From contig CACIXR010000001.1 of NCBI GenBank assembly GCA_902590695.1, forward strand, positions 56,335-120,334: a stretch of DNA of 64,000 bases, written 5' to 3'. Position 1 is the first letter of the stretch. The number at the start of each line of letters is the position of its first letter. Both the position numbers and the translations under genes were made by a program. The notes under the pieces were generated by a model that worked only from the letters and a program-made list of their open reading frames with translations, did not search any database and had not been told where the DNA came from. The DNA is from an uncultured Alphaproteobacteria bacterium. Its GTDB lineage: Bacteria; Pseudomonadota; Alphaproteobacteria; HIMB59; GCA-002718135. Of the stretch, positions 1 through 64,000 are shown one piece after another.

Positions 1-103
1 CTTTTTGCGCTCCTCAGCTTTCATTTTTAGCTTAAGCTCTTTTTGCATTTTTCGATCGCCCGCTTTAGATTTATGATTAAAGTGTATGCCCATATGAACC
101 CTG
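1..103 (-). CDS. hypothetical protein, N-terminal fragment (gene runs off the left edge)
   Basis: Reverse-strand ATG at 103..101 opens a frame reading MGIHFNHKSKAGDRKMQKELKLKMKAEERKK to the window edge. No family recognised. Confidence 0.3.
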
Positions 104-148
104 CGTACATATACTAAATATTATGAAATATTTCTAGACTCTAATTTG

Positions 149-343
149 CTAATTTCTAGCTAACCAAACAATTACAACAAAGACAAATATAGCTATTGCT
201 TGGAAAAGCACTCTTAAACGCATTAATTTATTACTATGATTTTTATTTAGTTTTCCATTTACTGCCATGGCAATAACACCAATTACTACTACAGCAAGTG
301 TTGCAGCCATAAACAACACTAATATTATTTGCATTGTGCTCAT
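149..343 (-). CDS. twin transmembrane helix small protein (HIG1-domain family)
   Basis: 64 aa with two hydrophobic helices joined by a basic loop. 'NKLMRLRVLFQ' matches the NKLMRxRVxxQ signature of bacterial HIG1-like proteins. Confidence 0.75.
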   Translation of the reverse strand: MSTMQIILVLFMAATLAVVVIGVIAMAVNGKLNKNHSNKLMRLRVLFQAIAIFVFVVIVWLARN

Positions 344-405
344 ATATTTATCTATATAAAACTTTTATTTTATGAAACAAGATGTCCTAAATAAAGCGTT
401 TGTTT

Positions 406-1080
406 ATGGTTGAAATTTTAAAAGGTCCATCACTTACTAAACACCAAAATCCAAAAAAATTGATGATTATGCTTCATGGATATGGAGATAACGCTACCAA
501 TTTCATTCAAATTGCAAATTTAATAGATCAAGATGACTTTGAGATGAAATTTGTTGCATTAAATGCACCAGATACAATTCAAGATTATCCTGTGGGGTAT
601 GAGTGGTTTCAGCTTTACCTAAATGGCACACATATTTCTGATGCTAGTGCAAAAGAATATGATGTAGCCAAAAAAAAAATATCTGAGAATGTAGAAAAAA
701 TTCATAACTCTATTTCTCTTTTATTAGAAAATTTAGATTTAGAAATGACCGATTGTTTTGTTATGGGTTTTTCTCAAGGAGGTATGATGGCTTTTGAACT
801 TGGGCAGATATTACAAAATCAGTTGGCAGGCTTAGCAATTATATCTTCAAGAATTATATCAAAAGAGCACAAGCCTAATAATGCATTTTTAAAAACACCA
901 ATTTTTATTTCTCATGGTGGCCATGACGCTGTTTTGCCTATTTCCAATTATAATGATTCAGTTCAAGTATTAAAAAATTACAATTACAATTTTGAAAATC
1001 ATCTTATTGAAAAAGATGAGCACACAATGTCACAAGAAACAATAACTTTATTCCAAAATTTTATTAAAAAAAATATTTAA
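406..1080 (+). CDS. alpha/beta hydrolase, phospholipase/carboxylesterase family
   Basis: Nucleophile elbow GFSQGG, with downstream HGGHD and a C-terminal His (DEHT) completing a Ser-Asp-His triad. Start placed at ATG 406 rather than the track's TTG 400. Confidence 0.75.
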   Translation: MVEILKGPSLTKHQNPKKLMIMLHGYGDNATNFIQIANLIDQDDFEMKFVALNAPDTIQDYPVGYEWFQLYLNGTHISDASAKEYDVAKKKISENVEKIHNSISLLLENLDLEMTDCFVMGFSQGGMMAFELGQILQNQLAGLAIISSRIISKEHKPNNAFLKTPIFISHGGHDAVLPISNYNDSVQVLKNYNYNFENHLIEKDEHTMSQETITLFQNFIKKNI

Positions 1081-1144
1081 AGTAATCGAATCTTCATATT
1101 ATATTACTATTTTAATAATATGACTTGGGTGAGTAGAAACTAAA

Positions 1145-1699
1145 ATGAGTACCGCAGAAAATCCAGCTTTGGTTCTTAATGCTGATTTTCGGCCACTATC
1201 TTATTACCCACTTTCTTTATGTTCATGGCAAGATGCCATCAAAGCCGTTTTTCTTGAAAGAGTTTCAGTAATCGAAAATTACGAGCATGAAGTTCATTCT
1301 CCAAATCTTACTTTTAAGTTACCAAGTGTAATAGCTTTAAAAGATTATGTTACTCCACAACGAAGACCTGCTTTTACACGTTTTAATGTTTTTTTGAGAG
1401 ATAATTTTACTTGTCAGTATTGTACCAATCGTTTTCCTGCAAACGAACTAACATTTGACCATCTAGTTCCTAAATGCCTGAATGGAAAAACTACTTGGGA
1501 AAATGTTGTCTCTGCGTGCACATCCTGTAATTTAAAAAAAGGAAGAAAACTTATACAGAATACAGATATGAAACTTTTTAAAAAACCTCTTCGACCATCA
1601 TCAATTCAATTACAAAATAATGGTAGGAATTTTCCTCCTAATTTTTTGCATGAGACTTGGAGAGACTATTTATATTGGGATACTGAATTAGAAAATTAA
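1145..1699 (+). CDS. HNH endonuclease domain protein
   Basis: CQYC...FDHLVPKCLNGKTTWENVVSACTSCNLKKG is an HNH/zinc-hook motif (H-N-N with two CxxC pairs). Confidence 0.8.
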   Translation: MSTAENPALVLNADFRPLSYYPLSLCSWQDAIKAVFLERVSVIENYEHEVHSPNLTFKLPSVIALKDYVTPQRRPAFTRFNVFLRDNFTCQYCTNRFPANELTFDHLVPKCLNGKTTWENVVSACTSCNLKKGRKLIQNTDMKLFKKPLRPSSIQLQNNGRNFPPNFLHETWRDYLYWDTELEN

Positions 1700-2265
1700 A
1701 TTTTTTTTGATATAGCGATTGCTGTTTTACATCCAAGTTCTATTACTTTTGACATAATTTTATATCCTGGCGCACTTTCTGCATCATGTTCTATTCCAAT
1801 ATCATGATGTTCAAGTTCATCATCTCGGAATTTGGAAATTGTTTTTTTTAAATCTTTATGATCATCTCCTAAGAGTTCTAATTGTTCTTGGTAATGTTCA
1901 CCGATTACTTTTTCAACAGCAACAGTACATGCCATGGCAGCTTTTTCACCCATTAAGGCAGTGGATGCGCCAAGCGCATAACCTGCAACATTCCATAAAG
2001 GAAGGAGAGCAGTTGGTCTAACTCTATATTCTAATATTAATTCATTAAATTTATCAATATGCTCTTGTTCTTGGTCAGCCATATGTTGAATTGTTTTTCC
2101 AAGTTTTGAGTTTTTCCCAAAAACTGCTATTTGCCCATCATATATTTTAGTTGCACCATATTCACCTGCATGATCGACTCTTATGATTTCTTCCAAAACC
2201 TCCCTATGAGTAGTTCTATTTGACAAGGATTTTTTTTTAGACGCTTTTTTCTTTTTTAATGCCAT
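1696..2265 (-). CDS. coq7: demethoxyubiquinone hydroxylase (Coq7 family)
   Basis: 'RVDHAGEYGA' plus two di-iron ExxH motifs (EQEH, ELEH), typical of Coq7. Convergent stop overlap TTAA with the HNH gene. Confidence 0.85.
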   Translation of the reverse strand: MALKKKKASKKKSLSNRTTHREVLEEIIRVDHAGEYGATKIYDGQIAVFGKNSKLGKTIQHMADQEQEHIDKFNELILEYRVRPTALLPLWNVAGYALGASTALMGEKAAMACTVAVEKVIGEHYQEQLELLGDDHKDLKKTISKFRDDELEHHDIGIEHDAESAPGYKIMSKVIELGCKTAIAISKKI

Positions 2266-2731
2266 AGTACCTAATTAAATAAATAGCATTTAAAATAAAA
2301 ATAACTAGTAAAACAAGCGTATTAATTGAAGCAGCAGAAATTCCAAAAAAACTCCATATAACCTCATCACAACTAATTACCTGCTTTGATAATATCTGAG
2401 ATTTAAGGTCTGTAGTATTTTCACTTTTTGTTAGCATTGCTGAACAACCTGCTGGTCCTTTAAAAATTTTATTTTCAACTCCTACGTGCCATATAGAATA
2501 AAAAAGCCCGTAAACTGATGCAAATTGAATTACTAAATAAAGCCAAATTTTATTTAAATTTTTGAATAAAAATATCAAAATTAAACATATTAAAATTAAA
2601 TAATACGGATGTCTTTGCTTTAAGCACAATTCACATGGCTGAAGATTAAAAAAATATTCTGCAATTAACGCTGATGATATCGAAATAAGCGAAATAAAAA
2701 ATAAAAGTGTTATCCAATTACGAATTATCAT
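2237..2731 (-). CDS. dsbB: disulfide bond formation protein B family
   Basis: Four-helix membrane protein with CELC (CxxC) in the first loop and a second Cys pair (GCSAM...VISC). Confidence 0.7.
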   Translation of the reverse strand: MIIRNWITLLFFISLISISSALIAEYFFNLQPCELCLKQRHPYYLILICLILIFLFKNLNKIWLYLVIQFASVYGLFYSIWHVGVENKIFKGPAGCSAMLTKSENTTDLKSQILSKQVISCDEVIWSFFGISAASINTLVLLVIFILNAIYLIRYYGIKKEKSV

Positions 2732-3312
2732 AAAAATCTAATTATAAAAACACTTCCAACAAGTAACATAAAAAACACAATGGTTAAAAAATTAAAATAT
2801 TTGTCAATAATTAACTTAATTTTTTCACCAAAAAAATAAAGAAGTATTGCTATCAAATAAAATCTTAATCCTCGACCAATAATAGAAACAATAATAAACA
2901 AAAAAATATTTAATCCAAATACACCGCTTGCAATAGTAATAAACTTATAAGGAAATGGAGTTATTCCTGCACCAAGAACAATCAATATACCAAATTCTTT
3001 GTAATAACTTTCAAAAATATTAAAAGAATTTTCTAAATGATAAAAGTCTACAATGTAAAAACCTACTGAATTATAAAAAAAATACCCTATTGCATATCCT
3101 AGTATTCCACCAAGTACTGAAAAGAGTGTACATATAAATGCATAAAATAGAGCATTAGCTTTGGAAGCTAACGCCATTGGTATAAGCAGTATATCTGGTG
3201 GAATTGGAAAAAATGAGCTTTCTGCAAATGATATTAAACTTAAATACCACTTTGCATTTTTATGTTGTGCTTTTTCTAAAGTCCAATTGTAAGTTCTTTT
3301 AAGAAAATTCAT
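2728..3312 (-). CDS. DedA/YqaA-family membrane protein
   Basis: 194-aa polytopic membrane protein. 'SFFPIPPD' and the GxxxG-rich layout are typical of the SNARE-associated/DedA family. Confidence 0.65.
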   Translation of the reverse strand: MNFLKRTYNWTLEKAQHKNAKWYLSLISFAESSFFPIPPDILLIPMALASKANALFYAFICTLFSVLGGILGYAIGYFFYNSVGFYIVDFYHLENSFNIFESYYKEFGILIVLGAGITPFPYKFITIASGVFGLNIFLFIIVSIIGRGLRFYLIAILLYFFGEKIKLIIDKYFNFLTIVFFMLLVGSVFIIRFL

Positions 3313-3384
3313 TTAATTTTTTTTTATAATTTTGATTTATACTATTAATGATTTTAAATCTAAATTATCATAAATATTACTTAA

Positions 3385-4581
3385 ATGGAAAATATAGAGA
3401 CTAAAGAATTAAAAACTGCATTTTATGCAACCTTTTCACAAGGGTTCTTTGCAACATTAACCTTCAGTATGTTTATGGTAAATTCACCAATCCTTTTTGA
3501 TTTGATTGATATGACAAAAATAGAATTTTCTATAGGATTTATTATTTTTGGTATTTGTAATGTAATTACAAACCAACTTACAACCCGTTTTTTGCTTCCA
3601 AAAATAGGAAGTACAAATTGTTTAATAATTGCAAGATTATTATACGCATTTATTCCATTTTCTATTTTTTACTTCTCTTCTTATAATTTTTTTATTTTTG
3701 TATCTATGTTGTGGGGTATTTCTATTGGCATACAAGCACCAAATATTTTTACACAAGTTGCGATAATAGAAGAGAAAACAAAAAAAATCCTTAATCCAAT
3801 ATTTAAATCATCCTTTAATTTTGGTTTTCTTCTTGGGGCAGGAATATCTAGTTTATGTCTTGGTTTAGAAATTGATCCTGTCTTTACTACTTTTGTTGTG
3901 GGTTTGTTTGTTTTTATATCAACTTTGACTATGTATTTCTTTGGATTGAATATGAAATATGATGTTGTTAATAAGGATCCAAGATTTTCAATTCCAAATT
4001 ATAAAATTATCATGTTCGCATCAATTAACATGTGTATTATCGCATTTATGGGAATAATAATTCAATGGTCACCTTTATGGCTCGTTACTGATCTTTCTGC
4101 GCCAATTTTTTTAGTAGGTTCTATAGTTATTTTTTTTAATTTAGGTGAGATCATAAGTAATATGTTTGCGTCAAAATTAATTACAAAACTTGGTGAAGTA
4201 ATTGTAGGTCCATGTTTTGCAATGGTTGGATCCACAATATTAGTATTAAGTATTTTTTCTCAAAATATAATTATTATTTTTATAGCAATAACACTTTTTG
4301 GAATGTTAATTTCGAACGTTATGCCAATAGTATTTAGACAGGCAGTAAAAAATTCTCAAAATCCAATTCCAGTTACTATTTCTCATGTATCAAGTATTGC
4401 TTTTGTCGGAGCTATATTTGGACCTGCTGTAGTTGGAATTTCAGCTGAAACTTTTGGTTTAACATTTAATATGTATGCATTAGGCGTAATTATGTTTTTG
4501 ATTGCTTTACTAATGTTTTTTATAATGCGTGAAGATAAATTGGTAGGAGTAGAGGGAATCGAACCCACACCACCGAAGTGA
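3385..4581 (+). CDS. MFS-type transporter
   Basis: 398 aa with about 12 hydrophobic segments in a 6+6 arrangement and a central loop. The last 41 nt run antisense through tRNA-Leu. Confidence 0.65.
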   Translation: MENIETKELKTAFYATFSQGFFATLTFSMFMVNSPILFDLIDMTKIEFSIGFIIFGICNVITNQLTTRFLLPKIGSTNCLIIARLLYAFIPFSIFYFSSYNFFIFVSMLWGISIGIQAPNIFTQVAIIEEKTKKILNPIFKSSFNFGFLLGAGISSLCLGLEIDPVFTTFVVGLFVFISTLTMYFFGLNMKYDVVNKDPRFSIPNYKIIMFASINMCIIAFMGIIIQWSPLWLVTDLSAPIFLVGSIVIFFNLGEIISNMFASKLITKLGEVIVGPCFAMVGSTILVLSIFSQNIIIIFIAITLFGMLISNVMPIVFRQAVKNSQNPIPVTISHVSSIAFVGAIFGPAVVGISAETFGLTFNMYALGVIMFLIALLMFFIMREDKLVGVEGIEPTPPK

Positions 4582-4625
4582 CCGGATTTTGAATCCGGCG
4601 CGTCTACCAGTTCCGCCATACTCCC
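4541..4625 (-). tRNA. tRNA-Leu (anticodon CAA), class II with long variable arm, CCA encoded
   Basis: The reverse complement reads GGGAGTA-TG-GCGGAACTGGTAGACGC-G-CCGGA-TTCAAAA-TCCGG-TCACTTCGGTGGT-GTGGGTTCGATTCCCTC-TACTCCT-A-CCA. This gives the acceptor stem, D arm, anticodon loop with CAA at positions 34-36, a variable hairpin and the TTCGATT T-loop. One T:T mismatch in the T stem. Confidence 0.88.
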
Positions 4626-4695
4626 TTGGTTAAGGTTTACTCTGGTTTTAATTATTAGTCTATTAGTTTTAATGATTTATTTATTTTTATTACGA

Positions 4696-5298
4696 TTATC
4701 TCTTTAGATTAAATTTTGAAGAAATAGTTGTGTACTCACTATATCCCATTCTTGCTATATATCTCATTGCAACACTATCAACTCTTTTATTCTTAATAAA
4801 TTTATTATTTATAAAAATTCCAATTACTTCACCAATAATCATTGTAGAGATTTTTTTTGAATTTGATTTTAATTTAATTGTTTTAACTAATTTACATTCT
4901 AAATTGACAGGACTATCTTTAACTGATGGAGCTTTAACAAGTCTTGATTTTTTCTTTTTTAAATTTGATAAAATAAATTCATCTTCATCTGGTTTGAAAT
5001 CCCTGGAAGATATATTCATTTGATTTCGTGAAGTTGAGGTTGCAAAATTTACAACAAATTCTTTTGTAGTTAAAATATTGGATAATGAATCCTTATATTT
5101 TCTATGCGTTGAACTACCATTTGAACAAAACATAACCTGTGGAGGCTCATCAGCCACAGCGTTAAAATATGAATATGGTGCTAAGTTTGCTACTCCATTT
5201 TTACTAATTGAAGAAATCCATCCGATAGGTCTGGGAAAAACTAGTGACTTATATGGATCTATTTTAAAAGGACTTCCCTTTTTTGGCTCATAAAACAT
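4696..5298 (-). CDS. flavin reductase-like FMN-binding domain protein
   Basis: 'PRPIGWISSISKNGVANLAPYSYFNAV' is typical of the flavin reductase-like domain family. Confidence 0.75.
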   Translation of the reverse strand: MFYEPKKGSPFKIDPYKSLVFPRPIGWISSISKNGVANLAPYSYFNAVADEPPQVMFCSNGSSTHRKYKDSLSNILTTKEFVVNFATSTSRNQMNISSRDFKPDEDEFILSNLKKKKSRLVKAPSVKDSPVNLECKLVKTIKLKSNSKKISTMIIGEVIGIFINNKFIKNKRVDSVAMRYIARMGYSEYTTISSKFNLKR

Positions 5299-5306
5299 TA
5301 TCTATT

Positions 5307-5720
5307 TTATAAATAAGAATTTGCGTACTCTTTTATTTTTTTAAGCATTGAATAAACCCCATTTCTTCTCCCTGGAGTTAAAAGAGTATCAAGCTCTAAA
5401 CTATTTAGCATACTAAAATCAGAATTTATAATTTCAGAGGGATTTCTGTCACTATAAATATCACATAGAATTGTTACCATACCCTTTGATATAAATGCAT
5501 CTGAGTCGTAATAAAATGAAAGTTTATTTTCTTTTAATTGAGGAACCAACCAAACTTGTGCCTGACATCCAGAAACTTTGAACGAGTCATTTCTATATTC
5601 TTCGGGAAAATTTTTTGCGTTTTTCGCCTGATCAATTAAAAACTTATACTTATCCATTCCGTCATCGAATAGATCCAGGCTCTCTTTGTAATAATTTATT
5701 TTTTCTTCTATTGTTTTCAT
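5307..5720 (-). CDS. sufE: SufE-like sulfur acceptor protein
   Basis: 137 aa with the 'SGCQAQVWL' active-site cysteine motif of the SufE/CsdE family. Confidence 0.8.
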   Translation of the reverse strand: MKTIEEKINYYKESLDLFDDGMDKYKFLIDQAKNAKNFPEEYRNDSFKVSGCQAQVWLVPQLKENKLSFYYDSDAFISKGMVTILCDIYSDRNPSEIINSDFSMLNSLELDTLLTPGRRNGVYSMLKKIKEYANSYL

Positions 5721-6766
5721 GACATAAATTTTCTTAATACTTTAGCAGAATCTTCTGGCAATACATCCATAATAAAAACACCAGCCATTGACTCAGAGCC
5801 TGCTAAAACTTTTGGTTTATCTCCATGTCGTAAAGGTGGATAAAATTCAACGTGAAAATGAAACTGATTATCATTTAATTCAGGGGAAGCATGTAAACCC
5901 ATTATATATGGGCATCTTTTATTTAGAAAAATATCATACCCTTTCACAACCTGCTGAATACATTTAGAAAAATCTTCAATTTGTTTATCATTAAATTTCC
6001 AAGGTCCTTCAATTTGAATTTTTGGTATTATCCATATCTCATAAGCATATCTAGCAAAGGGTGGTACAGCAGCAATAAAATTATCATTTTGATACACATA
6101 ATATTTCTCCTCCAGTTCCTTCATAATTTTTATTAAAAAGTTCTCTTTTTTAAATGCCCTTATCTCTTTTTCAATTGCAGGAGGGATAAAAGGATAAGCA
6201 TAAATTTGACCATGTGGATGATGAAGAGTAACACCACATTCTTCCCCTCTATTTTCAAAAGGTAAAACATATTTAACATCAGGTTTTTTTTGCAACTCCT
6301 TATATCTATCAATCCAAACTTTAGTTAATAATTCTATTCGCTCCAAAGGCATTTCAGAAATAGTATCAAGATGTGCTGGAGAATATACAACTACTTCACA
6401 CTCTCCTTTTGAGGGTTTACTTAAAATTTTTTCTAAAAATATATTTTCTCCATTTGGATTAAAGCTAGCCCAACGATTTGGAAAGACTGCAACTTCGAAG
6501 TTTGAAAAAGGTATTTCTGTTGGATAATTTAAATTTGCCCCTGGACAAAGTGGGCAATATTTTTTTGGCGGAAATGATGTTCTATTTTTTCTTCCTGCTG
6601 AGTAGGTAACCCATTCTTCTCTTGAAGGATTCCATCTCATATGAGGTTTGGGAATTTCTGTTACCTCAAGTTCTTGGCTTGGGGACTCTTTATGTTCCTT
6701 ATAGCCATAAAGATAAAGTTCTTTTTTATCATTTCTTATAAAAATTCTTTTATGTATTTGATTCAT
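5717..6766 (-). CDS. galT: galactose-1-phosphate uridylyltransferase
   Basis: HPHGQ (HxHxQ) active site, CPLCPG zinc site, 349 aa. Overlaps both neighbours. Confidence 0.85.
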   Translation of the reverse strand: MNQIHKRIFIRNDKKELYLYGYKEHKESPSQELEVTEIPKPHMRWNPSREEWVTYSAGRKNRTSFPPKKYCPLCPGANLNYPTEIPFSNFEVAVFPNRWASFNPNGENIFLEKILSKPSKGECEVVVYSPAHLDTISEMPLERIELLTKVWIDRYKELQKKPDVKYVLPFENRGEECGVTLHHPHGQIYAYPFIPPAIEKEIRAFKKENFLIKIMKELEEKYYVYQNDNFIAAVPPFARYAYEIWIIPKIQIEGPWKFNDKQIEDFSKCIQQVVKGYDIFLNKRCPYIMGLHASPELNDNQFHFHVEFYPPLRHGDKPKVLAGSESMAGVFIMDVLPEDSAKVLRKFMS

Positions 6767-7733
6767 TAATTTTTTCTTCCCATTTAATTGAAGAATTTAT
6801 AATTTCACTTAGATCATTATATTTTGGCTTCCAATCAATATGTTTTAATATTTTTGATGTATCTGCAATTAATTGTTCAACATCCCCTTCTCTTCTATTT
6901 GAAAATTTGTAATCAATTTTATCTCCTGAAATTTTATTTGCAGTATTTATTACATCTAAAACACTAAAACCATTTCCATAACCACAATTAAACAAGTTAG
7001 ATTCTGAATTTTCTATTAAATATTTTGCTACTTCTAAGTGGATATCTGCAAGGTCGGAGACATGAATAAAATCTCTGATAGCTGTTCCATCAGCCGTATT
7101 ATAATCATTACCAAATATTTCAATATGATCTCTTTTACCTACAACTACTTCAGATAAAATTTTAATTAAATGTGTTGATCTTTTAGATATTTGACCTGAT
7201 CTTAATTTTTTATCAGCTCCAGCAACATTAAAGTATCGCAATATTATAAATTTGTAGTCATGTTTATTTTCAAATAAAAAATTTTCTGTTTTTATTTTAG
7301 ATTCAGCATATGGATTTTGAGGATTTAAATTTGTATTTTCATCTATTAATTTATTTTCACTTGCCCACCCGTATGCAGCAGCTGTCGAAGAAAATACTAT
7401 TTTATTTAATCCATTGTTTTTACAAGTTTCAAATAGTTTAGTTGCATTTTCAGTATTATTGTCAAAATATTTTTGAGGATATTTCACTGATTCCTCAACT
7501 TGAATAAAACCAGCAAAATGCATTAAAACATCAAATTTGTTTAATTGTATAAGCTTCGAAATTACTTCTTCATTATTAATATTACATTTTGTAAATAATG
7601 CATTTTTAGGAATAAGACTTTCGTTTCCAGTAGATAAATCATCAATAATATGAACACTATGACCAGCATCTAGAAGAGAAAGAGCGGCATGACTTCCGAT
7701 ATATCCTGCGCCACCCGTTAAAAGAAAATTCAT
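6750..7733 (-). CDS. galE: UDP-glucose 4-epimerase
   Basis: N-terminal GGAGYIGSH Rossmann motif, YAESK (YxxxK) catalytic motif, 327 aa. In an operon with galT. Confidence 0.9.
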   Translation of the reverse strand: MNFLLTGGAGYIGSHAALSLLDAGHSVHIIDDLSTGNESLIPKNALFTKCNINNEEVISKLIQLNKFDVLMHFAGFIQVEESVKYPQKYFDNNTENATKLFETCKNNGLNKIVFSSTAAAYGWASENKLIDENTNLNPQNPYAESKIKTENFLFENKHDYKFIILRYFNVAGADKKLRSGQISKRSTHLIKILSEVVVGKRDHIEIFGNDYNTADGTAIRDFIHVSDLADIHLEVAKYLIENSESNLFNCGYGNGFSVLDVINTANKISGDKIDYKFSNRREGDVEQLIADTSKILKHIDWKPKYNDLSEIINSSIKWEEKINESNT

Positions 7734-7869
7734 ATTAGTATCTAATAAATTATTATTAATTAATTTAAAATTGATATATTTTATAAATGACTAATATTAT
7801 GAGCCTCTTTATTTATTGAATTCAAAATAAAGTCTGTTAATGCTAAAAATAGACATATTGTGCTAACAT

Positions 7870-8607
7870 ATGAGATTAAATAAAAAAAATATTATAGTTA
7901 CTGCAGCTGCACAAGGTATTGGAAGAGCAACCGCCCTTAAATTCGCAAATGAAGGGGCTAAAGTTTTAGCAACTGATATTAATGAAGATAAGCTAAATGA
8001 TTTAAAAAAAGATAATGACAGTATCCAAACTATGAAATTGGATTCAACAAACAAAAAAGATGTAGAGGCCTTTTGTTCTTCTGTAGACAAGATAGATGTT
8101 TTATTTCACGCAGTAGGTTTTGTACATCACGGAACAATTCTTGATTGTGATGAAGATGAATTTTCACGATCAATCAATGTTAATATATTTTCTGCATATT
8201 TAATGACATACAATCTTTTACCGAAAATGTTAAAAGAAAAAAAAGGTAATATCGTTATTGTTTCTTCTGCTGCATCTAATGTTAAAGGTGTGCCTAATAG
8301 GTTTATCTATGGAACTACAAAAGCAGCATTAAATGGTTTTGTAAAAGCCATAGCTATTGATCATATTAAAGATGGAATTCGCTGTAACGCTATTTTACCA
8401 GGAACTGTTGAAACACCTTCTTGGGAGGGTAGAGTTAATATGGCCGATGATCCTGTTAAAGCAAGATCAGACTTTATAGCAAGACAGGCAATGGGAAGAT
8501 TAGCACAACCAGAAGAAATAGCATCTCTTGCAACTTATTTAGCAAGCGATGAATCAGACTTTGTTACTGGAACATTAAACTTAATTGATGGAGGGTGGAC
8601 TTTATAA
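7870..8607 (+). CDS. short-chain dehydrogenase/reductase; candidate 2-keto-3-deoxy-L-fuconate/rhamnonate 4-dehydrogenase
   Basis: TAAAQGIG cofactor motif and YGTTK (YxxxK) catalytic motif. The specific role is inferred only from coupling to the downstream FAH-family hydrolase. Confidence 0.85.
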   Translation: MRLNKKNIIVTAAAQGIGRATALKFANEGAKVLATDINEDKLNDLKKDNDSIQTMKLDSTNKKDVEAFCSSVDKIDVLFHAVGFVHHGTILDCDEDEFSRSINVNIFSAYLMTYNLLPKMLKEKKGNIVIVSSAASNVKGVPNRFIYGTTKAALNGFVKAIAIDHIKDGIRCNAILPGTVETPSWEGRVNMADDPVKARSDFIARQAMGRLAQPEEIASLATYLASDESDFVTGTLNLIDGGWTL

Positions 8608-9455
8608 TGAAAACTTTAAGATACAGAATTGGAAATGAAGTTAAACCAGGAATACTTGATCAAGAAGGAAATATTCGAGATGTATCATCTCTAGTTAAGG
8701 ATTGGGATAATAAAAATGTAACTATTAGCAAATTGAATGAAGTGAAAAAAATTGATCCTACATCTTTACCTCTAGTTGAAAACAGTAATGGATATGCACC
8801 TTGTGTTTGTAAAGAAAGTATTGGAAAATTTATTTGTATCGGCCTCAATTATTCTGATCATGCTGAAGAAACAGGTCAGAAAGTTCCACCTGAACCAATT
8901 ATTTTTGCAAAAGCAACAAGTGCCGTTATTGGACCAAACGATAATGTTGAGATTCCAAAAAAATCAGTAAAGTCTGACTGGGAAGTTGAACTTGGTGTTA
9001 TTATTGGAAAAGAAGCAAAGTATATTTCTGAGAACGAATCACAATCACATATTGCCGGTTACTGTGTTATCAATGATCTAAGTGAAAGAGAATTTCAAAT
9101 AGAACATTCTGGTCAATGGGTTAAAGGTAAGTCTTGTGACACCTTTGGTCCAATTGGACCATATTTGGTTACTACTGATGAAGTACCAGATCCTCAAAAC
9201 TTAAAAATGTGGCTGGATGTAAATGGTAAAAGAATGCAAGATGGATCTACTAGTACGATGGTTTACGGTGTAAATTTTTTAATCAGCTATCTAAGTCAGT
9301 TTATGTCATTGCAACCAGGTGATATTATTTCGACCGGGACACCCCCTGGAGTTGGAATGGGAATGAACCCACAAGTTTTTTTAAAAGCAGGTGATGTTAT
9401 GAAGCTTGGTATTGAAGGTTTAGGAGAACAAACTCAAAAAACTATTCAAGCCTAA
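8607..9455 (+). CDS. fumarylacetoacetate hydrolase (FAH) family protein; candidate 2,4-diketo-3-deoxy-L-fuconate/rhamnonate hydrolase
   Basis: FAH C-terminal domain motifs CIGLNYSDHAEE, WEVELGVIIGK and GDIISTGTPPGVG. ATG 8607 overlaps the SDR stop (TAATG) and has GGAGGG upstream. Confidence 0.85.
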   Translation: MKTLRYRIGNEVKPGILDQEGNIRDVSSLVKDWDNKNVTISKLNEVKKIDPTSLPLVENSNGYAPCVCKESIGKFICIGLNYSDHAEETGQKVPPEPIIFAKATSAVIGPNDNVEIPKKSVKSDWEVELGVIIGKEAKYISENESQSHIAGYCVINDLSEREFQIEHSGQWVKGKSCDTFGPIGPYLVTTDEVPDPQNLKMWLDVNGKRMQDGSTSTMVYGVNFLISYLSQFMSLQPGDIISTGTPPGVGMGMNPQVFLKAGDVMKLGIEGLGEQTQKTIQA

Positions 9456-10609
9456 TGTTTGGCAATATTAATAACTGTCATAATGTTAAAGACTTTAGAA
9501 ACTTAGCAAAAAAAAGACTACCCAGTCCAATATTCCATTACATTGATGGCGCTGCTGATGATGAGATAACTTATAAAAGAAATACTGATGCTTATGAGCA
9601 GTGTGATTTAATTCCCAATGTTTTAAGTGGTGTTGATAAAGTAGATATGTCGACCACAGTAATGGGCCAAAAATTAGATATGCCTTTGTATTGTGCACCA
9701 ACTGCTCTTCAAAGATTGTTTCATCATGAAGGTGAAATTGGAGTTGCAAAAGCTGCAGAAAAATTTGGAACAATGTTTGGAATTTCATCTTTGGGGACAG
9801 CTAGTATTGAAGAAATATCAAATTTAGTCAAAACACCTAAATTATTTCAACTCTACGTTCATAAAGATAAAGGGTTAAATAAAGCTCTAATTGAAAGGTG
9901 CAAGGAATCAAATTTTGAAGCAATGGCTGTAACAGTAGATACTGCAGTTGGTGGTAATCGTGAAAGAGATTTGTATACTGGTTTTACTATTCCTATGAAA
10001 CTAAAACTCAATAGTGTTGCAAGTTTTATGCTTCACCCAAAATGGGCAATAGATTATTTTACAAAACCAAAATGGGAATTAAGTAATCTAAAGGATCACA
10101 TTAATGAGGGCACAACAGTAATGACAACCATAGGAGATTACTTCACTAAAATGCTTGACAATTCTATGAGTTGGAAAGATGTGGAAAATATTAATAAAGA
10201 GTGGGGTCGTCAATTTGCCATTAAAGGTGTGATGTCTGTAGACGATGCAAAAAAAGCTGTAGATGTAGGCGCTTCAGCCATAATGGTTTCAAATCATGGA
10301 GGGAGACAATTAGATGGTTCAAGGTCACCATTTGATCAACTGGCTGAAATTGTTGATGCTGTCGGAGATAAAATAGATGTAATCTGTGAAGGAGGCATTA
10401 GAAGAGGCACACATGTTTTAAAGGCATTATCACTTGGTGCAAAAGCCTGTTCTGGTGGAAGAATGTATTTATACGCTTTAGCTGCTGGAGGACAAAAAGG
10501 GGTTGAAAAAAGCTTGTCTAATCTACGTAATGAAATTGAAAGAGATATGAAATTAATGGGAGTTTCTAACGTAAAAGAACTCACAAGAAAAAATCTAAAA
10601 TTCAGATAA
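9455..10609 (+). CDS. FMN-dependent alpha-hydroxy acid dehydrogenase (L-lactate dehydrogenase-like)
   Basis: 'SNHGGRQLD' and a TIM-barrel FMN-binding layout, 384 aa. The start overlaps the FAH stop (TAATG). Confidence 0.85.
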   Translation: MFGNINNCHNVKDFRNLAKKRLPSPIFHYIDGAADDEITYKRNTDAYEQCDLIPNVLSGVDKVDMSTTVMGQKLDMPLYCAPTALQRLFHHEGEIGVAKAAEKFGTMFGISSLGTASIEEISNLVKTPKLFQLYVHKDKGLNKALIERCKESNFEAMAVTVDTAVGGNRERDLYTGFTIPMKLKLNSVASFMLHPKWAIDYFTKPKWELSNLKDHINEGTTVMTTIGDYFTKMLDNSMSWKDVENINKEWGRQFAIKGVMSVDDAKKAVDVGASAIMVSNHGGRQLDGSRSPFDQLAEIVDAVGDKIDVICEGGIRRGTHVLKALSLGAKACSGGRMYLYALAAGGQKGVEKSLSNLRNEIERDMKLMGVSNVKELTRKNLKFR

Positions 10610-10669
10610 ATTAACAATTTTATAAAAAAAAATATTTATTCTAACTTAATTTTATTTTACAATTTTTTT

Positions 10670-10990
10670 ATGAATGATGAAATAGAGCCAATCTTAATAG
10701 GTGAAGTTGACGATATTGATGTTGGTTCGGTTGAAAATTTTGAATACGAGGATGTAAATTATGCAATTTATAGACTTGAGTCTGGCTTTTTTGCAACTGA
10801 AGGAAATTGCCCTTGTGCAGAAAAGACTTTATTAAGTGAATCTAGTATTGAAGGTGAAGAACTAGAGTGTCCAACATGTGGAAATAAATTTAGTATTGTA
10901 TCCGGAGACTCTATCTCTGATTTAGAACAAACCCCATTAAAAATATTTGATGTTACAGTAGAAGACGGAAATCTTTACCTTAATATCTAA
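10670..10990 (+). CDS. Rieske-fold-like small protein with an all-Cys ligand set
   Basis: 106 aa. C47-P-C49-(17 aa)-C67-P-T-C70 has exactly the Rieske CxH-x17-CxxH spacing but with both His replaced by Cys. The flanking 'YAIYRL...GFFAT' and 'PLKIFDVTVEDGNLYLNI' resemble Rieske ferredoxin beta strands. Confidence 0.5.
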   Translation: MNDEIEPILIGEVDDIDVGSVENFEYEDVNYAIYRLESGFFATEGNCPCAEKTLLSESSIEGEELECPTCGNKFSIVSGDSISDLEQTPLKIFDVTVEDGNLYLNI

Positions 10991-11952
10991 TCAAAAATAT
11001 TAAGATTTATAATATTACTTTTATTTAATTTTTTACTTTTTGTTAAAAAATCAAAAACATTTTCACACGATTCCACTGACATTCTTTTTCTACATTCTAA
11101 AGTTAAAGCAGCGTTATGAGGAGTTAATAAAATATTATTTAAAGAAAAAAGTTTATGATTTTCTATAGGTGGTTCTTTTTCAAATACATCAACACCAGCA
11201 CCAAAAATTTTTTCATTTTTTAAAGCTTCATATAAAGCGTTTTCATTAATTATACCTCCTCTTGCCGTATTAATTAAAATCAAATTTGATTTAAAGGCTT
11301 CAAATTGATCAAAAGAAATTAAATTTTTTGTTTCTTCATTTAAAGGTAAATGGATACTTATATAATCAGCAATTTTAAAGCCTTCGTCTTTATTGATTGG
11401 AATACAGTTAAGATTTTTTATTTCTTTATCCGAAAGAAAAGGATCATGTACATAAACTTTCATTTCAAACCCACTACATCTTTTTGCTAAAGCTTTTCCT
11501 ATTCGGCCAAAACCAAGAATTAAAATTTTTTTATTATAGAGTTCAAAGTAGTTGGGAAGATTACCTTTTTCTTTAAATTTACCTAATTTCACCAATTTAT
11601 CTGATTCAAAAATATTCTTTGTCAAACAAAGCATCATAGTCATTACATGTTCAGCTACACTCGTTGCATTTGCTGTCCCAGTAATGGCCATAGCTATTTT
11701 ATTATTAATTAAATATTCAGTATCTACATTGTCATAGCCAACACCATGTCTTGCAACAATTTTTAGGTTCTTTGTTTGAGAGAGTATATTTTTATTTATT
11801 TCTGCCGTTCTTACAACAATTCCATCCACATCTCGTAATTTTTCAATTAGGTGATCTTCATCAATATTATTAGTAACAAAATATTCAATATTATTTTTAT
11901 CAAATATCTCATATCCACTTGGATGAATTTCACCAACAATCCCAACTTTCAT
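10987..11952 (-). CDS. D-isomer-specific 2-hydroxyacid dehydrogenase (PGDH/glyoxylate reductase-like)
   Basis: NAD motif GFGRIGKALAK, with catalytic-region motifs NTARGGIINE and LLTPHNAA. Confidence 0.85.
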   Translation of the reverse strand: MKVGIVGEIHPSGYEIFDKNNIEYFVTNNIDEDHLIEKLRDVDGIVVRTAEINKNILSQTKNLKIVARHGVGYDNVDTEYLINNKIAMAITGTANATSVAEHVMTMMLCLTKNIFESDKLVKLGKFKEKGNLPNYFELYNKKILILGFGRIGKALAKRCSGFEMKVYVHDPFLSDKEIKNLNCIPINKDEGFKIADYISIHLPLNEETKNLISFDQFEAFKSNLILINTARGGIINENALYEALKNEKIFGAGVDVFEKEPPIENHKLFSLNNILLTPHNAALTLECRKRMSVESCENVFDFLTKSKKLNKSNIINLNIFD

Positions 11953-12052
11953 GATTAATTTTATATTCTAAAATATTAGAAAAATAAATTGTTTAACTCT
12001 TTAAATTATTTTTTTAATATAATAGTATCTATTTTATTTGGGAAAGGAACAT

Positions 12053-13897
12053 ATGAAAGCAGTTAGAATGTCATGTTCACATGCATTAATTAAGTACTTA
12101 ACTATGCAAAAAATTTTAATTAATGGAAAAAAAGAAGCACTATTTCCAGGTGCTTTCGGCATTTATGGCCATGGCAATGTTGCTTGTATTGGACAAGCTA
12201 TGGAAGAATATCAAAATGAACTTCCTGGATACAGAGGTCATCATGAACAAAATATGGCACTAACAGGCATTGCATATGCTCGTGCCAAAAGAAGACAACA
12301 AATATTTGTTGCAACTTCATCTGTTGGACCTGGCTCAACTAATATGGTTACAGCTGCTGCAGTTGCTTTAAGTAATAGACTTCCAATTTTACTTTTACCA
12401 GGTGATACATTTTCTAGTCGTTTTCCAGATCCTGTTTTACAACAAGTAGAACATTTTAATTCTCCTTCAGAAACTCAAAATGATTCATTTAAATCTGTAT
12501 CAAGATATTTTGATCGAATTACCAGACCTGAACAAATTTTAACATCTTTACCTCAAGCAATTAATGTAATGCTTGATCCTGCAGACTGTGGCCCAGCTGT
12601 AATTTCTATGTCTCAAGATGTTCAAGGAGAAGCCTATGATTATCCTGAAATCTTTTTTGAAGAAAAAATTCATGAAATTAGAAGAATTCATCCTGATCCA
12701 AATCAAATACAAAAGGCAGCCGATAAATTAAAACAATCTAAACAACCAATTATTATTTCAGGTGGAGGCGTTTTATATTCAGAAGCAGAAGAGGAAATTT
12801 CTGCTTTTGCAAAAAAACATAATATTCCTGTAACAGCAACTGTGATGGGTATTGGTTGTATGAATAAAGATGATCCCTATTATATTAGTGCAATTGGATG
12901 CTTAGGAGAAGGCTCATCAAATAACCTTGCTACTGATACAGATTTAGCTCTAGCTGTGGGAACAAAATTAGGAGACTTTACAACTGGTTCTTGGACTAAT
13001 TTTGAAAATGAAAATTTTCAACTTGTATCAATAAATACTTCACGATTTGACACTACAAAACATCGCGCTACTCCTGTTGTAAGCGATGCAAAAATTGGAC
13101 TTCAAAAATTATCAAAGGCATTAGGAGATTGGAAAGCACCAGATAATTGGTACCAGCGTTCAATTGAGGAAAGAAATAAATGGGACGAATATGTTGCCAA
13201 AGAAAGTGGACCAACAAATCAAGAATTACCATCCTATGCTCATGCTGTAGGTGCAGTCTATAGAAACTCAGACCCATCAGACATTGTAGTCACTGCAGCT
13301 GGAGGGTTAGTTGGCGAAGTGGTTCAAATATGGAAACCTAAAGAACTAAATACTTTTGAAACTGAATGGGGATTTAGTTGCATGAGTTATGAAATATCAG
13401 GCGCACTTGGAATCAAAATGGCAAAACCCGATCAAGATGTAATTGTATTTGTAGGTGATGGTTCATACCTCCTACAAAATAGCGACATCTACAGTTCAGT
13501 TTTATATGATAAAAAATTAATCATAGTTATTTGTGATAATGGTGGTCACATGGTTATTAATAGACTGCAACTAGCAAAAGGTGGAAATGAATATCTTTGC
13601 AATCTCAATGCAGCAAGAGCGACAAATGTTCAGTTTGTAGATTTTGAAGCTCACGCAAAAAGTATGGGGGCAAATGGTGAGACTGTTAAATCTATTACAG
13701 AGTTAGAGGCCGCTTTTAAAAGAGCAAAAGAATCAGACAAAACATACGTAATTTCTATTAAAACAGATGGATATGAATGGCTAGAAGGAACTGCTTTTTG
13801 GGAAAGCCCAACACTTGAGGTGGATAATACCGAAGGCAAGAAATCAGCTCTTAACGAATTTTTAGAAGGAAAAAATAAACAACGTAAGGGCGTATAA
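12053..13897 (+). CDS. iolD: 3D-(3,5/4)-trihydroxycyclohexane-1,2-dione acylhydrolase (thiamine-diphosphate enzyme)
   Basis: Collinear with IolD as I recall it: 'HALIKYL...GIYGHGNV..IGQA', 'FPDPVLQQVEH', 'SRYFDRITRPEQ', 'SQDVQGEAYDYP', and the TPP motif 'GDGSYLLQNSD...DNGG'. Start moved to ATG 12053, preceded by AAAGGAA. Confidence 0.82.
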   Translation: MKAVRMSCSHALIKYLTMQKILINGKKEALFPGAFGIYGHGNVACIGQAMEEYQNELPGYRGHHEQNMALTGIAYARAKRRQQIFVATSSVGPGSTNMVTAAAVALSNRLPILLLPGDTFSSRFPDPVLQQVEHFNSPSETQNDSFKSVSRYFDRITRPEQILTSLPQAINVMLDPADCGPAVISMSQDVQGEAYDYPEIFFEEKIHEIRRIHPDPNQIQKAADKLKQSKQPIIISGGGVLYSEAEEEISAFAKKHNIPVTATVMGIGCMNKDDPYYISAIGCLGEGSSNNLATDTDLALAVGTKLGDFTTGSWTNFENENFQLVSINTSRFDTTKHRATPVVSDAKIGLQKLSKALGDWKAPDNWYQRSIEERNKWDEYVAKESGPTNQELPSYAHAVGAVYRNSDPSDIVVTAAGGLVGEVVQIWKPKELNTFETEWGFSCMSYEISGALGIKMAKPDQDVIVFVGDGSYLLQNSDIYSSVLYDKKLIIVICDNGGHMVINRLQLAKGGNEYLCNLNAARATNVQFVDFEAHAKSMGANGETVKSITELEAAFKRAKESDKTYVISIKTDGYEWLEGTAFWESPTLEVDNTEGKKSALNEFLEGKNKQRKGV

Positions 13898-13931
13898 AAA
13901 TAAATCTCTTTTTCTAAAATTTAAAAATTGT

Positions 13932-14960
13932 ATGAGTCAAAACAAGCCTATAATTTTATTAGATCCATATCCAAGAACAATGGATCTACTTTTTTCTAAA
14001 GAAAATTTAAAATACTTAAAAAAAAATTTTAAACTCATTACTGCTCCAAATAAAAATAAAAATAATTTTTATGAAAAAAATTTACCAAAGGCAGATTATA
14101 TCTTTGGACAACCCAATTTACCTTCATCCTTAATTTCAAAATCCACAAAACTTAAAGCAATATTTAATGTAGAGAGCAATTTTATGGATAATATGGATTA
14201 CGATTATTGTTTTAGAAAAGGAATACATGTTTTAGCAACATCGCCTGTGTTTGCTCAACCTGTTGCTGAAATGGCAATGGGTCTTACTTTATCTATAGCT
14301 AGAAGTATTCATATTGCTCATTCAGACTTTATTTCAAAAAAAGAAAAATATGGTGGCGCAATAAGTCAGAATAATTTTTTAATAAAAAATAAAACATTTG
14401 GTTTAATTGGATTTGGTGATTTAGCTAAATCACTTACTCCTATACTCAAAGCATTCTCTAATAAAATTATTGCCTATGATCCTTGGATTCCCAATAAAGA
14501 AATTGAAAAATTTGATGTTAAGCCTACTAGTTTAAATTCGTTACTCAAAAATGCTGACATCATTTATATATTAGCTTCCATTACTTCCTCTAATGAAGCT
14601 ATGATTAATACTTCTAAACTTAAATTAATAAAAGATGGATCAGTGTTTGTCTTAATGAGTAGAGCGGCCATAATAAATTTTGATGATTTTTTTAATTTTT
14701 TAAAAAATAGAAATGTGTTTGCTGCCATTGATGTTTTTCCACAAGAGCCATTTCCTAAAAATCATAAATTAAGAAAACTCAAAAATGTAATTTTTTCTCC
14801 ACACAGAGCCGGCGCATTAGACAGCGCATTTAAAGAGATGGGTGAATTAGTAATTCAAGATTTAAAACTTATTTCAAAAGGCCTGCCTCCTAAATTATGC
14901 AAAAAACCTGAAAGAGAAACTGTTAAATATTTACGCTCAAAACCAGTTGATATTAATTAA
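13932..14960 (+). CDS. D-isomer-specific 2-hydroxyacid dehydrogenase family protein
   Basis: NAD motif GLIGFGDLAKSL, with MSRAAIIN and FSPHRAG catalytic-region motifs. Confidence 0.75.
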   Translation: MSQNKPIILLDPYPRTMDLLFSKENLKYLKKNFKLITAPNKNKNNFYEKNLPKADYIFGQPNLPSSLISKSTKLKAIFNVESNFMDNMDYDYCFRKGIHVLATSPVFAQPVAEMAMGLTLSIARSIHIAHSDFISKKEKYGGAISQNNFLIKNKTFGLIGFGDLAKSLTPILKAFSNKIIAYDPWIPNKEIEKFDVKPTSLNSLLKNADIIYILASITSSNEAMINTSKLKLIKDGSVFVLMSRAAIINFDDFFNFLKNRNVFAAIDVFPQEPFPKNHKLRKLKNVIFSPHRAGALDSAFKEMGELVIQDLKLISKGLPPKLCKKPERETVKYLRSKPVDIN

Positions 14961-14981
14961 AATTTATTTAAAAACACACTT

Positions 14982-15728
14982 ATGTCAGATAACTTAGTAC
15001 TGGAAGCTAAATCAGTTTCAAAATTTTTTGGTACTATTACAGCTCTTCAAAATGTAGATCTGCATTTAAATAAAGGTGAGGTTCTTGGTGTCGTCGGTGA
15101 TAACGGTGCTGGAAAGTCTACATTAATGAAAGTTTTATCAGGATTATATAAGCCAAGTGAAGGATCTCTTTTTTTTGATAAAGAAAAAGTAACTTTAAAT
15201 AGTCCCAGAGACTCTCAAAATTTGGGCTTAGAAATGGTCTATCAAGATTTAGCACTAGCTGGGAATCTCCCTATTGGTGATAATATTTTTTTAGGAAGAG
15301 AGCCAACAAGAAAAGTTGGCCCTTTCAATTTTTTAGATCATAAAAAAAGAAAACAGTTAACTGAAGAGCATCTTGCAAAACTAAAAATTAACGTAAAGAG
15401 TGCTGATCAAAAGGTTGAAGAATTATCAGGTGGACAAAGACAAGCTGTTGCAATTGCTAGAGCTACAGCTTTTAATGCAAAAATTGTATTGATGGATGAA
15501 CCAACAGCCGCACTTGCTGTTAAGGAAGTGGGGAAAGTTTTAGATTTAATTCTAAATCTTAAAAAGTTAGGTGTTAGTGTAATAGTAATTAGCCATCGAA
15601 TGGATGATATTTTTACTGTTTGTGATCGAGTCATGGCACTTTTTCAAGGAACAAACTTTGCTGAGTCAGAATTAAAAAATACTTCAAGAGACGAAGTGAT
15701 TGGATGGATCATGGGGAAAAAAGATTAA
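14982..15728 (+). CDS. sugar ABC transporter ATP-binding protein (single nucleotide-binding domain)
   Basis: Walker A GDNGAGKST, signature LSGGQRQ, Walker B VLMDEPT. Confidence 0.9.
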   Translation: MSDNLVLEAKSVSKFFGTITALQNVDLHLNKGEVLGVVGDNGAGKSTLMKVLSGLYKPSEGSLFFDKEKVTLNSPRDSQNLGLEMVYQDLALAGNLPIGDNIFLGREPTRKVGPFNFLDHKKRKQLTEEHLAKLKINVKSADQKVEELSGGQRQAVAIARATAFNAKIVLMDEPTAALAVKEVGKVLDLILNLKKLGVSVIVISHRMDDIFTVCDRVMALFQGTNFAESELKNTSRDEVIGWIMGKKD

Positions 15729-16735
15729 TGGATAAGAATCAAGAATCTTTATTTGTTAGACTTATTCCTTTTTTTGAAAGATATGGGATCTTATTACTGA
15801 TCCTAATAATGATTGCTGTCCTGCATTTGTTGCAACCTGATGTTTTTTTATCATGGAGAAATGTAACAAACATTTTTAAACAAGTTTCTTGGCAGTCTAT
15901 GTTAGCACTTGGTGTTTTTATGGTCATTGTGACTGCAGGTATAGATCTATCAGTTGGTTCAATTATTATGTTATCATTAATGGGACTCGCTATTGCTTCG
16001 AAGGCAGGCATGCCGTGGTACGTCGTCATGTTAGTTGCGCCAGCAATTGGATTTTTGTGTGGCATGTTTAATGGTATTGGAATTACCTTACTTCGAATGC
16101 CTCATCCATTCATAATGACACTAGGGACGCTTTATATATTTAGAGGTATTGGAAATCTTATATCCGGAGGTGTTCCAATAACAGGTTTTGCTGAACAGAT
16201 TAGAGTTATAGGAAATGGTAAAATTAAACTGGATGTAATTTTTGGAGAAGGCGCAAGAGAGTACATACCCACAAGTTTAATTTTAATGATTGTAATATTT
16301 TTTATTTTTTGGATATTTTTAAATCATACACGAATAGGTAAATGGATTTATGCGATTGGAGGTAACCCAGGAGCAGCAAGGGCAGCAGGTATTAACGTTG
16401 ATCGAATTTTGATCGTAGTTTACACGCTTTGTGGTTTCTTGGCGGGCATCGGAGGTTTAATTTTAGCTGGAAGAACGAATTCTGCTTATCCAAATGCTGG
16501 TTTACAATCTGAGCTAGATGCGATTGCAGCAGTAATTATAGGTGGAGCAAGCTTCTTTGGGGGAAGAGGAACCGTTTTAGGTGTATTCGCTGGAGTCATG
16601 ATTATGGGTATACTCCGAAATGGTCTAAATTTAATGAATGTCAGTGTTTTCTGGCAACAAGTTCTTATTGGGTCAATTATTATTTTGGCTGTTTATATCG
16701 ATGTTCTAAGAAGACAACTTGCAACCAGAACATAA
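15728..16735 (+). CDS. sugar ABC transporter permease (RbsC/AraH-type)
   Basis: Polytopic membrane protein with 'GIDLSVGS' and 'IGGNPGAARAAGINV' motifs of CUT2 permeases. Start set at ATG 15728, overlapping the ATPase stop (TAATG). Confidence 0.88.
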   Translation: MDKNQESLFVRLIPFFERYGILLLILIMIAVLHLLQPDVFLSWRNVTNIFKQVSWQSMLALGVFMVIVTAGIDLSVGSIIMLSLMGLAIASKAGMPWYVVMLVAPAIGFLCGMFNGIGITLLRMPHPFIMTLGTLYIFRGIGNLISGGVPITGFAEQIRVIGNGKIKLDVIFGEGAREYIPTSLILMIVIFFIFWIFLNHTRIGKWIYAIGGNPGAARAAGINVDRILIVVYTLCGFLAGIGGLILAGRTNSAYPNAGLQSELDAIAAVIIGGASFFGGRGTVLGVFAGVMIMGILRNGLNLMNVSVFWQQVLIGSIIILAVYIDVLRRQLATRT

Positions 16736-16824
16736 TATTAAAAAATAATCACTTTCTGACAAACAGTCACTTGATTAGAATTTCATTTTTCATTAATAGT
16801 TAAAAAAAAATTTTAGGAGGAAAG

Positions 16825-17742
16825 ATGAAATTTTTTATTTCTATAATTACTACTTCTTTATTGTTTTTTTCAGGTAGTCTTCTTGCAGGATCGCATGCTA
16901 AAACAATAATGCTAAGTACCAAAGGACCAGGTGCTGGAAATCCATTTTGGGCTTCAGTTGAAGCTGGTGCAAAAGATGCTGCTGAGGAATTAGGTGTAAA
17001 CCTAATTATCCTTTCACCACCGCAAGAGAGTGATGTTATGGCTCAGGTAGCGCAAATTGAAGACCAAATTGCTAAAGGTGTAGACGGTATTGCGATTGCA
17101 CCAACTGACCCTAACGCAGTTGCTCCAATTCTTGATGATGCAATGGCTTCAGGTGTTCCAGTTGTATACATTGATACTAATGGAATTAATGAAGGTGTAA
17201 CTTTCATTGGAACTAATAATATCAATGGTGCTGCTTTAGCTGCTCAATACATTTGTGATAATGTTCCAAGTGGTTCTGATGTTGCAATTCTTCAAGGAAT
17301 GATAACGCAAACTACTGGTCAACACAGAGCGGAAGGATCTCACAAAGGTCTTGAAGCATGTGGCATGAACATTGTTGCTGAACTTCCAGCTAACTGGGAT
17401 ACTGCACAAGGTATGTCAGTAACAGAAGATATCATCACTGGTAACCCAAATCTAAAAGCAATCTTTGCTTCTAATGACAATATGGGTCTAGGTGCTATTC
17501 AAGCATTAAAAAATGCTGATATGCTAGATGACGTTGTCGTTGTTGGATTTGATGCTAACCCTGATGCTGCTGCAAGTGTAATGGCTGGTGAAATGTCAGC
17601 TACTATTGCTCAATTCTCATACAACATGGGATACATGGGTGTAGAAAATGCACTTAAATTAGCTAATGGTGAAAGTATTCCAGATAACATTGATACTGGA
17701 ACTGTATTAGTTACTAAAGAAAACGCTGCAGACTTTATGTAA
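16825..17742 (+). CDS. periplasmic sugar-binding protein (RbsB-like, type I PBP)
   Basis: Sec signal peptide MKFFISIITTSLLFFSGSLLAGSHA, strong AGGAGG RBS, Ala/Gly/Asp-rich PBP sequence, hairpin terminator downstream. Confidence 0.9.
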   Translation: MKFFISIITTSLLFFSGSLLAGSHAKTIMLSTKGPGAGNPFWASVEAGAKDAAEELGVNLIILSPPQESDVMAQVAQIEDQIAKGVDGIAIAPTDPNAVAPILDDAMASGVPVVYIDTNGINEGVTFIGTNNINGAALAAQYICDNVPSGSDVAILQGMITQTTGQHRAEGSHKGLEACGMNIVAELPANWDTAQGMSVTEDIITGNPNLKAIFASNDNMGLGAIQALKNADMLDDVVVVGFDANPDAAASVMAGEMSATIAQFSYNMGYMGVENALKLANGESIPDNIDTGTVLVTKENAADFM

Positions 17743-17767
17743 GTCAAAGCTAAAAATTATTTTAAAG

Positions 17768-17795
17768 GGCCGTAATTTTTACGGCCTTTTTTTTT
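17768..17795 (+). terminator. rho-independent terminator
   Basis: GGCCGTA (17768-17774) pairs with TACGGCC (17780-17786), loop ATTTT, followed by nine T (17787-17795). Confidence 0.85.
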
Positions 17796-17834
17796 ACTAT
17801 TCCATTTTTTACAATTGATTTATAGAAACAACTT

Positions 17835-18986
17835 ATGAAAAATATTGGACTGATTGGTTGTGGTAATATTGCAGAGACCTACTTCCGGGCTCAGGAATAT
17901 TTTAATAATATAAATTTTGTTGCTTGTGCTGATATTAATTTAGATGCTGCTAAAAAAACAGCTGATCAATATAATATTATTCCTTTATCAGTTGATGAAA
18001 TATTTAATGACAAGAACGTAGACATCATTCTTAATCTCACAATTCCCCAAGCGCACTATGAAATATCTAAAAGAGCTCTTGAGGCAAATAAACATGTTTA
18101 TTGTGAAAAACCAATGAGTGTTAAGTTTGATGAAGCAAAAGAATTATTAAATTTAGCAAAAAAAAATAGTCTCTACATTGGGAATGCACCAGATACTTTT
18201 TTAGGAGGAGGAGGGCAACTTACACGAAATTTAATTGACAACAATGATATTGGACAAGTTCTAACTGGTAATTTTATATTTGCTTTTCCTGGCGTTCAAG
18301 ATTTTCATCCAAGTCCTGAGTCTTGGTTTCAAGAAGGAGGAGGACCTGTAATAGACATGGGTCCATATTTTTTCACCACCCTTGTTAATCTTCTAGGTCC
18401 TGTAAAAAATATAAGAGGAAGAGGAGCTAAATTTTCTGATAAAAGAGAATACAAAGCTGGTCCAAAAAAAGGAGAAACTTTTAATGTTGAAATTCCAACT
18501 TCTTATATGTTTAATATTGAGTTTCAAAATAAAGCTATCATTCAAGGTTTCATTTCATTTGATGTTTTAAATCATAAACGTAATCATATGGAGCTTTATG
18601 GAACGAAAGGTTCAATAGTAGTGCCTGATCCAAATATGTTTGGTGGTCCAGTTTCCATATCTAGTGAGTTTGGATCTGAATGGAAAGATATTAGCGTAGA
18701 AGATAAACCCCTTGGAAAAACAAATATCGTTAACCATAGTGGAAGAAGTAATGAGGCTCCTGAACAAGCAAACTACAGGGGTATTGGTTTAGCCGAAATG
18801 ATTGACGCTATCGAAAATAATAGAATGCATAGGTGTAATGGAGAACTTGCTCTTCACGTTTTAGATGTAATCGAGTGTGCTATGATTTCTTCAATTTATA
18901 AAGTGGAAGTTGAGCTCCGTTCTTCGTGTGTGAAGCCTGAACCCATGCATGATGATTTCATAAGGCAAATCCTAAAAAAAATGTAA
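17835..18986 (+). CDS. Gfo/Idh/MocA-family NAD(P)-dependent oxidoreductase (inositol/sugar dehydrogenase-like)
   Basis: N-terminal IGCGNIA Rossmann motif and EKP motif (CEKPM). Full-length paralog of 35317-36462. Confidence 0.85.
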   Translation: MKNIGLIGCGNIAETYFRAQEYFNNINFVACADINLDAAKKTADQYNIIPLSVDEIFNDKNVDIILNLTIPQAHYEISKRALEANKHVYCEKPMSVKFDEAKELLNLAKKNSLYIGNAPDTFLGGGGQLTRNLIDNNDIGQVLTGNFIFAFPGVQDFHPSPESWFQEGGGPVIDMGPYFFTTLVNLLGPVKNIRGRGAKFSDKREYKAGPKKGETFNVEIPTSYMFNIEFQNKAIIQGFISFDVLNHKRNHMELYGTKGSIVVPDPNMFGGPVSISSEFGSEWKDISVEDKPLGKTNIVNHSGRSNEAPEQANYRGIGLAEMIDAIENNRMHRCNGELALHVLDVIECAMISSIYKVEVELRSSCVKPEPMHDDFIRQILKKM

Positions 18987-19098
18987 ATTTTGCTTCGCTA
19001 TTGAATTAGTGCGATAATTTTACAACCTAATTCCCAATATTTCTCCTTGTTTTAAATACCCATTCTTGCTAGGAAAATATTATTTATAGGAGGAATGC

Positions 19099-20064
19099 AT
19101 GAAAAAAATTGCTTCAATTATTCTTGCCTCTGTAGCACTTTTTGCTACTTCAGCGAAGGCAGAATACAAATTTAACTTCGTAATGCACAGTGATACGAAC
19201 AATGCTTTCTGGGCAGCTGTTCACAAAGGTTTTAAAGATGCTTGTGCACAAATTAATGCTGATTGCCAAATGTTAACTCTTTCAGGTGATGGAGACCAAC
19301 AAGAGCAATTACAAAACTTAGAGTCTTCAATAGCTCAAGGTGTTGATGGTATCGTAACTACAATTACTAACCCAACTATCTTTGATGCTGCAGTTGATGA
19401 AGCATTAGCTGCTGGTATTCCAGTAATTACAGCTAATACTGATGATCCAGAAGGTGCTGCTGGTAGTAACAGACTAGCATATGTTGGACAAGACTTAGAA
19501 GCAGCTGGTTATGAATTAACAGCTAATCTTTCTGAAATGTTTCCTGATGGAGATATTCACGTTCTAATCGGTGTTGCAGACATGAACCAATCATGGGCAT
19601 ACACTAGAGGAAACGGTATTGCACGTTTCATGGAAGATTACAAAGCAGCTAACCCTGATAGAAAAGTAACTTATGAGAAAATCGAGTCAGGTCTAGATCT
19701 TTCAACTGTTGGAAACAGAGTGGCAGCTTATGTTCAAGCTAACCCAAATACAACTGCATATCTTGATGTAGGTTTCTGGGAAGCTGGTGCAGCTGCAGCA
19801 GTAAGAAACTTAGGTTACGGACCTGGTGAAATACTTCTTGCTGGTTTTGACTTAGTTGACGTAGTTTTCGAAGAAATGGACAAAGGTTATGTTCAACTAA
19901 CAGTTGACCAACAACCATACTACCAAGGTTACATGTCAGTTCACCAATTATACTTAATGAACAAGTATGGTTTAAGTGCACTAGATATCAACACTGGTAA
20001 AGCTATGATTGGTCCTGATGATGTTGAAACAATCAGATCATTCAAAGGAATGTCAGTTAGATAA
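19099..20064 (+). CDS. periplasmic sugar-binding protein (type I PBP)
   Basis: Signal peptide MKKIASIILASVALFATSAKA, AGGAGG RBS, PBP-like sequence, strong terminator downstream. Confidence 0.9.
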   Translation: MKKIASIILASVALFATSAKAEYKFNFVMHSDTNNAFWAAVHKGFKDACAQINADCQMLTLSGDGDQQEQLQNLESSIAQGVDGIVTTITNPTIFDAAVDEALAAGIPVITANTDDPEGAAGSNRLAYVGQDLEAAGYELTANLSEMFPDGDIHVLIGVADMNQSWAYTRGNGIARFMEDYKAANPDRKVTYEKIESGLDLSTVGNRVAAYVQANPNTTAYLDVGFWEAGAAAAVRNLGYGPGEILLAGFDLVDVVFEEMDKGYVQLTVDQQPYYQGYMSVHQLYLMNKYGLSALDINTGKAMIGPDDVETIRSFKGMSVR

Positions 20065-20071
20065 ATATCTT

Positions 20072-20105
20072 AACCAGGCTCTTTAAAAAGAGCCTGGTTT
20101 TTTTT
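20072..20105 (+). terminator. rho-independent terminator / intra-operon attenuator
   Basis: A perfect 13-nt inverted repeat, AACCAGGCTCTTT (20072-20084) with AAAGAGCCTGGTT (20087-20099); the innermost A:T pairs must open to form the loop. A run of eight T (20098-20105) starts in the right arm. Confidence 0.9.
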
Positions 20106-20119
20106 AAAATAAAAAAAAT

Positions 20120-21100
20120 ATGAGTAAAAATTTTAGTCTTAGAAGTTTATTAGTAAGACCAGAAGTAGCAACCTTCTTAATGTTTCTAGCAATAATGATT
20201 GGATTTTATATTGCTAATGAAAGATTTTTAGATGCAAGAAATATAAGAATAGTTATGGGTATTACACCCGAATATATTATTGTTGCTATTGGCATCGCAA
20301 TATTAATGATCTCAGGTGAATTTGATTTATCTGTAGGCTCTGTTTTTGCATTAGTCCCGATGACTATTGTACAAATGGTGCATCAAGGGATACCACCTTG
20401 GTTCGCTATTTTTCTAGGATTAATGATTGGTATTATTGTTGGTTTTGTTAATGGATTTATTACCTTAAGATTTGGTATTCCTTCTTTCATCGCAACTCTT
20501 GGAATGCTCTATATTGCTAGAAGTCTTACAACTGTAGCTACTGCAGGATTTCCACCACCATTTCCTCATATTTTACCAAATGAGTTATTCGTTTATCAAT
20601 TTGAGTTATTTAGAGCTTCCTTATACTGGGCTCTTTTAGTTGCCGTAGTTTTAGGTGTTATGCTTCACAGAAGTAATGTTGGTAACTGGATCTATGCAAC
20701 TGGCGGAGATCAAAACGCAGCATCTTCAATGGGAATAAAGACTGGAAACGTTAAAATGTTTTGTTTCATCTTATGTGGTTTTTTAGCTGGCTTTGCAGGA
20801 ATGATTCAAACATTTAGATTGGAAGCACCATTACCATCTCAAGGATACTTATTAGAACTAGAGTCAATTGCTGCAGCAGTTATTGGTGGTGTCAGTTTAT
20901 TTGGAGGTATCGGAACAGTTTTTGGTGCCGTTATTGGCGCAATACTAATTAGGTTTTTAGAAAGTGGAATCATTATGGCTAGAATAGATGCTGAATGGTT
21001 TAGAGCAGGTTTAGGCTCTTTAATTATCATAGCCGTAGTGTTTAATACTTATATAAGTAGAAGAGCGACACGAATTGGTCAAAACAAGGCAAAGGATTAA
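20120..21100 (+). CDS. sugar ABC transporter permease (RbsC/AraH-type)
   Basis: Polytopic membrane protein with 'EFDLSVGS' and 'TGGDQNAASSMGI' motifs. Confidence 0.88.
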   Translation: MSKNFSLRSLLVRPEVATFLMFLAIMIGFYIANERFLDARNIRIVMGITPEYIIVAIGIAILMISGEFDLSVGSVFALVPMTIVQMVHQGIPPWFAIFLGLMIGIIVGFVNGFITLRFGIPSFIATLGMLYIARSLTTVATAGFPPPFPHILPNELFVYQFELFRASLYWALLVAVVLGVMLHRSNVGNWIYATGGDQNAASSMGIKTGNVKMFCFILCGFLAGFAGMIQTFRLEAPLPSQGYLLELESIAAAVIGGVSLFGGIGTVFGAVIGAILIRFLESGIIMARIDAEWFRAGLGSLIIIAVVFNTYISRRATRIGQNKAKD

Positions 21101-21102
21101 AG

Positions 21103-21840
21103 ATGGAAGATATAATAGTTTGTGAGGGTCTAAACAAATACTATTCAGGAGTTCATGCTTTAAAAGATTTAAGCTTAAAGATAAAAAAAGACTCTGTTGT
21201 TGGTCTTATTGGAGACAATGGTGCTGGCAAATCAACATTAATCAAAATTTTATCTGGTGCACATCAACCTGATTCAGGTCATATATATTTTGAAGGTAAT
21301 AAGGTTAAATTTAAATCTACAAAAGAAGCCATGAATTTAGGTATTGAAACAATTTATCAGTATTCAGCTTTGATCCCTGAAATGTCTATTGCAAGAAATA
21401 TTTTTATTGGACGTGAACAAACTCAATATAATGTTGGCAATTTTGGTTTGATGAAAACAAAAACCATGCAGGACGATGCGATGAAAGCATTAACAGATGT
21501 TGAACTGCATCTTCGATCTCCAGATACACCAGTTAACCAATTATCTGGAGGTGAAAGACAGGGTGTTGTCATTGCAAGAGCAATGTATTTTAAATCAAAA
21601 GTTTTAATATTAGACGAACCAACAAACCACCTATCAGTAAAAGAAACAAATAAAGTACTAAGGTTTGTAGAAGGATTAAAAAGCCAAGGCGTGACATCAA
21701 TATTTATTACTCACAACTTGAGTCACGTGTATCCAATTGCTGATCATTTATGTGTAATGGCAAGAGGTGAAAAAATTGCTGATTTGGATAAAAAGGATAC
21801 AACAATAGATCATCTCACTGATTTATTAGTAAATGGATAA
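21103..21840 (+). CDS. sugar ABC transporter ATP-binding protein (single nucleotide-binding domain)
   Basis: Walker A GDNGAGKST, signature LSGGERQ, Walker B LILDEPT. Confidence 0.9.
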   Translation: MEDIIVCEGLNKYYSGVHALKDLSLKIKKDSVVGLIGDNGAGKSTLIKILSGAHQPDSGHIYFEGNKVKFKSTKEAMNLGIETIYQYSALIPEMSIARNIFIGREQTQYNVGNFGLMKTKTMQDDAMKALTDVELHLRSPDTPVNQLSGGERQGVVIARAMYFKSKVLILDEPTNHLSVKETNKVLRFVEGLKSQGVTSIFITHNLSHVYPIADHLCVMARGEKIADLDKKDTTIDHLTDLLVNG

Positions 21841-21854
21841 TTTTGGGAGGAATT

Positions 21855-22790
21855 ATGATTAGTGATGCGCAAATAAAACAATATAACGAAGAAGGTTATA
21901 CGATCGTTGAAAATGTTTTTAGTATGGATGAGTTAAATCCAATATTAAATGAATTTGAAGAAATTGTTGATGATTTTGCAGAAAAAGCTTTTCAAGCTGG
22001 AAAAATTACAAACAAACATGATGATAAAGATGTTTTTAAAAGACTAGCTGCTCTCGAAAGAGATTTTAAAGGTTCTTCGGTTTTAATTCATCATAGAGGT
22101 GAATTAAAACCAGCACTTGCTAACTTATGGGGATCAAAAAAACTTTTAGATATGGTTGAAAATTGGGTTGGTAAAGATATTTCTGGTCATCCAGTTTGGA
22201 ATATTAGATCTAAAACACCTCAGACAGCTAGGATGACAGTTCCATGGCACCAAGATTCTGCTTATTTAAAAGATGGAGCAGAAAAAACCACTCAGCCTGC
22301 TGCGTGGATTCCATTTATAGATGTAAATAAACATAATGGATGCATGCAAGTTGTTCCTGGGGGACATAGACCAGAAAGAGTTTTAAATCATAAATTAGAA
22401 AAGAAAGATGGTTCAGTAAAAGATTCTTGGTATTTATTTATTGAAGACAAAGATATTCCAGAGGAGAAAGTCGTTACTTGTGAAATGAAGGCTGGTTCAG
22501 TTTTATTTTTACATCAATTAGTTCCTCATCGATCACTTGAAAATTTATCTGAGGATGTAAGATGGAGTGTTGACCTAAGATTTCAAAATCCAAAAGATGA
22601 AGCTGGTTTTCATACTGGTTTGGTTGATCCAATCATAATGAGAAAATCAGAAGACCCAAGCTATACAGCTGATTGGGATTCTTGGTTTAAAGGTTATGAA
22701 GAAGAACACACTAAATTTAGAGGGACTTCAAAAAAAGACCAATTTGACTCCACAGTTGATGGGTCATGGTTAGAGCGTTGGGATAATTAA
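21855..22790 (+). CDS. phytanoyl-CoA dioxygenase (PhyH) family Fe(II)/2-oxoglutarate oxygenase
   Basis: 'YNEEGYTIVENVF' N-terminus, HxD in 'WHQDSAY' and a distal His in 'LVPHRS' forming the facial triad. Start set at ATG 21855 after GGGAGG. Confidence 0.75.
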   Translation: MISDAQIKQYNEEGYTIVENVFSMDELNPILNEFEEIVDDFAEKAFQAGKITNKHDDKDVFKRLAALERDFKGSSVLIHHRGELKPALANLWGSKKLLDMVENWVGKDISGHPVWNIRSKTPQTARMTVPWHQDSAYLKDGAEKTTQPAAWIPFIDVNKHNGCMQVVPGGHRPERVLNHKLEKKDGSVKDSWYLFIEDKDIPEEKVVTCEMKAGSVLFLHQLVPHRSLENLSEDVRWSVDLRFQNPKDEAGFHTGLVDPIIMRKSEDPSYTADWDSWFKGYEEEHTKFRGTSKKDQFDSTVDGSWLERWDN

Positions 22791-22804
22791 TTTAATTATC
22801 AAGC

Positions 22805-23788
22805 ATGGAAATTAATCTCGATGATTGGTACAGACCAGAAGTCGACAGAAAAAAATTAAAAGCCTTAAGTAAAAGAAAAGATTTACCTGGACTAATCCAT
22901 TTCTTCTTTTATTTTTTATCTTTATTTATTTCAGGATATTTAGCATACATTACTTTAGGTACGTGGTGGACATATCTATTCTTTTTTATTTATGGTACAA
23001 TTTACGCGTTCAGTGTAGCAAACTGGCATGAAACTGTTCATCGAACTGCATTCAAGACTCGTTGGATAAATGAATTTTTTTACCACATCAGTTCTTTCAT
23101 GTGTGACTTTGAAGGTTTTAGATGGCGCTGGAGTCATACTTTTCATCATTCAAAAACCATGCAAACAGAAGATGACTATGATCACGAAATACAAGTCTCA
23201 AGACCAATAGAATTATTTGCATTTTTTTTAAATTTTATTCCTCTAACAGATTTATTATACCCACATAAATTAATTAAGTTTGAAGTTCTAAAACATGCTT
23301 TTGGAAAATTCACTCCAGTTATTGATATAACAGCACCTAAAGAAGAAAAGAAAAAAATTCTTTGGAACTCAAGATTATATGTTTTTATTTGGTTAACAGT
23401 TATTGCATATTCTTTTTACTTAGGTTCTTTCTTACCAATAATTTATATTATTTTACCAACTTATATTGGGAAGCCAATTTGGTTTGCTGTTAATGTGACT
23501 CAACATCTAGCTGCTAAAGTTGACACAAAAGATCATCGCTTAAGCACTTACTCTGTGAGAATAAATCCAATATTAAGTTTTTTATATTGGCACATGGAAT
23601 ATCATTTAGAGCATCATATGTTTCCTATGGTGCCTTCATACAATTTAAAAAAATTACGAAAAGAAATTGATAATGAACTACCGAAACCATTTAGTAGTCT
23701 TTTTGATTTTTATAAAAAAGTTTTGCCAGCTGTCATAGCTTTGGCTACTGATCAAAATAAATATTATAAAGTGAAGTTAAATAATTAA
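22805..23788 (+). CDS. membrane fatty-acid-desaturase-family di-iron protein
   Basis: Three His boxes (HETVH, HTFHH, HLEHH) and hydrophobic helices. Confidence 0.75.
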   Translation: MEINLDDWYRPEVDRKKLKALSKRKDLPGLIHFFFYFLSLFISGYLAYITLGTWWTYLFFFIYGTIYAFSVANWHETVHRTAFKTRWINEFFYHISSFMCDFEGFRWRWSHTFHHSKTMQTEDDYDHEIQVSRPIELFAFFLNFIPLTDLLYPHKLIKFEVLKHAFGKFTPVIDITAPKEEKKKILWNSRLYVFIWLTVIAYSFYLGSFLPIIYIILPTYIGKPIWFAVNVTQHLAAKVDTKDHRLSTYSVRINPILSFLYWHMEYHLEHHMFPMVPSYNLKKLRKEIDNELPKPFSSLFDFYKKVLPAVIALATDQNKYYKVKLNN

Positions 23789-23789
23789 T

Positions 23790-24215
23790 TTACCAAGAAC
23801 CAGAATTTTCCATAGACTTCCATGGTTCTTGTTCAGGTAAAGATTCCCCTTCTTGTAAGATCTCAATGGAAATTCCATCGGGAGAGCGAACAAAAGCCAT
23901 ATGTCCATCACGAGGTGGTCTATTAATTGTGACGCCGTTTTTCATTAATTTTTCACAAACTTCATAAATATTGTTAACACTGTAAGCTAGATGACCAAAG
24001 TTTCTTCCCCCAGTATATTTTTCAGGATCCCAATTATAGGTTAATTCAAGAAGACCTGTTCTTTCATCGCTATTTTCAGCAGCTAAAAATATTAGGGTAA
24101 AACGACCTTTTTCATTGTCAACACGTCGCACCTCTTTTAATCCAAGTTTGTTACAGTAAAAATCTAGCGAAGTATCAATGTTCTCAACCCTCACCATTGT
24201 GTGTAAATATTTCAT
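23790..24215 (-). CDS. gloA: lactoylglutathione lyase (glyoxalase I)
   Basis: 'HTMVRVENIDTSLDFY...LG' N-terminus and 'ELTYNW...GNFGHLA' are typical of GloA. Start set at ATG 24215. Confidence 0.8.
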   Translation of the reverse strand: MKYLHTMVRVENIDTSLDFYCNKLGLKEVRRVDNEKGRFTLIFLAAENSDERTGLLELTYNWDPEKYTGGRNFGHLAYSVNNIYEVCEKLMKNGVTINRPPRDGHMAFVRSPDGISIEILQEGESLPEQEPWKSMENSGSW

Positions 24216-24308
24216 AAAAACTAACAAATATTAACATAATTTTAAATTTATTTTCAATTGTTATTTTACTTATTTCACGTAAAATAAAATTCAAATAGGG
24301 AGGAATTA

Positions 24309-25841
24309 ATGAAGAAGAAAAAAGAATTAAAAATCTCTAGACGTACAGTTATGAAAGGAGCTCTTGCTGCGGGTGCAATGATGTCAGCAGGATCTATACC
24401 TTCAAAACTATTTGCTGGAGAATTTAATATTCCTGATCCACTAAAACCACTACCAACAACTGGTGGTAATATGCGATGGATTGATAGTGGCGACATGAAA
24501 GGTGTCTTTTGGAAAAAACTTTTTCCAGAATATGCAGCTTCAAGAGGTATCACTATTGAATATGATGGTTTGCCATGGAAAGAAATAAATAAAATTGTTC
24601 CAATTGCTATAAGAAATGGAACTGTTCATGATGTATTCCAATTACCCATAGGAATGGATCCAGGTGTTGCAGTATCTGAAGGTTGGGTGCAACCATGGGA
24701 TGACTACATAGAAAACATCGACGAATGGTTAGGTGCTTTTCCTAGTGGTGTTTATCTTCCTGGTGTCAACCAATTCAATGGAAAGACTTATGGAACATGT
24801 TTAACGGCAAATAAGAGAACGGGAACTTGTCTTTTATATAGTGAGAAATATATGAGTGAGGCTGGTTACGATCCTCAAGCTGGTCGTATGACATATTCTG
24901 AAATCAGAGATGCTGCTAAAAAAATTACTAAAAATGGAAATGGTCAGTATTATGGTTGGATTATTGGTGGTAACCAAGTTAATCGATGGGAAGATGTTGT
25001 CCATACATTTGGACAAGTAGGTGGAGCACATAGTGGAAGAGGTGGTTTTACAAACAGACACATTAACTTCCAAAATGGTAAATTCCAAATTGCATCTGAT
25101 CAATATATGGAAGCAGTTGAACTACTTCTTCAATTAAAATCAGATGGCAGCGCTTTCCCAGGAGTTATGAGTATGAATGCTCCTCAAGCTAGAGCTTTGA
25201 TGCCACAAGGTGCAGCAGGAATGATATTCCAAGGTCCTTGGTGTATTGGAGTTTGGGGAAGAGATGCTCCAAATTGGAAATACGGTATTGCAAGTGAACC
25301 AGTTCCAGATGGAAAAGAAGCACAACCACTTTACATTGCAGAAGGTGGATCAAATACATTTTGGTTAAGTGCTAATAGTACAATGGGTCCATTTGCTGGT
25401 GACCTGATTAGATTTATGGGAACTGAGCAAGGTCAAATTTACTGGGCTCAAACTGTTGGTGCAGCAGATCCTGCTGTTAATCCAGATGCAGTTGCTAAAG
25501 CTGGTTTAACTGGACCATCAGCACAAGCTTTAGCTATGTTTGCTGAAAACATACTTGTTGGACCTAACCCAATTGTAAGAAATAAAGATGTTGGTATTGT
25601 AGCCGCTAAGTCTAGAGTACCAGATCCATCATTAGCTTTAGTTATTCAAGGGTTGTATACTGGACAACTTAAAGGTGTGGAAGCACAGCTTAAAGATTGT
25701 AATCAAAGATACGAAGATGCTCTTGATAAAGCTGTTGAAGAGGCAAGAGCAGACGGTGCTAATGTAACTCGTGATGATTGGGTTTTCCCTAATTGGGATG
25801 TATACTCAAATTACGGTGCTGAAAAGTATCAAGAAATTTAA
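24309..25841 (+). CDS. extracellular solute-binding protein, CUT1-type (family 1), Tat-like signal
   Basis: 510 aa. N-terminus KISRRTVMKGALAAGAMMSAG resembles the twin-arginine consensus. GGGAGG RBS upstream; followed by a hairpin and two MalF/MalG-type permeases. Confidence 0.85.
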   Translation: MKKKKELKISRRTVMKGALAAGAMMSAGSIPSKLFAGEFNIPDPLKPLPTTGGNMRWIDSGDMKGVFWKKLFPEYAASRGITIEYDGLPWKEINKIVPIAIRNGTVHDVFQLPIGMDPGVAVSEGWVQPWDDYIENIDEWLGAFPSGVYLPGVNQFNGKTYGTCLTANKRTGTCLLYSEKYMSEAGYDPQAGRMTYSEIRDAAKKITKNGNGQYYGWIIGGNQVNRWEDVVHTFGQVGGAHSGRGGFTNRHINFQNGKFQIASDQYMEAVELLLQLKSDGSAFPGVMSMNAPQARALMPQGAAGMIFQGPWCIGVWGRDAPNWKYGIASEPVPDGKEAQPLYIAEGGSNTFWLSANSTMGPFAGDLIRFMGTEQGQIYWAQTVGAADPAVNPDAVAKAGLTGPSAQALAMFAENILVGPNPIVRNKDVGIVAAKSRVPDPSLALVIQGLYTGQLKGVEAQLKDCNQRYEDALDKAVEEARADGANVTRDDWVFPNWDVYSNYGAEKYQEI

Positions 25842-25852
25842 ACAAAATATCT

Positions 25853-25883
25853 AAAGGCGAATTTTTTAAATTCGCCTTTTTTT
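25853..25883 (+). terminator. rho-independent terminator / intra-operon attenuator
   Basis: AAAGGCGAATTT (25853-25864) pairs with AAATTCGCCTTT (25868-25879), loop TTT. The seven-T run (25877-25883) ends 3 nt before the permease ATG. Confidence 0.85.
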
Positions 25884-25886
25884 ACT

Positions 25887-26801
25887 ATGCACAAAAAACC
25901 TCTATCTAAACAAATATATGATGCAAGATGGTGTTACTTATTTGTTTTACCATGCTCAATTCTTACAGGAATGTTTGTCATTTATCCGATTGGAATGTCT
26001 TGGTACTTTTCTTTATTAGATTGGAGTGGTTTTACAAAAGAAGCAAAATTTATTGGCCTTCAAAATTATTATGAAGCTGTCAATGATAAATTCTTTTGGG
26101 ATGCATTCATTCGTTCTTTTATTTTTATGTTTGGAACAGTTCCAGTAAAAATTGTTTTAGGATTTATAATTGCAGTATTTTTAAATAATCAAGTTTTGAA
26201 ACTTGCCCCTTTCTTTCGTACTGTAATTTTTATGCCTGTAGTTACTGCAATTGCTATCATTGGTATTGTAATGACTTTTGTTTTTAGTCCTTTTAATGGA
26301 CCTGCTAATAAATTTTTAATGTCTACTAATTTAACTTCTGCTCCAATTGATTTTCTTGGAAACCCAGATACGGTGCTTCCAACTGTAATGGGAGTATATG
26401 TTTGGAAATGGCTAGGGATAACCATGATGTATTGGCTTGCTGCCTTACAAACAGTCCCGCAAGATGTTTACGATGCTGCAAAAATTGATGGTGCTGAAGG
26501 ATATAGATTATGGATCCATATTATTTTACCAATTGTACTACCTTTTGCTATTGTCATTATTCTTGTGGAGGCAGTTGGAGCGCTAAATGTTTTTCCTTTA
26601 ATTGAAACTATGACTGCTGGAGGACCATTCTTTAGTAGTGAAGTTATGGAGATATATATTTTTAGAACAGCTTTTGTGACTGATTCTGGCACAATGCCTA
26701 GGCTTGGATACGCTTGTGCTGCAGGAGTATTTTGGGGTGTTGCTGTTTTATTTATTACAGTGCTTCAGGGATTATGGATGAGGAGAACTCGAAGAATATG
26801 A
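25887..26801 (+). CDS. carbohydrate ABC transporter permease (MalF/UgpA-type)
   Basis: Six or more TM segments and the EAA loop 'YDAAKIDGAEGYRLWIHIILP'. Confidence 0.88.
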   Translation: MHKKPLSKQIYDARWCYLFVLPCSILTGMFVIYPIGMSWYFSLLDWSGFTKEAKFIGLQNYYEAVNDKFFWDAFIRSFIFMFGTVPVKIVLGFIIAVFLNNQVLKLAPFFRTVIFMPVVTAIAIIGIVMTFVFSPFNGPANKFLMSTNLTSAPIDFLGNPDTVLPTVMGVYVWKWLGITMMYWLAALQTVPQDVYDAAKIDGAEGYRLWIHIILPIVLPFAIVIILVEAVGALNVFPLIETMTAGGPFFSSEVMEIYIFRTAFVTDSGTMPRLGYACAAGVFWGVAVLFITVLQGLWMRRTRRI

Positions 26802-27649
26802 GTAGTTACTTAAATTTTATTGCTGAAAAAAACCAAGTTAAATATTTAATTATAACTATAGCTTTTATTATTTTCTCTTTCTTTTGGATCTATCCATTAC
26901 TGTGGGTACTTTCAGCCTCTTTCAAAACAGATTTTGAAATTTGGGGAGGCTTAGGCTTAATCCCTGACCGGCTTGTTTGGGAAAATTTTGAAAGAGCATG
27001 GTTTGGTGCAAATATGGGTAGGTATTTTTTTAATACCCTTATTATTACAGTTGTTTCTGTAATTATAGTTGTCGTAACAACTGGTATGTTTGGTTACGTA
27101 ATTGGAAGATATTCATTTCCAGGAAAAAAAATACTTATTGGAATTTTAATTAGTACAATTTTTATTCCTCAAGGTTACACAATTATTCCTGTTTTTGATT
27201 TATTAAATAATTTGAATATTTCTAAAAACTTAATTGGACTAACACTCGCAACAGCAGGACACACCCCTGTAATTTATATTTTATTGTTTGCAGGATATTT
27301 TTCGAGAGTTCCTGTAGAGCTCGAAGAAGCAGCTAAGATGGATGGAGCGGGTTTTGTTCGAACATTTATTTCAATTATGTTACCTTTAACCAAACCAGTA
27401 GTAGCCACTGTTTCTATTTTACAAGTTTTACATGCATGGAATGATTTTTTATTACCAGTCGTCATCACATTAGGTAATCCGGATATACGAACACTATCCG
27501 TCGGTGTGTACGCTTTTAAAGGAGAATACTTTGTCGATTGGTCTGGTATGGCAGCTGCATCTGTTATAACTATTTTGCCTATAATTATTTTATTTTTGTT
27601 TATGCAAAAATATTTTGTTGAAGGTGTTCAAGGAGCTGTAAAAGGGTAA
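26798..27649 (+). CDS. carbohydrate ABC transporter permease (MalG/UgpE-type)
   Basis: EAA loop 'EEAAKMDGAGFVRTFISIMLP'. Start set at ATG 26798, giving an ATGA overlap with the upstream stop, instead of the track's 26714. Confidence 0.88.
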   Translation: MSSYLNFIAEKNQVKYLIITIAFIIFSFFWIYPLLWVLSASFKTDFEIWGGLGLIPDRLVWENFERAWFGANMGRYFFNTLIITVVSVIIVVVTTGMFGYVIGRYSFPGKKILIGILISTIFIPQGYTIIPVFDLLNNLNISKNLIGLTLATAGHTPVIYILLFAGYFSRVPVELEEAAKMDGAGFVRTFISIMLPLTKPVVATVSILQVLHAWNDFLLPVVITLGNPDIRTLSVGVYAFKGEYFVDWSGMAAASVITILPIIILFLFMQKYFVEGVQGAVKG

Positions 27650-27651
27650 AT

Positions 27652-29193
27652 ATGAAAAGGCCAAATATTTTATTAATAACTTCTGATCAACAGCATCACG
27701 ATACTATTGGAAAATTTAATTCAAAAATACAAACACCGTATTTAGATAAGCTTTGTGATGAGGGAATGAATTTTACAAGAGCTTATTGTCCATCACCAGT
27801 TTGCACACCATCAAGAGCAAGTATTATTACTGGACAATATCCGTCTTCTCATGGAGCATGGACAATTGGAGTTAAATTAGATGAAGAAGTAGAAACTATT
27901 GGAGAACTTTTATACAAAAAAGGATATTCAACAGGGTTAATAGGTAAAGCACATTTCCAGCCATTAACTTCAGTCCCAGGTCAGGAATCTATAGAAGGAC
28001 AACCAACGTTAAGAGATTTAGAATTTTGGAAAAATTTTAAAGGACCTTGGTATGGCTTTGAACATATTGAGCTAGCACGTAATCATGCTGATGAAAGTCA
28101 TGTGGGTCAACATTATGCAATTTGGATGGAACAAAACGGTCTTAGTGATTGGAAAGAATATTTTCAACCAGTGCCTGGTGAAACTTCTAAATATGCTCCT
28201 CCAATTGCTCGTGAATATGATTACTGGGCAAGACCGGATAGAGTTTGGAAGTTAAACGAAAAACATCACTACACTAATTGGACAGCCGAAAGATCAATTG
28301 AATTTTTAGATCAACAAAAAGATGACAAGCCATTTTTTCTTTGGACAAGCTTTCAGGATCCACATCCACCATATGTATTAAGTGAACCATGGGCATCAAT
28401 GTATAATTCAGAAGACATGTCTCCTGGAACGTTAAAAGAAGGTGAACACGAATTAAATCCACCACATTTTGGAAAAACACAAACGACAAATCCTGATTTT
28501 GAAAATTGGCATTCACCATTTAACGCTCACGGTTGCATGAGTCATCTGTATCCTATGGAAGAATTAAAAAAAGACATGGCAATTTATTATGGCATGGTTA
28601 GTTTTATGGACAAGAATATTGGAAAAATAATTAATAAGTTAGATCAAATGGGTGAACTTGATAATACCATAATTATTTTTACTACTGATCATGGTCACTT
28701 TATAGGACAGCACGGTTTAATTGCTAAAGGACCATTCCACTATGAAGATATGCTACGTTTACCATTTATTGTTAGATGGCCTGATAAAGTTCCTCAAAAC
28801 TCATCATCTTCATCTTTATTGAGTTTAGTTGATCTAGCGCCAACATTTTTAAAAGTCGCGGGCATTGATATACCAACCCAAATGCAAGGAGTGGATCAAA
28901 CGGATGTATTTTATGGCAACAAGGAAAGTATCCGTTCACATATATTTGTTGAAAATAGACATAATCCAAGAATGCCACATTTAAAAACTTACATAAATGA
29001 TAATTATAAAATTTCTATTTATCGAGAGGCTAACTACGGTGAACTTTTTGATTTAGAAAATGATCCAAACGAATATAATAATTTATGGGATAATACGAAC
29101 GCACAAACATTAAAAAAAGATTTATTATTTAAGTTTGCGCAAGCCACATTAAAAGATGAAACATCAAAAATGAAAAGAGTTTCAGGTGCTTAA
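27652..29193 (+). CDS. sulfatase (S1/arylsulfatase family, Cys-type), no signal peptide
   Basis: N-terminal metal site 'ILLITSDQQ', formylglycine motif C51-T-P-S-R-ASIITG (Cys codon at 27802-27804), 'TTDHGH', and C-terminal 'LFDLENDPNEYNNL'. Confidence 0.9.
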   Translation: MKRPNILLITSDQQHHDTIGKFNSKIQTPYLDKLCDEGMNFTRAYCPSPVCTPSRASIITGQYPSSHGAWTIGVKLDEEVETIGELLYKKGYSTGLIGKAHFQPLTSVPGQESIEGQPTLRDLEFWKNFKGPWYGFEHIELARNHADESHVGQHYAIWMEQNGLSDWKEYFQPVPGETSKYAPPIAREYDYWARPDRVWKLNEKHHYTNWTAERSIEFLDQQKDDKPFFLWTSFQDPHPPYVLSEPWASMYNSEDMSPGTLKEGEHELNPPHFGKTQTTNPDFENWHSPFNAHGCMSHLYPMEELKKDMAIYYGMVSFMDKNIGKIINKLDQMGELDNTIIIFTTDHGHFIGQHGLIAKGPFHYEDMLRLPFIVRWPDKVPQNSSSSSLLSLVDLAPTFLKVAGIDIPTQMQGVDQTDVFYGNKESIRSHIFVENRHNPRMPHLKTYINDNYKISIYREANYGELFDLENDPNEYNNLWDNTNAQTLKKDLLFKFAQATLKDETSKMKRVSGA

Positions 29194-29209
29194 TTAAGAA
29201 AGAATAAAG

Positions 29210-30709
29210 ATGAGAATTTTATATGTAGACATAGACTCTTTAAGACCTGATCATTTAGGATGCTATGGTTATCATAGAAACACGTCTCCTACGATTGACT
29301 CTATAGCAAAAGAAGGGGTCAAGTTTACAAATTTTTATTCGACTGACACACCATGCCTACCTAGTAGAACTGCTTTGTTTGGAGGTAATTTTGGTTTCAA
29401 AACTGGAGTTGTTAATCATGGCGGTGAATTCTCTGATATTGCTCCTAGAAAAAATATTTGGAATAGAGAATTTAAAGGTGGTTTAAGAGGAGAATATGCT
29501 TTTACATCTCTTGGAAAAGTTCTTCGAGATGCAGGATATTATACAGCAAGTATTAGCCCCTTTCCTGAAAGACATACAGCTTATCAAGTTTGGTTTGGTT
29601 TTACCGAAACATATGACACTGGAAAAGGTGGTTTAGAAAATGCTGATGAAGTCTACCCTGTTATAAAAAAGTGGTTAGAAAATAATGGAGAAAAAGAAAA
29701 TTGGTTCTTACATGTAAATATGTGGGATCCTCATACTCCGTATGATACGCCTGAAGACTTTGGAAATCCTTTTAAAGATGATCCTATTGAAGAATGGGTG
29801 ACAGAAGAATTAATTAAAAAACAAAGGAATAGTTTCGGACCGCATAGTGCTAGAGAAGTTCCAGGATTTGATGAAGATCTTGGAGGAAAGTATACCATGG
29901 GAGTGGGTGAAATTAAAAATACTTCTGATGCAAAAGAACAAATTGATGCATATGATACTGGAATTAAATACGCAGATTTTTATTTAAATAAAGTTTTTGA
30001 AGATTTAAAAAAAATGAATCTTTGGGATGATACTGCAATAATTATTTCAGCAGACCACGGAGAAAATCAAGGCGAGTTAAATGTTTGGGGAGATCACCAA
30101 ACAGCTGATCATATAACTAATAGAGTTCCATTAATAATTAGATGGCCGGGGATAACAGATACAAATAAAGGAAGTACTGTAGAGAATAAATTTTATAATT
30201 TAGATTTAACTTCAACTATTTCTCAAATTACTTCATCTTCACAACCTGACAGATGGGACGGTATTAATTTCACTGAAAATTTAACTAATAGTAAATCATC
30301 AAATGGAAGAGATTATTTAGTTATTAGTCATGGTGCTTGGAGTTGTCAAAGATCTGTAAGATGGGATAATTGGTTACTGATAAGAACGTACGATACTGGT
30401 TTAAAAGATTTTCCAAAATATATGCTTTTTGATATTGAAAAGGATCCGCATGAGTTGAATAACCTAGCAGATCAGCATAAAGATCTCGTAGCGCATGGAA
30501 TGTTTTTAATTGATGAGTGGATTGAAGAAAATATGTATGAGGCTGATAGAGGAGATCCACTTCAAGGTGTAATTAGAGAAGGCGGTCCTCATCATGCAAA
30601 TATTTATTCAAAAGTCTGGAATACATATGTTGAGCGTCTTGAAAAAACAGATAGAAAAAAACACGCTGACAATCTTAGGAAATATAAAGGAAAACCTTTT
30701 AGTAAATAA
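29210..30709 (+). CDS. sulfatase (S1 family, Cys-type), no signal peptide
   Basis: 'YVDIDSLRPDHLG', C-L-P-S-R-TALFGG motif, 'SADHGE', and C-terminal 'LFDIEKDPHELNNL'. Confidence 0.85.
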   Translation: MRILYVDIDSLRPDHLGCYGYHRNTSPTIDSIAKEGVKFTNFYSTDTPCLPSRTALFGGNFGFKTGVVNHGGEFSDIAPRKNIWNREFKGGLRGEYAFTSLGKVLRDAGYYTASISPFPERHTAYQVWFGFTETYDTGKGGLENADEVYPVIKKWLENNGEKENWFLHVNMWDPHTPYDTPEDFGNPFKDDPIEEWVTEELIKKQRNSFGPHSAREVPGFDEDLGGKYTMGVGEIKNTSDAKEQIDAYDTGIKYADFYLNKVFEDLKKMNLWDDTAIIISADHGENQGELNVWGDHQTADHITNRVPLIIRWPGITDTNKGSTVENKFYNLDLTSTISQITSSSQPDRWDGINFTENLTNSKSSNGRDYLVISHGAWSCQRSVRWDNWLLIRTYDTGLKDFPKYMLFDIEKDPHELNNLADQHKDLVAHGMFLIDEWIEENMYEADRGDPLQGVIREGGPHHANIYSKVWNTYVERLEKTDRKKHADNLRKYKGKPFSK

Positions 30710-30721
30710 ATCTAAATCATA

Positions 30722-32089
30722 ATGAATATTAAATCTAAACCAAATATTATTGTATTTTTTACTGATCAACAACGTTGGGATACTTCTGGTTTACATGGCA
30801 ATCCATTATCCTTGATGGAGAACTTCGATCATTATGCAGTCGAAGGTACACATCTTTATAATTCATTTACATGCCAACCAGTTTGCGGGCCTGCAAGAGC
30901 ATCATTACAATCAGGAATGTATGCAACAAAAACTGGATGTTTTAAAAATAGAATACCTTTAAAAAAAAATATTAAAACTCTTGCAAAATATTTATCTAAA
31001 GAAGGATATGCTACTGGTTATATTGGAAAGTGGCACCTCGGCTCATCTGAACCTGTTAAAAAAGAGGATAGAGGTGGGTATGATTATTGGTTAGGATCAA
31101 ATCTATTAGAATTTACTTCTGATGCTTATGAAACATATGTTTATGATGGACAAAATAAAAAAGTATTTCTTCCAGGATATAGAGTTGATGCAATAACTGA
31201 TGCAGCTATAAATTTTATAAAACTAAATCAAAAAAAACCATTTTTTCTTTTCGTTTCTCTTATTGAGCCACATCATCAAAATAATACAGATGATTATCCA
31301 CCACCTATTGGATACAGAGAAAAATATACAGGCAAGTGGTCACCACCAGATCTTTCTTCTCTAGTTGGATCTTCTCCTCGGCATTTAGGTGGTTACTATG
31401 GAATGGTGAAGAGAATAGATGAAGCTTATGGCAGAATGATTGATGTCATCAAAAGTTTAAAATTATTTGATGATAGTGCCATTATTTTTACATCTGATCA
31501 TGGAAATAATTTTAAAACACGAAATAGAGAATATAAACGTTCATGTCATGAAAGTTCAATACGAGTTCCTACATCTTTGATTGGAAATGTTTTTCAGCAA
31601 GGTGGACGTATAAAAGAATTAACTAACATTCTAGATATTCATGCAACAATATTGGACTTAGCAAAAGTTAAAAACACTTCTCATTGTGATGGTAGATCAG
31701 TATTGCCTTTAGTGAATAAAACTTCCAAAAAATGGGAAAACGAAATTTTTATTCAAATTAGCGAAAGTCAATTAGCTAGAAGTTTAAGAACTGAAAAATG
31801 GAAATATTGTATTGCTGACCAAGATTCTAATGGAAGTGAAAAACCTTCATCAAATCAATACACAGAAACAAATCTATACGATCTTGATGCTGATCCCTAC
31901 GAATTAAATAACTTAATTGGTATTAGTACCTATGATGAAATAGTAAACTCCCTAAGAAAAAAGATTAAAAGTAAAATTAAAAAAATTGAAAATATTACAA
32001 CTAAAATTACAAAAGCTAAAAATGTAAATAATCCTGGTCAAATGGGATTAAATCCTGATTCTTTTCACAGATTAAAGAAAAAACTTTAA
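30722..32089 (+). CDS. sulfatase (S1 family, Cys-type), no signal peptide
   Basis: 'IIVFFTDQQRWD', C-G-P-A-R-ASLQSG motif, 'TSDHGN', and C-terminal 'LYDLDADPYELNNL'. Confidence 0.9.
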   Translation: MNIKSKPNIIVFFTDQQRWDTSGLHGNPLSLMENFDHYAVEGTHLYNSFTCQPVCGPARASLQSGMYATKTGCFKNRIPLKKNIKTLAKYLSKEGYATGYIGKWHLGSSEPVKKEDRGGYDYWLGSNLLEFTSDAYETYVYDGQNKKVFLPGYRVDAITDAAINFIKLNQKKPFFLFVSLIEPHHQNNTDDYPPPIGYREKYTGKWSPPDLSSLVGSSPRHLGGYYGMVKRIDEAYGRMIDVIKSLKLFDDSAIIFTSDHGNNFKTRNREYKRSCHESSIRVPTSLIGNVFQQGGRIKELTNILDIHATILDLAKVKNTSHCDGRSVLPLVNKTSKKWENEIFIQISESQLARSLRTEKWKYCIADQDSNGSEKPSSNQYTETNLYDLDADPYELNNLIGISTYDEIVNSLRKKIKSKIKKIENITTKITKAKNVNNPGQMGLNPDSFHRLKKKL

Positions 32090-32120
32090 TAATTTTTTTT
32101 TTCGTATTAATCTAATTTTT

Positions 32121-33623
32121 ATGAAAACAGTTTTTCTTTTATTTGATTCATTAAATAAAAGAATGTTAAATTCTTACGGTGGTAAATATATTGAAACACC
32201 AAATTTTAACCGATTAGCAGAAAGATCAATTCAGTTTAATAATCATTATATTGGTAGTATGCCCTGTATGCCGGCAAGACGCGATATGCACTCGGGACGC
32301 TTAAGCTTTCTGCACCGTGCATGGGGTCCTTTAGAACCATTTGATAATTCATTTCCAGAAATTTTAAGACTTAATAACACCTATACTCATCTTGTGACTG
32401 ATCATTATCATTACTTTGAAGATGGTGGCGCAACGTATCATAATAGATTTAATTCTTGGGATTTTATTAGAGGACAAGAGAGTGACCCATGGAAAGCTAT
32501 GGTTCAACCGCCTCTTGAAAAACTGAGAGAAAAATATCATCAATCTCAATTAAATTTAACTAATAGGGAAACTGGTTATTATCACTACGCAATCAATAGT
32601 GAGTTTATTAAAGAAGAAAAAGATTTTCCTTCCGTCAAATGCTTTCAATCTGGATTAGATTTTATTAATATCAATAAAGATGCAGATAACTGGTTCCTTC
32701 AATTGGAAACTTTTGATCCACATGAACCTTTCTTTGCACCTGAGCGCTTTAGAGAAAAATTAAAAACTAATTACAAAGGTCCAAGATTAGATTGGCCTCA
32801 ATATGACAGAGTTAAAGAAACAGATGATGAAGTTGCGGAATTAAAAGCCAACTACATTGCTTTAATTGGTTTATGTGATTACTTGTTAGGTACTGTCTTG
32901 GATTATTTTGATGAAAATAATTTATGGGATGACACTGCATTGGTTTTAACTACAGATCATGGCTTCATGCTCGGAGAACATGATTGGTGGGCTAAAAATA
33001 GAATGCCTTTATATAATGAAATTGCAAATATTCCGTTCTATTTCTATCATCCTGAATTTAAAGATAATTCTGGTCAACAAAGAAATGTTGTAACGCAAAA
33101 TATTGATCTGATGCCTACGTTTATGACAATGCACGGCCATGATGTTCCTAAAGAAGTAAAAGGTAAGTCCATTTTAAATTTTTTAGATAAAGATAATGAA
33201 AATGATTATTTTGCTTTGTATGGATATTGGGGCGGTGGAATTAATATCTCTGATGGAAAATATTCGTATTTTCACTATCCTGAAAATTTTGATCAGTATG
33301 ATAGAAGTAGATTTCAATATACTTTAATGCCTACAAATATGAGACAATTTTTTTCACAAGAAGAGTTACAAACAGCAACTATGCATGAGCCTTTTGATTT
33401 TACTAAGAATATACCAGTTATGAAAGTAAACAGAATACTTCGAAAGACTGATCCACATAGATCTTTAGAAGATACTAAAAGTGCGCTCTATGATTTAAAA
33501 AAAGATCCTGGTCAATTAAGCCCAGTAAATGATATTGCTTTAATGACTAAATATAAAAATATCATGTTGGAAGAAATTAAAAATTACGATCCTCCAGAAG
33601 AATTATTAAAAAATTATTTCTAA
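32121..33623 (+). CDS. sulfatase (S1 family, Cys-type), no signal peptide
   Basis: 'LLFDSLNKR', C-M-P-A-R-RDMHSG motif, 'TTDHGF', and C-terminal 'LYDLKKDPGQL'. Confidence 0.85.
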   Translation: MKTVFLLFDSLNKRMLNSYGGKYIETPNFNRLAERSIQFNNHYIGSMPCMPARRDMHSGRLSFLHRAWGPLEPFDNSFPEILRLNNTYTHLVTDHYHYFEDGGATYHNRFNSWDFIRGQESDPWKAMVQPPLEKLREKYHQSQLNLTNRETGYYHYAINSEFIKEEKDFPSVKCFQSGLDFININKDADNWFLQLETFDPHEPFFAPERFREKLKTNYKGPRLDWPQYDRVKETDDEVAELKANYIALIGLCDYLLGTVLDYFDENNLWDDTALVLTTDHGFMLGEHDWWAKNRMPLYNEIANIPFYFYHPEFKDNSGQQRNVVTQNIDLMPTFMTMHGHDVPKEVKGKSILNFLDKDNENDYFALYGYWGGGINISDGKYSYFHYPENFDQYDRSRFQYTLMPTNMRQFFSQEELQTATMHEPFDFTKNIPVMKVNRILRKTDPHRSLEDTKSALYDLKKDPGQLSPVNDIALMTKYKNIMLEEIKNYDPPEELLKNYF

Positions 33624-33683
33624 AAAAAATAAGAGAAATCTAAAGAAATTATCTTGGCTTACAAGAATTGAAAACGAATTATA

Positions 33684-35189
33684 TTAATTAAAATTTCTTT
33701 CATCACCTTTAAATGGAACAACATCACAAGTTTCTTGGTACCATGAAAGCATTTTTTCTTTTAAGTGTTTGAGCTCTGATGCATATTGTGGATCGTCAAT
33801 AACATTATTAATTTCTCCAGGATCTTCAATTAAATTATATAGTTCATCTTTTTCGTAAGCTCTTTTTATATATTTAAATTTTTTATTTCTGCACATTGTT
33901 GCTTTGGTGTGCATTAAAATTTCATCCTCTTTACCTTGTAAGTTTACTCTTGGAAAATATAAGCCATGGGGTAAATTTAAACTTTGACTTTCACTTGCTT
34001 GTCTCTCTAATCTAAGTCTGCCACCTTCAGTAAATACTTCTTCTCTATGATTATCAGTTTTCTGTTCAATAAAATTTTTTATACTTTTGCCAAAATGCCA
34101 ATATGAAGGATCGATATTACTGTAATCATATATGGTTCCAGCGATATCAATTAACTCAACCATTGTATCACTTACACCATTTAATGTATTTTTACTTTTT
34201 GGCGGCTTAATAATAAGAGGAACATTCGTAAGACAATCTTGAAAAGTATTTTGTGTTTTTTCAACTAAATTATAATCACCTGTAAAGTCACCATGATCAG
34301 ATAAAAAAATTATTAAAGTATCATCATATAAATTATTATCTTTAAGTTGATTGACTAGAAGTCCAAATTGATAATCTACCCTTGCACACATACCAAGATA
34401 TACCGCTCGTAATTCATTCCAGCGTTCATCATTCCAATCTTGCATTCTTTGTCCATCCATTATTCCTTTTAAAAGACTTGGCTTATCCTCCCATGTTTTG
34501 TATTGATATCTATTAGGAATTACACTCCGATCAATTGAAGAGAACCATGGATCCTCAACACAGTAAGGGGGATGTGGATAGCCAAGTGGTAGAAATAAAC
34601 AGAATGGTTTTTCTTTTTTATAATCTTTTATAAAATCTAATGCTCCATAAACCATGGACCAATCATCATCGAAATAAATATCTTTATCTTTTTTATCTAA
34701 TTTTCCTTTAAAGAAACTATAATAATTATCTCCATCTTCAGGTCCTCGCCATAATAGATCTCCACCATGTGTACCTGGTTGTTGAGAGTAACCCCATTTT
34801 TGATAATCACTATCCGTTGGTTCAAAGTAAATATCACAATGATTACGATATCCTTCTTGACCTGCTATCAAATCATTTTTTCCACCCCACCAAATAAAGT
34901 AATCTTTATCTTTTAGTTCTGATAAAATACTAGAGTCACCTTGATCTGTATGTAACATATAATGCATTGTTCTATGACCATGAACATGTGGATACCAACC
35001 AGTCATAAATGAACACCGACTTGGAGTACAAACAGTAGCTTGGCAAAAAGCATTCTTAAAAGCTACTGCATCATCTTTAATTATACTATCTAAATTAGGG
35101 GTTTGTGCGCCTGAGTAACCAAGATATCCGAGCATATCACCCCTCCATTGATCCGGATTAAATATTAATATGTTTGGTTTATTCTTCAT
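33684..35189 (-). CDS. sulfatase (S1 family, Cys-type), no signal peptide
   Basis: 'ILIFNPDQWRGD', C-T-P-S-R-CSFMTG motif, 'LSDHGD', and C-terminal 'LYNLIEDPGEINNV'. Convergent with the other four. Confidence 0.9.
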   Translation of the reverse strand: MKNKPNILIFNPDQWRGDMLGYLGYSGAQTPNLDSIIKDDAVAFKNAFCQATVCTPSRCSFMTGWYPHVHGHRTMHYMLHTDQGDSSILSELKDKDYFIWWGGKNDLIAGQEGYRNHCDIYFEPTDSDYQKWGYSQQPGTHGGDLLWRGPEDGDNYYSFFKGKLDKKDKDIYFDDDWSMVYGALDFIKDYKKEKPFCLFLPLGYPHPPYCVEDPWFSSIDRSVIPNRYQYKTWEDKPSLLKGIMDGQRMQDWNDERWNELRAVYLGMCARVDYQFGLLVNQLKDNNLYDDTLIIFLSDHGDFTGDYNLVEKTQNTFQDCLTNVPLIIKPPKSKNTLNGVSDTMVELIDIAGTIYDYSNIDPSYWHFGKSIKNFIEQKTDNHREEVFTEGGRLRLERQASESQSLNLPHGLYFPRVNLQGKEDEILMHTKATMCRNKKFKYIKRAYEKDELYNLIEDPGEINNVIDDPQYASELKHLKEKMLSWYQETCDVVPFKGDERNFN

Positions 35190-35316
35190 AAAAATTTTGT
35201 CTTATCATACAGAATAAATACTTCGATTTAAGCTAAAAATTTGCCTTTTTTATTTTAAGATATATTGTTGTAAATTTAAACAGTAGTGCATTTGAAGAAT
35301 AATTTGAAGGTAATCT

Positions 35317-36462
35317 ATGAAAGTTGGAATTATTGGTTGTGGAAATATTGCTGATATTTATTTTTGTAATTCACAGAAGTACTTTAATAATTTTCAAATT
35401 GTTGCATGTGCCGATATTAAAAATGAAGCTGCAAAAAACTACGCAGAAAAATATGGAGTGGAACAATTATCTGTAGATCAGTTATTATCTAATAAAGAAA
35501 TTGAATTAATTATAAACTTAACAATACCAAATGTTCATTTTGAAGTTTCAAAATCAATTCTTGAATCAGGAAAACATTCTTATTCAGAAAAGCCACTATC
35601 AATAAAGTTTGAACATGGTGAAGAGTTAGTTAAATTAGGAAATTCAAAAGGTTTACATGTTGGTTGTGCACCAGATACATTTCTTGGTGCTGGTATACAG
35701 GAAGCAAAAAAAATTATAGATCAAAATGAGATAGGTAAAATAAATCTTGGAAGTATTTCAATGGGAGTGGCAGGACATGAAATTTGGCATCCTAATCCAG
35801 ATTTTTATTATAAACATGGTGGTGGTCCAATTCTTGATATGGGGCCATATTATTTCACAGCTTTAGTAAACTTACTTGGTCCAGCAAAAAATGTTTTTAC
35901 TCAATCAAGAACAGTTTATCAAAAAAGAGTTATTAATAGTGGTGGTAGACAAGGACAAGAAATAGAAGTTGAAATCCCAACAACATTAGTTTCACAAATA
36001 GAATTTCAGAATGGGGCATTAATTGATTCATTTTTTTCTTTTGATATTTGGAAACACAGTAAAAATCACATTGAGTTATATGGTGATAAAGGTTCGATAA
36101 ATGTTCCTGATCCAAATATGTTTGGTGGTGATATTTTAGTTTGTAGATCAAAAAATGGAGCTTGGGAAAATATAGATACCAAGAATAACCATTTAGGTAA
36201 AATAAATATTAAAAATAAATCTGAAAAAGCTAATGAGTCAGCAGGTATTGCTAACTATAGAGGTATAGGTGTGAGTGAAACAGTTGATGCAATAAAAAAC
36301 AATCGTTTAAATAGATGTAGTGGAGAATTAAGTCTTCACGTTTTAGATATACTAGATAGTATTATTAAATCATCAAAAGAAAAGAAAAAAATAGAACTCA
36401 GAAGTTCTATTAAAAATTTTAATTACTTCTCTGAAGATGAGATTAGTATTTTATTAAAGTGA
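35317..36462 (+). CDS. Gfo/Idh/MocA-family oxidoreductase (ThuB-like partner of the downstream ThuA-like protein)
   Basis: IGCGNIA Rossmann motif and EKP motif (SEKPL). End-to-end paralog of 17835-18986. One nt separates it from the ThuA-like gene. Confidence 0.85.
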   Translation: MKVGIIGCGNIADIYFCNSQKYFNNFQIVACADIKNEAAKNYAEKYGVEQLSVDQLLSNKEIELIINLTIPNVHFEVSKSILESGKHSYSEKPLSIKFEHGEELVKLGNSKGLHVGCAPDTFLGAGIQEAKKIIDQNEIGKINLGSISMGVAGHEIWHPNPDFYYKHGGGPILDMGPYYFTALVNLLGPAKNVFTQSRTVYQKRVINSGGRQGQEIEVEIPTTLVSQIEFQNGALIDSFFSFDIWKHSKNHIELYGDKGSINVPDPNMFGGDILVCRSKNGAWENIDTKNNHLGKINIKNKSEKANESAGIANYRGIGVSETVDAIKNNRLNRCSGELSLHVLDILDSIIKSSKEKKKIELRSSIKNFNYFSEDEISILLK

Positions 36463-36463
36463 A

Positions 36464-37186
36464 ATGAATAAAATGAAAAAAGCTCTAATTGTTTATGGAG
36501 GTTGGCCAGGACATGAGCCTGAAAAATGTACTGAAATAATTAAAGGCATGCTGGAGCCTGAAGGATATGAGGTAAGAGCAGAATATCAAACTTCTGCATT
36601 TTCAGAAGACTATGTTCACGAAATGGATTTGTTAATACCTATAGTTACCATGGCTTTTCATTTTGATCCTCGAGGAGAAATAAAAAAAACTGCTGTTAAT
36701 AATGTTATCAAAGCTGTTCATAATGGTTGTGGCCTTGCTGGTCACCACGGCGGAATGTGTGATGCATTTAGGCAGTCAATTGATTGGCAGTTTTTAACAG
36801 GAGGTCAATGGGTAAGTCACCCAAATGGTATTCATGATTATAAAGTAAATATAACAAAAAAAGATGATCCAATCATGGAAGGTATTGAAGATTTTGATTA
36901 TCATTCAGAGCAATATTATATGCATGTTGATCCATTAAATGAAGTTTTGGCAACCACAACTTTTAAAGGTAATGAAGTTTGGAAGCTTGAACAAGAACCT
37001 GATTCATCAAGTGGTGACGCTTATAAAACAGAATGGTTAAAGGGTGTACAAATGCCAGTTGCTTGGAAAAGACGAATTGGGAAAGGTAAAATTTTTTATA
37101 TCTCTCTTGGTCATTTTGCACATGAATTAAACCATCCACAAATGAATAAAATTTATAAACGTGGTTTACTTTGGGCATCAAGATAG
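36464..37186 (+). CDS. ThuA-like domain protein (class I glutamine-amidotransferase-like fold)
   Basis: 'KKALIVYGGWPGHEP', 'GLAGHHGGMCDAFR', 'SEQYYMHVDP.NEVLATTTF', 'VAWKRR.GKGKIFY.SLGH', 'KRGLLWA' match the ThuA family as I recall it. Confidence 0.75.
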   Translation: MNKMKKALIVYGGWPGHEPEKCTEIIKGMLEPEGYEVRAEYQTSAFSEDYVHEMDLLIPIVTMAFHFDPRGEIKKTAVNNVIKAVHNGCGLAGHHGGMCDAFRQSIDWQFLTGGQWVSHPNGIHDYKVNITKKDDPIMEGIEDFDYHSEQYYMHVDPLNEVLATTTFKGNEVWKLEQEPDSSSGDAYKTEWLKGVQMPVAWKRRIGKGKIFYISLGHFAHELNHPQMNKIYKRGLLWASR

Positions 37187-37209
37187 AGTAATATAATATA
37201 GGAAATCAT

Positions 37210-38523
37210 ATGACAGAATACTTTAGTAAAATACCAGAGATTAAATTTGAAGGAGAAGAAAGCACAAATCCATTTGCTTTTAAGTTTTACGATGAAAACA
37301 AAAAAGTTTTAGGCAAGTCTATGAAAGAGCATTTAAGGTTTGCTACTTGCTATTGGCATACATTTACTTGGCCAGGTCTAGATCCGTTCGGAGGTCAAAC
37401 ATTTGATAGACCGTGGATGCAAGCAGGTGATGAAATGAAAATGGCTGAAATGAAACTTGATGCTGCATTTGATTTTTTCACTAAAATAAAAACACCATTT
37501 TTCTGCTTTCACGATAGAGATATTTCTCCTGAAGGTTCAAATTATGCTGAGACACAAAAAAATTTCTTTCATATTATAGATTTAATGGAACAAAAAATTA
37601 ATGACTCAGGAATGAAATTACTGTGGGGAACAGCAAATGCTTTTTCTCATAAAAGATATATGAGCGGTGCTTCGACCAATCCAGACCCAGAAGTTTTTGC
37701 ATATAAAGCTGCACAAGTAAAAGATTGTATGGATGCAACGATGAGACTGGGTGGTCAAAACTATGTTCTTTGGGGTGGAAGAGAAGGATACGAAACCATT
37801 CTTAATACTGACATGACTAAGGAAACAGCTAATCTTCAGAGATTTCTCGAATTAGTCGTTAATTATAAACATAAAATAGGATTTAAAGGACAAATTTTAT
37901 TGGAACCAAAACCTCATGAACCAACTAAACATCAATATGATTTTGATTCTGCAACTTGCTTAGCGTTTTTACGAAAGGCAGGTTTAGAAAATGAGATTAA
38001 ACTAAATGTTGAAGTTAATCATGCAACTTTATCTGGTCATAATTTTGAACATGAAATTGCTTACGCAACTTCAAACAGCGCCTTAGGAAGCATTGATATC
38101 AATAGAGGTGATACTTTAATAGGTTGGGATACGGATCAATTCCCAAATAATCCTGCAGACTTAATTATGTCATTTTATTTTATTTTTAAAAATGGCGGCT
38201 TAGGCCAAGGAGGCATGAACTTTGATGCAAAAATAAGAAGACAATCTATTGACGCTGAAGATTTATTTCATGCTCATATCGGAGGCATGGATGTTTGTGC
38301 AAAAACACTTATTGCTGTTGAAAAATTAATGAATGATAATGTTATTCCTAAGTTTATTGAAGACAGATACTCAGATTGGAATAAAGAATTGGGTCAGCTT
38401 ATTCATAATAAAGATACTGGATTAGATGATATAAATAAAAAAGTAATCGACGATAATATTGAACCAGAACCTCGTTCAGGAAGACAAGAATATCTGGAAA
38501 ATATCTTAAATAAATATTTGTAG
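37210..38523 (+). CDS. xylA: xylose isomerase
   Basis: 437 aa with 'FKFYDE...LRFATCYWHTF', 'FCFHDRD', 'WGGREGY', 'LEPKPHEPTKHQYDFD', 'NHATLSGH' as canonical XylA signatures. Confidence 0.92.
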   Translation: MTEYFSKIPEIKFEGEESTNPFAFKFYDENKKVLGKSMKEHLRFATCYWHTFTWPGLDPFGGQTFDRPWMQAGDEMKMAEMKLDAAFDFFTKIKTPFFCFHDRDISPEGSNYAETQKNFFHIIDLMEQKINDSGMKLLWGTANAFSHKRYMSGASTNPDPEVFAYKAAQVKDCMDATMRLGGQNYVLWGGREGYETILNTDMTKETANLQRFLELVVNYKHKIGFKGQILLEPKPHEPTKHQYDFDSATCLAFLRKAGLENEIKLNVEVNHATLSGHNFEHEIAYATSNSALGSIDINRGDTLIGWDTDQFPNNPADLIMSFYFIFKNGGLGQGGMNFDAKIRRQSIDAEDLFHAHIGGMDVCAKTLIAVEKLMNDNVIPKFIEDRYSDWNKELGQLIHNKDTGLDDINKKVIDDNIEPEPRSGRQEYLENILNKYL

Positions 38524-38565
38524 TTACTAACCATAAGTTTCTATACTAATTGATTTATAAATATT

Positions 38566-39495
38566 ATGAAAATTTATAAATTAGATACAGCATCAGATTT
38601 TGAAAAATTAAACCTTTGTCTTGCAATAGGTAATTTTGATGGAATACATAAAGGGCACCAAGAAATAATAAATAAAATTAAGGAGATTGCATCAAACAAT
38701 AATTTATTATCTTCTATAATGAGTTTTAATCCTCATCCTCGTATTTACTTTAATCAAATTAATGAGCCTTTTAATATTTATACTCAAAGTGATAAAATAA
38801 ATTTTCTTGAAAGATTGGGTTTAGATATATTTATAGATTTTTCTTTTGATAGCAATCTATCAATATTATCAGCTGATGATTTTGTAACTAAAATTCTAAT
38901 TGATAAATTAAATATTAAATACTTAGTTATAGGTTCTGACTTTAAGTTTGGAAAAGACAGAAAAGGTAATTTTAAAACATTAGAAAAGTACGCCGAAAAA
39001 AATAATTTTAATATTCATTTAATCGATCCTATTATGCTTGCTGATAAATCTGATAAATATTCATCTTCAATAATTCGATCACAAATAAAAGATGGTTATA
39101 TGGAAGATGTTACTGAGTCTTTAGGTAGGCTCTGGCATATGCATGGAAAAATAATTGAAGGTGATAAAAGAGCTAGAGAAATCAATTTTCCAACTGCTAA
39201 TATGATACCAGATCAACACATATTACCAAAAAGAGGTGTTTACTGTGTGGAAGTGCTATTAGAAGGCAAAAAATACAAAGGTGTTTCAAATTTTGGTTTA
39301 AGACCAACAGTCGATGGAAGCAAACTCCTTCTAGAGACACATATGTTTAATTTTAGTGAAGAAATATATGGTAAAGAATTGACTGTTGAATTCCTTACAT
39401 TTATTAGGTCTGAACAAAAATTTAATAATTTTGAAGAATTAACCAAGCAAATCAACAAAGATATAAATACAGCTAAAGAATATCATCAACTATAA
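38566..39495 (+). CDS. ribF: bifunctional riboflavin kinase / FMN adenylyltransferase
   Basis: 'IGNFDGIHKGHQ' adenylyltransferase motif and the C-terminal kinase region 'FPTANM...GVSNFGLRPT'. Confidence 0.9.
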   Translation: MKIYKLDTASDFEKLNLCLAIGNFDGIHKGHQEIINKIKEIASNNNLLSSIMSFNPHPRIYFNQINEPFNIYTQSDKINFLERLGLDIFIDFSFDSNLSILSADDFVTKILIDKLNIKYLVIGSDFKFGKDRKGNFKTLEKYAEKNNFNIHLIDPIMLADKSDKYSSSIIRSQIKDGYMEDVTESLGRLWHMHGKIIEGDKRAREINFPTANMIPDQHILPKRGVYCVEVLLEGKKYKGVSNFGLRPTVDGSKLLLETHMFNFSEEIYGKELTVEFLTFIRSEQKFNNFEELTKQINKDINTAKEYHQL

Positions 39496-42272
39496 TGGAA
39501 TATAAAGATACAATTTTTCTTCCCAAAACATCTTTTGAAATGAGAGCTAACCTTCCAGCAAAAGAACCTGCAATAATAGAGGAGTGGGATAAAGAAAATA
39601 TTTTTAAAAAGCTAAGAGATAAATCTAAAGGTAGAGAAAAATTTGTTCTTCATGATGGCCCCCCATACGCAAATGGACATATTCATATGGGAACTGCTCT
39701 TAACAAAATTTTAAAAGACGTCATTGTGCGAACACAACAAATGACTGGTAAAGATTCTATCTATGTTCCTGGTTGGGATTGTCACGGCTTACCAATTGAA
39801 TGGAAAATAGAAGAAGAATATAGAAAAAAAGGAAAGAACAAGGATGATGTTCCAACTGTTCAATTTAGAAATGAGTGTAGAGAGTTTGCAGAAAAATGGA
39901 TCGAGATACAAAAAAAAGAATTTAGACGACTTGGTGTTGAAGGAGATTGGGAAAATCCTTACCTCACAATGTCAAATCAAGCAGAAGCGCAAATTGTTCG
40001 AGAACTTGGAAAATTTCTACTTGATGAAAGCTTGTACAAAGGAGCAAAACCAGTTCTCTGGTCTGTTGTCGAAAAGACAGCTTTAGCTGATGCTGAAGTT
40101 GAATATGAAGATCATACGTCCAACACTATATATGTTAAATTTTTAATTAAAAATTCTACAGATAAAGATTTAATTGATTCTAATATTGTTATTTGGACAA
40201 CAACTCCTTGGACGATTCCAGGTAACAGAGCTCTGGCTTATGGTAAAGAATTAGATTATTCACTTATTGTTGTTGAAGAATTAGAAGAAAATACTTTAGT
40301 CAAAAAAAATGATAAATTAATATTTGCTTCAGAACTTTTAGAAAATGTAACTAAAGAAATTGGAATTAAAAAATTTAGTATAAAAAAGAAATTTAAAGGA
40401 GATAGTTTATCTTCTTGTGAATGTGAACATCCGTTTAAACAAATGGGATACGATTTTATTGTAAAACCATTTCATGGAGATTTTGTAAACTTAGAACAGG
40501 GAACAGGAGTTGTGCATATAGCTCCTGGACACGGAGATGATGATTATGTTTTAGGTATAGAAAATAATGTTGATATTATCCAGACAGTTCAAGATGATGG
40601 AAAATATAATCAACATGCCGTTGGTTTTGAAGGCGAGCATATTTATAAAGTAGATCACAAAATTGCAGATAAATTAGAAGAATTTTCAAAATTATTATTT
40701 AAAGGTACTCTTCGTCATAGCTACCCACATTCATGGCGGTCTAAAGCCCCTCTTATTTATAGAAATACTCCACAATGGTTCATTTCCATGGAAAAAAATA
40801 ATTTAAGAGACATTGCTCTTAAATCAATTGATGAAACTATTTTCTATCCTCCTCAAGGCCAAACAAGGCTTAGATCAATGATTGAAACTAGACCAGATTG
40901 GTGTGTATCTAGACAAAGAGTGTGGGGTGTACCTTTACCATTATTTGTAAATAAAAAAACGGGTCAACCTTTAAGAGATGAAAATATTATCAATAGAATA
41001 GCAGACATATATGAAAAAGAAGGAAGCAATACGTGGTTTACCGAAGATCCACAAAGGTTTTTAGGAGATGATTATTCACTTGATGATTATGAACAGGTTA
41101 AAGATGTAGTTGAAGTATGGTTTGATAGTGGTTCTACACATGCTTTTTGTCTAGAACAAAGAGAAGATTTGAAATGGCCTGCATCGATGTACTTGGAAGG
41201 AAGCGATCAACACAGAGGATGGTTTCATTCATCTCTTTTGGAATCTTCTGGCACAAGAGGTAAAGCGCCTTATGAAAGTGTCCTGACACACGGGTTTGTT
41301 GTTGATGGAAGAGGGCGTAAAATGTCTAAATCTTTAGGTAATGTCATTTCTCCTGATGATATTTTAAAAAAATATGGAGTAGATATTTTAAGATTATGGG
41401 TTGTTGCTTCTGATTATTATGATGATCTTAAACTTGATAATGCTATTCTACAATCACAAGCTGAGTCTTATAGAAGAATAAGAAATACCTTTCGTTTTTT
41501 AATCGGCAATTTAAGTGATTTTACTGAAGAAGAAGCTATTGATGAGAGTGAGTTTCCAGAGTTAGAAAGATATCTTCTACATCGGTTGTGGGAAGTTGAT
41601 AAAGTCGTTCAAAAATGTGTATCAACATTTAACTTTCACTTGATGTTTACTACACTACTGAACTTTTGTTCAAGTGATCTTTCAGCTTTTTATTTTGATA
41701 TTAGAAAAGACACAATATATTGTGATAGTAAAGAGTCCGTTCAAAGAAGATCTACTAGAACTCTATTAAATATAATTTTTAATCATTTAGTAAGATGGTT
41801 TGCCCCATCTATTTCCTTTACTTCTGAAGAAGCCTGGAAAGCTATGGGAAATAAAGAAAGTATACACCTACAAGATTTTTTACAATGTAAAAATGAATAT
41901 GAGGATAATCAATTAAATGAAAAATGGAGTTTAATTAAAAATATTAGAAAAGTTGCTACTGGAGCAATTGAAAAAATTAGAGAAGAAAAAATTATTCGCT
42001 CAAGTCTTGAGGCACACATAGATATTTTTGTTTCTGCAGAAAATCATAAAAAACTAGAGGAAGTAATGTTTGATGAAATTACAATTACTTCATCATTTTC
42101 TTTGTATGTTATTGACGAAAAATCCAAAGGTTTTTCTATTGAAGATATTTCTGATGTTATCGTAAAAGCTTCAAAGGTAAATGGAGAAAAGTGTCAAAGA
42201 TGTTGGAAATATGAGGCAAAGTTAATAAATGATGAAGTTTGTAACAGGTGTAATACTGTAATATTTAAGTGA
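39495..42272 (+). CDS. ileS: isoleucine--tRNA ligase
   Basis: HIGH-type motif 'PYANGHIHMG', KMSKS 'RKMSKSLGN', C-terminal zinc CxxC pairs, 925 aa. ribF-ileS-lspA synteny. Confidence 0.95.
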   Translation: MEYKDTIFLPKTSFEMRANLPAKEPAIIEEWDKENIFKKLRDKSKGREKFVLHDGPPYANGHIHMGTALNKILKDVIVRTQQMTGKDSIYVPGWDCHGLPIEWKIEEEYRKKGKNKDDVPTVQFRNECREFAEKWIEIQKKEFRRLGVEGDWENPYLTMSNQAEAQIVRELGKFLLDESLYKGAKPVLWSVVEKTALADAEVEYEDHTSNTIYVKFLIKNSTDKDLIDSNIVIWTTTPWTIPGNRALAYGKELDYSLIVVEELEENTLVKKNDKLIFASELLENVTKEIGIKKFSIKKKFKGDSLSSCECEHPFKQMGYDFIVKPFHGDFVNLEQGTGVVHIAPGHGDDDYVLGIENNVDIIQTVQDDGKYNQHAVGFEGEHIYKVDHKIADKLEEFSKLLFKGTLRHSYPHSWRSKAPLIYRNTPQWFISMEKNNLRDIALKSIDETIFYPPQGQTRLRSMIETRPDWCVSRQRVWGVPLPLFVNKKTGQPLRDENIINRIADIYEKEGSNTWFTEDPQRFLGDDYSLDDYEQVKDVVEVWFDSGSTHAFCLEQREDLKWPASMYLEGSDQHRGWFHSSLLESSGTRGKAPYESVLTHGFVVDGRGRKMSKSLGNVISPDDILKKYGVDILRLWVVASDYYDDLKLDNAILQSQAESYRRIRNTFRFLIGNLSDFTEEEAIDESEFPELERYLLHRLWEVDKVVQKCVSTFNFHLMFTTLLNFCSSDLSAFYFDIRKDTIYCDSKESVQRRSTRTLLNIIFNHLVRWFAPSISFTSEEAWKAMGNKESIHLQDFLQCKNEYEDNQLNEKWSLIKNIRKVATGAIEKIREEKIIRSSLEAHIDIFVSAENHKKLEEVMFDEITITSSFSLYVIDEKSKGFSIEDISDVIVKASKVNGEKCQRCWKYEAKLINDEVCNRCNTVIFK

Positions 42273-42721
42273 TTAAAACAACAGTATTCATTTTTTTGAT
42301 TTTATTAGATATATTAACAAAATTTTTTATTCAGAATAATTTATTTTTAAATCAATCAATACAAATCAATGAATATTTTGATTTAGTTTATGTTCAGAAC
42401 TTTGGTGTTTCTTTTGGTTTATTTTCTGGTTATGTTTCTCATTGGATATTAATACTTATAGCCTTAATAGTTGTTATATTAATTTTTTATTTACTTATTA
42501 AATCAGATAAACAACTTGAAAAACTGGCTTATTTCTTTGTTATAATTGGGGCTTTGTCAAATATTATTGATAGATTGATAAATAGTTATGTTGTTGATTT
42601 TATCTTACTACATTATGAAAATTTTTATTGGCCCGCATTTAATCTAGCAGATATTTATATTACAATTGGAATTATCATGTTAATAATGAGTTTTTTTATA
42701 AAATCAAAAACAGTAAAATGA
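42269..42721 (+). CDS. lspA: lipoprotein signal peptidase (signal peptidase II)
   Basis: 'NFGVSFGLF', 'VVDFI' and 'FNLADIYITIG' motifs with four TM segments. Confidence 0.9.
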   Translation: MIKTTVFIFLILLDILTKFFIQNNLFLNQSIQINEYFDLVYVQNFGVSFGLFSGYVSHWILILIALIVVILIFYLLIKSDKQLEKLAYFFVIIGALSNIIDRLINSYVVDFILLHYENFYWPAFNLADIYITIGIIMLIMSFFIKSKTVK

Positions 42722-43218
42722 AAAACGTTATTTTTGTAACAATCATTTCCTCAATTTTTCTATCCTCTTGTAATACTATAAGAAGTAGTGCGGGTGTAGA
42801 AAGAAAAGTAATAGATGAATACACTGTAGTTGAAAATCCTCCATTAGTAATCCCGCCAAATTTTAATTTATTACCACCTGATCAAATTGAATCAAAAGAT
42901 ATTGATGATACCGATAGTGAGCTTGCAAAGGAAATTCTCTTTGGTCTGGATGAAGAAAGTGATGAAACACCTTCTGAAAATTCTGTTATCGACAATATTT
43001 TAAAAGAAACTAAAGCAGATCAAGTAGATAATAGTATCAGAGAAGATCTTGATGGAAACTCAGAAGATGAAATAAGCCAAGATAATACAGATGTTGAGAG
43101 TGAAAATATAGAAGAGCCAAAAAAGAAGAAAAGATTTTTCTTTTTCAAAAGTAAAAAAGAAAATGAAGATGACGAAGAAGGTGAACCTAAAAAGAAAAAA
43201 AGATTTTTCTTCTTTTAA
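42718..43218 (+). CDS. acidic lipoprotein with duplicated basic/aromatic C-terminal motif
   Basis: Lipobox FLSS-C at the end of a signal peptide, a long Asp/Glu/Ser-rich region, and two copies of EPKKKKRFFFF. ATGA overlap with lspA. Confidence 0.7.
   Translation: MKNVIFVTIISSIFLSSCNTIRSSAGVERKVIDEYTVVENPPLVIPPNFNLLPPDQIESKDIDDTDSELAKEILFGLDEESDETPSENSVIDNILKETKADQVDNSIREDLDGNSEDEISQDNTDVESENIEEPKKKKRFFFFKSKKENEDDEEGEPKKKKRFFFF
43114..43215 (+). repeat. two 33-nt direct repeats encoding EPKKKKRFFFF inside the lipoprotein gene
   Basis: Copy 1 at 43114-43146 and copy 2 at 43183-43215, period 69 nt. The copies are imperfect at the DNA level but encode identical peptides. Confidence 0.8.
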
Positions 43219-43226
43219 TTTTATAA

Positions 43227-44426
43227 ATGGAAATAAGATACTTTAATTCAAATTTTGACAAAATCACTCAAAATAAAGATACTGATCAAAGTATAACTAA
43301 TTTAATAGAAAAACTTCCTTCTCTGAATATTGTTTCAGATAAAAATTTATTAGAAGAAACCATAAAAATTTCAAATCAATTTAAAGAGAAAAAAGAAAAA
43401 ATAATTGTATTTGGTACAGGAGGTTCAAATTTAGGAGCTAGAGCATTAAATAATATTATTTCCAATAATAAAATTATCTTAGAATTTTATGATAATGTTG
43501 ACCCTATTAATTTTGAAAAAAATTTTCAAAATATTAATTTTGAGCTAACTGGTTTCTTGGTTATTTCAAAATCGGGTACTACACCAGAGACATTATCTCA
43601 ATTTTCATGTCTCTATCAAAAGGCAATAGAAGCTAACAAAGTTGAAGATTTCTTTTCAAATACTCTAATCATAACTGAATTTAAAGAATCACCACTTTTT
43701 AAAATTGCAAAAGATAATAATTGTTTACTATTAGAGCATCATAAAGATGTTGGAGGCAGATATTCTATATTTACCAATGTTGGTATAGTTCCCGCAATCA
43801 TTTCTGGATTAAATATAGATGCACTTTTTGGTGGAGCATCTGAAGTAATTAATAATATTGATAATTACAAACCGTACGATCTTGGAAGATATTTAACTCA
43901 AAAAGAAAATGTAAAATTTACTAATAATGTATTAATGACATATTCTGATTCACTTTATTTTTTTGGAAAATGGTATCTGCAACTTTGGGCAGAAAGTATT
44001 GGAAAAAATAATAAAGGTATTACAGCAATTCATTCAGTAGGGACCACTGATCAGCATAGTCAACTACAACTGTATTTAGATGGACCTAAAGATAAATATT
44101 TCACCTTTATCACTACTGATCATTCAAATAAGGGCATAAAAATTAATAATAATATGTTTAAAAATACCGATATTGACTATTTTAAAGATAAAACAATGGG
44201 AGATCTAATGGAGGCTGAACAGCGCGCAACCATTGAAACTTTTAAATTAAATAATTTTAGTTTTAGAGAAATCTATATTCCTAAAATAGATGAACAAAAC
44301 TTAGGTAAAATATTATCTTTTAGTATAATAGAAACAATTGCTTCCTGCATGTATTTAGATGTTGATCCATTCGATCAACCTGCTGTTGAACAAGGTAAAA
44401 AACTAACTAAAACTTATTTAAGATAA
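43227..44426 (+). CDS. pgi: glucose-6-phosphate isomerase (short form)
   Basis: PGI signatures 'ISKSGTTPET' and 'DVGGRYSIFTNVG', 399 aa. Confidence 0.82.
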   Translation: MEIRYFNSNFDKITQNKDTDQSITNLIEKLPSLNIVSDKNLLEETIKISNQFKEKKEKIIVFGTGGSNLGARALNNIISNNKIILEFYDNVDPINFEKNFQNINFELTGFLVISKSGTTPETLSQFSCLYQKAIEANKVEDFFSNTLIITEFKESPLFKIAKDNNCLLLEHHKDVGGRYSIFTNVGIVPAIISGLNIDALFGGASEVINNIDNYKPYDLGRYLTQKENVKFTNNVLMTYSDSLYFFGKWYLQLWAESIGKNNKGITAIHSVGTTDQHSQLQLYLDGPKDKYFTFITTDHSNKGIKINNNMFKNTDIDYFKDKTMGDLMEAEQRATIETFKLNNFSFREIYIPKIDEQNLGKILSFSIIETIASCMYLDVDPFDQPAVEQGKKLTKTYLR

Positions 44427-44978
44427 TTTAAAAATATAAATTATTGTTTTACCGTAAGTCTTTTTTTGAAGTAGATTTAAATTTTCTGGAATTACAATAT
44501 TATCTTTCACGCCCGTTTCTAAACCAATCACGGTAGTATTTTTAATTTTACTTGATAAATTTTCTAAAAGATTTGTTAAATTATACTTTGCATATGGTGG
44601 ATCAATATAAACAACTGAAATATTTTGAAATTCTATTTCTAATTTAGAATGAATAAGGTCTTCTTCATAAATTTTAAATTGATTATTTTTACAAATACTT
44701 AAACAATTTTTTTTTAGAATTTTAAGAACTTCAATATTATTCTCAAAAAAAATTACTTCACTCATACCTCTAGAAATTGCTTCTAAACCCATTGTGCCAA
44801 TTCCTGCAAAAAGATCTAAAAAAATTTGATTTTTATATAATTCGATAGAATTTTTGATTGCATAACTTTCAATAATTGAAAAAAAAGCTTCTCTTTTTAG
44901 AGAAGAAGTTGGTCTTACAAAATCATTAATACTAGCTAATTTTTTTTGCTTAAACTTTCCTCCAGTAATCCGTATCAT
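44418..44978 (-). CDS. rsmD: 16S rRNA (guanine966-N2)-methyltransferase
   Basis: SAM motif 'DLFAGIGTMGLEAISRG' and the 'DPPY' motif, 186 aa. Confidence 0.85.
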   Translation of the reverse strand: MIRITGGKFKQKKLASINDFVRPTSSLKREAFFSIIESYAIKNSIELYKNQIFLDLFAGIGTMGLEAISRGMSEVIFFENNIEVLKILKKNCLSICKNNQFKIYEEDLIHSKLEIEFQNISVVYIDPPYAKYNLTNLLENLSSKIKNTTVIGLETGVKDNIVIPENLNLLQKKTYGKTIIYIFKLS

Positions 44979-45667
44979 TTGCTAATTGAATTTAATTTTT
45001 GAAATTGCCCTTCTTTAAGTCTTCCAAGCTTATAAGGGCCATATGCAATTCTTATTAATTTAACAATATTCCATGAAAAATAATTACAAATATTTCTAAT
45101 TTCTCTATTTTTTCCTTCTTTAAGTTTAAAAATTAACCAACTATGATTTTTTAATTTCTTATCAAAGGCGACTTTAATTTTTTTATAACTAATTTCTTTA
45201 ATTGTAATGCCTTTATTAATTTTTTGTAAATCAGTATTTTCTACATTGCTATTTATACAAACTCTATAGATCCGCTCAATGTTTGAGGATGGATGTTCTA
45301 AATATCTTGAATAATCACCATTATTAGTTAGCAAAATCAATCCTTCACTCATATAATCTAATCTTCCTACACTTATTAATTGACCAACATTTTTTGGTAA
45401 TAAATCAAAAATTTTTTTTCTACCTAAATTATCTTTTGTACTACAAATATATTTTATTGGTTTGTATAACTTCCATACTTCAACTTTATTTGCTTTTTTA
45501 ACAATTTTATTATTAACCTTAATTATATCTAAATTACTTACTTTATGACTTGGATGAAGGCATACTTGATTATTAATTTTAATTTTTTTTTCTATAATTA
45601 ATTTTTCAGCATCTCTTCGTGAACAAATTCCAGCACTTGATAGATATTTTGAAATTCTAATATTCAC
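44975..45667 (-). CDS. pseudouridine synthase, RsuA/RluB family
   Basis: N-terminal S4 domain 'RISKYLSSAGICSRRDAEKLI' and catalytic 'GRLDYMSEGL'. Confidence 0.85.
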   Translation of the reverse strand: MNIRISKYLSSAGICSRRDAEKLIIEKKIKINNQVCLHPSHKVSNLDIIKVNNKIVKKANKVEVWKLYKPIKYICSTKDNLGRKKIFDLLPKNVGQLISVGRLDYMSEGLILLTNNGDYSRYLEHPSSNIERIYRVCINSNVENTDLQKINKGITIKEISYKKIKVAFDKKLKNHSWLIFKLKEGKNREIRNICNYFSWNIVKLIRIAYGPYKLGRLKEGQFQKLNSISK

Positions 45668-46362
45668 TTTGTTTCACTAATAAAATTTTTAATTATTTTT
45701 ATATCATATTTTGTTATTAAAAATTCAGGATGCCATTGTAAGCCAATACACCATTTGTGCTTTTTATGCTCTATTCCTTCAATAACACCATCATTTGCTG
45801 CACACGAAACATTTAAGTCCTTACCTACTTTTTTTATTGATTGATGATGTGCACTATTAACATTTATTTTTTGAGTCCCACATATCTTATGTAGTTTAGT
45901 ATTTTTCGAAATATTAACACTATGACTAGTTTGATTTCTTGGCTTCACTTGTTCATGGTTTATCGGATTTCTTTTTAAATCTTGTATTAATGTTCCACCA
46001 CATGCAACATTGATAAGTTGTGCACCACCACAAATTCCTAATATAGGTTTGTTGTATTTAAAAAATTTATTGAAAATATTTAATTCAAAATTTGTTCTCT
46101 TATTTTTAATATTTTTAGATTGAGTATTACTTGTTTTATATAATTTAGGATTAATATCAAAATCTCCCCCAGTAATAATTAAACCATCAATTAAATGACA
46201 AAAATCATCAATATATTTTTTTTCATGTAACAAAGGAAATGGAATAGCATTAAATTTTGTTAAGGAAGTTAAGTAATTTTCCCTTAACGCATACCATGGA
46301 AATTTTGAGTATGTTTTCTTTTTTTCAATATCAAGAGTTATTCCAATAATTGGTTTTTTCAT
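45664..46362 (-). CDS. class I glutamine amidotransferase-like hydrolase (peptidase C26, gamma-glutamyl-GABA hydrolase family)
   Basis: Nucleophile elbow 'GICGGAQ' and 'GLQWHPEF'. Confidence 0.8.
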   Translation of the reverse strand: MKKPIIGITLDIEKKKTYSKFPWYALRENYLTSLTKFNAIPFPLLHEKKYIDDFCHLIDGLIITGGDFDINPKLYKTSNTQSKNIKNKRTNFELNIFNKFFKYNKPILGICGGAQLINVACGGTLIQDLKRNPINHEQVKPRNQTSHSVNISKNTKLHKICGTQKINVNSAHHQSIKKVGKDLNVSCAANDGVIEGIEHKKHKWCIGLQWHPEFLITKYDIKIIKNFISETK

Positions 46363-46402
46363 TATAATTCAACTATAATGTACAACATAAGTGTGTTCCA
46401 GA

Positions 46403-46858
46403 ATGAACGTTGATTTTTTTATGAAAGAAGCAATTATTGAAGCAGACAAAGCTTATAATTTAAATGAGGTTCCAGTTGGAGGAATACTTGTTGATAATAC
46501 AACGAACAAGATTGTGGCCAGAAGCTACAACACAATAAATAAAAATAAAAATGCTATCAAACATTGTGAATTAAATCTTATTCAAGAAACTTGCGAAAGA
46601 CTAAAACTTAAATATTTAGAAAATATGACATTATTTGTTACCTTGGAACCATGCACAATGTGCGCTAGTGCAATAAGTGAAGTACATATTAAAGATCTAT
46701 ATTTTGGGGCGTATGATGAAAAAAATGGAGGAATTGAAAAACTCCGGGTTGCTTTTCAAAGAGAAAATATATTTATGCCAAATATTTATGGTGGCATTAT
46801 GGAAAAAGAATGTAGTAATTTATTAAAAAAGTTTTTTAAATATAAGCATGATAGATAA
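46403..46858 (+). CDS. tadA: tRNA-specific adenosine deaminase
   Basis: Zinc motifs H-C-E and PCTMC. Start uncertain: ATG 46403 or ATG 46421, both in frame (the track used GTG 46391). Confidence 0.85.
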   Translation: MNVDFFMKEAIIEADKAYNLNEVPVGGILVDNTTNKIVARSYNTINKNKNAIKHCELNLIQETCERLKLKYLENMTLFVTLEPCTMCASAISEVHIKDLYFGAYDEKNGGIEKLRVAFQRENIFMPNIYGGIMEKECSNLLKKFFKYKHDR

Positions 46859-48179
46859 AATAAATATACCAGAATTTGAAGTTTCAGAATTTAATCAAGC
46901 ATTTAAAGAAGTAATTGAGTCAAATTTTAATTATGTAAGAATTAAAGGAGAAATTTCTGAGGTAAAAACCGCTACAAGAGGGCAAATTTATCTAACACTT
47001 AAAGACGAGGATTCTATTTTAAGTGGAGTGATCTGGGATCAGAAAAAAAAATATTTAGATATAAATCCAGAAATAGGACTAGAAATAATAGCAACAGGGA
47101 GAATTACCACTTGGTCTCGCTATAAAACTACTTACCAAATAGATATTGATAAAATCGAAATTGCAGGAGAGGGAGCACTTCTAAAACTTATTGAAGAAAG
47201 AAAAAAAAGACTGCAAAAAAAAGGTTATTTTGATGAAGATAAAAAAATCTCATTACCTTTTTTGCCTGAGAGATTAGGTATTATTACCTCTCCAACTGGC
47301 TCTGTAGTACATGACATAATTAATAGAGTGAATGATCGTTTTCCAATGCCTTTAGATATATGGCCTGTTTCTGTACAGGGTGTTGACGCGGCAGATAGTA
47401 TTATAAATGCTATCGAAGGTTTCAATAAACTTAAATCTAGCAAACCAGATGTTCTTATTATTGCTAGAGGAGGAGGTAGTACTGAAGACTTAATGGCATT
47501 TAATGATGAACATCTTGCAACAAGTGTTTTTGAATCAAAAATACCAATTATTTCAGCAATAGGCCATGAAACAGATACAACAATAATTGATTTAGTATCA
47601 GATTTGAGAGCGTCTACACCAACTGCAGCAGCTGAAAAAGCTACTCCAGTAAAATATGAATTGATAGAAAAAATTAAAAATTTACAACTTAGATTAAACA
47701 CCAAAGTTAATTCACAAATTCAATCCAAAAAGGAAAATTATGATTACTTAAATAAGTTTCTTAAATCCCCAAGCTCAATAGTTAATAATTATAAGGAGAA
47801 GCTTTTAGATGATTTTAAAAATTTAACATTATCAATTGAAAACAAATTTAGCATATCTAAATTGAACCTAATAAATTTAGGCAAATCTGTAATTTCTCCA
47901 GACTCATTATTAAGTTTAAAACAAACAAAGATTGATAATCTTTCAAAAAATCTTAATTTTAATATTGCCAATAACTACAAAGATAATCTTGAAAAATATA
48001 AAGCAAATATCAGACTGCTGAATTCAAATTCTATCTCTTCAAATCTTAAAAAGGGATATTCAGTTTTGATGAATAATACGAAAATTGTTAAGACTACAAA
48101 AAAAATTGCCCCTAATGATCAGTTATCGGTTAAGCTTGTTGATGGTACAATTGATATTAAGGTAAAAAAAATTAACTAA
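46848..48179 (+). CDS. xseA: exodeoxyribonuclease VII large subunit
   Basis: N-terminal OB fold 'VRIKGEISEVK...GQIYLTLKD', 'GIITSPTGSVVHDI' and 'IARGGGSTEDLMAFNDE'. Confidence 0.9.
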   Translation: MIDKINIPEFEVSEFNQAFKEVIESNFNYVRIKGEISEVKTATRGQIYLTLKDEDSILSGVIWDQKKKYLDINPEIGLEIIATGRITTWSRYKTTYQIDIDKIEIAGEGALLKLIEERKKRLQKKGYFDEDKKISLPFLPERLGIITSPTGSVVHDIINRVNDRFPMPLDIWPVSVQGVDAADSIINAIEGFNKLKSSKPDVLIIARGGGSTEDLMAFNDEHLATSVFESKIPIISAIGHETDTTIIDLVSDLRASTPTAAAEKATPVKYELIEKIKNLQLRLNTKVNSQIQSKKENYDYLNKFLKSPSSIVNNYKEKLLDDFKNLTLSIENKFSISKLNLINLGKSVISPDSLLSLKQTKIDNLSKNLNFNIANNYKDNLEKYKANIRLLNSNSISSNLKKGYSVLMNNTKIVKTTKKIAPNDQLSVKLVDGTIDIKVKKIN

Positions 48180-49035
48180 ACCTTTTGTGTTGCCAGAACC
48201 ATTGAGAGGGTTCTGATTTAATCCACTCTTCTATTTTGAGATGTATCGTTTCCATCATTTGATTATCACTGATATTTACATCATTGTGATAAAAAGGCTC
48301 AAGAAAGGTAAGCTCAATTTTTCCATTAACAATTCTTTTATTTTTAATTGGGATTATTGGTAATTTATATTTTCTTGCTAGTTTTAAAAAACCTGTTTGT
48401 GTTTTAACTTTTTGTTTAAAAAATAAAACTTCTTCACCAGAAGAATCTTTCTGATCAATTACAACCAAGATTGACAAAGAGTTTCTTATAGCTTCAGTAA
48501 TATCTTTTGCACTTTTTTTTCCTTTTGGAGTATAAAAACTCTTAGACGATACAAGCGAGTTTGTTCTAATTTTTAATAATAATTTATCTATAAAATGATT
48601 ATTAATATGTCTATATACTGCACCTAGATTTATACCAATTCTATCTAAACTAGGTACTACAACTTCCCAATTAGACTGATGAATACATATAAATATTCCT
48701 TGGGAATTATTTTTAATTAAATTTTCGATATTTTCAATTTTATTGTACTTTATTTTTTTTTTATCAAATAAATAGTTTAACCTAGGAATTTCAGAAATTG
48801 TTCTTCCGAGATTATCCCAACTTTTTTTCACTATACTTTTAACTTCCTCCTCTTTCATATTAGGAAATACATATTTACAATTTTTAATTGCAGTCTTATT
48901 TGCGCCAGAAAATTTACCAAAAGTACTGAACAAAAAAGAAGCAAATTTAGCTGATATATTTAATGGCAAAAATTTAAATAAGAAAAATATTAAAAAAACT
49001 ATAATATATTCAAAAAAATAAATTATATTTTTCAT
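48172..49035 (-). CDS. lpxL: lipid A biosynthesis (lauroyl/Kdo2-lipid IVA) acyltransferase
   Basis: HtrB/LpxL-family layout with N-terminal TM, 'IHQSNWE' (Hx4E) motif and a 'WQHKRF' C-terminus. Part of an lpx gene cluster. Confidence 0.8.
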   Translation of the reverse strand: MKNIIYFFEYIIVFLIFFLFKFLPLNISAKFASFLFSTFGKFSGANKTAIKNCKYVFPNMKEEEVKSIVKKSWDNLGRTISEIPRLNYLFDKKKIKYNKIENIENLIKNNSQGIFICIHQSNWEVVVPSLDRIGINLGAVYRHINNHFIDKLLLKIRTNSLVSSKSFYTPKGKKSAKDITEAIRNSLSILVVIDQKDSSGEEVLFFKQKVKTQTGFLKLARKYKLPIIPIKNKRIVNGKIELTFLEPFYHNDVNISDNQMMETIHLKIEEWIKSEPSQWFWQHKRFS

Positions 49036-50030
49036 ATTGCTAAATCATTTATTTTATTCTCTAAAATGTTACCCAGTATTTCTTTAAGAAGATTTTCATC
49101 TTCAAATTTAATTTCCCCATTCAAAGTGCTTACTAAAGATCGATATGATTTAGGAATTCTTACAAAATCTTTTTTTGTAGTAACTAATACTGATTTTGTA
49201 AGATTTGCATTTTCTGCTAAATTTAACATATCATTTTCATCAAAAATATGATGATCAGGATAGCTAATTTTTTTTTCTAAAATAGCACCTTGTTCAGAAA
49301 GTGAATTATAAAATTTTTCAGGATAAGCAATACCTGCAAAAGCTGTCACTTTTTGATTTTTATATATTTTATTATCAGCACTGATTTGAAATTTAGCATG
49401 AATAATAGGAACAGTACTTGGAATTTTATCTTTAACATCTTGAGATATTTCTCCAATTACAATTACAAGATTTGCTCTGGAAATACCTCTTGATATACTC
49501 TCTCTAAGAGGACCAGATGGGATTACTCGTTTATTTCCAAAACCTTGTTCTCCATTAATTACAATAATTGAAAAATCTTTTTGAAGAGTTGGATTTTGAA
49601 AACCATCATCCATAATTATACAGTCAGCGCCTTGTTCTTTAGCTAGAATAAAGGACTTGTTTCTATCCTGTCCAATCCAAGTTGGTGCAACTTCAGCTAG
49701 TAATAAAGATTCGTCTCCCACACTTTTTGCTGAGTGCCATTCTTTAACAAGGACATTAGATGTTTCAACACCACCATATCCTCTTGAAACAAAATGAGGA
49801 TTATATCCATTAAGTTTTAATAAATTTCCAATTTTTAAAGCAACTGGTGTTTTACCAGCACCTCCCACCACTATATTGCCAATACAAATTACAGGAATTT
49901 CAGAAGATGTTTTTCTACTAACAAAATTTCTTATTTTTGTTCCAAATCTAAACAACAAAGAGAGTGGATATAAGGAATTCGATAAGTATGTGTCATTTTT
50001 TTTATACCAAAATTTAGGAGCTTTAAGCAT
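49032..50030 (-). CDS. lpxK: tetraacyldisaccharide 4'-kinase
   Basis: P-loop 'GGAGKTP' and 'SRGYGG'. Start set at M27 of the track ORF (MLKAPKFWYKK), 1 nt after the waaA stop. Confidence 0.85.
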   Translation of the reverse strand: MLKAPKFWYKKNDTYLSNSLYPLSLLFRFGTKIRNFVSRKTSSEIPVICIGNIVVGGAGKTPVALKIGNLLKLNGYNPHFVSRGYGGVETSNVLVKEWHSAKSVGDESLLLAEVAPTWIGQDRNKSFILAKEQGADCIIMDDGFQNPTLQKDFSIIVINGEQGFGNKRVIPSGPLRESISRGISRANLVIVIGEISQDVKDKIPSTVPIIHAKFQISADNKIYKNQKVTAFAGIAYPEKFYNSLSEQGAILEKKISYPDHHIFDENDMLNLAENANLTKSVLVTTKKDFVRIPKSYRSLVSTLNGEIKFEDENLLKEILGNILENKINDLAI

Positions 50031-50031
50031 T

Positions 50032-51252
50032 TTAATTAATGTACTTTTCGATGTCTTTGAAAAGCTTTTCTTTTTCAAAGAAAGATCTATTAGAAAAATC
50101 AAGTGCATTTGCTTGAATTTTTTTAATTTCCAAATTATTATTTAGTAATTCTTTCATTTTTAAATCAATATCTTCAAACTTATTTACCATTATACATGAA
50201 TTCGCTTTTACCATATCTTCATAAATATTAGTCCAATTATCAACATAATTACCACTAATAATAGCACAACCATAACTTGCAGGCTCTATAGGATTATGTC
50301 CGCCAATATTTTTTAAAAAAGAACCACCTAAAATAACTAAATCACTAATTTTAAAGTATTGATCTAATTTTCCAAAACTATCAATTATTACGATATTATT
50401 TTCTTCAAACTCTTTTTTTGATTCTAAAGATATTTTAAATCCTTCTTTATTTAATTCTTGCTCAATTTTATTAATTCTTTCTGGATGCCTTGGTGCAAGA
50501 TAAATTTTTAAATTAAATTCACAAATTGTTTTTTTTATACATTTAATTATCTCTTTTTCTTCATTAGAATGAGTACTTGCAATCATGATTGTGTTTGATT
50601 GATCTTTATTTATTGATGAATTTTTTTTATTCTTAGCTAATTTTAAATTTCCAACATAATCAATTTGTAAGTTTGTTAATTCTTGAATTCTTTTTTTGTC
50701 ATTTTTACTTTGTGCAAAAATTTTATTAAAACTCTTCAATGAGTTTTTGTAGAAATTTTTTGTACTTTTCCATTTTTTAAAAGAAGTTGGAGATATCCTT
50801 GCATTTAAATATAAACAATTGATATTTTTAATTCTAATTTTACTAAGCATATTTGGCCAAATATCTGACTCTATCCATAGTATCAGATCTGGTTTCCAAA
50901 AGTTTAAAAATCTTGTGCACCATAGAGACACATCAAATGGAATGTACTGATGGGTTATTTTATTTTTATAAAACTCATTAATATATTCAGCTGAAGATTT
51001 TGTTGTTGTAGTAACTAAAATATCAAATACTTTATGATATCGTTCTATAATTAAATCTGAAGATTTAAACTCACCAATACTTGCTGCATGTATCCATAAA
51101 ATTTTTTTCTCACTATTTTTTTTTACTGTTGGCTTCCCAAACCTTTCAACAAATCTAAGCCTATCCTCCTTTTTTCTATAGATACGAATAAAAATATTAA
51201 AAATAATTACTGGTATGAGAAGAGTACTGAGTATTTGATATATTCTAAGCAT
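50032..51252 (-). CDS. waaA: 3-deoxy-D-manno-octulosonic acid transferase
   Basis: 406 aa, N-terminal anchor, 'WIHAASIGE' motif of KdtA/WaaA. Sits between the DUF374 gene and lpxK. Confidence 0.85.
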   Translation of the reverse strand: MLRIYQILSTLLIPVIIFNIFIRIYRKKEDRLRFVERFGKPTVKKNSEKKILWIHAASIGEFKSSDLIIERYHKVFDILVTTTTKSSAEYINEFYKNKITHQYIPFDVSLWCTRFLNFWKPDLILWIESDIWPNMLSKIRIKNINCLYLNARISPTSFKKWKSTKNFYKNSLKSFNKIFAQSKNDKKRIQELTNLQIDYVGNLKLAKNKKNSSINKDQSNTIMIASTHSNEEKEIIKCIKKTICEFNLKIYLAPRHPERINKIEQELNKEGFKISLESKKEFEENNIVIIDSFGKLDQYFKISDLVILGGSFLKNIGGHNPIEPASYGCAIISGNYVDNWTNIYEDMVKANSCIMVNKFEDIDLKMKELLNNNLEIKKIQANALDFSNRSFFEKEKLFKDIEKYIN

Positions 51253-51916
51253 TTAGATTTTTTTCTGCTGATTCCATGCAATCATTAATTTTTCCTTCCA
51301 AGAAATTCTTATATTTATCTAAATCATCATCTTTAGTAGAAGAAGGAATAGTAATTGGCTCACCCCAGACAAATCTACATTTTGAAAATGGATATGTTAT
51401 TAAAAATGAGTCCCAAGATTTAAGTTTAAGATTTTTACTTGAAGCAAAACCAAGTGGTATAATTGGGACTTGAGAATGAATTGCAATTTTTATAATTCCT
51501 TCTGAGACTTTCTTATTTGGTCCTCTCGGTCCATCAGGAGTAATACCAATATAATTTCTATCTTTTAAAATTTTAAATACTTTCCTTAATGAAGGTGATT
51601 TATTTTTTGACATTATAGAAACATTTTTTAAATTAAAATGACCTGCAATATATGCACCAAATCGACCATCACTATGGCTAGATGCCAACATATTTAACAC
51701 AGCTTTACTTTTCCATACATGTCCTATCATCATCAATTGACCATGCCAAAATGCTAAAATAAAAGGTTTATTCTCTCTCCACAATTTTTCTGGCAATTCA
51801 GAGTTTATAATCTGTATTTTAGAAGTGTAACATACGAATAAGATATATAGGTAACCTATAAATGCCAAAATTTTTTGAGATATAGAAAATTTAAAAATTT
51901 TTTTTTTAAAACTCAT
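51245..51916 (-). CDS. DUF374-family lysophospholipid acyltransferase-like protein
   Basis: 'FWHGQ' and 'ITPDGPRGP' motifs. Conserved position between msbA and waaA in alphaproteobacteria. Confidence 0.7.
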   Translation of the reverse strand: MSFKKKIFKFSISQKILAFIGYLYILFVCYTSKIQIINSELPEKLWRENKPFILAFWHGQLMMIGHVWKSKAVLNMLASSHSDGRFGAYIAGHFNLKNVSIMSKNKSPSLRKVFKILKDRNYIGITPDGPRGPNKKVSEGIIKIAIHSQVPIIPLGFASSKNLKLKSWDSFLITYPFSKCRFVWGEPITIPSSTKDDDLDKYKNFLEGKINDCMESAEKNLNA

Positions 51917-53654
51917 TTTCCAACTGTTCTCTTAGTTGTAATTTTTTATAAATAGTTGATTTTGAAATTAACTCTTGATGCTTTCCCTGACTTTCAATTT
52001 TGCCTTTATCTAAAACATAGATAATGTCTGCGTCTTCTATTGTGCTTAATCTATGAGCAATTATTAATTTAGTTTTATTTTTCATAAGACTATTTATTGT
52101 TTCATGAATTTTATTTTCAGTTATGTTATCTAAAGAAGATGTAGCTTCATCCATAATTAAAAGTGGCGCATCTTTTATTAGAGCTCGGGCAATAGCAATT
52201 CTTTGTCGTTGTCCACCCGATAATTTTATTCCGTTTTCTCCAATAACAGTGTCTAGTTTTTGATCCAATTCTTCTGAAAAACTACTCACCCCAGCATTTT
52301 TAGCGACTAAACTAATCTCTTCATCAGTTGCTTTAAGGTTTCCATATTTAATATTGTTAAATATACTCTCATTAAATAAAATTGTTTCTTGAGTCACTAT
52401 TGAAACACTATTTCTTACATCTGTCAGATCTAATTCTTTTATATCTTTAGAATTAATTAATATAGAACCTGAATAATTATCATACAATCGCAAAATTATA
52501 TTTGCTATCGTTGATTTACCAGATCCGGATAAGCCAACTAACGCAACTTTTTTACCTTTTGGTATTCTTAAACTTATTTTATCAAGTACTGTATTATCGT
52601 TATATGCAAATGAAACATCTTTAAATACAATGTCTCCATCTAGATCTAAGGTTTTTTTTGGAGAAATATTTTCCATACTTTTTTCACTTGTATCTAAAAG
52701 TTTAAATATTCTCTCTGCTCCAGCCAGGCCTTCCTGAACACTAATATTTAGATTGCCAAGTGCCTTTACTGGCTGATAAGCCAGAAGAAGACTTACTAAA
52801 AAACTCATAAATTGACCTGTTGTCATACTTTCGTTTAAGACAAATACACCCCCAGCATAAATTGAGAGTGCTACAGCTAAACTTCCAATAAATTCCATTA
52901 AAGGGCTTAAGCGATTGCTAATAAAAGCAGATTTTGTAAAATATTTTTGAATGAAACTTATTGTTTCAAAAGCTCTTTGTTTTTCATAGTTTTCTCTTGA
53001 GTATGCTTTTACTTGTCTAATACCTTTAATGCTCTCAGCTAATACATTGGAAAAAACTGCAATTTCGTTTTGGATAGTGTAAGTAATTTTTCTTATACTC
53101 TTCCCAATTTTTCTTATGGGCCAGATCGCTAAAGGGAATGCAAAAAAAGCAAAAAGAGTTAGGGTCCAACTTTGGTAAAACATATTACCTAGTAAAAAAA
53201 TAATAACTAAAACATCTTTTATAATTCCTGTTACAGATTTAACTATTGCAAGTCTTAAGTAGTAAGTATCATTGATGAGTCTTGAAATTAAATTACCTGA
53301 CTTAGAGTCATTATAAAATTTCATATTCAAATACATGAGTTTTTCAAACATCTGAGTTTGAAGTTTTGCAATAATAGAATGTGCAACTTTACTCATTTGA
53401 TAAGAGTGAGTATATGTTGCCAATCCTTTACAGAGGGTCACTATAATTATTGCAATTGGAATTAAAAATAACATTTCTTTATTACCTTTGATTAAGACTT
53501 CATCAAGTGCAGGTCTTACTAACCAAGCATGTAAACCTGTTGCTGCTGCTGAGATAACCATCATCAATAAAGCTAATATTATTTTGAGTTTATGACTCAT
53601 TAAATAATGAAAAACTATTCTTGAAGTAACTGACTGTTTTTTATTTGAAGACAT
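51906..53654 (-). CDS. msbA: lipid A export ABC transporter (permease/ATPase fusion)
   Basis: Six-TM N-terminal domain, Walker A GLSGSGKST, signature LSGGQRQR, Walker B LIMDEATS. Lies in the lpx cluster. Confidence 0.88.
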   Translation of the reverse strand: MSSNKKQSVTSRIVFHYLMSHKLKIILALLMMVISAAATGLHAWLVRPALDEVLIKGNKEMLFLIPIAIIIVTLCKGLATYTHSYQMSKVAHSIIAKLQTQMFEKLMYLNMKFYNDSKSGNLISRLINDTYYLRLAIVKSVTGIIKDVLVIIFLLGNMFYQSWTLTLFAFFAFPLAIWPIRKIGKSIRKITYTIQNEIAVFSNVLAESIKGIRQVKAYSRENYEKQRAFETISFIQKYFTKSAFISNRLSPLMEFIGSLAVALSIYAGGVFVLNESMTTGQFMSFLVSLLLAYQPVKALGNLNISVQEGLAGAERIFKLLDTSEKSMENISPKKTLDLDGDIVFKDVSFAYNDNTVLDKISLRIPKGKKVALVGLSGSGKSTIANIILRLYDNYSGSILINSKDIKELDLTDVRNSVSIVTQETILFNESIFNNIKYGNLKATDEEISLVAKNAGVSSFSEELDQKLDTVIGENGIKLSGGQRQRIAIARALIKDAPLLIMDEATSSLDNITENKIHETINSLMKNKTKLIIAHRLSTIEDADIIYVLDKGKIESQGKHQELISKSTIYKKLQLREQLENEF

Positions 53655-54517
53655 TAAAAGGTATGTAAAAGTAAAAATAGCATAATTGCAAAAATATTAT
53701 TTTGTCTGAAATAATAATTTGAACTTAACGGTGATGTTATATCCCATTTCTGAATTGCTATATACGTACAAATTGCGATAGTGGCTATAATAATTGAACT
53801 AAGTAAAAAATTTGAGGAATTCCATACGAAATAAGACAATATAATTAAGATAATAAGATAGCATGTTTGAACAAATCTTTTACCATTTTTGTCAAAATAA
53901 ACTGCAGTAGATTTGATTTTATTTAAAACATCATCTGACCTATCTTGGTAGGCATAAATCGTATCATATGCTAACGTCCAAAAAATACATACAAAATACA
54001 ATAAAATAAAATCAAATGTAATTCGTGTATTAAATTGCATTGAAACTATTAGCACACCCCAACTAAAAATAATTCCAAGTAATAATTGTGGGAAGAAAGT
54101 TATTCTTTTCATAAAAGGATATAAAATAACAAATGGCACACTTAACAAACCTAATACAATTGATTTAAAATTAAACTCGAGAAGAATGAAAAAACTAATT
54201 ACCAATAATATTATTAATAATAATATCGCTTCAGTAATAGAAATCTTTTTTGATGCTAAAGGTCTAAATTTAGTACGTGTAACTTTTTGATCAAAATCAA
54301 TATCAATAATGTCATTAATTATACAACCCGCACTTCTCATTAAAAAAGAACCAATTAAAAAAAGTATATACCAAAATAATAGTTTAGAAGTTTCTGTTTT
54401 TAGTAACGCTAAACCAAACCAGCAAGGCCACATTAATAGAAGGAAGCCGATAGGTTTATTAAGTCTGATTAACTCGCAATAATCAAATATTTTTTTTACA
54501 ACTAAGTTATCCCACAT
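53654..54517 (-). CDS. ubiA: 4-hydroxybenzoate polyprenyltransferase
   Basis: 'NDIIDIDFD' (NDxxDxxxD) and the second Asp-rich motif 'YAYQDRSDD', 287-aa polytopic protein. Confidence 0.88.
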   Translation of the reverse strand: MWDNLVVKKIFDYCELIRLNKPIGFLLLMWPCWFGLALLKTETSKLLFWYILFLIGSFLMRSAGCIINDIIDIDFDQKVTRTKFRPLASKKISITEAILLLIILLVISFFILLEFNFKSIVLGLLSVPFVILYPFMKRITFFPQLLLGIIFSWGVLIVSMQFNTRITFDFILLYFVCIFWTLAYDTIYAYQDRSDDVLNKIKSTAVYFDKNGKRFVQTCYLIILIILSYFVWNSSNFLLSSIIIATIAICTYIAIQKWDITSPLSSNYYFRQNNIFAIMLFLLLHTF

Positions 54518-54552
54518 ATATGAATATAATGTTATAATTCTAAATTATTGAA

Positions 54553-55284
54553 ATGAAAATGTCTAAAACACGATTATTTGTCTCAAAAAAATTATCAGCA
54601 AATATTTTAATTTATATAAAAAATAAACAACATCATTTTTTAAAAAATGTTCTTAGAATAAAAAAAGAAGATAATATAAATTTGTTTGATGGTTTTACAG
54701 GTGAATGGTTATCCAAAGTAATTTCAATAAACAGAGATAACATTGTTTTACAAATACAAAACAAATTGAAAGATATTCCTCAAGAAACTGATTTATGGTT
54801 AATTTTTGCTCCAATTAAATCTTATAGAATGAATATTACTATTCAAAAAGCTACTGAGCTTGGCATCACGAGATTAATTCCGATTTTGACTGAATATACA
54901 AACCAATCAAAAATAAATTTTAAAAATTTTGAATTGAATATGATTGAAGCGTCAGAACAATCTGAGAGATTGTCTATTCCGACTTTAGATAAAACAATTA
55001 AACTAGATGATTTAATTAATAATTTTCCATCCGATAGAGGGTTAGTTTTTTGCGATGAAGGAAATGAAAATTTACCAACTATTTACAATGCATTAATCAA
55101 CGAAACAGAAAAATATAAAAAATGGGCTGTCATTATTGGACCTGAAGGTGGTTTTTCTGAAAAGGAACGAAAAAACATCTCTTCATTATCTTCATGTATA
55201 TCCGTCTCTTTAGGAAAAAGAATTCTACGATCAGACACTGCAACTACAGCTGCAATTTTTTCTATTCAATCGGTTATTGAATAA
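54553..55284 (+). CDS. rsmE: 16S rRNA (uracil1498-N3)-methyltransferase
   Basis: 243 aa with 'IGPEGGFSEKE' and 'LGKRILRSDTA' RsmE motifs. Confidence 0.85.
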   Translation: MKMSKTRLFVSKKLSANILIYIKNKQHHFLKNVLRIKKEDNINLFDGFTGEWLSKVISINRDNIVLQIQNKLKDIPQETDLWLIFAPIKSYRMNITIQKATELGITRLIPILTEYTNQSKINFKNFELNMIEASEQSERLSIPTLDKTIKLDDLINNFPSDRGLVFCDEGNENLPTIYNALINETEKYKKWAVIIGPEGGFSEKERKNISSLSSCISVSLGKRILRSDTATTAAIFSIQSVIE

Positions 55285-55382
55285 ATCATAATGAGCGACA
55301 ACCTGTCCTAGAATTTTGCCTCTAAATCACTGGTTAATTTACTGAATAATTTATTTATTAGTGTATACAATAACTAATTTAG

Positions 55383-57792
<2,410 letters not shown>

Positions 57793-57797
57793 TTTAC

Positions 57798-58718
57798 GTG
57801 GATGCTAAATCCTTAGAAGCTGGTTATAGCAATAATTTTCTTTTAAGAAAATTCAAAGGTTATTACGAACTAATGAAACCAAGAGTTATGTCCTTGGTTA
57901 TCTTTACAGCGTTTGTTGGAATGTTTTTGGCACCAGGGCAAATCGGATTCCTAAATAGTTTTATGGTAATAGTTGCTATTGCATTAGGAGCTGGTTCTTC
58001 AGCTGCAATCAATATGTGGTTTGATGAGGATATTGATAAAACTATGGAAAGAACAAAATTAAGACCAATTCCACTTGGAGTAGTTTCAAAAAATGAAGCC
58101 TTAGTAGCAGGAATACTAACAGGAACTATTTCTTTAATTTTGATGCAGTGGTTCTCAAATTCATTAGCAACAAGTTTGCTTCTTTTTACAATTCTTTTTT
58201 ATGTTTTTATTTATACATTTTGGCTTAAACGAACAACTTCATTAAATATAGTTATTGGAGGAGCAGCAGGAGCAATACCTCCAATTATTGGATGGACAGC
58301 AGTTATTCCAGAATTAAATTTTTTACCAATTAGTTTATTTGTAATTATATTTTTTTGGACACCACCTCATTTTTGGGCATTATCAGTATATAGATACAAT
58401 GATTATAAAAATGCTAATGTGCCCATGTTGCCAAATGTAAGTAGCATTGAAGATACAAAAAAACAGATTGTTTATTATGCTGTAATATTAATTTTATCGA
58501 GCTATCTTCCATATTTAGATAACAATGTTGGAATAATATACTTTACTATAGTTACAATTTTAAACTTATTATTATTTAATAGCTCTTTAAAGTTAAAAAA
58601 ATCTAAGGAAAGAAAATCAATACCAAATTCTGAAGGATTAAAATTTTTTGCCATTTCAATCCTTTACTTATTTAGTTTATTTTCAGCATTGTTGATTGAT
58701 CATGTGGTGTTAAGATGA
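57798..58718 (+). CDS. ctaB: protoheme IX farnesyltransferase (heme O synthase)
   Basis: UbiA superfamily with 'YYELMKPRV' and 'NMWFDEDIDKTMERTKLRP'. GTG start. Confidence 0.9.
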   Translation: MDAKSLEAGYSNNFLLRKFKGYYELMKPRVMSLVIFTAFVGMFLAPGQIGFLNSFMVIVAIALGAGSSAAINMWFDEDIDKTMERTKLRPIPLGVVSKNEALVAGILTGTISLILMQWFSNSLATSLLLFTILFYVFIYTFWLKRTTSLNIVIGGAAGAIPPIIGWTAVIPELNFLPISLFVIIFFWTPPHFWALSVYRYNDYKNANVPMLPNVSSIEDTKKQIVYYAVILILSSYLPYLDNNVGIIYFTIVTILNLLLFNSSLKLKKSKERKSIPNSEGLKFFAISILYLFSLFSALLIDHVVLR

Positions 58719-58822
58719 AAAACAGAAGAAGAAAAAATATTATAACTTTAATAATCTTGCTTTGTATTGTTGCATTCTTTTATTTATGGACTTTATTTAA
58801 GGCTAATATTTTTGGAGTATAA
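58715..58822 (+). CDS. 35-aa single-pass membrane protein (below the ORF-track cutoff)
   Basis: MKNRRRKNIITLIILLCIVAFFYLWTLFKANIFGV. ATGA overlap with the ctaB stop, and its TAA shares a base with the ctaG ATG, so it exactly fills the ctaB-ctaG gap. Confidence 0.5.
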   Translation: MKNRRRKNIITLIILLCIVAFFYLWTLFKANIFGV

Positions 58823-59337
58823 TGACAAATACTAGAACAGCTATAGGATTATCATTTATTGTTTTAACAATGATTACATTAGTAGCTTTCTCTGTACCCT
58901 TATATGATTTATTTTGTCGTGTTACCGGTTATGGTGGTAAGACAAGTACATCTGAGTTCCTCTCATCATCAATTTTAGAAAGAGATATTAACCTTAACTT
59001 TAATGCTGATGTAAATGATAGTATAAATTGGACTTTTACTGCACCAGAAAATATCAAATTTAAAGTGGGTGAAAATAAACTTGTTAATTATACAGCAACT
59101 AATCTATCTGAAATTGAAACTATCGGTACTGCGACATTTAATGTTTTGCCAGAAAAGGTTGGTCCTTATTTTATTAAGACTCAGTGTTTCTGTTTTGAAA
59201 AGCAGGCTTTGAAACCTGGAGAAACAGTTCAAATGCCAGTTGTGTTTTATATTGATCCCTCAATTAATCAGGATCCAACAATGAAAGATGTTGAAGAGAT
59301 AACATTGTCATATACCTTTTTTAAATATATAGATTAA
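58822..59337 (+). CDS. ctaG: cytochrome c oxidase assembly protein CtaG/Cox11
   Basis: N-terminal TM segment, 'LYDLFCRVTGYGG', and the copper-binding 'CFCF' motif. Confidence 0.92.
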   Translation: MTNTRTAIGLSFIVLTMITLVAFSVPLYDLFCRVTGYGGKTSTSEFLSSSILERDINLNFNADVNDSINWTFTAPENIKFKVGENKLVNYTATNLSEIETIGTATFNVLPEKVGPYFIKTQCFCFEKQALKPGETVQMPVVFYIDPSINQDPTMKDVEEITLSYTFFKYID

Positions 59338-59340
59338 TAA

Positions 59341-60189
59341 ATGGCTAATAAAACAACAACCACAGGGCAGAAACATCCATATCATTTGGTTGATCCAAGT
59401 CCTCTTCCATTCCTTTCATCAGTAGCTGGACTTGCAATGGCTGCTGGCCTTGTATTTTATATGCACTACGGAACTTCTTGGCTTTTAATTCTTGGAACTA
59501 TTGGTTTGTTAACTATTATGTTTCTATGGTGGAGAGATGTAATTAAAGAATCAACTTTCCAAAAAGTTCACACGCCAGTTGTGGAACTTGGATTAAGATA
59601 TGGAATGGCGCTTTTTATTGCTTCGGAAGTAATGTTCTTTGTTGCTTTTTTTTGGGCTTTCTTTGATGCAAGTTTAACACCTAAACTACCTATAGAAGAA
59701 TTCTCAGAAACTTTTGACAGTAATGGTGCTGTAGGGATTTGGCCACCAGAAGGTATTAAAACATTTGATCCTCTCGATGTTCCTTTTTTAAATACATTAA
59801 TTCTATTAATGTCGGGTACTACTTGTACATGGGCTCACCACGCTGTGAGAGAAGGCCATAGAGATCAAGCTATTCAAGCATTATGGTGTACTGTTGGTCT
59901 TGGAATTTTCTTTTCAATTATGCAGGGTGTAGAGTATTACGAGGCAGCTCATCATTATTTCAGTTTTACAGATGGGATATATCCATCAGTATTTTACATG
60001 GCGACGGGTTTTCATGGATTTCACGTAATGGTTGGAACAGCATTTTTAGCTGTATGTTTGTATCGTGTTTATAAAAATCATTTTACTCCAGATAGGCATT
60101 TTGGATTAGAGGCAGCGGCATGGTATTGGCACTTTGTTGACGTAGTTTGGCTGTTCTTGTTTGTCTGCGTTTATGTTTGGGGTGCATAA
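59341..60189 (+). CDS. coxC: cytochrome c oxidase subunit III
   Basis: 'HPYHLVDPSP', 'GFHGFHV' and 'WYWHFVDVVWLFLF'. Confidence 0.95.
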   Translation: MANKTTTTGQKHPYHLVDPSPLPFLSSVAGLAMAAGLVFYMHYGTSWLLILGTIGLLTIMFLWWRDVIKESTFQKVHTPVVELGLRYGMALFIASEVMFFVAFFWAFFDASLTPKLPIEEFSETFDSNGAVGIWPPEGIKTFDPLDVPFLNTLILLMSGTTCTWAHHAVREGHRDQAIQALWCTVGLGIFFSIMQGVEYYEAAHHYFSFTDGIYPSVFYMATGFHGFHVMVGTAFLAVCLYRVYKNHFTPDRHFGLEAAAWYWHFVDVVWLFLFVCVYVWGA

Positions 60190-60267
60190 ATTAAAAACTT
60201 TCCATTAAAATTTTTTTTATTAAGTTTATTTTGTGTTGCACTGACAATATTTTTAGGAATTTGGCAA

Positions 60268-60879
60268 TTGCAAAGACTGGAATGGAAAGAAAAAATTATA
60301 GCCGAATTTAATGAACTAAAGGATCAAAAACCACTTTCACTTTCAATGGGAAAAATGAAGTATCCAAACATTGATGAGTTTACTAAAGTTATCACTTTAG
60401 GAACTGTTGACAGAAGTAAAAAAATTTTTTTCCCAGCTAAAACATTGAATGGCATTTCTGGTGTTAGAATAGCTAGTTTATTGTCAGATAATCATGGTAA
60501 TAATTATTTAATTGATGAAGGTTGGTTTGAACAAAGTAGATATGATTATTTTAAAAACAATAATGAAATAATAAATGATGAAATTCTTGGATATATCCGA
60601 TACCCAACTCAAAAACAGATGTTTACTCCTGAGAATTCTATTTCTTCAAATGAATGGTATTATTATGATCTGGAGCAAATTCAAACTTACTTAAATGTTA
60701 AGATTAATCAGAAATTTTTCATTAAAAATATGAGCAATTATGCAGAGAATTTCTTAATACCTTCATCTCAAAATCATAATTTTTCAAATAATCATTTGCA
60801 GTATGCAATTACATGGTTTTTGATGAGCTTTTCTTTTTTGATTATTTTTATAATTTATTTATTTAGGATGAAAAAATGA
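60268..60879 (+). CDS. surf1: SURF1-family cytochrome oxidase biogenesis protein (true N-terminus probably upstream, from about 60190)
   Basis: 'WQLQRLEWK' hallmark and a C-terminal TM segment. The coordinates use the first canonical start (TTG 60268), but the conserved N-terminal TM helix is encoded in frame at 60190-60267 (see finding). Confidence 0.8.
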   Translation: MQRLEWKEKIIAEFNELKDQKPLSLSMGKMKYPNIDEFTKVITLGTVDRSKKIFFPAKTLNGISGVRIASLLSDNHGNNYLIDEGWFEQSRYDYFKNNNEIINDEILGYIRYPTQKQMFTPENSISSNEWYYYDLEQIQTYLNVKINQKFFIKNMSNYAENFLIPSSQNHNFSNNHLQYAITWFLMSFSFLIIFIIYLFRMKK

Positions 60880-62354
60880 AAACATATTTAAAACTTAAAG
60901 AAATCTTTAATGAAGCTTCACTGACATCAGATATTGCAGGTATTTTACACTGGGATATGGCAACAATGATGCCGAGCAGCTCAAGAGATCAAAGATCAGA
61001 GCAATTAGCCTATTTATCAAAACTTAGTCATAGTAAAATTTCATCTTCTGAGGTTGGTGATTTAATTGAAGCCTCAAAAAATCTTAACCTAAATAATAGT
61101 GATCTGAAAAACTTAAATGAAATGGATAGAGAATATAAATTAGCTTCTGCTATACCAACAGAACTTGTAGAAAAAATTTCAAAATCTTCAGCTAATTGTG
61201 AGGGAGTTTGGCAAGAGGCAAGGGAAAAGTCAGATTTTAAATTAGTAAAAAAAGATTTAGAAGAACTTATAATTTTAACGAAAGAAGAAGCTAATATTTT
61301 AGGAGAAACTTTTAAAGTTTCTCCGTATGAAGCTCTAATAAATAAATTTGAACCTTCTTCAGAAGAAAATAAAATATCTGAAGTATTTGATGATTTACAA
61401 AAATTTCTATCACCACTTATTGACAAAATTATAGATAAGCAAAGAAATGAAGAAACACTTCAATTTGAAACAAATATAAATGAAGAAAAGCAGAAAAATA
61501 TTTCTGAATATATAATGAAACAAATAGGTTTTGATTTTACAAGGGGGAGACTTGATAAAAGTGTCCACCCTTTTTGTGGAGGATCTACAAATGATGTTAG
61601 AATTACAACTAGATATAATAATGACAATCCATTTTCATCTTTAGATGGTGTTATGCATGAAACTGGACATGCATTATATGAGCTAAACCTACCAAAAGAT
61701 TGGATGCATCAGCCAGCAGGTAAATCTAGAGGAATGGCTATGCACGAAAGTCAATCACTATTAATTGAAATGCAAATCACAAGGTCTTTAGCTTTTAAAA
61801 AATTTTTATCTAATACTTTAAATAAACAATTTAATGTTAAAGACAAAGCTACAGATCCTGACAATCTTTACAAATTAGGTACTAGAGTAAATAAATCTTT
61901 TATAAGAGTTGAGTCAGATGAAGTTACCTACCCCCTGCATATTATTTTAAGATTTAATTTAGAAAGAAAAATTTTTAACAATGAAATAAATATTGCAGAT
62001 ATTCCCGATGCTTGGAATGATGAATTTAATAGATTATTTAATTTATCAATAAATAAAGACACTGATGGATGTTTACAAGATATTCATTGGTTTGCTGGAT
62101 TATTTGGATACTTTCCAACATATTCATTAGGAGCGCTCACTGCTGCTCAATTTGCGTCTCAATTGAGAACTGATGAAAAGGAATTAGATAAGGAAATAGA
62201 AAATGGTGAATTTTCAAATTTAATAAATTGGCTTAAAAAAAATATCCATGAAAAAGCTAGTTTTTTTTCAACTAATGAGGTTTTAGAACAGGTTACAAAG
62301 TCGCCTTTAAATGCTAAATATTTCAAAGAATATATTACTAATCGCTATCTTTAA
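60876..62354 (+). CDS. carboxypeptidase Taq-type (M32) metallopeptidase
   Basis: 'HPFCGG', 'HETGHALYE' (HExxH), 'HESQS' and 'DIHW' motifs of family M32. Confidence 0.88.
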   Translation: MKTYLKLKEIFNEASLTSDIAGILHWDMATMMPSSSRDQRSEQLAYLSKLSHSKISSSEVGDLIEASKNLNLNNSDLKNLNEMDREYKLASAIPTELVEKISKSSANCEGVWQEAREKSDFKLVKKDLEELIILTKEEANILGETFKVSPYEALINKFEPSSEENKISEVFDDLQKFLSPLIDKIIDKQRNEETLQFETNINEEKQKNISEYIMKQIGFDFTRGRLDKSVHPFCGGSTNDVRITTRYNNDNPFSSLDGVMHETGHALYELNLPKDWMHQPAGKSRGMAMHESQSLLIEMQITRSLAFKKFLSNTLNKQFNVKDKATDPDNLYKLGTRVNKSFIRVESDEVTYPLHIILRFNLERKIFNNEINIADIPDAWNDEFNRLFNLSINKDTDGCLQDIHWFAGLFGYFPTYSLGALTAAQFASQLRTDEKELDKEIENGEFSNLINWLKKNIHEKASFFSTNEVLEQVTKSPLNAKYFKEYITNRYL

Positions 62355-63730
62355 TGAAATATTTAAGCACAAGAGATGATTCTCTAAGTAGATCATTCAA
62401 CGACATTCTTTATCAAGGATTATCGAGAGATGGAGGTCTATATCTACCCCAAAGCTGGCCCAAAATAGACTTACTAAGTTTAAAAAATAAATCTTACGAA
62501 GAAGTGGCATGCGAAATTATTTTTCCTTATGTAAAAGAAAATATAAAAAAATTAGAATTACAAAAAATTTTAAATGAAACTTATGTAAATTTTAATCATG
62601 AAAAAATAGCTCCATTAGTAGAATTAGAAAATAATAAATTTTTATTAGAATTAATTTATGGGCCTACTTATGCTTTTAAAGATTATGCTTTACAATTTCT
62701 TGGTAACCTATTTTCTAAAAGTTTAGAGATTTCTCCAAAAAAAATTACTATTTTAGGTGCAACTTCTGGTGATACTGGTTCAGCTGCAATTCATTCTTTT
62801 AAATCAAAAAAAGATATAAATGTATTTATTCTACATCCTCATAATAAAGTATCGCCTATTCAACAAAAACAAATGACCACAGTAATTGATAAGAATATTT
62901 TTAATATTGCTATAGATGGTAATTTTGATGATTGTCAAAAAATTGTCAAAGAATTATTTGTTGATGATGAAATACAACAGTCCACCTCTTTAACTGCTAT
63001 AAACTCTATAAATTGGGCACGATTAATTGCTCAAGTTGTTTATTATTTTTGGGCTTACTTGCAAACTGATAAGCAGCAAATTAATTTCATTGTTCCTTCA
63101 GGAAATTTTGGTAATATTTTTTCAGCCTTTGTTGCTAAACAAATGGGATTACCAATTGATCATTTACATATTGCAACTAACTCTAACGATATTTTAAAGT
63201 CCATAGTAGACAATGGAGAAATGAAAAAAAAATCTGTATCTCAAACATATAGCCCTAGTATGGATATACAAGTTTCAAGTAACTTTGAGAGGCAAATTTT
63301 TGAAAGCCTCAATAGAGATAGCAAAAGAGTAAATGAAGTATTTGAAAACTTTTCATCAAAAGGTTTTTATCAATTTGATGACTCTGTATTGTCTAAGTTT
63401 CAGCAAATATATAAGGCTTCTTCAATTGATGATAATCAGACTCTGGAGACAATTAAATATGTATATGAAAAATATAATTATATTGCTGATCCACATACTG
63501 CAACAGGCCTAAAAGTATTATTAGATAAAAAAGATGATGAAGCTTGGGTATCTTTGGTTTGTGCACATCCTGCAAAATTTGACAATGCCGTTAATAAAGC
63601 AATTAATAAAGAAATTGATATACCGAAAGAATTGAGCAATCTCTTTGATAAAGAGGAAAAGATGACTATATTATCCAATAGTACTATAGATGTAAAAAAC
63701 TTTATCTTAGAAAAAATAAGCAATGCATAA
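62354..63730 (+). CDS. thrC: threonine synthase
   Basis: 'STRD' N-terminus, PLP-lysine region 'GPTYAFKDYALQ', 'GATSGDTGSAA', 458 aa. Confidence 0.9.
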   Translation: MKYLSTRDDSLSRSFNDILYQGLSRDGGLYLPQSWPKIDLLSLKNKSYEEVACEIIFPYVKENIKKLELQKILNETYVNFNHEKIAPLVELENNKFLLELIYGPTYAFKDYALQFLGNLFSKSLEISPKKITILGATSGDTGSAAIHSFKSKKDINVFILHPHNKVSPIQQKQMTTVIDKNIFNIAIDGNFDDCQKIVKELFVDDEIQQSTSLTAINSINWARLIAQVVYYFWAYLQTDKQQINFIVPSGNFGNIFSAFVAKQMGLPIDHLHIATNSNDILKSIVDNGEMKKKSVSQTYSPSMDIQVSSNFERQIFESLNRDSKRVNEVFENFSSKGFYQFDDSVLSKFQQIYKASSIDDNQTLETIKYVYEKYNYIADPHTATGLKVLLDKKDDEAWVSLVCAHPAKFDNAVNKAINKEIDIPKELSNLFDKEEKMTILSNSTIDVKNFILEKISNA

Positions 63731-64000
63731 AATTACTAAACTAGAAAACGGATTAAGAATAGTAACCCAGAATATGCCAGGGCTGGAAACAGTATCAATG
63801 GGTATTTGGAATTTTGTTGGTGGTAGAGATGAAACAAAAGACATAAATGGTGTTGCTCATCTTTTAGAGCATATGGCTTTTAAGGGTACATCAACTAAAA
63901 ATGCTCTTCAAATTGCTGAAACAATTGAAAATGTTGGTGGAGATATAAATGCTTATACTTCAAAAGAAATAACAGCTTATTATGTAAAGCTCTTAGCTGA
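63723..64000 (+). CDS. M16-family zinc peptidase (pitrilysin-like), N-terminal fragment running off the right edge
   Basis: MHKITKLENGLRIVTQ...GVAHLLEHMAFKGT contains the inverted zinc motif HxxEH. ATG 63723 overlaps the end of thrC. Confidence 0.8.
   Translation, partial: MHKITKLENGLRIVTQNMPGLETVSMGIWNFVGGRDETKDINGVAHLLEHMAFKGTSTKNALQIAETIENVGGDINAYTSKEITAYYVKLLA

Follow-up and report, generated by a model that had tools for sequence, protein, structure and literature searches.

Why should a bacterium with a small genome, living in the open ocean, keep five sulfatase genes beside a sugar-type importer, and in which compartment and for what purpose would the enzymes act? The question is raised by the locus at 24309-35189 of the 64-kb stretch of DNA analysed here (the window). 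The source genome belongs to the AEGEAN-169 group, order HIMB59, genus AG-337-I02 ("Ca. Indicimonas"), and is not SAR11 proper. The preliminary description had referred to streamlined SAR11-type genomes as generally poor in such enzymes. True SAR11 genomes indeed contain no sulfatases (PMC11366302, supplement), whereas AEGEAN-169 genomes carry about 5 on average (range 2-8) according to a paper of 2024, which does not describe the locus itself. Expanded sugar use is already known for "Ca. Indicimonas" of the AEGEAN-169/HIMB59 lineage.

Organization of the Locus and its Transporter

The locus consists of a CUT1 solute-binding protein (SBP) with a Tat signal, two MalF/MalG-type permeases (PermF and PermG) and five PF00884 sulfatases (S1-S5), a gene content confirmed by Pfam searches (Table 1). 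The intergenic gaps from PermG through S4 are 2-31 nt. A GGGAGG ribosome-binding site lies 5' of the SBP gene, whose product matches SBP_bac_1/8 and scores 21.6 bits in a Tat-signal profile search, slightly below the 22.7-bit cut-off; the N-terminus contains SRRTVMK and then a 16-residue uncharged stretch (SRR motif plus h-region). In a Foldseek search of the PDB with the AlphaFold2 model of the SBP (pLDDT 88.5), the best matches are solely oligosaccharide SBPs (MalE, RafE and binders of xylo- and cello-oligosaccharides; TM ~0.6, 14-21% identity), and the predicted fold is of the oligosaccharide-binder type. The hairpin between the SBP and PermF genes is likely a partial terminator or attenuator that would yield an excess of SBP.

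PermF shows partial NCBIfam matches to UgpA, GlcT and MalF, all under cut-off, and 59-61% identity to its Trueperaceae and Phaeobacter orthologs; PermG gives partial matches to GlcU, UgpE and MalG. The maximal PermG ORF is 26714-27649, with a likely start at 26798 or 26774 according to gene calls in sister genomes; 26798 was set by analogy with those in loci L062 and L063 and overlaps PermF by 4 nt. No MalK-type transporter ATPase is encoded in the locus or anywhere in the 64-kb window.

Divergent from S5, and sharing with it a 127-nt intergenic region, is a module (35317..38523) of a DgpA/ThuB-like glycoside-oxidising dehydrogenase (GFO2), a ThuA-like protein and XylA. By adjacency and the shared intergenic region only, this module is possibly associated with the sulfatases; no such module was seen beside the cassette in other phyla.

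Table 1. Features of the importer-sulfatase locus and the adjoining module (positions in the window)
Feature	Position	Strand	Description	Evidence or remark
SBP	24309..25841	+	CUT1-type periplasmic solute-binding protein, 510 aa	PF01547/PF13416
Hairpin	25853..25879	+	12-bp stem then T-run, between SBP and PermF genes	terminator scan
PermF	25887..26801	+	ABC permease, MalF/UgpA/GlcT-like, 304 aa	PF00528 (BPD_transp_1)
PermG	26798..27649	+	ABC permease, MalG/UgpE/GlcU-like, 283 aa	PF00528 (BPD_transp_1)
S1	27652..29193	+	canonical formylglycine-type sulfatase, 513 aa	PF00884 E 4.5e-56; begins 2 nt past PermG
S2	29210..30709	+	divergent formylglycine-type sulfatase, DS-type N-terminus, 499 aa	PF00884 E 4e-40; gap 16 nt
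S3	30722..32089	+	canonical formylglycine-type sulfatase, 455 aa	PF00884 E 1.3e-47; gap 12 nt
S4	32121..33623	+	divergent formylglycine-type sulfatase, DS-type N-terminus, 500 aa	PF00884 E 1.7e-28; gap 31 nt
S5	33684..35189	-	formylglycine-type sulfatase, 501 aa, convergent with S4	PF00884 E 1.5e-33
GFO2	35317-36462	+	Gfo/Idh/MocA dehydrogenase	best PDB match DgpA, glycoside 3-oxidase, 6e-19
ThuA-like	36464-37186	+	ThuA-like protein	PF06283, 3e-42
XylA	37210-38523	+	xylose isomerase	above NCBIfam cut-offs

The Five Sulfatases

All five proteins match PF00884 Sulfatase (E 2e-28 to 5e-56) plus SGSH_C, and motif inspection bears out the claim that each carries the formylglycine motif, an N-terminal metal site and DHG. 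The C-x-P-x-R sequence reads CTPSR in S1 and S5, CLPSR in S2, CGPAR in S3 and CMPAR in S4, the N-terminal metal-binding Asp stands in a DQ (S1, S3, S5) or DS (S2, S4) pair, DHG and the PH His are found in 5/5, and the C-terminus bears a motif close to (L/F)(Y/F)(D/N)(L/I)xxDPx(E/Q). S1 (GKAH) and S3 (GKWH) keep the second sulfatase signature, G-K-x-H, intact, S5 has an altered form (GKND), and S2 and S4 have lost it; these last two lack the canonical Lys/His of the signature, and S2 the second Lys too, so that their chemistry could differ. Pairwise identities are 21-25%, all five being about equally distant from one another, which agrees with the earlier view that they are old, distinct paralogs. 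The two sequence types that had also been proposed do not hold overall and are confined to the N-terminal metal motif and the second signature.

No close solved or named sulfatase was found for any of S1-S5, the best PDB E-values representing remote similarity, and every match to an NCBIfam equivalog falls far under its cut-off. The nearest solved structures to S1, distant only, are 9ihk S1_30A (1e-47) and 5g2v GlcNAc-6-sulfatase (2e-46). For S5, S4 and S2 they belong to the promiscuous arylsulfatase/phosphonate-monoester-hydrolase (PMH) group of Alphaproteobacteria (4UPH, 4UPI, 4UPK, 4UPL, 2VQR, 2W8S), remote only (E 1e-18 to 1e-33; for S5, 4uph and 4upi at ~1e-32), whose members resemble the present enzymes in being signal-less, formylglycine-dependent and of the alkaline-phosphatase superfamily.

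Orthologous Cassettes in Other Phyla

The architecture is not special to this kind of genome. An SBP-permease-S1 cassette occurs commonly among cultured bacteria from marine and soil habitats in several phyla; this core (SBP, permeases, S1) occurs in cultured Roseobacters, Rhizobiales and Gammaproteobacteria and also in Chloroflexota, and S1 is the core enzyme of the module. Orthologous cassettes with the gene order found here are present in Phaeobacter inhibens (plasmid CP019309), Oceanicola granulosus HTCC2516, Marinovum algicola DG898, Granulosicoccus antarcticus, Leucothrix mucor, Shinella sp. WSC3-e (plasmid pF) and a Trueperaceae (Deinococcota) MAG, with identities to this locus of 45-52% for the SBP, 57-67% for the permeases and 57-68% for S1, whose orthologs (~510-515 aa) lie directly 3' of the permeases. 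Locus L065 of the Trueperaceae MAG matches each of S1-S5 with a 1:1 ortholog (68, 61, 56, 45 and 53% identity) and also has the SBP (52%) and the two permeases (61 and 67%), the S2 ortholog coming after S1 as here, and orthologs of its S3 protein (62-64% identity) adjoin the SBP family in Thermomicrobiales loci. The five-enzyme set is thus conserved across phyla, although the paralogs within the window are only 21-25% identical to one another, and this favors a module over a chance cluster. The closest relatives of the locus sit in another phylum, and the data are consistent with its horizontal acquisition. The preliminary description had allowed that such a locus might prove common and already characterised; it is common, and no published function was found for these orthologous cassettes.

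The cassettes of other bacteria usually include a LysR or LacI regulator and often a formylglycine-generating enzyme (FGE), a GH4 of alpha-galactosidase type, GHL6 or a MalK/UgpC ATPase, all of which the streamlined AEGEAN-169 version lacks. GH4 scores above the NCBIfam alpha-galactosidase cut-off in the P. inhibens and Trueperaceae cassettes and also occurs in loci L035, L039 and L043, while the GHL6 hydrolase-like gene is found in the O. granulosus cassette. The reported lack of a glycoside hydrolase is thus correct for the window but not for the module generally. With no glycosidase in this version of the locus, the substrate would be a monosaccharide or would be cleaved elsewhere. Some carriers come from soil and wastewater (Shinella, Microvirga, Paenibacillus and Thermomicrobiales soil MAGs), so that an algal glycan fragment need not be the ligand.

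Nature of the Substrate

The module might instead import and hydrolyze non-carbohydrate esters, some of the "sulfatases" really being PMH-like promiscuous hydrolases; candidates are choline-O-sulfate, aryl, flavonoid and steroid sulfates, and phosphonate or phosphate mono- and diesters (P scavenging in P-poor gyres). Such a reading draws on the PMH/arylsulfatase relatives of S2, S4 and S5, on the missing G-K-x-H of S2 and S4, on weak matches to the Phosphodiest and PehA models, and on precedent in Rhizobiales, where cytoplasmic formylglycine sulfatases act on unusual small anions (e.g., the Shinella acesulfame sulfatase; PMC11500405). However, the SBP is a CUT1 protein of oligosaccharide-binder fold and not of the OpuAC/ChoX, PhnD, PstS or SsuA type, the sulfatase signatures of S1 and S3 are fully canonical, and the NCBIfam scores are 97-190 for PehA (cut-off 900) and 96-198 for choline-sulfatase (cut-off 433). 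In addition, the locus has no pho, pst or phn genes as neighbors, and related cassettes contain alpha-galactosidase-type GH4, GHL6 and LacI. We therefore regard non-carbohydrate esters as unlikely substrates, and a multiply sulfated mono- or oligosaccharide or glycoside as the most likely one, possibly based on galactose or a deoxyhexose.

Conservation Within the Genus and Enzyme Maturation

A search of HIMB59-type genomes for the SBP-permease-sulfatase order, which the preliminary description had suggested, found the locus syntenic in ~37 species-level genomes of genus AG-337-I02, and the gene order from SBP to S4 is fixed in 32/32 sister loci that reach S4. The S5 slot is variable among 30 sister loci, being occupied by S5 in 22, by a second CUT1 SBP in 5 and by GHL6 in 3 (all SAGs). 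Over all eight genes dN/dS is 0.02-0.07 (~0.06 for the SBP) with dS up to ~1, indicating strong purifying selection.

Neither an FGE nor a candidate anaerobic sulfatase-maturing enzyme (anSME) was found within the 64-kb window. This absence, along with the slightly higher GC of the region (0.33-0.37 versus 0.25-0.31 in the flanks) and the placement of its closest relatives in another phylum, could suggest a decaying, horizontally acquired island whose sulfatases are dead or moonlighting for want of an FGE. The low dN/dS at high synonymous divergence, the synteny kept across the genus and the intact catalytic motifs make decay very improbable. Moreover, Cys-type sulfatases are matured in E. coli without a recognisable FGE. 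Cytoplasmic maturation is feasible by analogy with P. inhibens, O. granulosus and Shinella, where a signal-less FGE (PF03781) adjoins the cassette.

Carbon or Sulfur

An ABC importer combined with a cytoplasmic Cys-type sulfatase is also the classical ats architecture. Pseudomonas atsRBC-atsA, induced by sulfate starvation, couples a sulfate-ester ABC importer to a cytoplasmic Cys-type (formylglycine) sulfatase for sulfur, and by this precedent the present module would free sulfate from organosulfates instead of gaining carbon. The Pseudomonas transporter, however, is of the aliphatic-sulfonate/taurine type, whereas the SBP here is a sugar-type CUT1 protein and not of the NitT/TauT type; in seawater, with its ~28 mM sulfate, the locus is unlikely to serve for sulfur, and five distinct sulfatases would be excessive for sulfate alone. 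A carbon role is the more plausible because HIMB59 has no sat, the gene for the initial step in assimilating sulfate (PMC3448164), and sulfur acquisition seems to us highly improbable.

Cellular Location

In-frame stops precede the S1-S5 ATGs by 10, 4, 2, 15 and 4 codons, respectively, and make a signal peptide impossible for any of the five, as had been reported, and the PF00884 domain begins at residue 3-7. The Trueperaceae, Phaeobacter and Marinovum sulfatase orthologs share the start position, and the SBPs there carry RR signals. Members of the S2 family (~495 aa, mostly from Chloroflexota and Planctomycetota) align from residue 1; in the S4 family, which comprises 439 representative clusters at E<=1e-30, most near-full-length alignments begin at the first residue of each protein; and the Gram-positive Paenibacillus holds an S1 ortholog of 53% identity. 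These data support a cytoplasmic site of action for S1-S5 and for their orthologs elsewhere among those examined. That the enzymes act outside the cytoplasm, by non-classical export or matured and exported with a partner, in ordinary periplasmic desulfation is scarcely credible: hitch-hiker Tat export exists in principle and nothing in the sequence points to it, no signal peptide is encodable, all orthologs examined likewise lack one (the Gram-positive one included), the FGEs adjoining related cassettes are signal-less too, and sulfatases 3' of an importer in one operon suit intracellular action.

Discussion

The locus shares features with two further known systems. In Bacteroidota, Planctomycetota and Verrucomicrobiota, polysaccharide utilization loci also group several regiospecific S1 sulfatases and the uptake genes for a single class of glycan, but they import through SusC/D or TonB-dependent systems, export their sulfatases to the periplasm or surface and use many classical glycoside hydrolases, whereas the present locus has no SusC/D genes and no signal peptides, and its window no classical glycoside hydrolase. 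A parallel in function, drawn without regard to sequence orthology, is ats2 of Bifidobacterium breve UCC2003 (Egan et al. 2016, summarised in PMC7326374), which imports GlcNAc-6-sulfate freed by other bacteria and removes the sulfate inside the cell, joining a transporter to an intracellular formylglycine sulfatase in cross-feeding for carbon. The ats2 cluster has a single sulfatase, an adjacent anaerobic maturase and a monosaccharide substrate in a gut Gram-positive, whereas here five sulfatases and a CUT1 SBP-dependent importer, with no maturase nearby, are found in an aerobic oligotroph.

The importer-sulfatase locus is real and widespread, and not unique to this genome. The sulfatase count of ~5 per genome in the AEGEAN-169 group was already known; new here are the genus-wide synteny, the purifying selection, the five-ortholog Trueperaceae locus and the core cassette across phyla. 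The earlier proposal of import and cytoplasmic desulfation for carbon is partly supported, by the predicted cytoplasmic location and the operonic linkage to a CUT1 importer of oligosaccharide type; the carbohydrate nature of the ligand, a regiospecific division of labor among the five enzymes and the use of the product as carbon are what we infer beyond this. We consider it probable that the locus is a scavenging module that imports a small sulfated sugar or glycoside and desulfates it stepwise in the cytoplasm for carbon. The Tat-exported SBP would take the sulfated sugar in the periplasm and the two permeases would bring it in, powered by an ATPase from a gene elsewhere. Five very different sulfatases, their Cys converted to formylglycine by a maturation enzyme encoded outside the window, would each take off a different sulfate ester, and the neutral sugar would enter central metabolism for carbon and energy while the sulfate would be discarded.

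A CUT1 importer followed by five putative sulfatases

The ORF map of the window matches exactly the gene layout of the preliminary description, in which a CUT1 binding protein (SBP) and two MalF/MalG-type permeases (PermF and PermG) are followed by five sulfatases (S1-S5). The type I (S1) sulfatase domain is present in all five, with PF00884 scores of 100-191 bits against a Pfam gathering cut-off of 25, as is the C/S-x-P/A-x-R nucleophile motif (S1 CTPSR, S2 CLPSR, S3 CGPAR, S4 CMPAR, S5 CTPSR). Aligned with ARSA, each enzyme also retains the N-terminal metal-binding Asp, the 'PH' His equivalent to ARSA His229 and the DHG motif. In the same alignment signature II (G-K-x-H) is intact only in S1 (GKAH) and S3 (GKWH), reads GKND in S5, and is missing or diverged in S2 and S4. 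S1-S5 are predicted to hydrolyze sulfate esters.

The enzymes fall outside the named subfamilies against which they were scored. As candidate choline sulfatase or arylsulfatase equivalogs they were rejected, since S1-S5 lie under every cut-off of the BetC and named arylsulfatase models tested (NCBIfam TIGR03417, NF010322 and NF052527), the best scores being 269 against a cut-off of 481 for arylsulfatase and 198 against 433 for choline sulfatase. The PehA/phosphonate monoester hydrolase (PMH) model NF045661 gives 97-190 bits against a cut-off of 900, and PMH entries in the PDB are matched with E values of 1e-11 to 1e-38. The closest solved sulfatases are all remote, being carbohydrate sulfatases (S1_30A, GlcNAc-6-sulfatase) for S1 and S3 and the promiscuous alphaproteobacterial arylsulfatase/PMH group for S5, S4 and S2; at this distance they assign neither subfamily nor substrate. 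The locus and its flanks do not show the SusC/SusD pair, exported sulfatases and classical glycoside hydrolases of a Bacteroidota-type PUL, nor the NitT/TauT-family binding protein and permease beside atsA of an ats-type system, the SBP and permeases being CUT1-type.

Features of the locus, its flanks and comparison loci (window coordinates unless a locus is named; identity is to the ortholog in L065, a Trueperaceae MAG)
Feature	Coordinates	Strand	Description	Identity
Maximal ORF	3385-4581		Membrane protein	
tRNA-Leu(CAA)	4541-4625		Opposite strand to ORF 3385-4581	
galT and galE	5717-7733	-	Both over NCBIfam cut-offs	
SDR, FAH-family and LldD-like genes	7870-10609			
Rieske/NirD-like ORF	10670-10990		Small	
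IolD	12038-13897		Over NCBIfam cut-off	
CUT2 ABC system, first	14982-17742			
GFO1	17835-18986		Gfo/Idh/MocA dehydrogenase, 48% identical to GFO2	
CUT2 ABC system, second	19099-21840		Best partial match of its SBP is a rhizopine-catabolism SBP	
PhyH dioxygenase	21843-22790			
Fatty-acid-desaturase-like gene	22805-23788		MocD-like?	
SBP	24309-25841	+	510 aa; SBP_bac_1/8 (Pfam); Tat signal near threshold	52%
Hairpin	25853-25879		Perfect 12-bp stem and T-run	
PermF	25887-26801	+	BPD_transp_1 (Pfam)	61%
PermG	26714/26798-27649	+	BPD_transp_1 (Pfam)	67%
S1	27652-29193	+	PF00884 and SGSH_C tail; 2 nt gap before	68%
S2	29210-30709	+	PF00884 and SGSH_C tail; 16 nt gap before	61%
S3	30722-32089	+	PF00884 and SGSH_C tail; 12 nt gap before	56%
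S4	32121-33623	+	PF00884 and SGSH_C tail; 31 nt gap before	45%
S5	33684-35189	-	PF00884 and SGSH_C tail; convergent with S4	53%
Variable post-S4 slot, sister SAG	L002 19325-21385			
Variable post-S4 slot, sister SAG	L003 19426-20733			
Variable post-S4 slot, sister SAG	L009 19325-20525			
Variable region, sister SAG	L025 16404-18922			
PhyH-family dioxygenase, sister SAG	L009 19605-20525			
PhyH-family dioxygenase, Marinovum	L067 4231-5076			

An exact-sequence look-up succeeded for the SBP and found no record for S1. A promoter scan was uninformative (53 sites, 74 expected from shuffles), and an Rfam scan found no riboswitch or leader, its sole match being the tRNA-Leu gene. The 3' end of this gene is overlapped by a maximal ORF on the opposite strand, probably just an over-extended ORF end.

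The transporter and its candidate ligand

The importer has the binding protein and permeases of a CUT1 system (TC 3.A.1.1), with an SBP_bac_1/8 protein of MalE-like fold and two MalF/MalG-type BPD_transp_1 permeases. In a Foldseek search the AlphaFold2 model of the SBP (pLDDT 88.5) matched oligosaccharide CUT1 binders only (maltodextrin/MalE, raffinose/RafE, xylo-, cello- and sophoro-oligosaccharide), at a TM of ~0.6 and identities of 14-21%. The SBP has no close solved relative. Between the SBP and PermF genes lies a hairpin, palindromic and hence also called on the minus strand, which probably increases the SBP:permease stoichiometry. The window contains no MalK/MsiK/UgpC-type ATPase, tblastn giving only weak matches to CUT2 and MsbA-type ATPases. 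CUT1 systems commonly share unlinked ATPases, and the orthologous cassettes of Oceanicola granulosus and Shinella carry a MalK/UgpC-type ATPase of their own.

Related cassettes carry further indications of the ligand. With 643 bits for the Phaeobacter inhibens enzyme and 508 for the Trueperaceae one, the GH4 proteins of these cassettes exceed the NCBIfam 'alpha-galactosidase' subfamily cut-off of 486, the GHL6 proteins join a GHL6 domain to a middle domain of GH42 type, and the regulators are of LacI or LysR type. Together with the fold of the SBP, this context points to a sulfated glycoside as ligand, with a hint of galactose. The strongest alternative, in which the substrates are non-carbohydrate or phosph(on)ate esters, draws on the departure of S2 and S4 from a typical signature II and on the PMH-group enzymes that neighbor them, but we consider it unlikely given an SBP of the CUT1 oligosaccharide type, the GH4, GHL6 and LacI context of the orthologous cassettes, and PehA and choline-sulfatase scores far under threshold.

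Conservation within AEGEAN-169

Among species-representative genomes the SBP identifies ~37 single-cell genomes (SAGs) at 88-100% identity, labelled 'uncultured Alphaproteobacteria AG-...' and in one case 'Pelagibacteraceae AG-337-I02'. Several of these SAGs (among them AG-891-K05, AG-891-E15, AG-891-K19, AG-337-I02 and AG-325-F23) are classified as o__HIMB59; f__GCA-002718135; g__AG-337-I02, the AEGEAN-169 genus 'Ca. Indicimonas' (Reintjes et al., 2024, PMC11366302 and its supplement). That study puts the PF00884 sulfatases at 2-8 per genome with a mean of five, terms the group 'not enriched in sulfatases', tabulates zero for the sister genus, 'Ca. Nemonibacter', and for nearly every SAR11 genome, and does not describe the five-sulfatase locus. 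Getz et al. (2023, PMC10308909) stress the additional sugar ABC transporters and the galKMT genes of AEGEAN-169 and leave sulfatases unmentioned.

The synteny search proposed in the preliminary description shows that sister SAGs share the order of SBP, permeases and sulfatases. By tblastn, every sufficiently long sister locus has the constant order GFO1, CUT2 ABC, PhyH, fatty-acid-desaturase-like gene, glyoxalase, SBP, PermF, PermG, S1, S2, S3, S4, and variation is seen downstream: among the 30 loci reaching >1.5 kb beyond S4, S5 is found in 22, a GHL6 hydrolase-like gene in three and a second CUT1 SBP in five. The GHL6 and GH42M-like protein occupying this slot is 686 aa long. In some sister loci a PhyH-like dioxygenase and a 92-aa ORF are inserted ahead of S5, and in two (L025, L030) a GMC oxidoreductase and an HpcH/HpaI aldolase lie between S2 and S3. 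PhyH-family dioxygenases also recur near the module in unrelated genomes (see the table).

All eight locus genes show dN/dS of 0.02-0.07 against four sister genomes (Nei-Gojobori), at dS of up to ~1.05, indicating that all eight are kept by selection; an inactive or decaying island is very unlikely. Divergence is a mosaic along the locus relative to three sister loci (L028, L024, L020). Against L028, dS is 0.13-0.26 for S1-S3 and 0.8-1.1 for the SBP, the permeases, S4 and S5, a pattern that suggests allele recombination with breakpoints inside the operon and several co-circulating transporter alleles. The 90%-identity clusters of the SBP, S1 and S2 hold 788, 590 and 1110 metagenomic members, respectively, so the locus is often recovered in environmental assemblies.

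Conservation beyond the lineage

The module extends across phyla. A Trueperaceae MAG (L065, GCA_020431825.1) encodes three sulfatases, LacI, SBP, PermF, PermG, GH4 and two further sulfatases, and reciprocal comparison identifies 1:1 orthologs of all five sulfatases, the SBP and both permeases. Within the window S1-S5 are only 21-25% identical to one another. Low identity among paralogs and 1:1 orthologs in another phylum together indicate that the five-enzyme set is an old co-inherited module and not a local expansion, and exclude recent tandem duplication; the earlier view of S1-S5 as old paralogs is thereby borne out.

Smaller versions are widespread. The subset SBP-PermFG-(GH4)-S1-S2 occurs in four other Trueperaceae-like MAGs (L035, L038, L039, L059), and SBP-PermFG with S5-/S3-type enzymes, in some cases with GH4, occurs in Thermomicrobiales (L042, L043) and an actinomycete MAG (L054). 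The arrangement LysR-SBP-PermFG-S1 is found in Marinovum algicola, Granulosicoccus antarcticus and Leucothrix mucor, LysR-FGE-SBP-PermFG-S1-GH4 on a plasmid of P. inhibens, and GHL6-sulfatase-LysR-SBP-PermFG-MalK-sulfatase-S1-FGE in O. granulosus HTCC2516. In Shinella sp. WSC3-e (L071; NZ_OZ000536.1, 449-21984), a dense sulfatase island on the conjugative plasmid pF comprises a formylglycine-generating enzyme (FGE), LacI, two CUT1 ABC systems whose ATPases are of UgpC type, and four sulfatases. An S1 ortholog (62%) is among these genes, as is a member of the same SBP family. Its FGE was found in the proteome and proposed as the maturase of the acesulfame sulfatase (PMC11500405). An FGE gene adjoins the orthologous cassette in P. 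inhibens, O. granulosus and Shinella; no FGE homolog was found in the 64-kb window. An S1 ortholog (53% identity) also adjoins a glycoside hydrolase in the Gram-positive Paenibacillus. Among the 8,000 candidates scored per search, at least 5,895 relatives of S1 and at least 5,871 of S2 reach E<=1e-30.

These comparisons qualify the preliminary description. The absence of a glycoside hydrolase holds for the window, in which neither GH4 nor GHL6 (nor a MalK-type ATPase) was found, and fails for the module, since its relatives carry GH4 or GHL6. The preliminary description knew of no such architecture in this kind of genome; the cassette is common outside this genome, and specialization in sugars had already been recognized in the lineage. 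Other alphaproteobacterial versions are more distant from the AEGEAN-169 proteins than the Trueperaceae ones are, and GC is 0.33-0.37 over the carbohydrate island at window positions 16000-30000 against 0.25-0.31 in much of the remaining window. Raised GC and nearest relatives in Deinococcota (Trueperaceae) suggest an old horizontal acquisition.

Predicted cytoplasmic location of the sulfatases

The ORFs of S1-S5 are maximal, with in-frame stops 10, 4, 2, 15 and 4 codons upstream of the respective ATGs, which excludes hidden upstream start codons. The Pfam domain begins at residue 3-7 and the metal-binding Asp lies at residue 8-15. With stops upstream and the domain starting at the N-terminus, no export signal can be encoded, as the preliminary description had claimed in finding no signal peptide; the SBP, as positive control, shows SRR followed by a 16-residue uncharged stretch. 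Alignments with S1 orthologs (57-68% identity, 507-517 aa) and with relatives of S2 (~495 aa) and S4 begin at residue 1, so the missing signal peptide is a family trait.

Neighboring sugar genes

Across 127 nt from S5, three divergent genes encode a Gfo/Idh/MocA dehydrogenase (GFO2), a ThuA-family protein and a bona fide xylose isomerase; the best solved relative of the dehydrogenase is the glycoside 3-oxidase DgpA (6e-19). Some 17 kb upstream of the locus lie galT and galE, consistent with a galactose-based substrate though unlinked to the locus. An adjacent group combines an SDR, an FAH-family protein (best match 2,4-didehydro-3-deoxy-L-rhamnonate hydrolase, 389 bits against a cut-off of 500) and an FMN L-lactate-dehydrogenase-like gene. 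Judged by gene content it resembles the lower steps of a non-phosphorylative L-fucose/L-rhamnose pathway and may have a bearing on the locus should the cell import a sulfated deoxyhexose. Between this group and the sulfatase locus, positions 10670-23788 form an inositol/rhizopine-like catabolic neighborhood, which we take to resemble moc genes. From their proximity, the desulfated product may be handled by GFO2-ThuA-XylA or by the galactose, inositol and fucose/rhamnose-type genes upstream.

Discussion

The explanation that best accounts for the locus, and which we regard as probable, is that a small sulfated sugar is imported, desulfated in the cytoplasm and used for carbon. The periplasmic SBP would capture a small sulfated sugar or oligosaccharide, PermF and PermG would bring it in, powered by an unlinked ATPase, and five regiospecific formylglycine sulfatases would take off distinct sulfate esters inside the cell. 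Sulfate is abundant in seawater. The neutral sugar would be catabolized and sulfate would be waste, HIMB59 being without sat (PMC3448164); sulfur scavenging is highly improbable as the purpose of the locus. Non-classical export of the sulfatases, which encode no export signal, is the most improbable alternative of all.

A cell that imports sulfated sugars and desulfates them in the cytoplasm would live by 'scavenging' what primary degraders release, much as Bifidobacterium breve does with its intracellular GlcNAc-6-sulfate sulfatase (PMC7326374). Pseudomonas ats and B. breve ats2 already exemplify the pairing of an ABC importer with a cytoplasmic formylglycine sulfatase, and the sulfatase counts of this lineage are published. 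Literature searches on cytoplasmic sulfatases with ABC importers, on GH4 with sulfatase in Rhodobacteraceae and on AEGEAN-169 with sulfatase returned no description of the cassette. As far as these searches show, what is undescribed is the module joining this SBP family to sulfatases, its five-enzyme form across phyla, its consistently cytoplasmic enzymes and the fact that it is nearly fixed in a streamlined gyre bacterium of high abundance.

A more specific proposal, doubtful when all its parts are taken jointly, is that the cassettes represent one conserved, horizontally mobile 'cytoplasmic desulfation regulon' for a specific, widespread, multiply sulfated low-molecular-weight glycoside. Its ligand would possibly be a sulfated alpha-galactoside or deoxyhexoside. 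Glycosidic cleavage would proceed by NAD-dependent oxidation-elimination in place of classical hydrolysis, the candidates being GH4 elsewhere and the adjacent DgpA/ThuB-like dehydrogenase with ThuA here, and the sulfatase subfamilies to which S2 and S4 belong would have a non-canonical sulfate-binding site.

The core cassette is carried by the easily cultured, genetically tractable P. inhibens, O. granulosus, M. algicola and Shinella, so that the substrate question is directly testable, and solving it would provide an annotation for thousands of 'sulfatase-like hydrolase' genes together. The abundance of the module and its tractable cultured carriers make follow-up worthwhile. Sulfated glycans are a large marine carbon reservoir that is slow to degrade, and their consumption is usually attributed to the exported enzymes of Bacteroidota, Planctomycetota and Verrucomicrobiota. 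AEGEAN-169 makes up as much as ~6% of cells in the South Pacific Gyre (PMC11366302). Import of sulfated fragments and desulfation inside the cell by such an abundant free-living oligotroph could constitute a 'scavenger' sink for sulfated DOM and, if true, would account for a 1.5-Mb genome devoting ~0.4% of its genes to sulfatases. Should the regulon proposal also be correct, the high frequency of the module in an abundant gyre oligotroph would imply an unrecognized pool of small sulfated DOM and a dedicated guild of scavengers living on it.

Follow-up and report, generated by a model that had tools for sequence, protein, structure and literature searches.

The locus consists of three genes on the forward strand, at positions 35317-38523 of the window (the whole 64-kb stretch of DNA that was analyzed): a Gfo/Idh/MocA oxidoreductase gene, Gfo1 (35317..36462, 381 aa), a gene for a ThuA-family protein with a GATase1-like fold (36464..37186, 240 aa), and a gene for a canonical class II xylose isomerase, XylA (37210..38523, 437 aa). 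Gfo1 matched three Gfo/Idh/MocA Pfam domains (PF01408, PF22725, and PF02894; E 2e-17 to 3e-18), and ThuA gave a full-length family match to PF06283 (profile positions 1-209 of 209; E 3e-42; 145.6 bits, cutoff 33.4). XylA passed the TIGR02630 equivalog cutoff over its full length (655.2 versus 533.25 bits), scored 691 bits against NF003998, and shows the FHD and WGGREG signature motifs in its translation. The right anchor of the locus is ribF (38566..39495, forward strand; PF06574 and PF01687), followed by ileS, lspA, a DUF3035 gene, and pgi, and synteny from ribF onward is kept in all of the marine loci compared here. The gene calls made in an earlier note on this DNA were thus confirmed, with the ORFs located exactly where it had placed them and with Pfam and TIGR02630 in agreement. 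Its spacings of 1 nt (Gfo1-ThuA) and 23 nt (ThuA-XylA) were also borne out, the former when the first ATG of ThuA is used; with a start at 36473, which is probably the true one given that MKK is the start in all homologs, the gap becomes 10 nt. The 23-nt gap contains an AGGAAA ribosome-binding site. No regulatory RNA was found at the locus in Rfam and tRNA scans, and promoter-like sites were fewer than in shuffled sequences when the locus was scanned for promoters and terminators.

Directly upstream of the trio, five sulfatase genes occupy positions 27652-35189. All five products match PF00884 and are leaderless, and all carry a type I (formylglycine) sulfatase motif near residue 50 (CTPSR, CLPSR, CGPAR, CMPAR, and CTPSR); Pfam scans found no sulfatase maturase (FGE or anSME) encoded in the window. 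Sulf1, Sulf2, and Sulf3 form a Pfam-assigned cassette with a CUT1 ABC importer (24309..32089, forward strand), in which a TAT-signal SBP starts at 24309 and permeases at 25887 and 26714. Outside the window, this cassette was found in complete form only in the identical SAG loci L001 and L002, and it is absent from L033-L035, L037, L039, L041, and L042, where the retrieved sequence reaches a glyoxalase-family gene on the far side. This gene (an ORF at 23790..24227, reverse strand) bounds the variable region on the left as a conserved anchor, keeping its position and orientation in L004, L009, L023, L033-35, L037, L039, L041, and L042. Sulf4 (32121-33623, forward strand) and Sulf5 (33684-35189, reverse strand), both with a Cys-type motif (CMPAR or CTPSR), are the sulfatases most common beside the trio in relatives, occurring in 17 and 27 marine loci, respectively. 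From the glyoxalase gene to Gfo, the marine loci are hypervariable: the number of sulfatases at the same site is five, three, two, one, or zero in near-identical genomes (core proteins 93-98% identical), and among the 31 loci with enough upstream sequence for a count, 24 hold at least one and seven hold none. This stretch, from the glyoxalase gene to Gfo1, is a flexible genomic island at the border of the operon, with gain and loss of sulfatase, ABC-transporter, and PhyH-dioxygenase cassettes. The sulfatases, which the earlier note had made part of one system with the trio, are not an obligate component of it.

Whatever stands upstream, the tightly spaced Gfo-ThuA-XylA unit is constant across the approximately 38 related marine loci that formed the comparison set. 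The fullest marine form is SBP-permease-permease-Gfo-ThuA-XylB-XylA, present as a complete operon with gaps of at most 24 nt in L098, whose FGGY gene is XylB at the equivalog level (TIGR01312, 527 bits versus a cutoff of 380); XylB stands between ThuA and XylA in L004-6 and L036 as well. Of the marine relatives, 17 have a CUT1 importer with Gfo-ThuA, as do the Bradyrhizobium and Sinorhizobium orthologs, giving the arrangement of a ThuAB-type module (ThuA next to Gfo, with a CUT1 importer), of which the window keeps the adjacent Gfo and a mere relic of the importer. The marine SBP416 is 47% identical to the SBP beside Gfo-ThuA in Bradyrhizobium and 42% identical to that in S. meliloti, and Gfo1 is 39% identical, over its full length, to the Gfo preceding ThuA in Bradyrhizobium and Rhodoferax. 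The marine transporter and Gfo-ThuA are orthologous to the SBP-permease-permease-Gfo-ThuA operons of Bradyrhizobium and Sinorhizobium.

In the lineage of the window, this transporter has been deleted, leaving a permease relic upstream of Gfo1. The spacer between the divergent Sulf5 and Gfo1 genes (35190..35316) contains a decayed stretch of approximately 64 nt that aligns with the 3' end of the permease gene preceding Gfo1 in most relatives. Its local alignment score of 24 was not equaled in any of 2000 dinucleotide shuffles (10.6 ± 1.7, maximum 21), and controls scored 9-13; promoter-like hexamers on either strand of the spacer were not above chance. Among all ORFs of 150 aa or more in the 64-kb window, Pfam scans found no FGGY kinase, which leaves the canonical xylAB pathway without its xylulokinase partner there. 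The earlier note's statement that xylB is missing is correct for this window and incorrect for the clade, other marine relatives having ThuA-XylB-XylA. Because the cognate transporter is missing and xylB is not at the locus, the pathway proposed below is incomplete here. Nevertheless, Gfo1, ThuA, and XylA are all under purifying selection (dN/dS of 0.14, 0.09, and 0.08, respectively), with equal values in genomes with and without the cognate transporter, which rules out a decay of the trio after transporter loss. The ThuA genes of nine loci, which seemed to be pseudogenes, were likewise cleared, as their apparent internal stops result from a 5' extension of the ORF into the Gfo stop codon.

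Gfo1 is leaderless, with an invariant Asp33 where its second Rossmann strand ends, and is probably a cytoplasmic, NAD-dependent oxidoreductase that partners ThuA in a ThuB-like role. Against the NCBIfam equivalogs, every score was far under the cutoff: 65.6 bits for IolG (TIGR04380, inositol 2-dehydrogenase; cutoff 355), which was the top match, 48.7 bits for levoglucosan dehydrogenase (NF052479; cutoff 650), and 33.9 bits for NF058563 (cutoff 650), a model for glycoside or disaccharide 3-dehydrogenases of the BT_2158/BT_2159 families. Gfo2, a 48%-identical paralog located between two CUT2 ABC systems (17835..18986, forward strand) and with no adjoining ThuA, scored 37.7 bits against NF058561 (cutoff 750). 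The best PDB match of Gfo1 by both sequence (E 6e-19) and profile (1.4e-23) was DgpA, a C-glycoside 3''-oxidoreductase, and scyllo-inositol dehydrogenase equaled DgpA in fold match. IolG, levoglucosan dehydrogenase, BT_2159, GFOR, 1,5-anhydrofructose reductase, and scyllo-inositol dehydrogenase all fall into the same twilight score range. In the comparison of positions 35317-36462 with such enzymes, proposed in the earlier note, HMM, profile, and fold leave oxidation at C3 inseparable from oxidation at C1/C2 or of a cyclitol.

The AlphaFold model of ThuA (pLDDT 83.7) has the GATase1-like ThuA fold, with 4e5v, 4jqs, and 1t0b, all annotated as ThuA-like, as its best PDB matches (TM 0.68-0.70, E about 1e-10). 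Two insertions specific to the clade are shared by the marine ThuA proteins, and the ThuA alignment has many fully or almost invariant His, Asp, Glu, and Cys positions. The dehydrogenases that ThuA domains partner are chemically unrelated, namely, NAD-dependent Gfo proteins, a GMC flavoenzyme, and heme-c fusions. In a PNAS 2024 paper on deoxynojirimycin degradation, a dehydrogenase role of ThuA is assumed and no mechanism is given.

Taken together, we lean modestly toward the view that the trio supplies the core enzymes of an ancient operon for cytoplasmic sugar utilization, with CUT1 SBP-permease-permease-Gfo-ThuA-XylB-XylA as its complete form, acting on an imported xylose-containing glycoside. 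That the pair is of the ThuA-plus-Gfo type and linked to xylose catabolism is supported by its tight adjacency to xylA in approximately 38 marine loci and by an independent recurrence in Rhodoferax (L046), where a ROK regulator is followed by Gfo-ThuA-Gfo-GH43 (beta-xylosidase type)-XylB-XylA-aldose epimerase. Since the marine operon is welded to xylB-xylA, xylose-yielding glycosides become a concrete substrate hypothesis, and an imported glycoside of this kind is the substrate most likely processed by the Gfo1/ThuA pair. A small xylose-containing glycoside or oligosaccharide would be imported, in this genome perhaps via the island's own CUT1 system, with cytoplasmic desulfation before or after. 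The leaderless Gfo1 would then oxidize the glycoside with NAD+, by analogy with ThuAB most plausibly at C3, and ThuA would be its obligate partner in this step. XylA would isomerize the released xylose, and phosphorylation of the xylulose would require a kinase encoded elsewhere. In favor of this view, ThuAB has been reported to form 3-keto-disaccharides (PMC8121099), maltose induces a thuAB-like pair in Paenibacillus (PMC4765114), and the best PDB match of Gfo1 is the 3''-oxidoreductase DgpA. The orthologous S. meliloti locus SMc02468-74 is mentioned only in a transcriptome table, with no substrate reported. Counting against our explanation are that no enzyme activity is known for this Gfo-ThuA subfamily, that most Bradyrhizobium loci have no xyl genes next to the pair, that a 52%-identical homolog of Gfo1 occurs without ThuA, and that the cognate importer and xylB are missing from the locus here.

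Alternatively, the pair may act on a free monosaccharide, polyol, or cyclitol, for example, by redox epimerization or isomerization via a keto intermediate toward xylose or xylulose, or by oxidation of an inositol isomer. Xylose is the C3 epimer of ribose, and a C3 oxidoreductase could interconvert pentoses. The surroundings of the Gfo1 homologs fit such a role: Gfo2 sits among transporters of the CUT2 (monosaccharide/cyclitol) type, next to an IolD equivalog, and a 52%-identical homolog, P0117, has no ThuA and lies within a sugar-catabolic cluster (PfkB, KduI, and aldolase) that could be inositol-type. The standing of IolG as top NCBIfam match, far under cutoff, and the fold match to scyllo-inositol dehydrogenase, as good as that to DgpA, point the same way. 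However, the ancestral transporter is of the CUT1 type, and its SBP shows distant similarity to the oligosaccharide binders NgcE and MalE; the Gfo-ThuA orthologs are accompanied by ROK- and LacI-type regulators and by GH43; and the characterized ThuAB substrates in the literature are disaccharides. We consider action on such a free substrate unlikely.

The model put forward in the earlier note, in which sulfated glycosides are imported, desulfated, and cleaved without a glycoside hydrolase (GH) through C3 oxidation by Gfo1/ThuA and subsequent elimination, with XylA taking the released sugar, appears doubtful to us. Oxidative, hydrolase-independent cleavage by Gfo-type enzymes is real elsewhere, sulfatases neighbor the trio in most of the marine loci counted, and Sulf5 and the operon share their divergent spacer. 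An unrelated Comamonadaceae MAG (L057) also has a leaderless Sulf4 homolog (55% identical) close to a ThuA locus; this co-occurrence counts as one suggestive case, because the L057 SBP is orthologous to no marine SBP. The Pfam scans, which covered all ORFs of 150 aa or longer in the 64-kb window, found no GH, as the earlier note had stated, but this is not true of the clade. GH or GH-like genes adjacent to the pair, which that note had itself named as an observation that would count against it, do occur in relatives: locus L037, from the same clade, has GHL6, five beta-proteobacterial loci have GH43, and L044 has GH3 beside Gfo-ThuA. The last is given less weight because this 4.6-kb metagenomic contig jumps from 32.8% to 47.7% GC at the junction and may be chimeric. 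Furthermore, the same scans found no DUF1080 protein and no TIM barrel (AP_endonuc_2) other than XylA, so that the window has neither a Mn TIM-barrel beta-eliminase with its hydratase nor a DUF1080 3-keto-glycoside hydrolase, although the characterized pathways need them. The BT_2158/BT_2159 equivalog models reach only 34-38 bits against cutoffs of 650-750, and Gfo-ThuA-XylA persists in the seven sulfatase-free loci, with sulfatase content varying at 93-98% core identity. What stands of the proposal is the ThuA-plus-Gfo pair and its tie to xylose catabolism; oxidation at C3 and hydrolase-free cleavage by the pair are hypothetical, and the partner enzymes absent from the window and the GH or GH-like genes beside the pair in relatives argue against such cleavage.

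A more speculative variant, to which we give little credence, is that ThuA is a 3-keto-glycoside-processing enzyme (an eliminase or hydrolase) rather than a dehydrogenase subunit, in which case Gfo plus ThuA would be a minimal two-protein hydrolase-independent glycosidase for xylosides, possibly desulfated, that replaces beta-xylosidase in streamlined marine bacteria. The varied dehydrogenase partners, the invariant residues, and the position of Gfo-ThuA where a classical GH would stand are compatible with this reading, and none of them demonstrates it. Finally, it is very improbable that the adjacency of xylA to Gfo-ThuA is historical rather than functional, with xylA simply the first stable gene at the island border, as might be read from its higher conservation among genomes (93-100% versus 68-95% for Gfo1), from recombination breakpoints inside the trio, and from the lack of xylA in most non-marine Gfo-ThuA loci (most Bradyrhizobium loci have no adjoining xyl genes), since the spacers measure 23-31 nt with no terminator-like site between genes, xylB has been inserted between ThuA and XylA in several lineages, and Gfo-ThuA is independently joined by XylB, XylA, and GH43 in Rhodoferax.

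Returning to the proposed operon for a xylose-containing glycoside, the locus is no evidence for a new catabolic principle. It belongs to the known ThuA-plus-Gfo type and is fairly ordinary, the sulfatases beside it being a swappable island cassette. Gfo-ThuA modules abound in Proteobacteria from soil and water, with thousands of homologs per protein in database searches. With the trio, xylose joins the sugars that an abundant low-GC marine lineage is predicted to use. The island cleanly illustrates how cytoplasmic sulfatase/transporter cassettes are exchanged between nearly identical cells, a process relevant to the partitioning of sulfated dissolved organic matter by streamlined bacterioplankton. 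A similar organization is known from marine flexible islands such as the HIMB59 phosphate island (PMC10734472), where near-identical genomes exchange functionally related cassettes at a fixed site with conserved bounding genes; the present sulfatase/ABC-transporter/dioxygenase island is not described in that paper.

Among characterized sugar systems, ThuAB of Sinorhizobium meliloti and Agrobacterium tumefaciens (thuEFGKAB), for which 3-keto derivatives of trehalose, maltitol, and sucrose isomers have been reported, shares with the marine pair a PF06283 protein coupled to a Gfo/Idh/MocA enzyme, both cytoplasmic and leaderless, and ancestrally placed right after a CUT1 importer. Unlike ThuAB, the marine order is Gfo then ThuA, the reverse of the thuA-thuB order of the S. 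meliloti operon, and the marine proteins carry the two insertions. The closest rhizobial relative of the marine pair is another, uncharacterized chromosomal pair, beside SMc02471-74 and a ROK regulator. Canonical thuAB of S. meliloti or R. etli was not found by tblastn in the plasmid collection at E up to 10; the hits were confined to the Gfo-then-ThuA class at 50% identity and to unrelated ThuA loci, and the candidate H59 proved to be a solitary ThuA gene. Since the marine operon ends in xylB-xylA, its substrates would be xylose-yielding rather than alpha-glucosides.

The oxidative cleavage systems (BT2156-BT2159/AL1-4 of B. thetaiotaomicron, GlycDH-OGE-HYD-Gfo of A. tumefaciens, and DgpA-DgpBC) resemble the locus in using Gfo/Idh/MocA enzymes that make and reduce 3-keto sugars. 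They differ in needing the Mn TIM-barrel eliminase and hydratase, or DUF1080, that the window does not have; the gut versions are periplasmic with a tightly bound cofactor, in contrast to the leaderless Gfo1, and scores fall more than 600 bits short of the BT_2158 and BT_2159 equivalog cutoffs. Classical xylo-oligosaccharide loci (CUT1, an intracellular GH43/GH39/GH3 beta-xylosidase, XylA, XylB, and a ROK-type XylR) share CUT1 import, cytoplasmic processing, and XylB plus XylA with the marine operon. Unlike in these loci, Gfo-ThuA occupies the beta-xylosidase position in the marine clade, where no regulator has been identified, and the version in the window has lost the importer and is without xylB at the locus. 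The two designs come together in the Rhodoferax locus, which has the classical xylo-oligosaccharide layout with Gfo-ThuA added to it.

The three genes considered here stand in tandem, exactly where the earlier note had placed them, and their identities were confirmed by Pfam and TIGR02630: an oxidoreductase of the Gfo/Idh/MocA family (Gfo1; 35317-36462), a full-length ThuA-family protein (36464-37186; PF06283, E 3e-42), and a xylose isomerase, XylA, assigned at the equivalog level (37210-38523; 655 bits against a cutoff of 533). The first two form a ThuA/ThuB-like pair, as had been proposed. Only 1 nt separates the Gfo1 stop from the first ATG of the ThuA ORF, although the homologues of ThuA all start at MKK, 9 nt downstream, so that the real gap may be 10 nt. 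The 23-nt spacer between ThuA and XylA contains an AGGAAA ribosome-binding site, and XylA is followed, in order, by ribF, ileS, lspA, a DUF3035 gene, and pgi. A Pfam scan of the 64 kb, covering all ORFs that encode 150 aa or more, yielded no FGGY kinase, glycoside hydrolase (GH), DUF1080 protein, or TIM barrel besides XylA, confirming that the window is without xylB and without a GH. The window has a GC content of 30.7% and matches surface-ocean single-cell genomes of "uncultured Alphaproteobacteria" and MAGs labeled Pelagibacteraceae.

Upstream of the trio, a glyoxalase gene (23790-24227, - strand) is followed by a CUT1 ABC importer whose 510-aa substrate-binding protein (SBP) carries a TAT signal (24309-27649), and by five sulfatases (Sulf1 to Sulf5; 27652-35189). 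All five have the Cys-type C-x-P-x-R motif, and because the sulfatase domain begins at residues 3-7 in each of them, they are predicted to be leaderless and cytoplasmic. Neither a formylglycine-generating enzyme (FGE) nor an anSME maturase is encoded within the 64-kb window. Polysaccharide degraders have secreted sulfatases; next to these, cytoplasmic ones supplied through an ABC importer stand out as unusual.

Left of the glyoxalase gene, a PhyH-family dioxygenase and a fatty-acid-desaturase-like membrane oxygenase (21843-23788) form a pair that is kept in most relatives, with others adding an FA_hydroxylase or a Gig2-like protein. This set is reminiscent of the oxygenases in rhizopine (moc) catabolism and might demethylate or hydroxylate sugars or cyclitols. 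Farther left, an IolD equivalog (12038-13897; TIGR04377, 772.6 bits against a cutoff of 715) belongs to a region (10987-14960, 14982-21840) that also holds two 2-hydroxyacid dehydrogenases and two ribose- or rhizopine-like CUT2 ABC systems, with SBPs similar to binders of ribose, allose, or rhizopine. Since iolB, iolC, and iolE are absent from the window, this region is an atypical cyclitol-type cluster. Close to galT and galE (5717-7733) are an HNH endonuclease ORF (1145-1699) and a tRNA-Leu(caa) gene (4541-4625), the sole RNA gene of the window; scanning the whole window revealed no regulatory RNA.

The evidence that decided the interpretation came from gene order, which we mapped in 29 marine-clade loci taken from the genome collection, plus about ten reached via protein look-ups (L numbers denote loci from other genomes). 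The flanks are invariant: the glyoxalase gene (- strand) to the left, Gfo1-ThuA-XylA-ribF-ileS-lspA-DUF3035-pgi to the right. The content of the island between glyoxalase and Gfo1 varies among genomes that mostly share 93-98% identity in IleS and Pgi. The island may contain nothing (L034, L039), Sulf4 alone (L042), Sulf4 and a PhyH (L041), Sulf4 and Sulf5 (L033, L035), a putative hydrolase of the GHL6 family with a different CUT1 system and a PhyH (L037), or a CUT1 system with five sulfatases (the window, L001, L002). In the commonest form, a stretch ending in Sulf3-Sulf4-PhyH-Sulf5(-) is followed by a 416-aa SBP (SBP416) and two permeases leading directly into Gfo1. Upstream sequence extends for 5 kb or more in 31 loci; of these, 17 have the SBP416 transporter, 24 have at least one sulfatase, and 7 have no sulfatase. 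The sulfatases are therefore frequent neighbors but exchangeable island cargo rather than a fixed part of the Gfo-ThuA-XylA unit, and their adjacency had been over-read as belonging to the system.

Several features of individual islands were also recorded. The PhyH-family protein between Sulf4 and Sulf5 in most relatives (306 aa; L017:3295-4215 and equivalents) could act on sulfate esters or sugars; it is missing from the window, where Sulf4 and Sulf5 are 60 nt apart. The GHL6-family gene of L037 (2286-4349, - strand; 687 aa; PF14871, E 2e-27) is the sole GH-like gene seen in the island within the clade, and its product has a GLMA-like second domain with a weak match to the ThuA HMM. In the MAG contig L043, an internal stop splits XylA, reflecting either a pseudogene or an assembly error.

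The fullest form of the operon, in L098, reads SBP416-permease-permease-Gfo-ThuA-XylB-XylA, with all intergenic gaps at most 24 nt, and TIGR01312 identifies its FGGY gene as a genuine xylulokinase (527 bits; cutoff 380). The order ThuA-XylB-XylA recurs in L004-6 and L036, so that xylB is found at 5 of 38 loci and is missing from the locus in the window and most of the clade. The absence of xylB and a GH reflects the island state of this genome, and to take it as a property of the system was an over-reading. The SBP of a Bradyrhizobium SBP-permease-permease-Gfo-ThuA-LacI operon shares 47% identity with SBP416, and that encoded beside a ROK regulator on the S. meliloti chromosome shares 42%; the partner Gfo proteins align with Gfo1 over their full length at 39% identity, and the ThuA proteins are 50-54% identical. 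These identities mark the module as old and vertically coherent.

Of the second permease gene, the window retains a decayed copy of about 64 nt, corresponding to the 3' end, within the 127 nt that separate Sulf5 from Gfo1. Its local alignment score was 24, compared with 9-13 for control sequences and a mean of 10.6 (SD 1.7, maximum 21) for 2000 dinucleotide shuffles. This relic shows that the window lineage arose by deletion from the transporter-bearing form. Decay of the trio after transporter loss can be dismissed: all copies are intact, and dN/dS in genomes without the cognate transporter (Gfo1, 0.14; ThuA, 0.09; XylA, 0.08) matches that in the remaining genomes and is near that of Pgi (0.09).

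Gfo1 alleles 95%, 75%, and 68% identical to that of the window occur in genomes with IleS and Pgi at 93-98% (L029, L031, L032, L037-L040, L045); in L029, L031, and L032, ThuA is 98% identical to that of the window, yet Gfo1 only 75%. Given these discordant identities and a dS for the trio (0.56-0.96) far above that of Pgi (0.15), recombination breakpoints lie inside the operon, and ThuA tolerates divergent Gfo partners.

Outside the clade, locus L046 of Rhodoferax comprises a ROK regulator, a divergently oriented CUT1 system, and then Gfo-ThuA-Gfo-GH43-XylB-XylA-aldose epimerase, where the GH43 carries a beta-xylosidase C-terminal domain and XylB and XylA show 44% and 56% identity. In four more beta-proteobacterial loci, Gfo-ThuA-Gfo-GH43-epimerase adjoins an AP_endonuc_2 barrel and further Gfo genes. 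These loci independently tie Gfo-ThuA to xyloside catabolism, and in them a conventional GH (GH43) accompanies the pair. The earlier link between the pair and XylA is upheld. A GH3 also follows Gfo-ThuA in L044 (1-4612), a 4.6-kb contig binned as Dehalococcoidales; because GC is 32.8% across Gfo-ThuA but rises abruptly to 47.7% in the GH3 portion, this contig is probably either misbinned or an assembly chimera. In a Comamonadaceae locus (L057), a leaderless sulfatase 55% identical to Sulf4 lies a few kb from ThuA, a link that is suggestive only, since the transporter there is unrelated to the marine ones.

Gfo1 is leaderless, and an invariant Asp ends its second Rossmann strand, as is typical of NAD-preferring enzymes. 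It falls far short of the cutoff of every curated equivalog model, including IolG (66 bits; cutoff 355), levoglucosan dehydrogenase (49; 650), and the BT_2159 disaccharide 3-dehydrogenase (34; 650). The best solved relative by sequence (E 6e-19) and profile (E 1.4e-23) is DgpA, a C-glycoside 3''-oxidoreductase, but KijD10, GFOR, 1,5-anhydrofructose reductase, inositol dehydrogenases, and levoglucosan dehydrogenase are close behind, and the Gfo1 model (pLDDT 89) matches all of these equally (E 1e-24 to 1e-22, TM 0.72-0.80). These comparisons therefore do not discriminate between possible regiochemistries of Gfo1. The ThuA model (pLDDT 83.7) matches structural-genomics "ThuA-like" proteins and GATase1-like domains only; invariant His, Asp, Glu, and Cys residues are numerous in the protein and point to a putative active or metal-binding site. 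The paralogue Gfo2 (17835-18986) is 48% identical to Gfo1, closer than the ThuA-linked Bradyrhizobium Gfo (39%), yet has no adjacent ThuA, and the family thus includes ThuA-linked and ThuA-free members.

The best-supported reading is that the trio represents, in reduced form, a conserved module that processes an imported, xylose-yielding glycoside in the cytoplasm; oxidation at C3 by the pair and hydrolase-free cleavage of the glycoside are hypotheses. That ThuA is the missing enzyme cleaving 3-keto-glycosides would be exciting if true but is improbable. The AEGEAN-169 and HIMB59 literature examined mentions neither xylose, sulfatases, nor this island. Among known systems, ThuAB is reported to form 3-keto-disaccharides, with later rhizobial steps lacking assigned enzymes (PMC8121099, PMC9007349). 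The characterized hydrolase-independent routes require partners beyond a dehydrogenase: gut clusters encode a DUF1080 protein and a sugar-phosphate-isomerase-like protein alongside two Gfo/Idh/MocA oxidoreductases, and the Agrobacterium route relies on an eliminase of the Mn TIM-barrel type together with a hydratase and a Gfo reductase (PMC10628242, 2024 bioRxiv preprint). In contrast to both, the window has no eliminase, hydratase, or DUF1080 protein, and its lone TIM barrel is the canonical XylA. The pair is a further example of the known ThuA/Gfo kind, in an unusually informative context.
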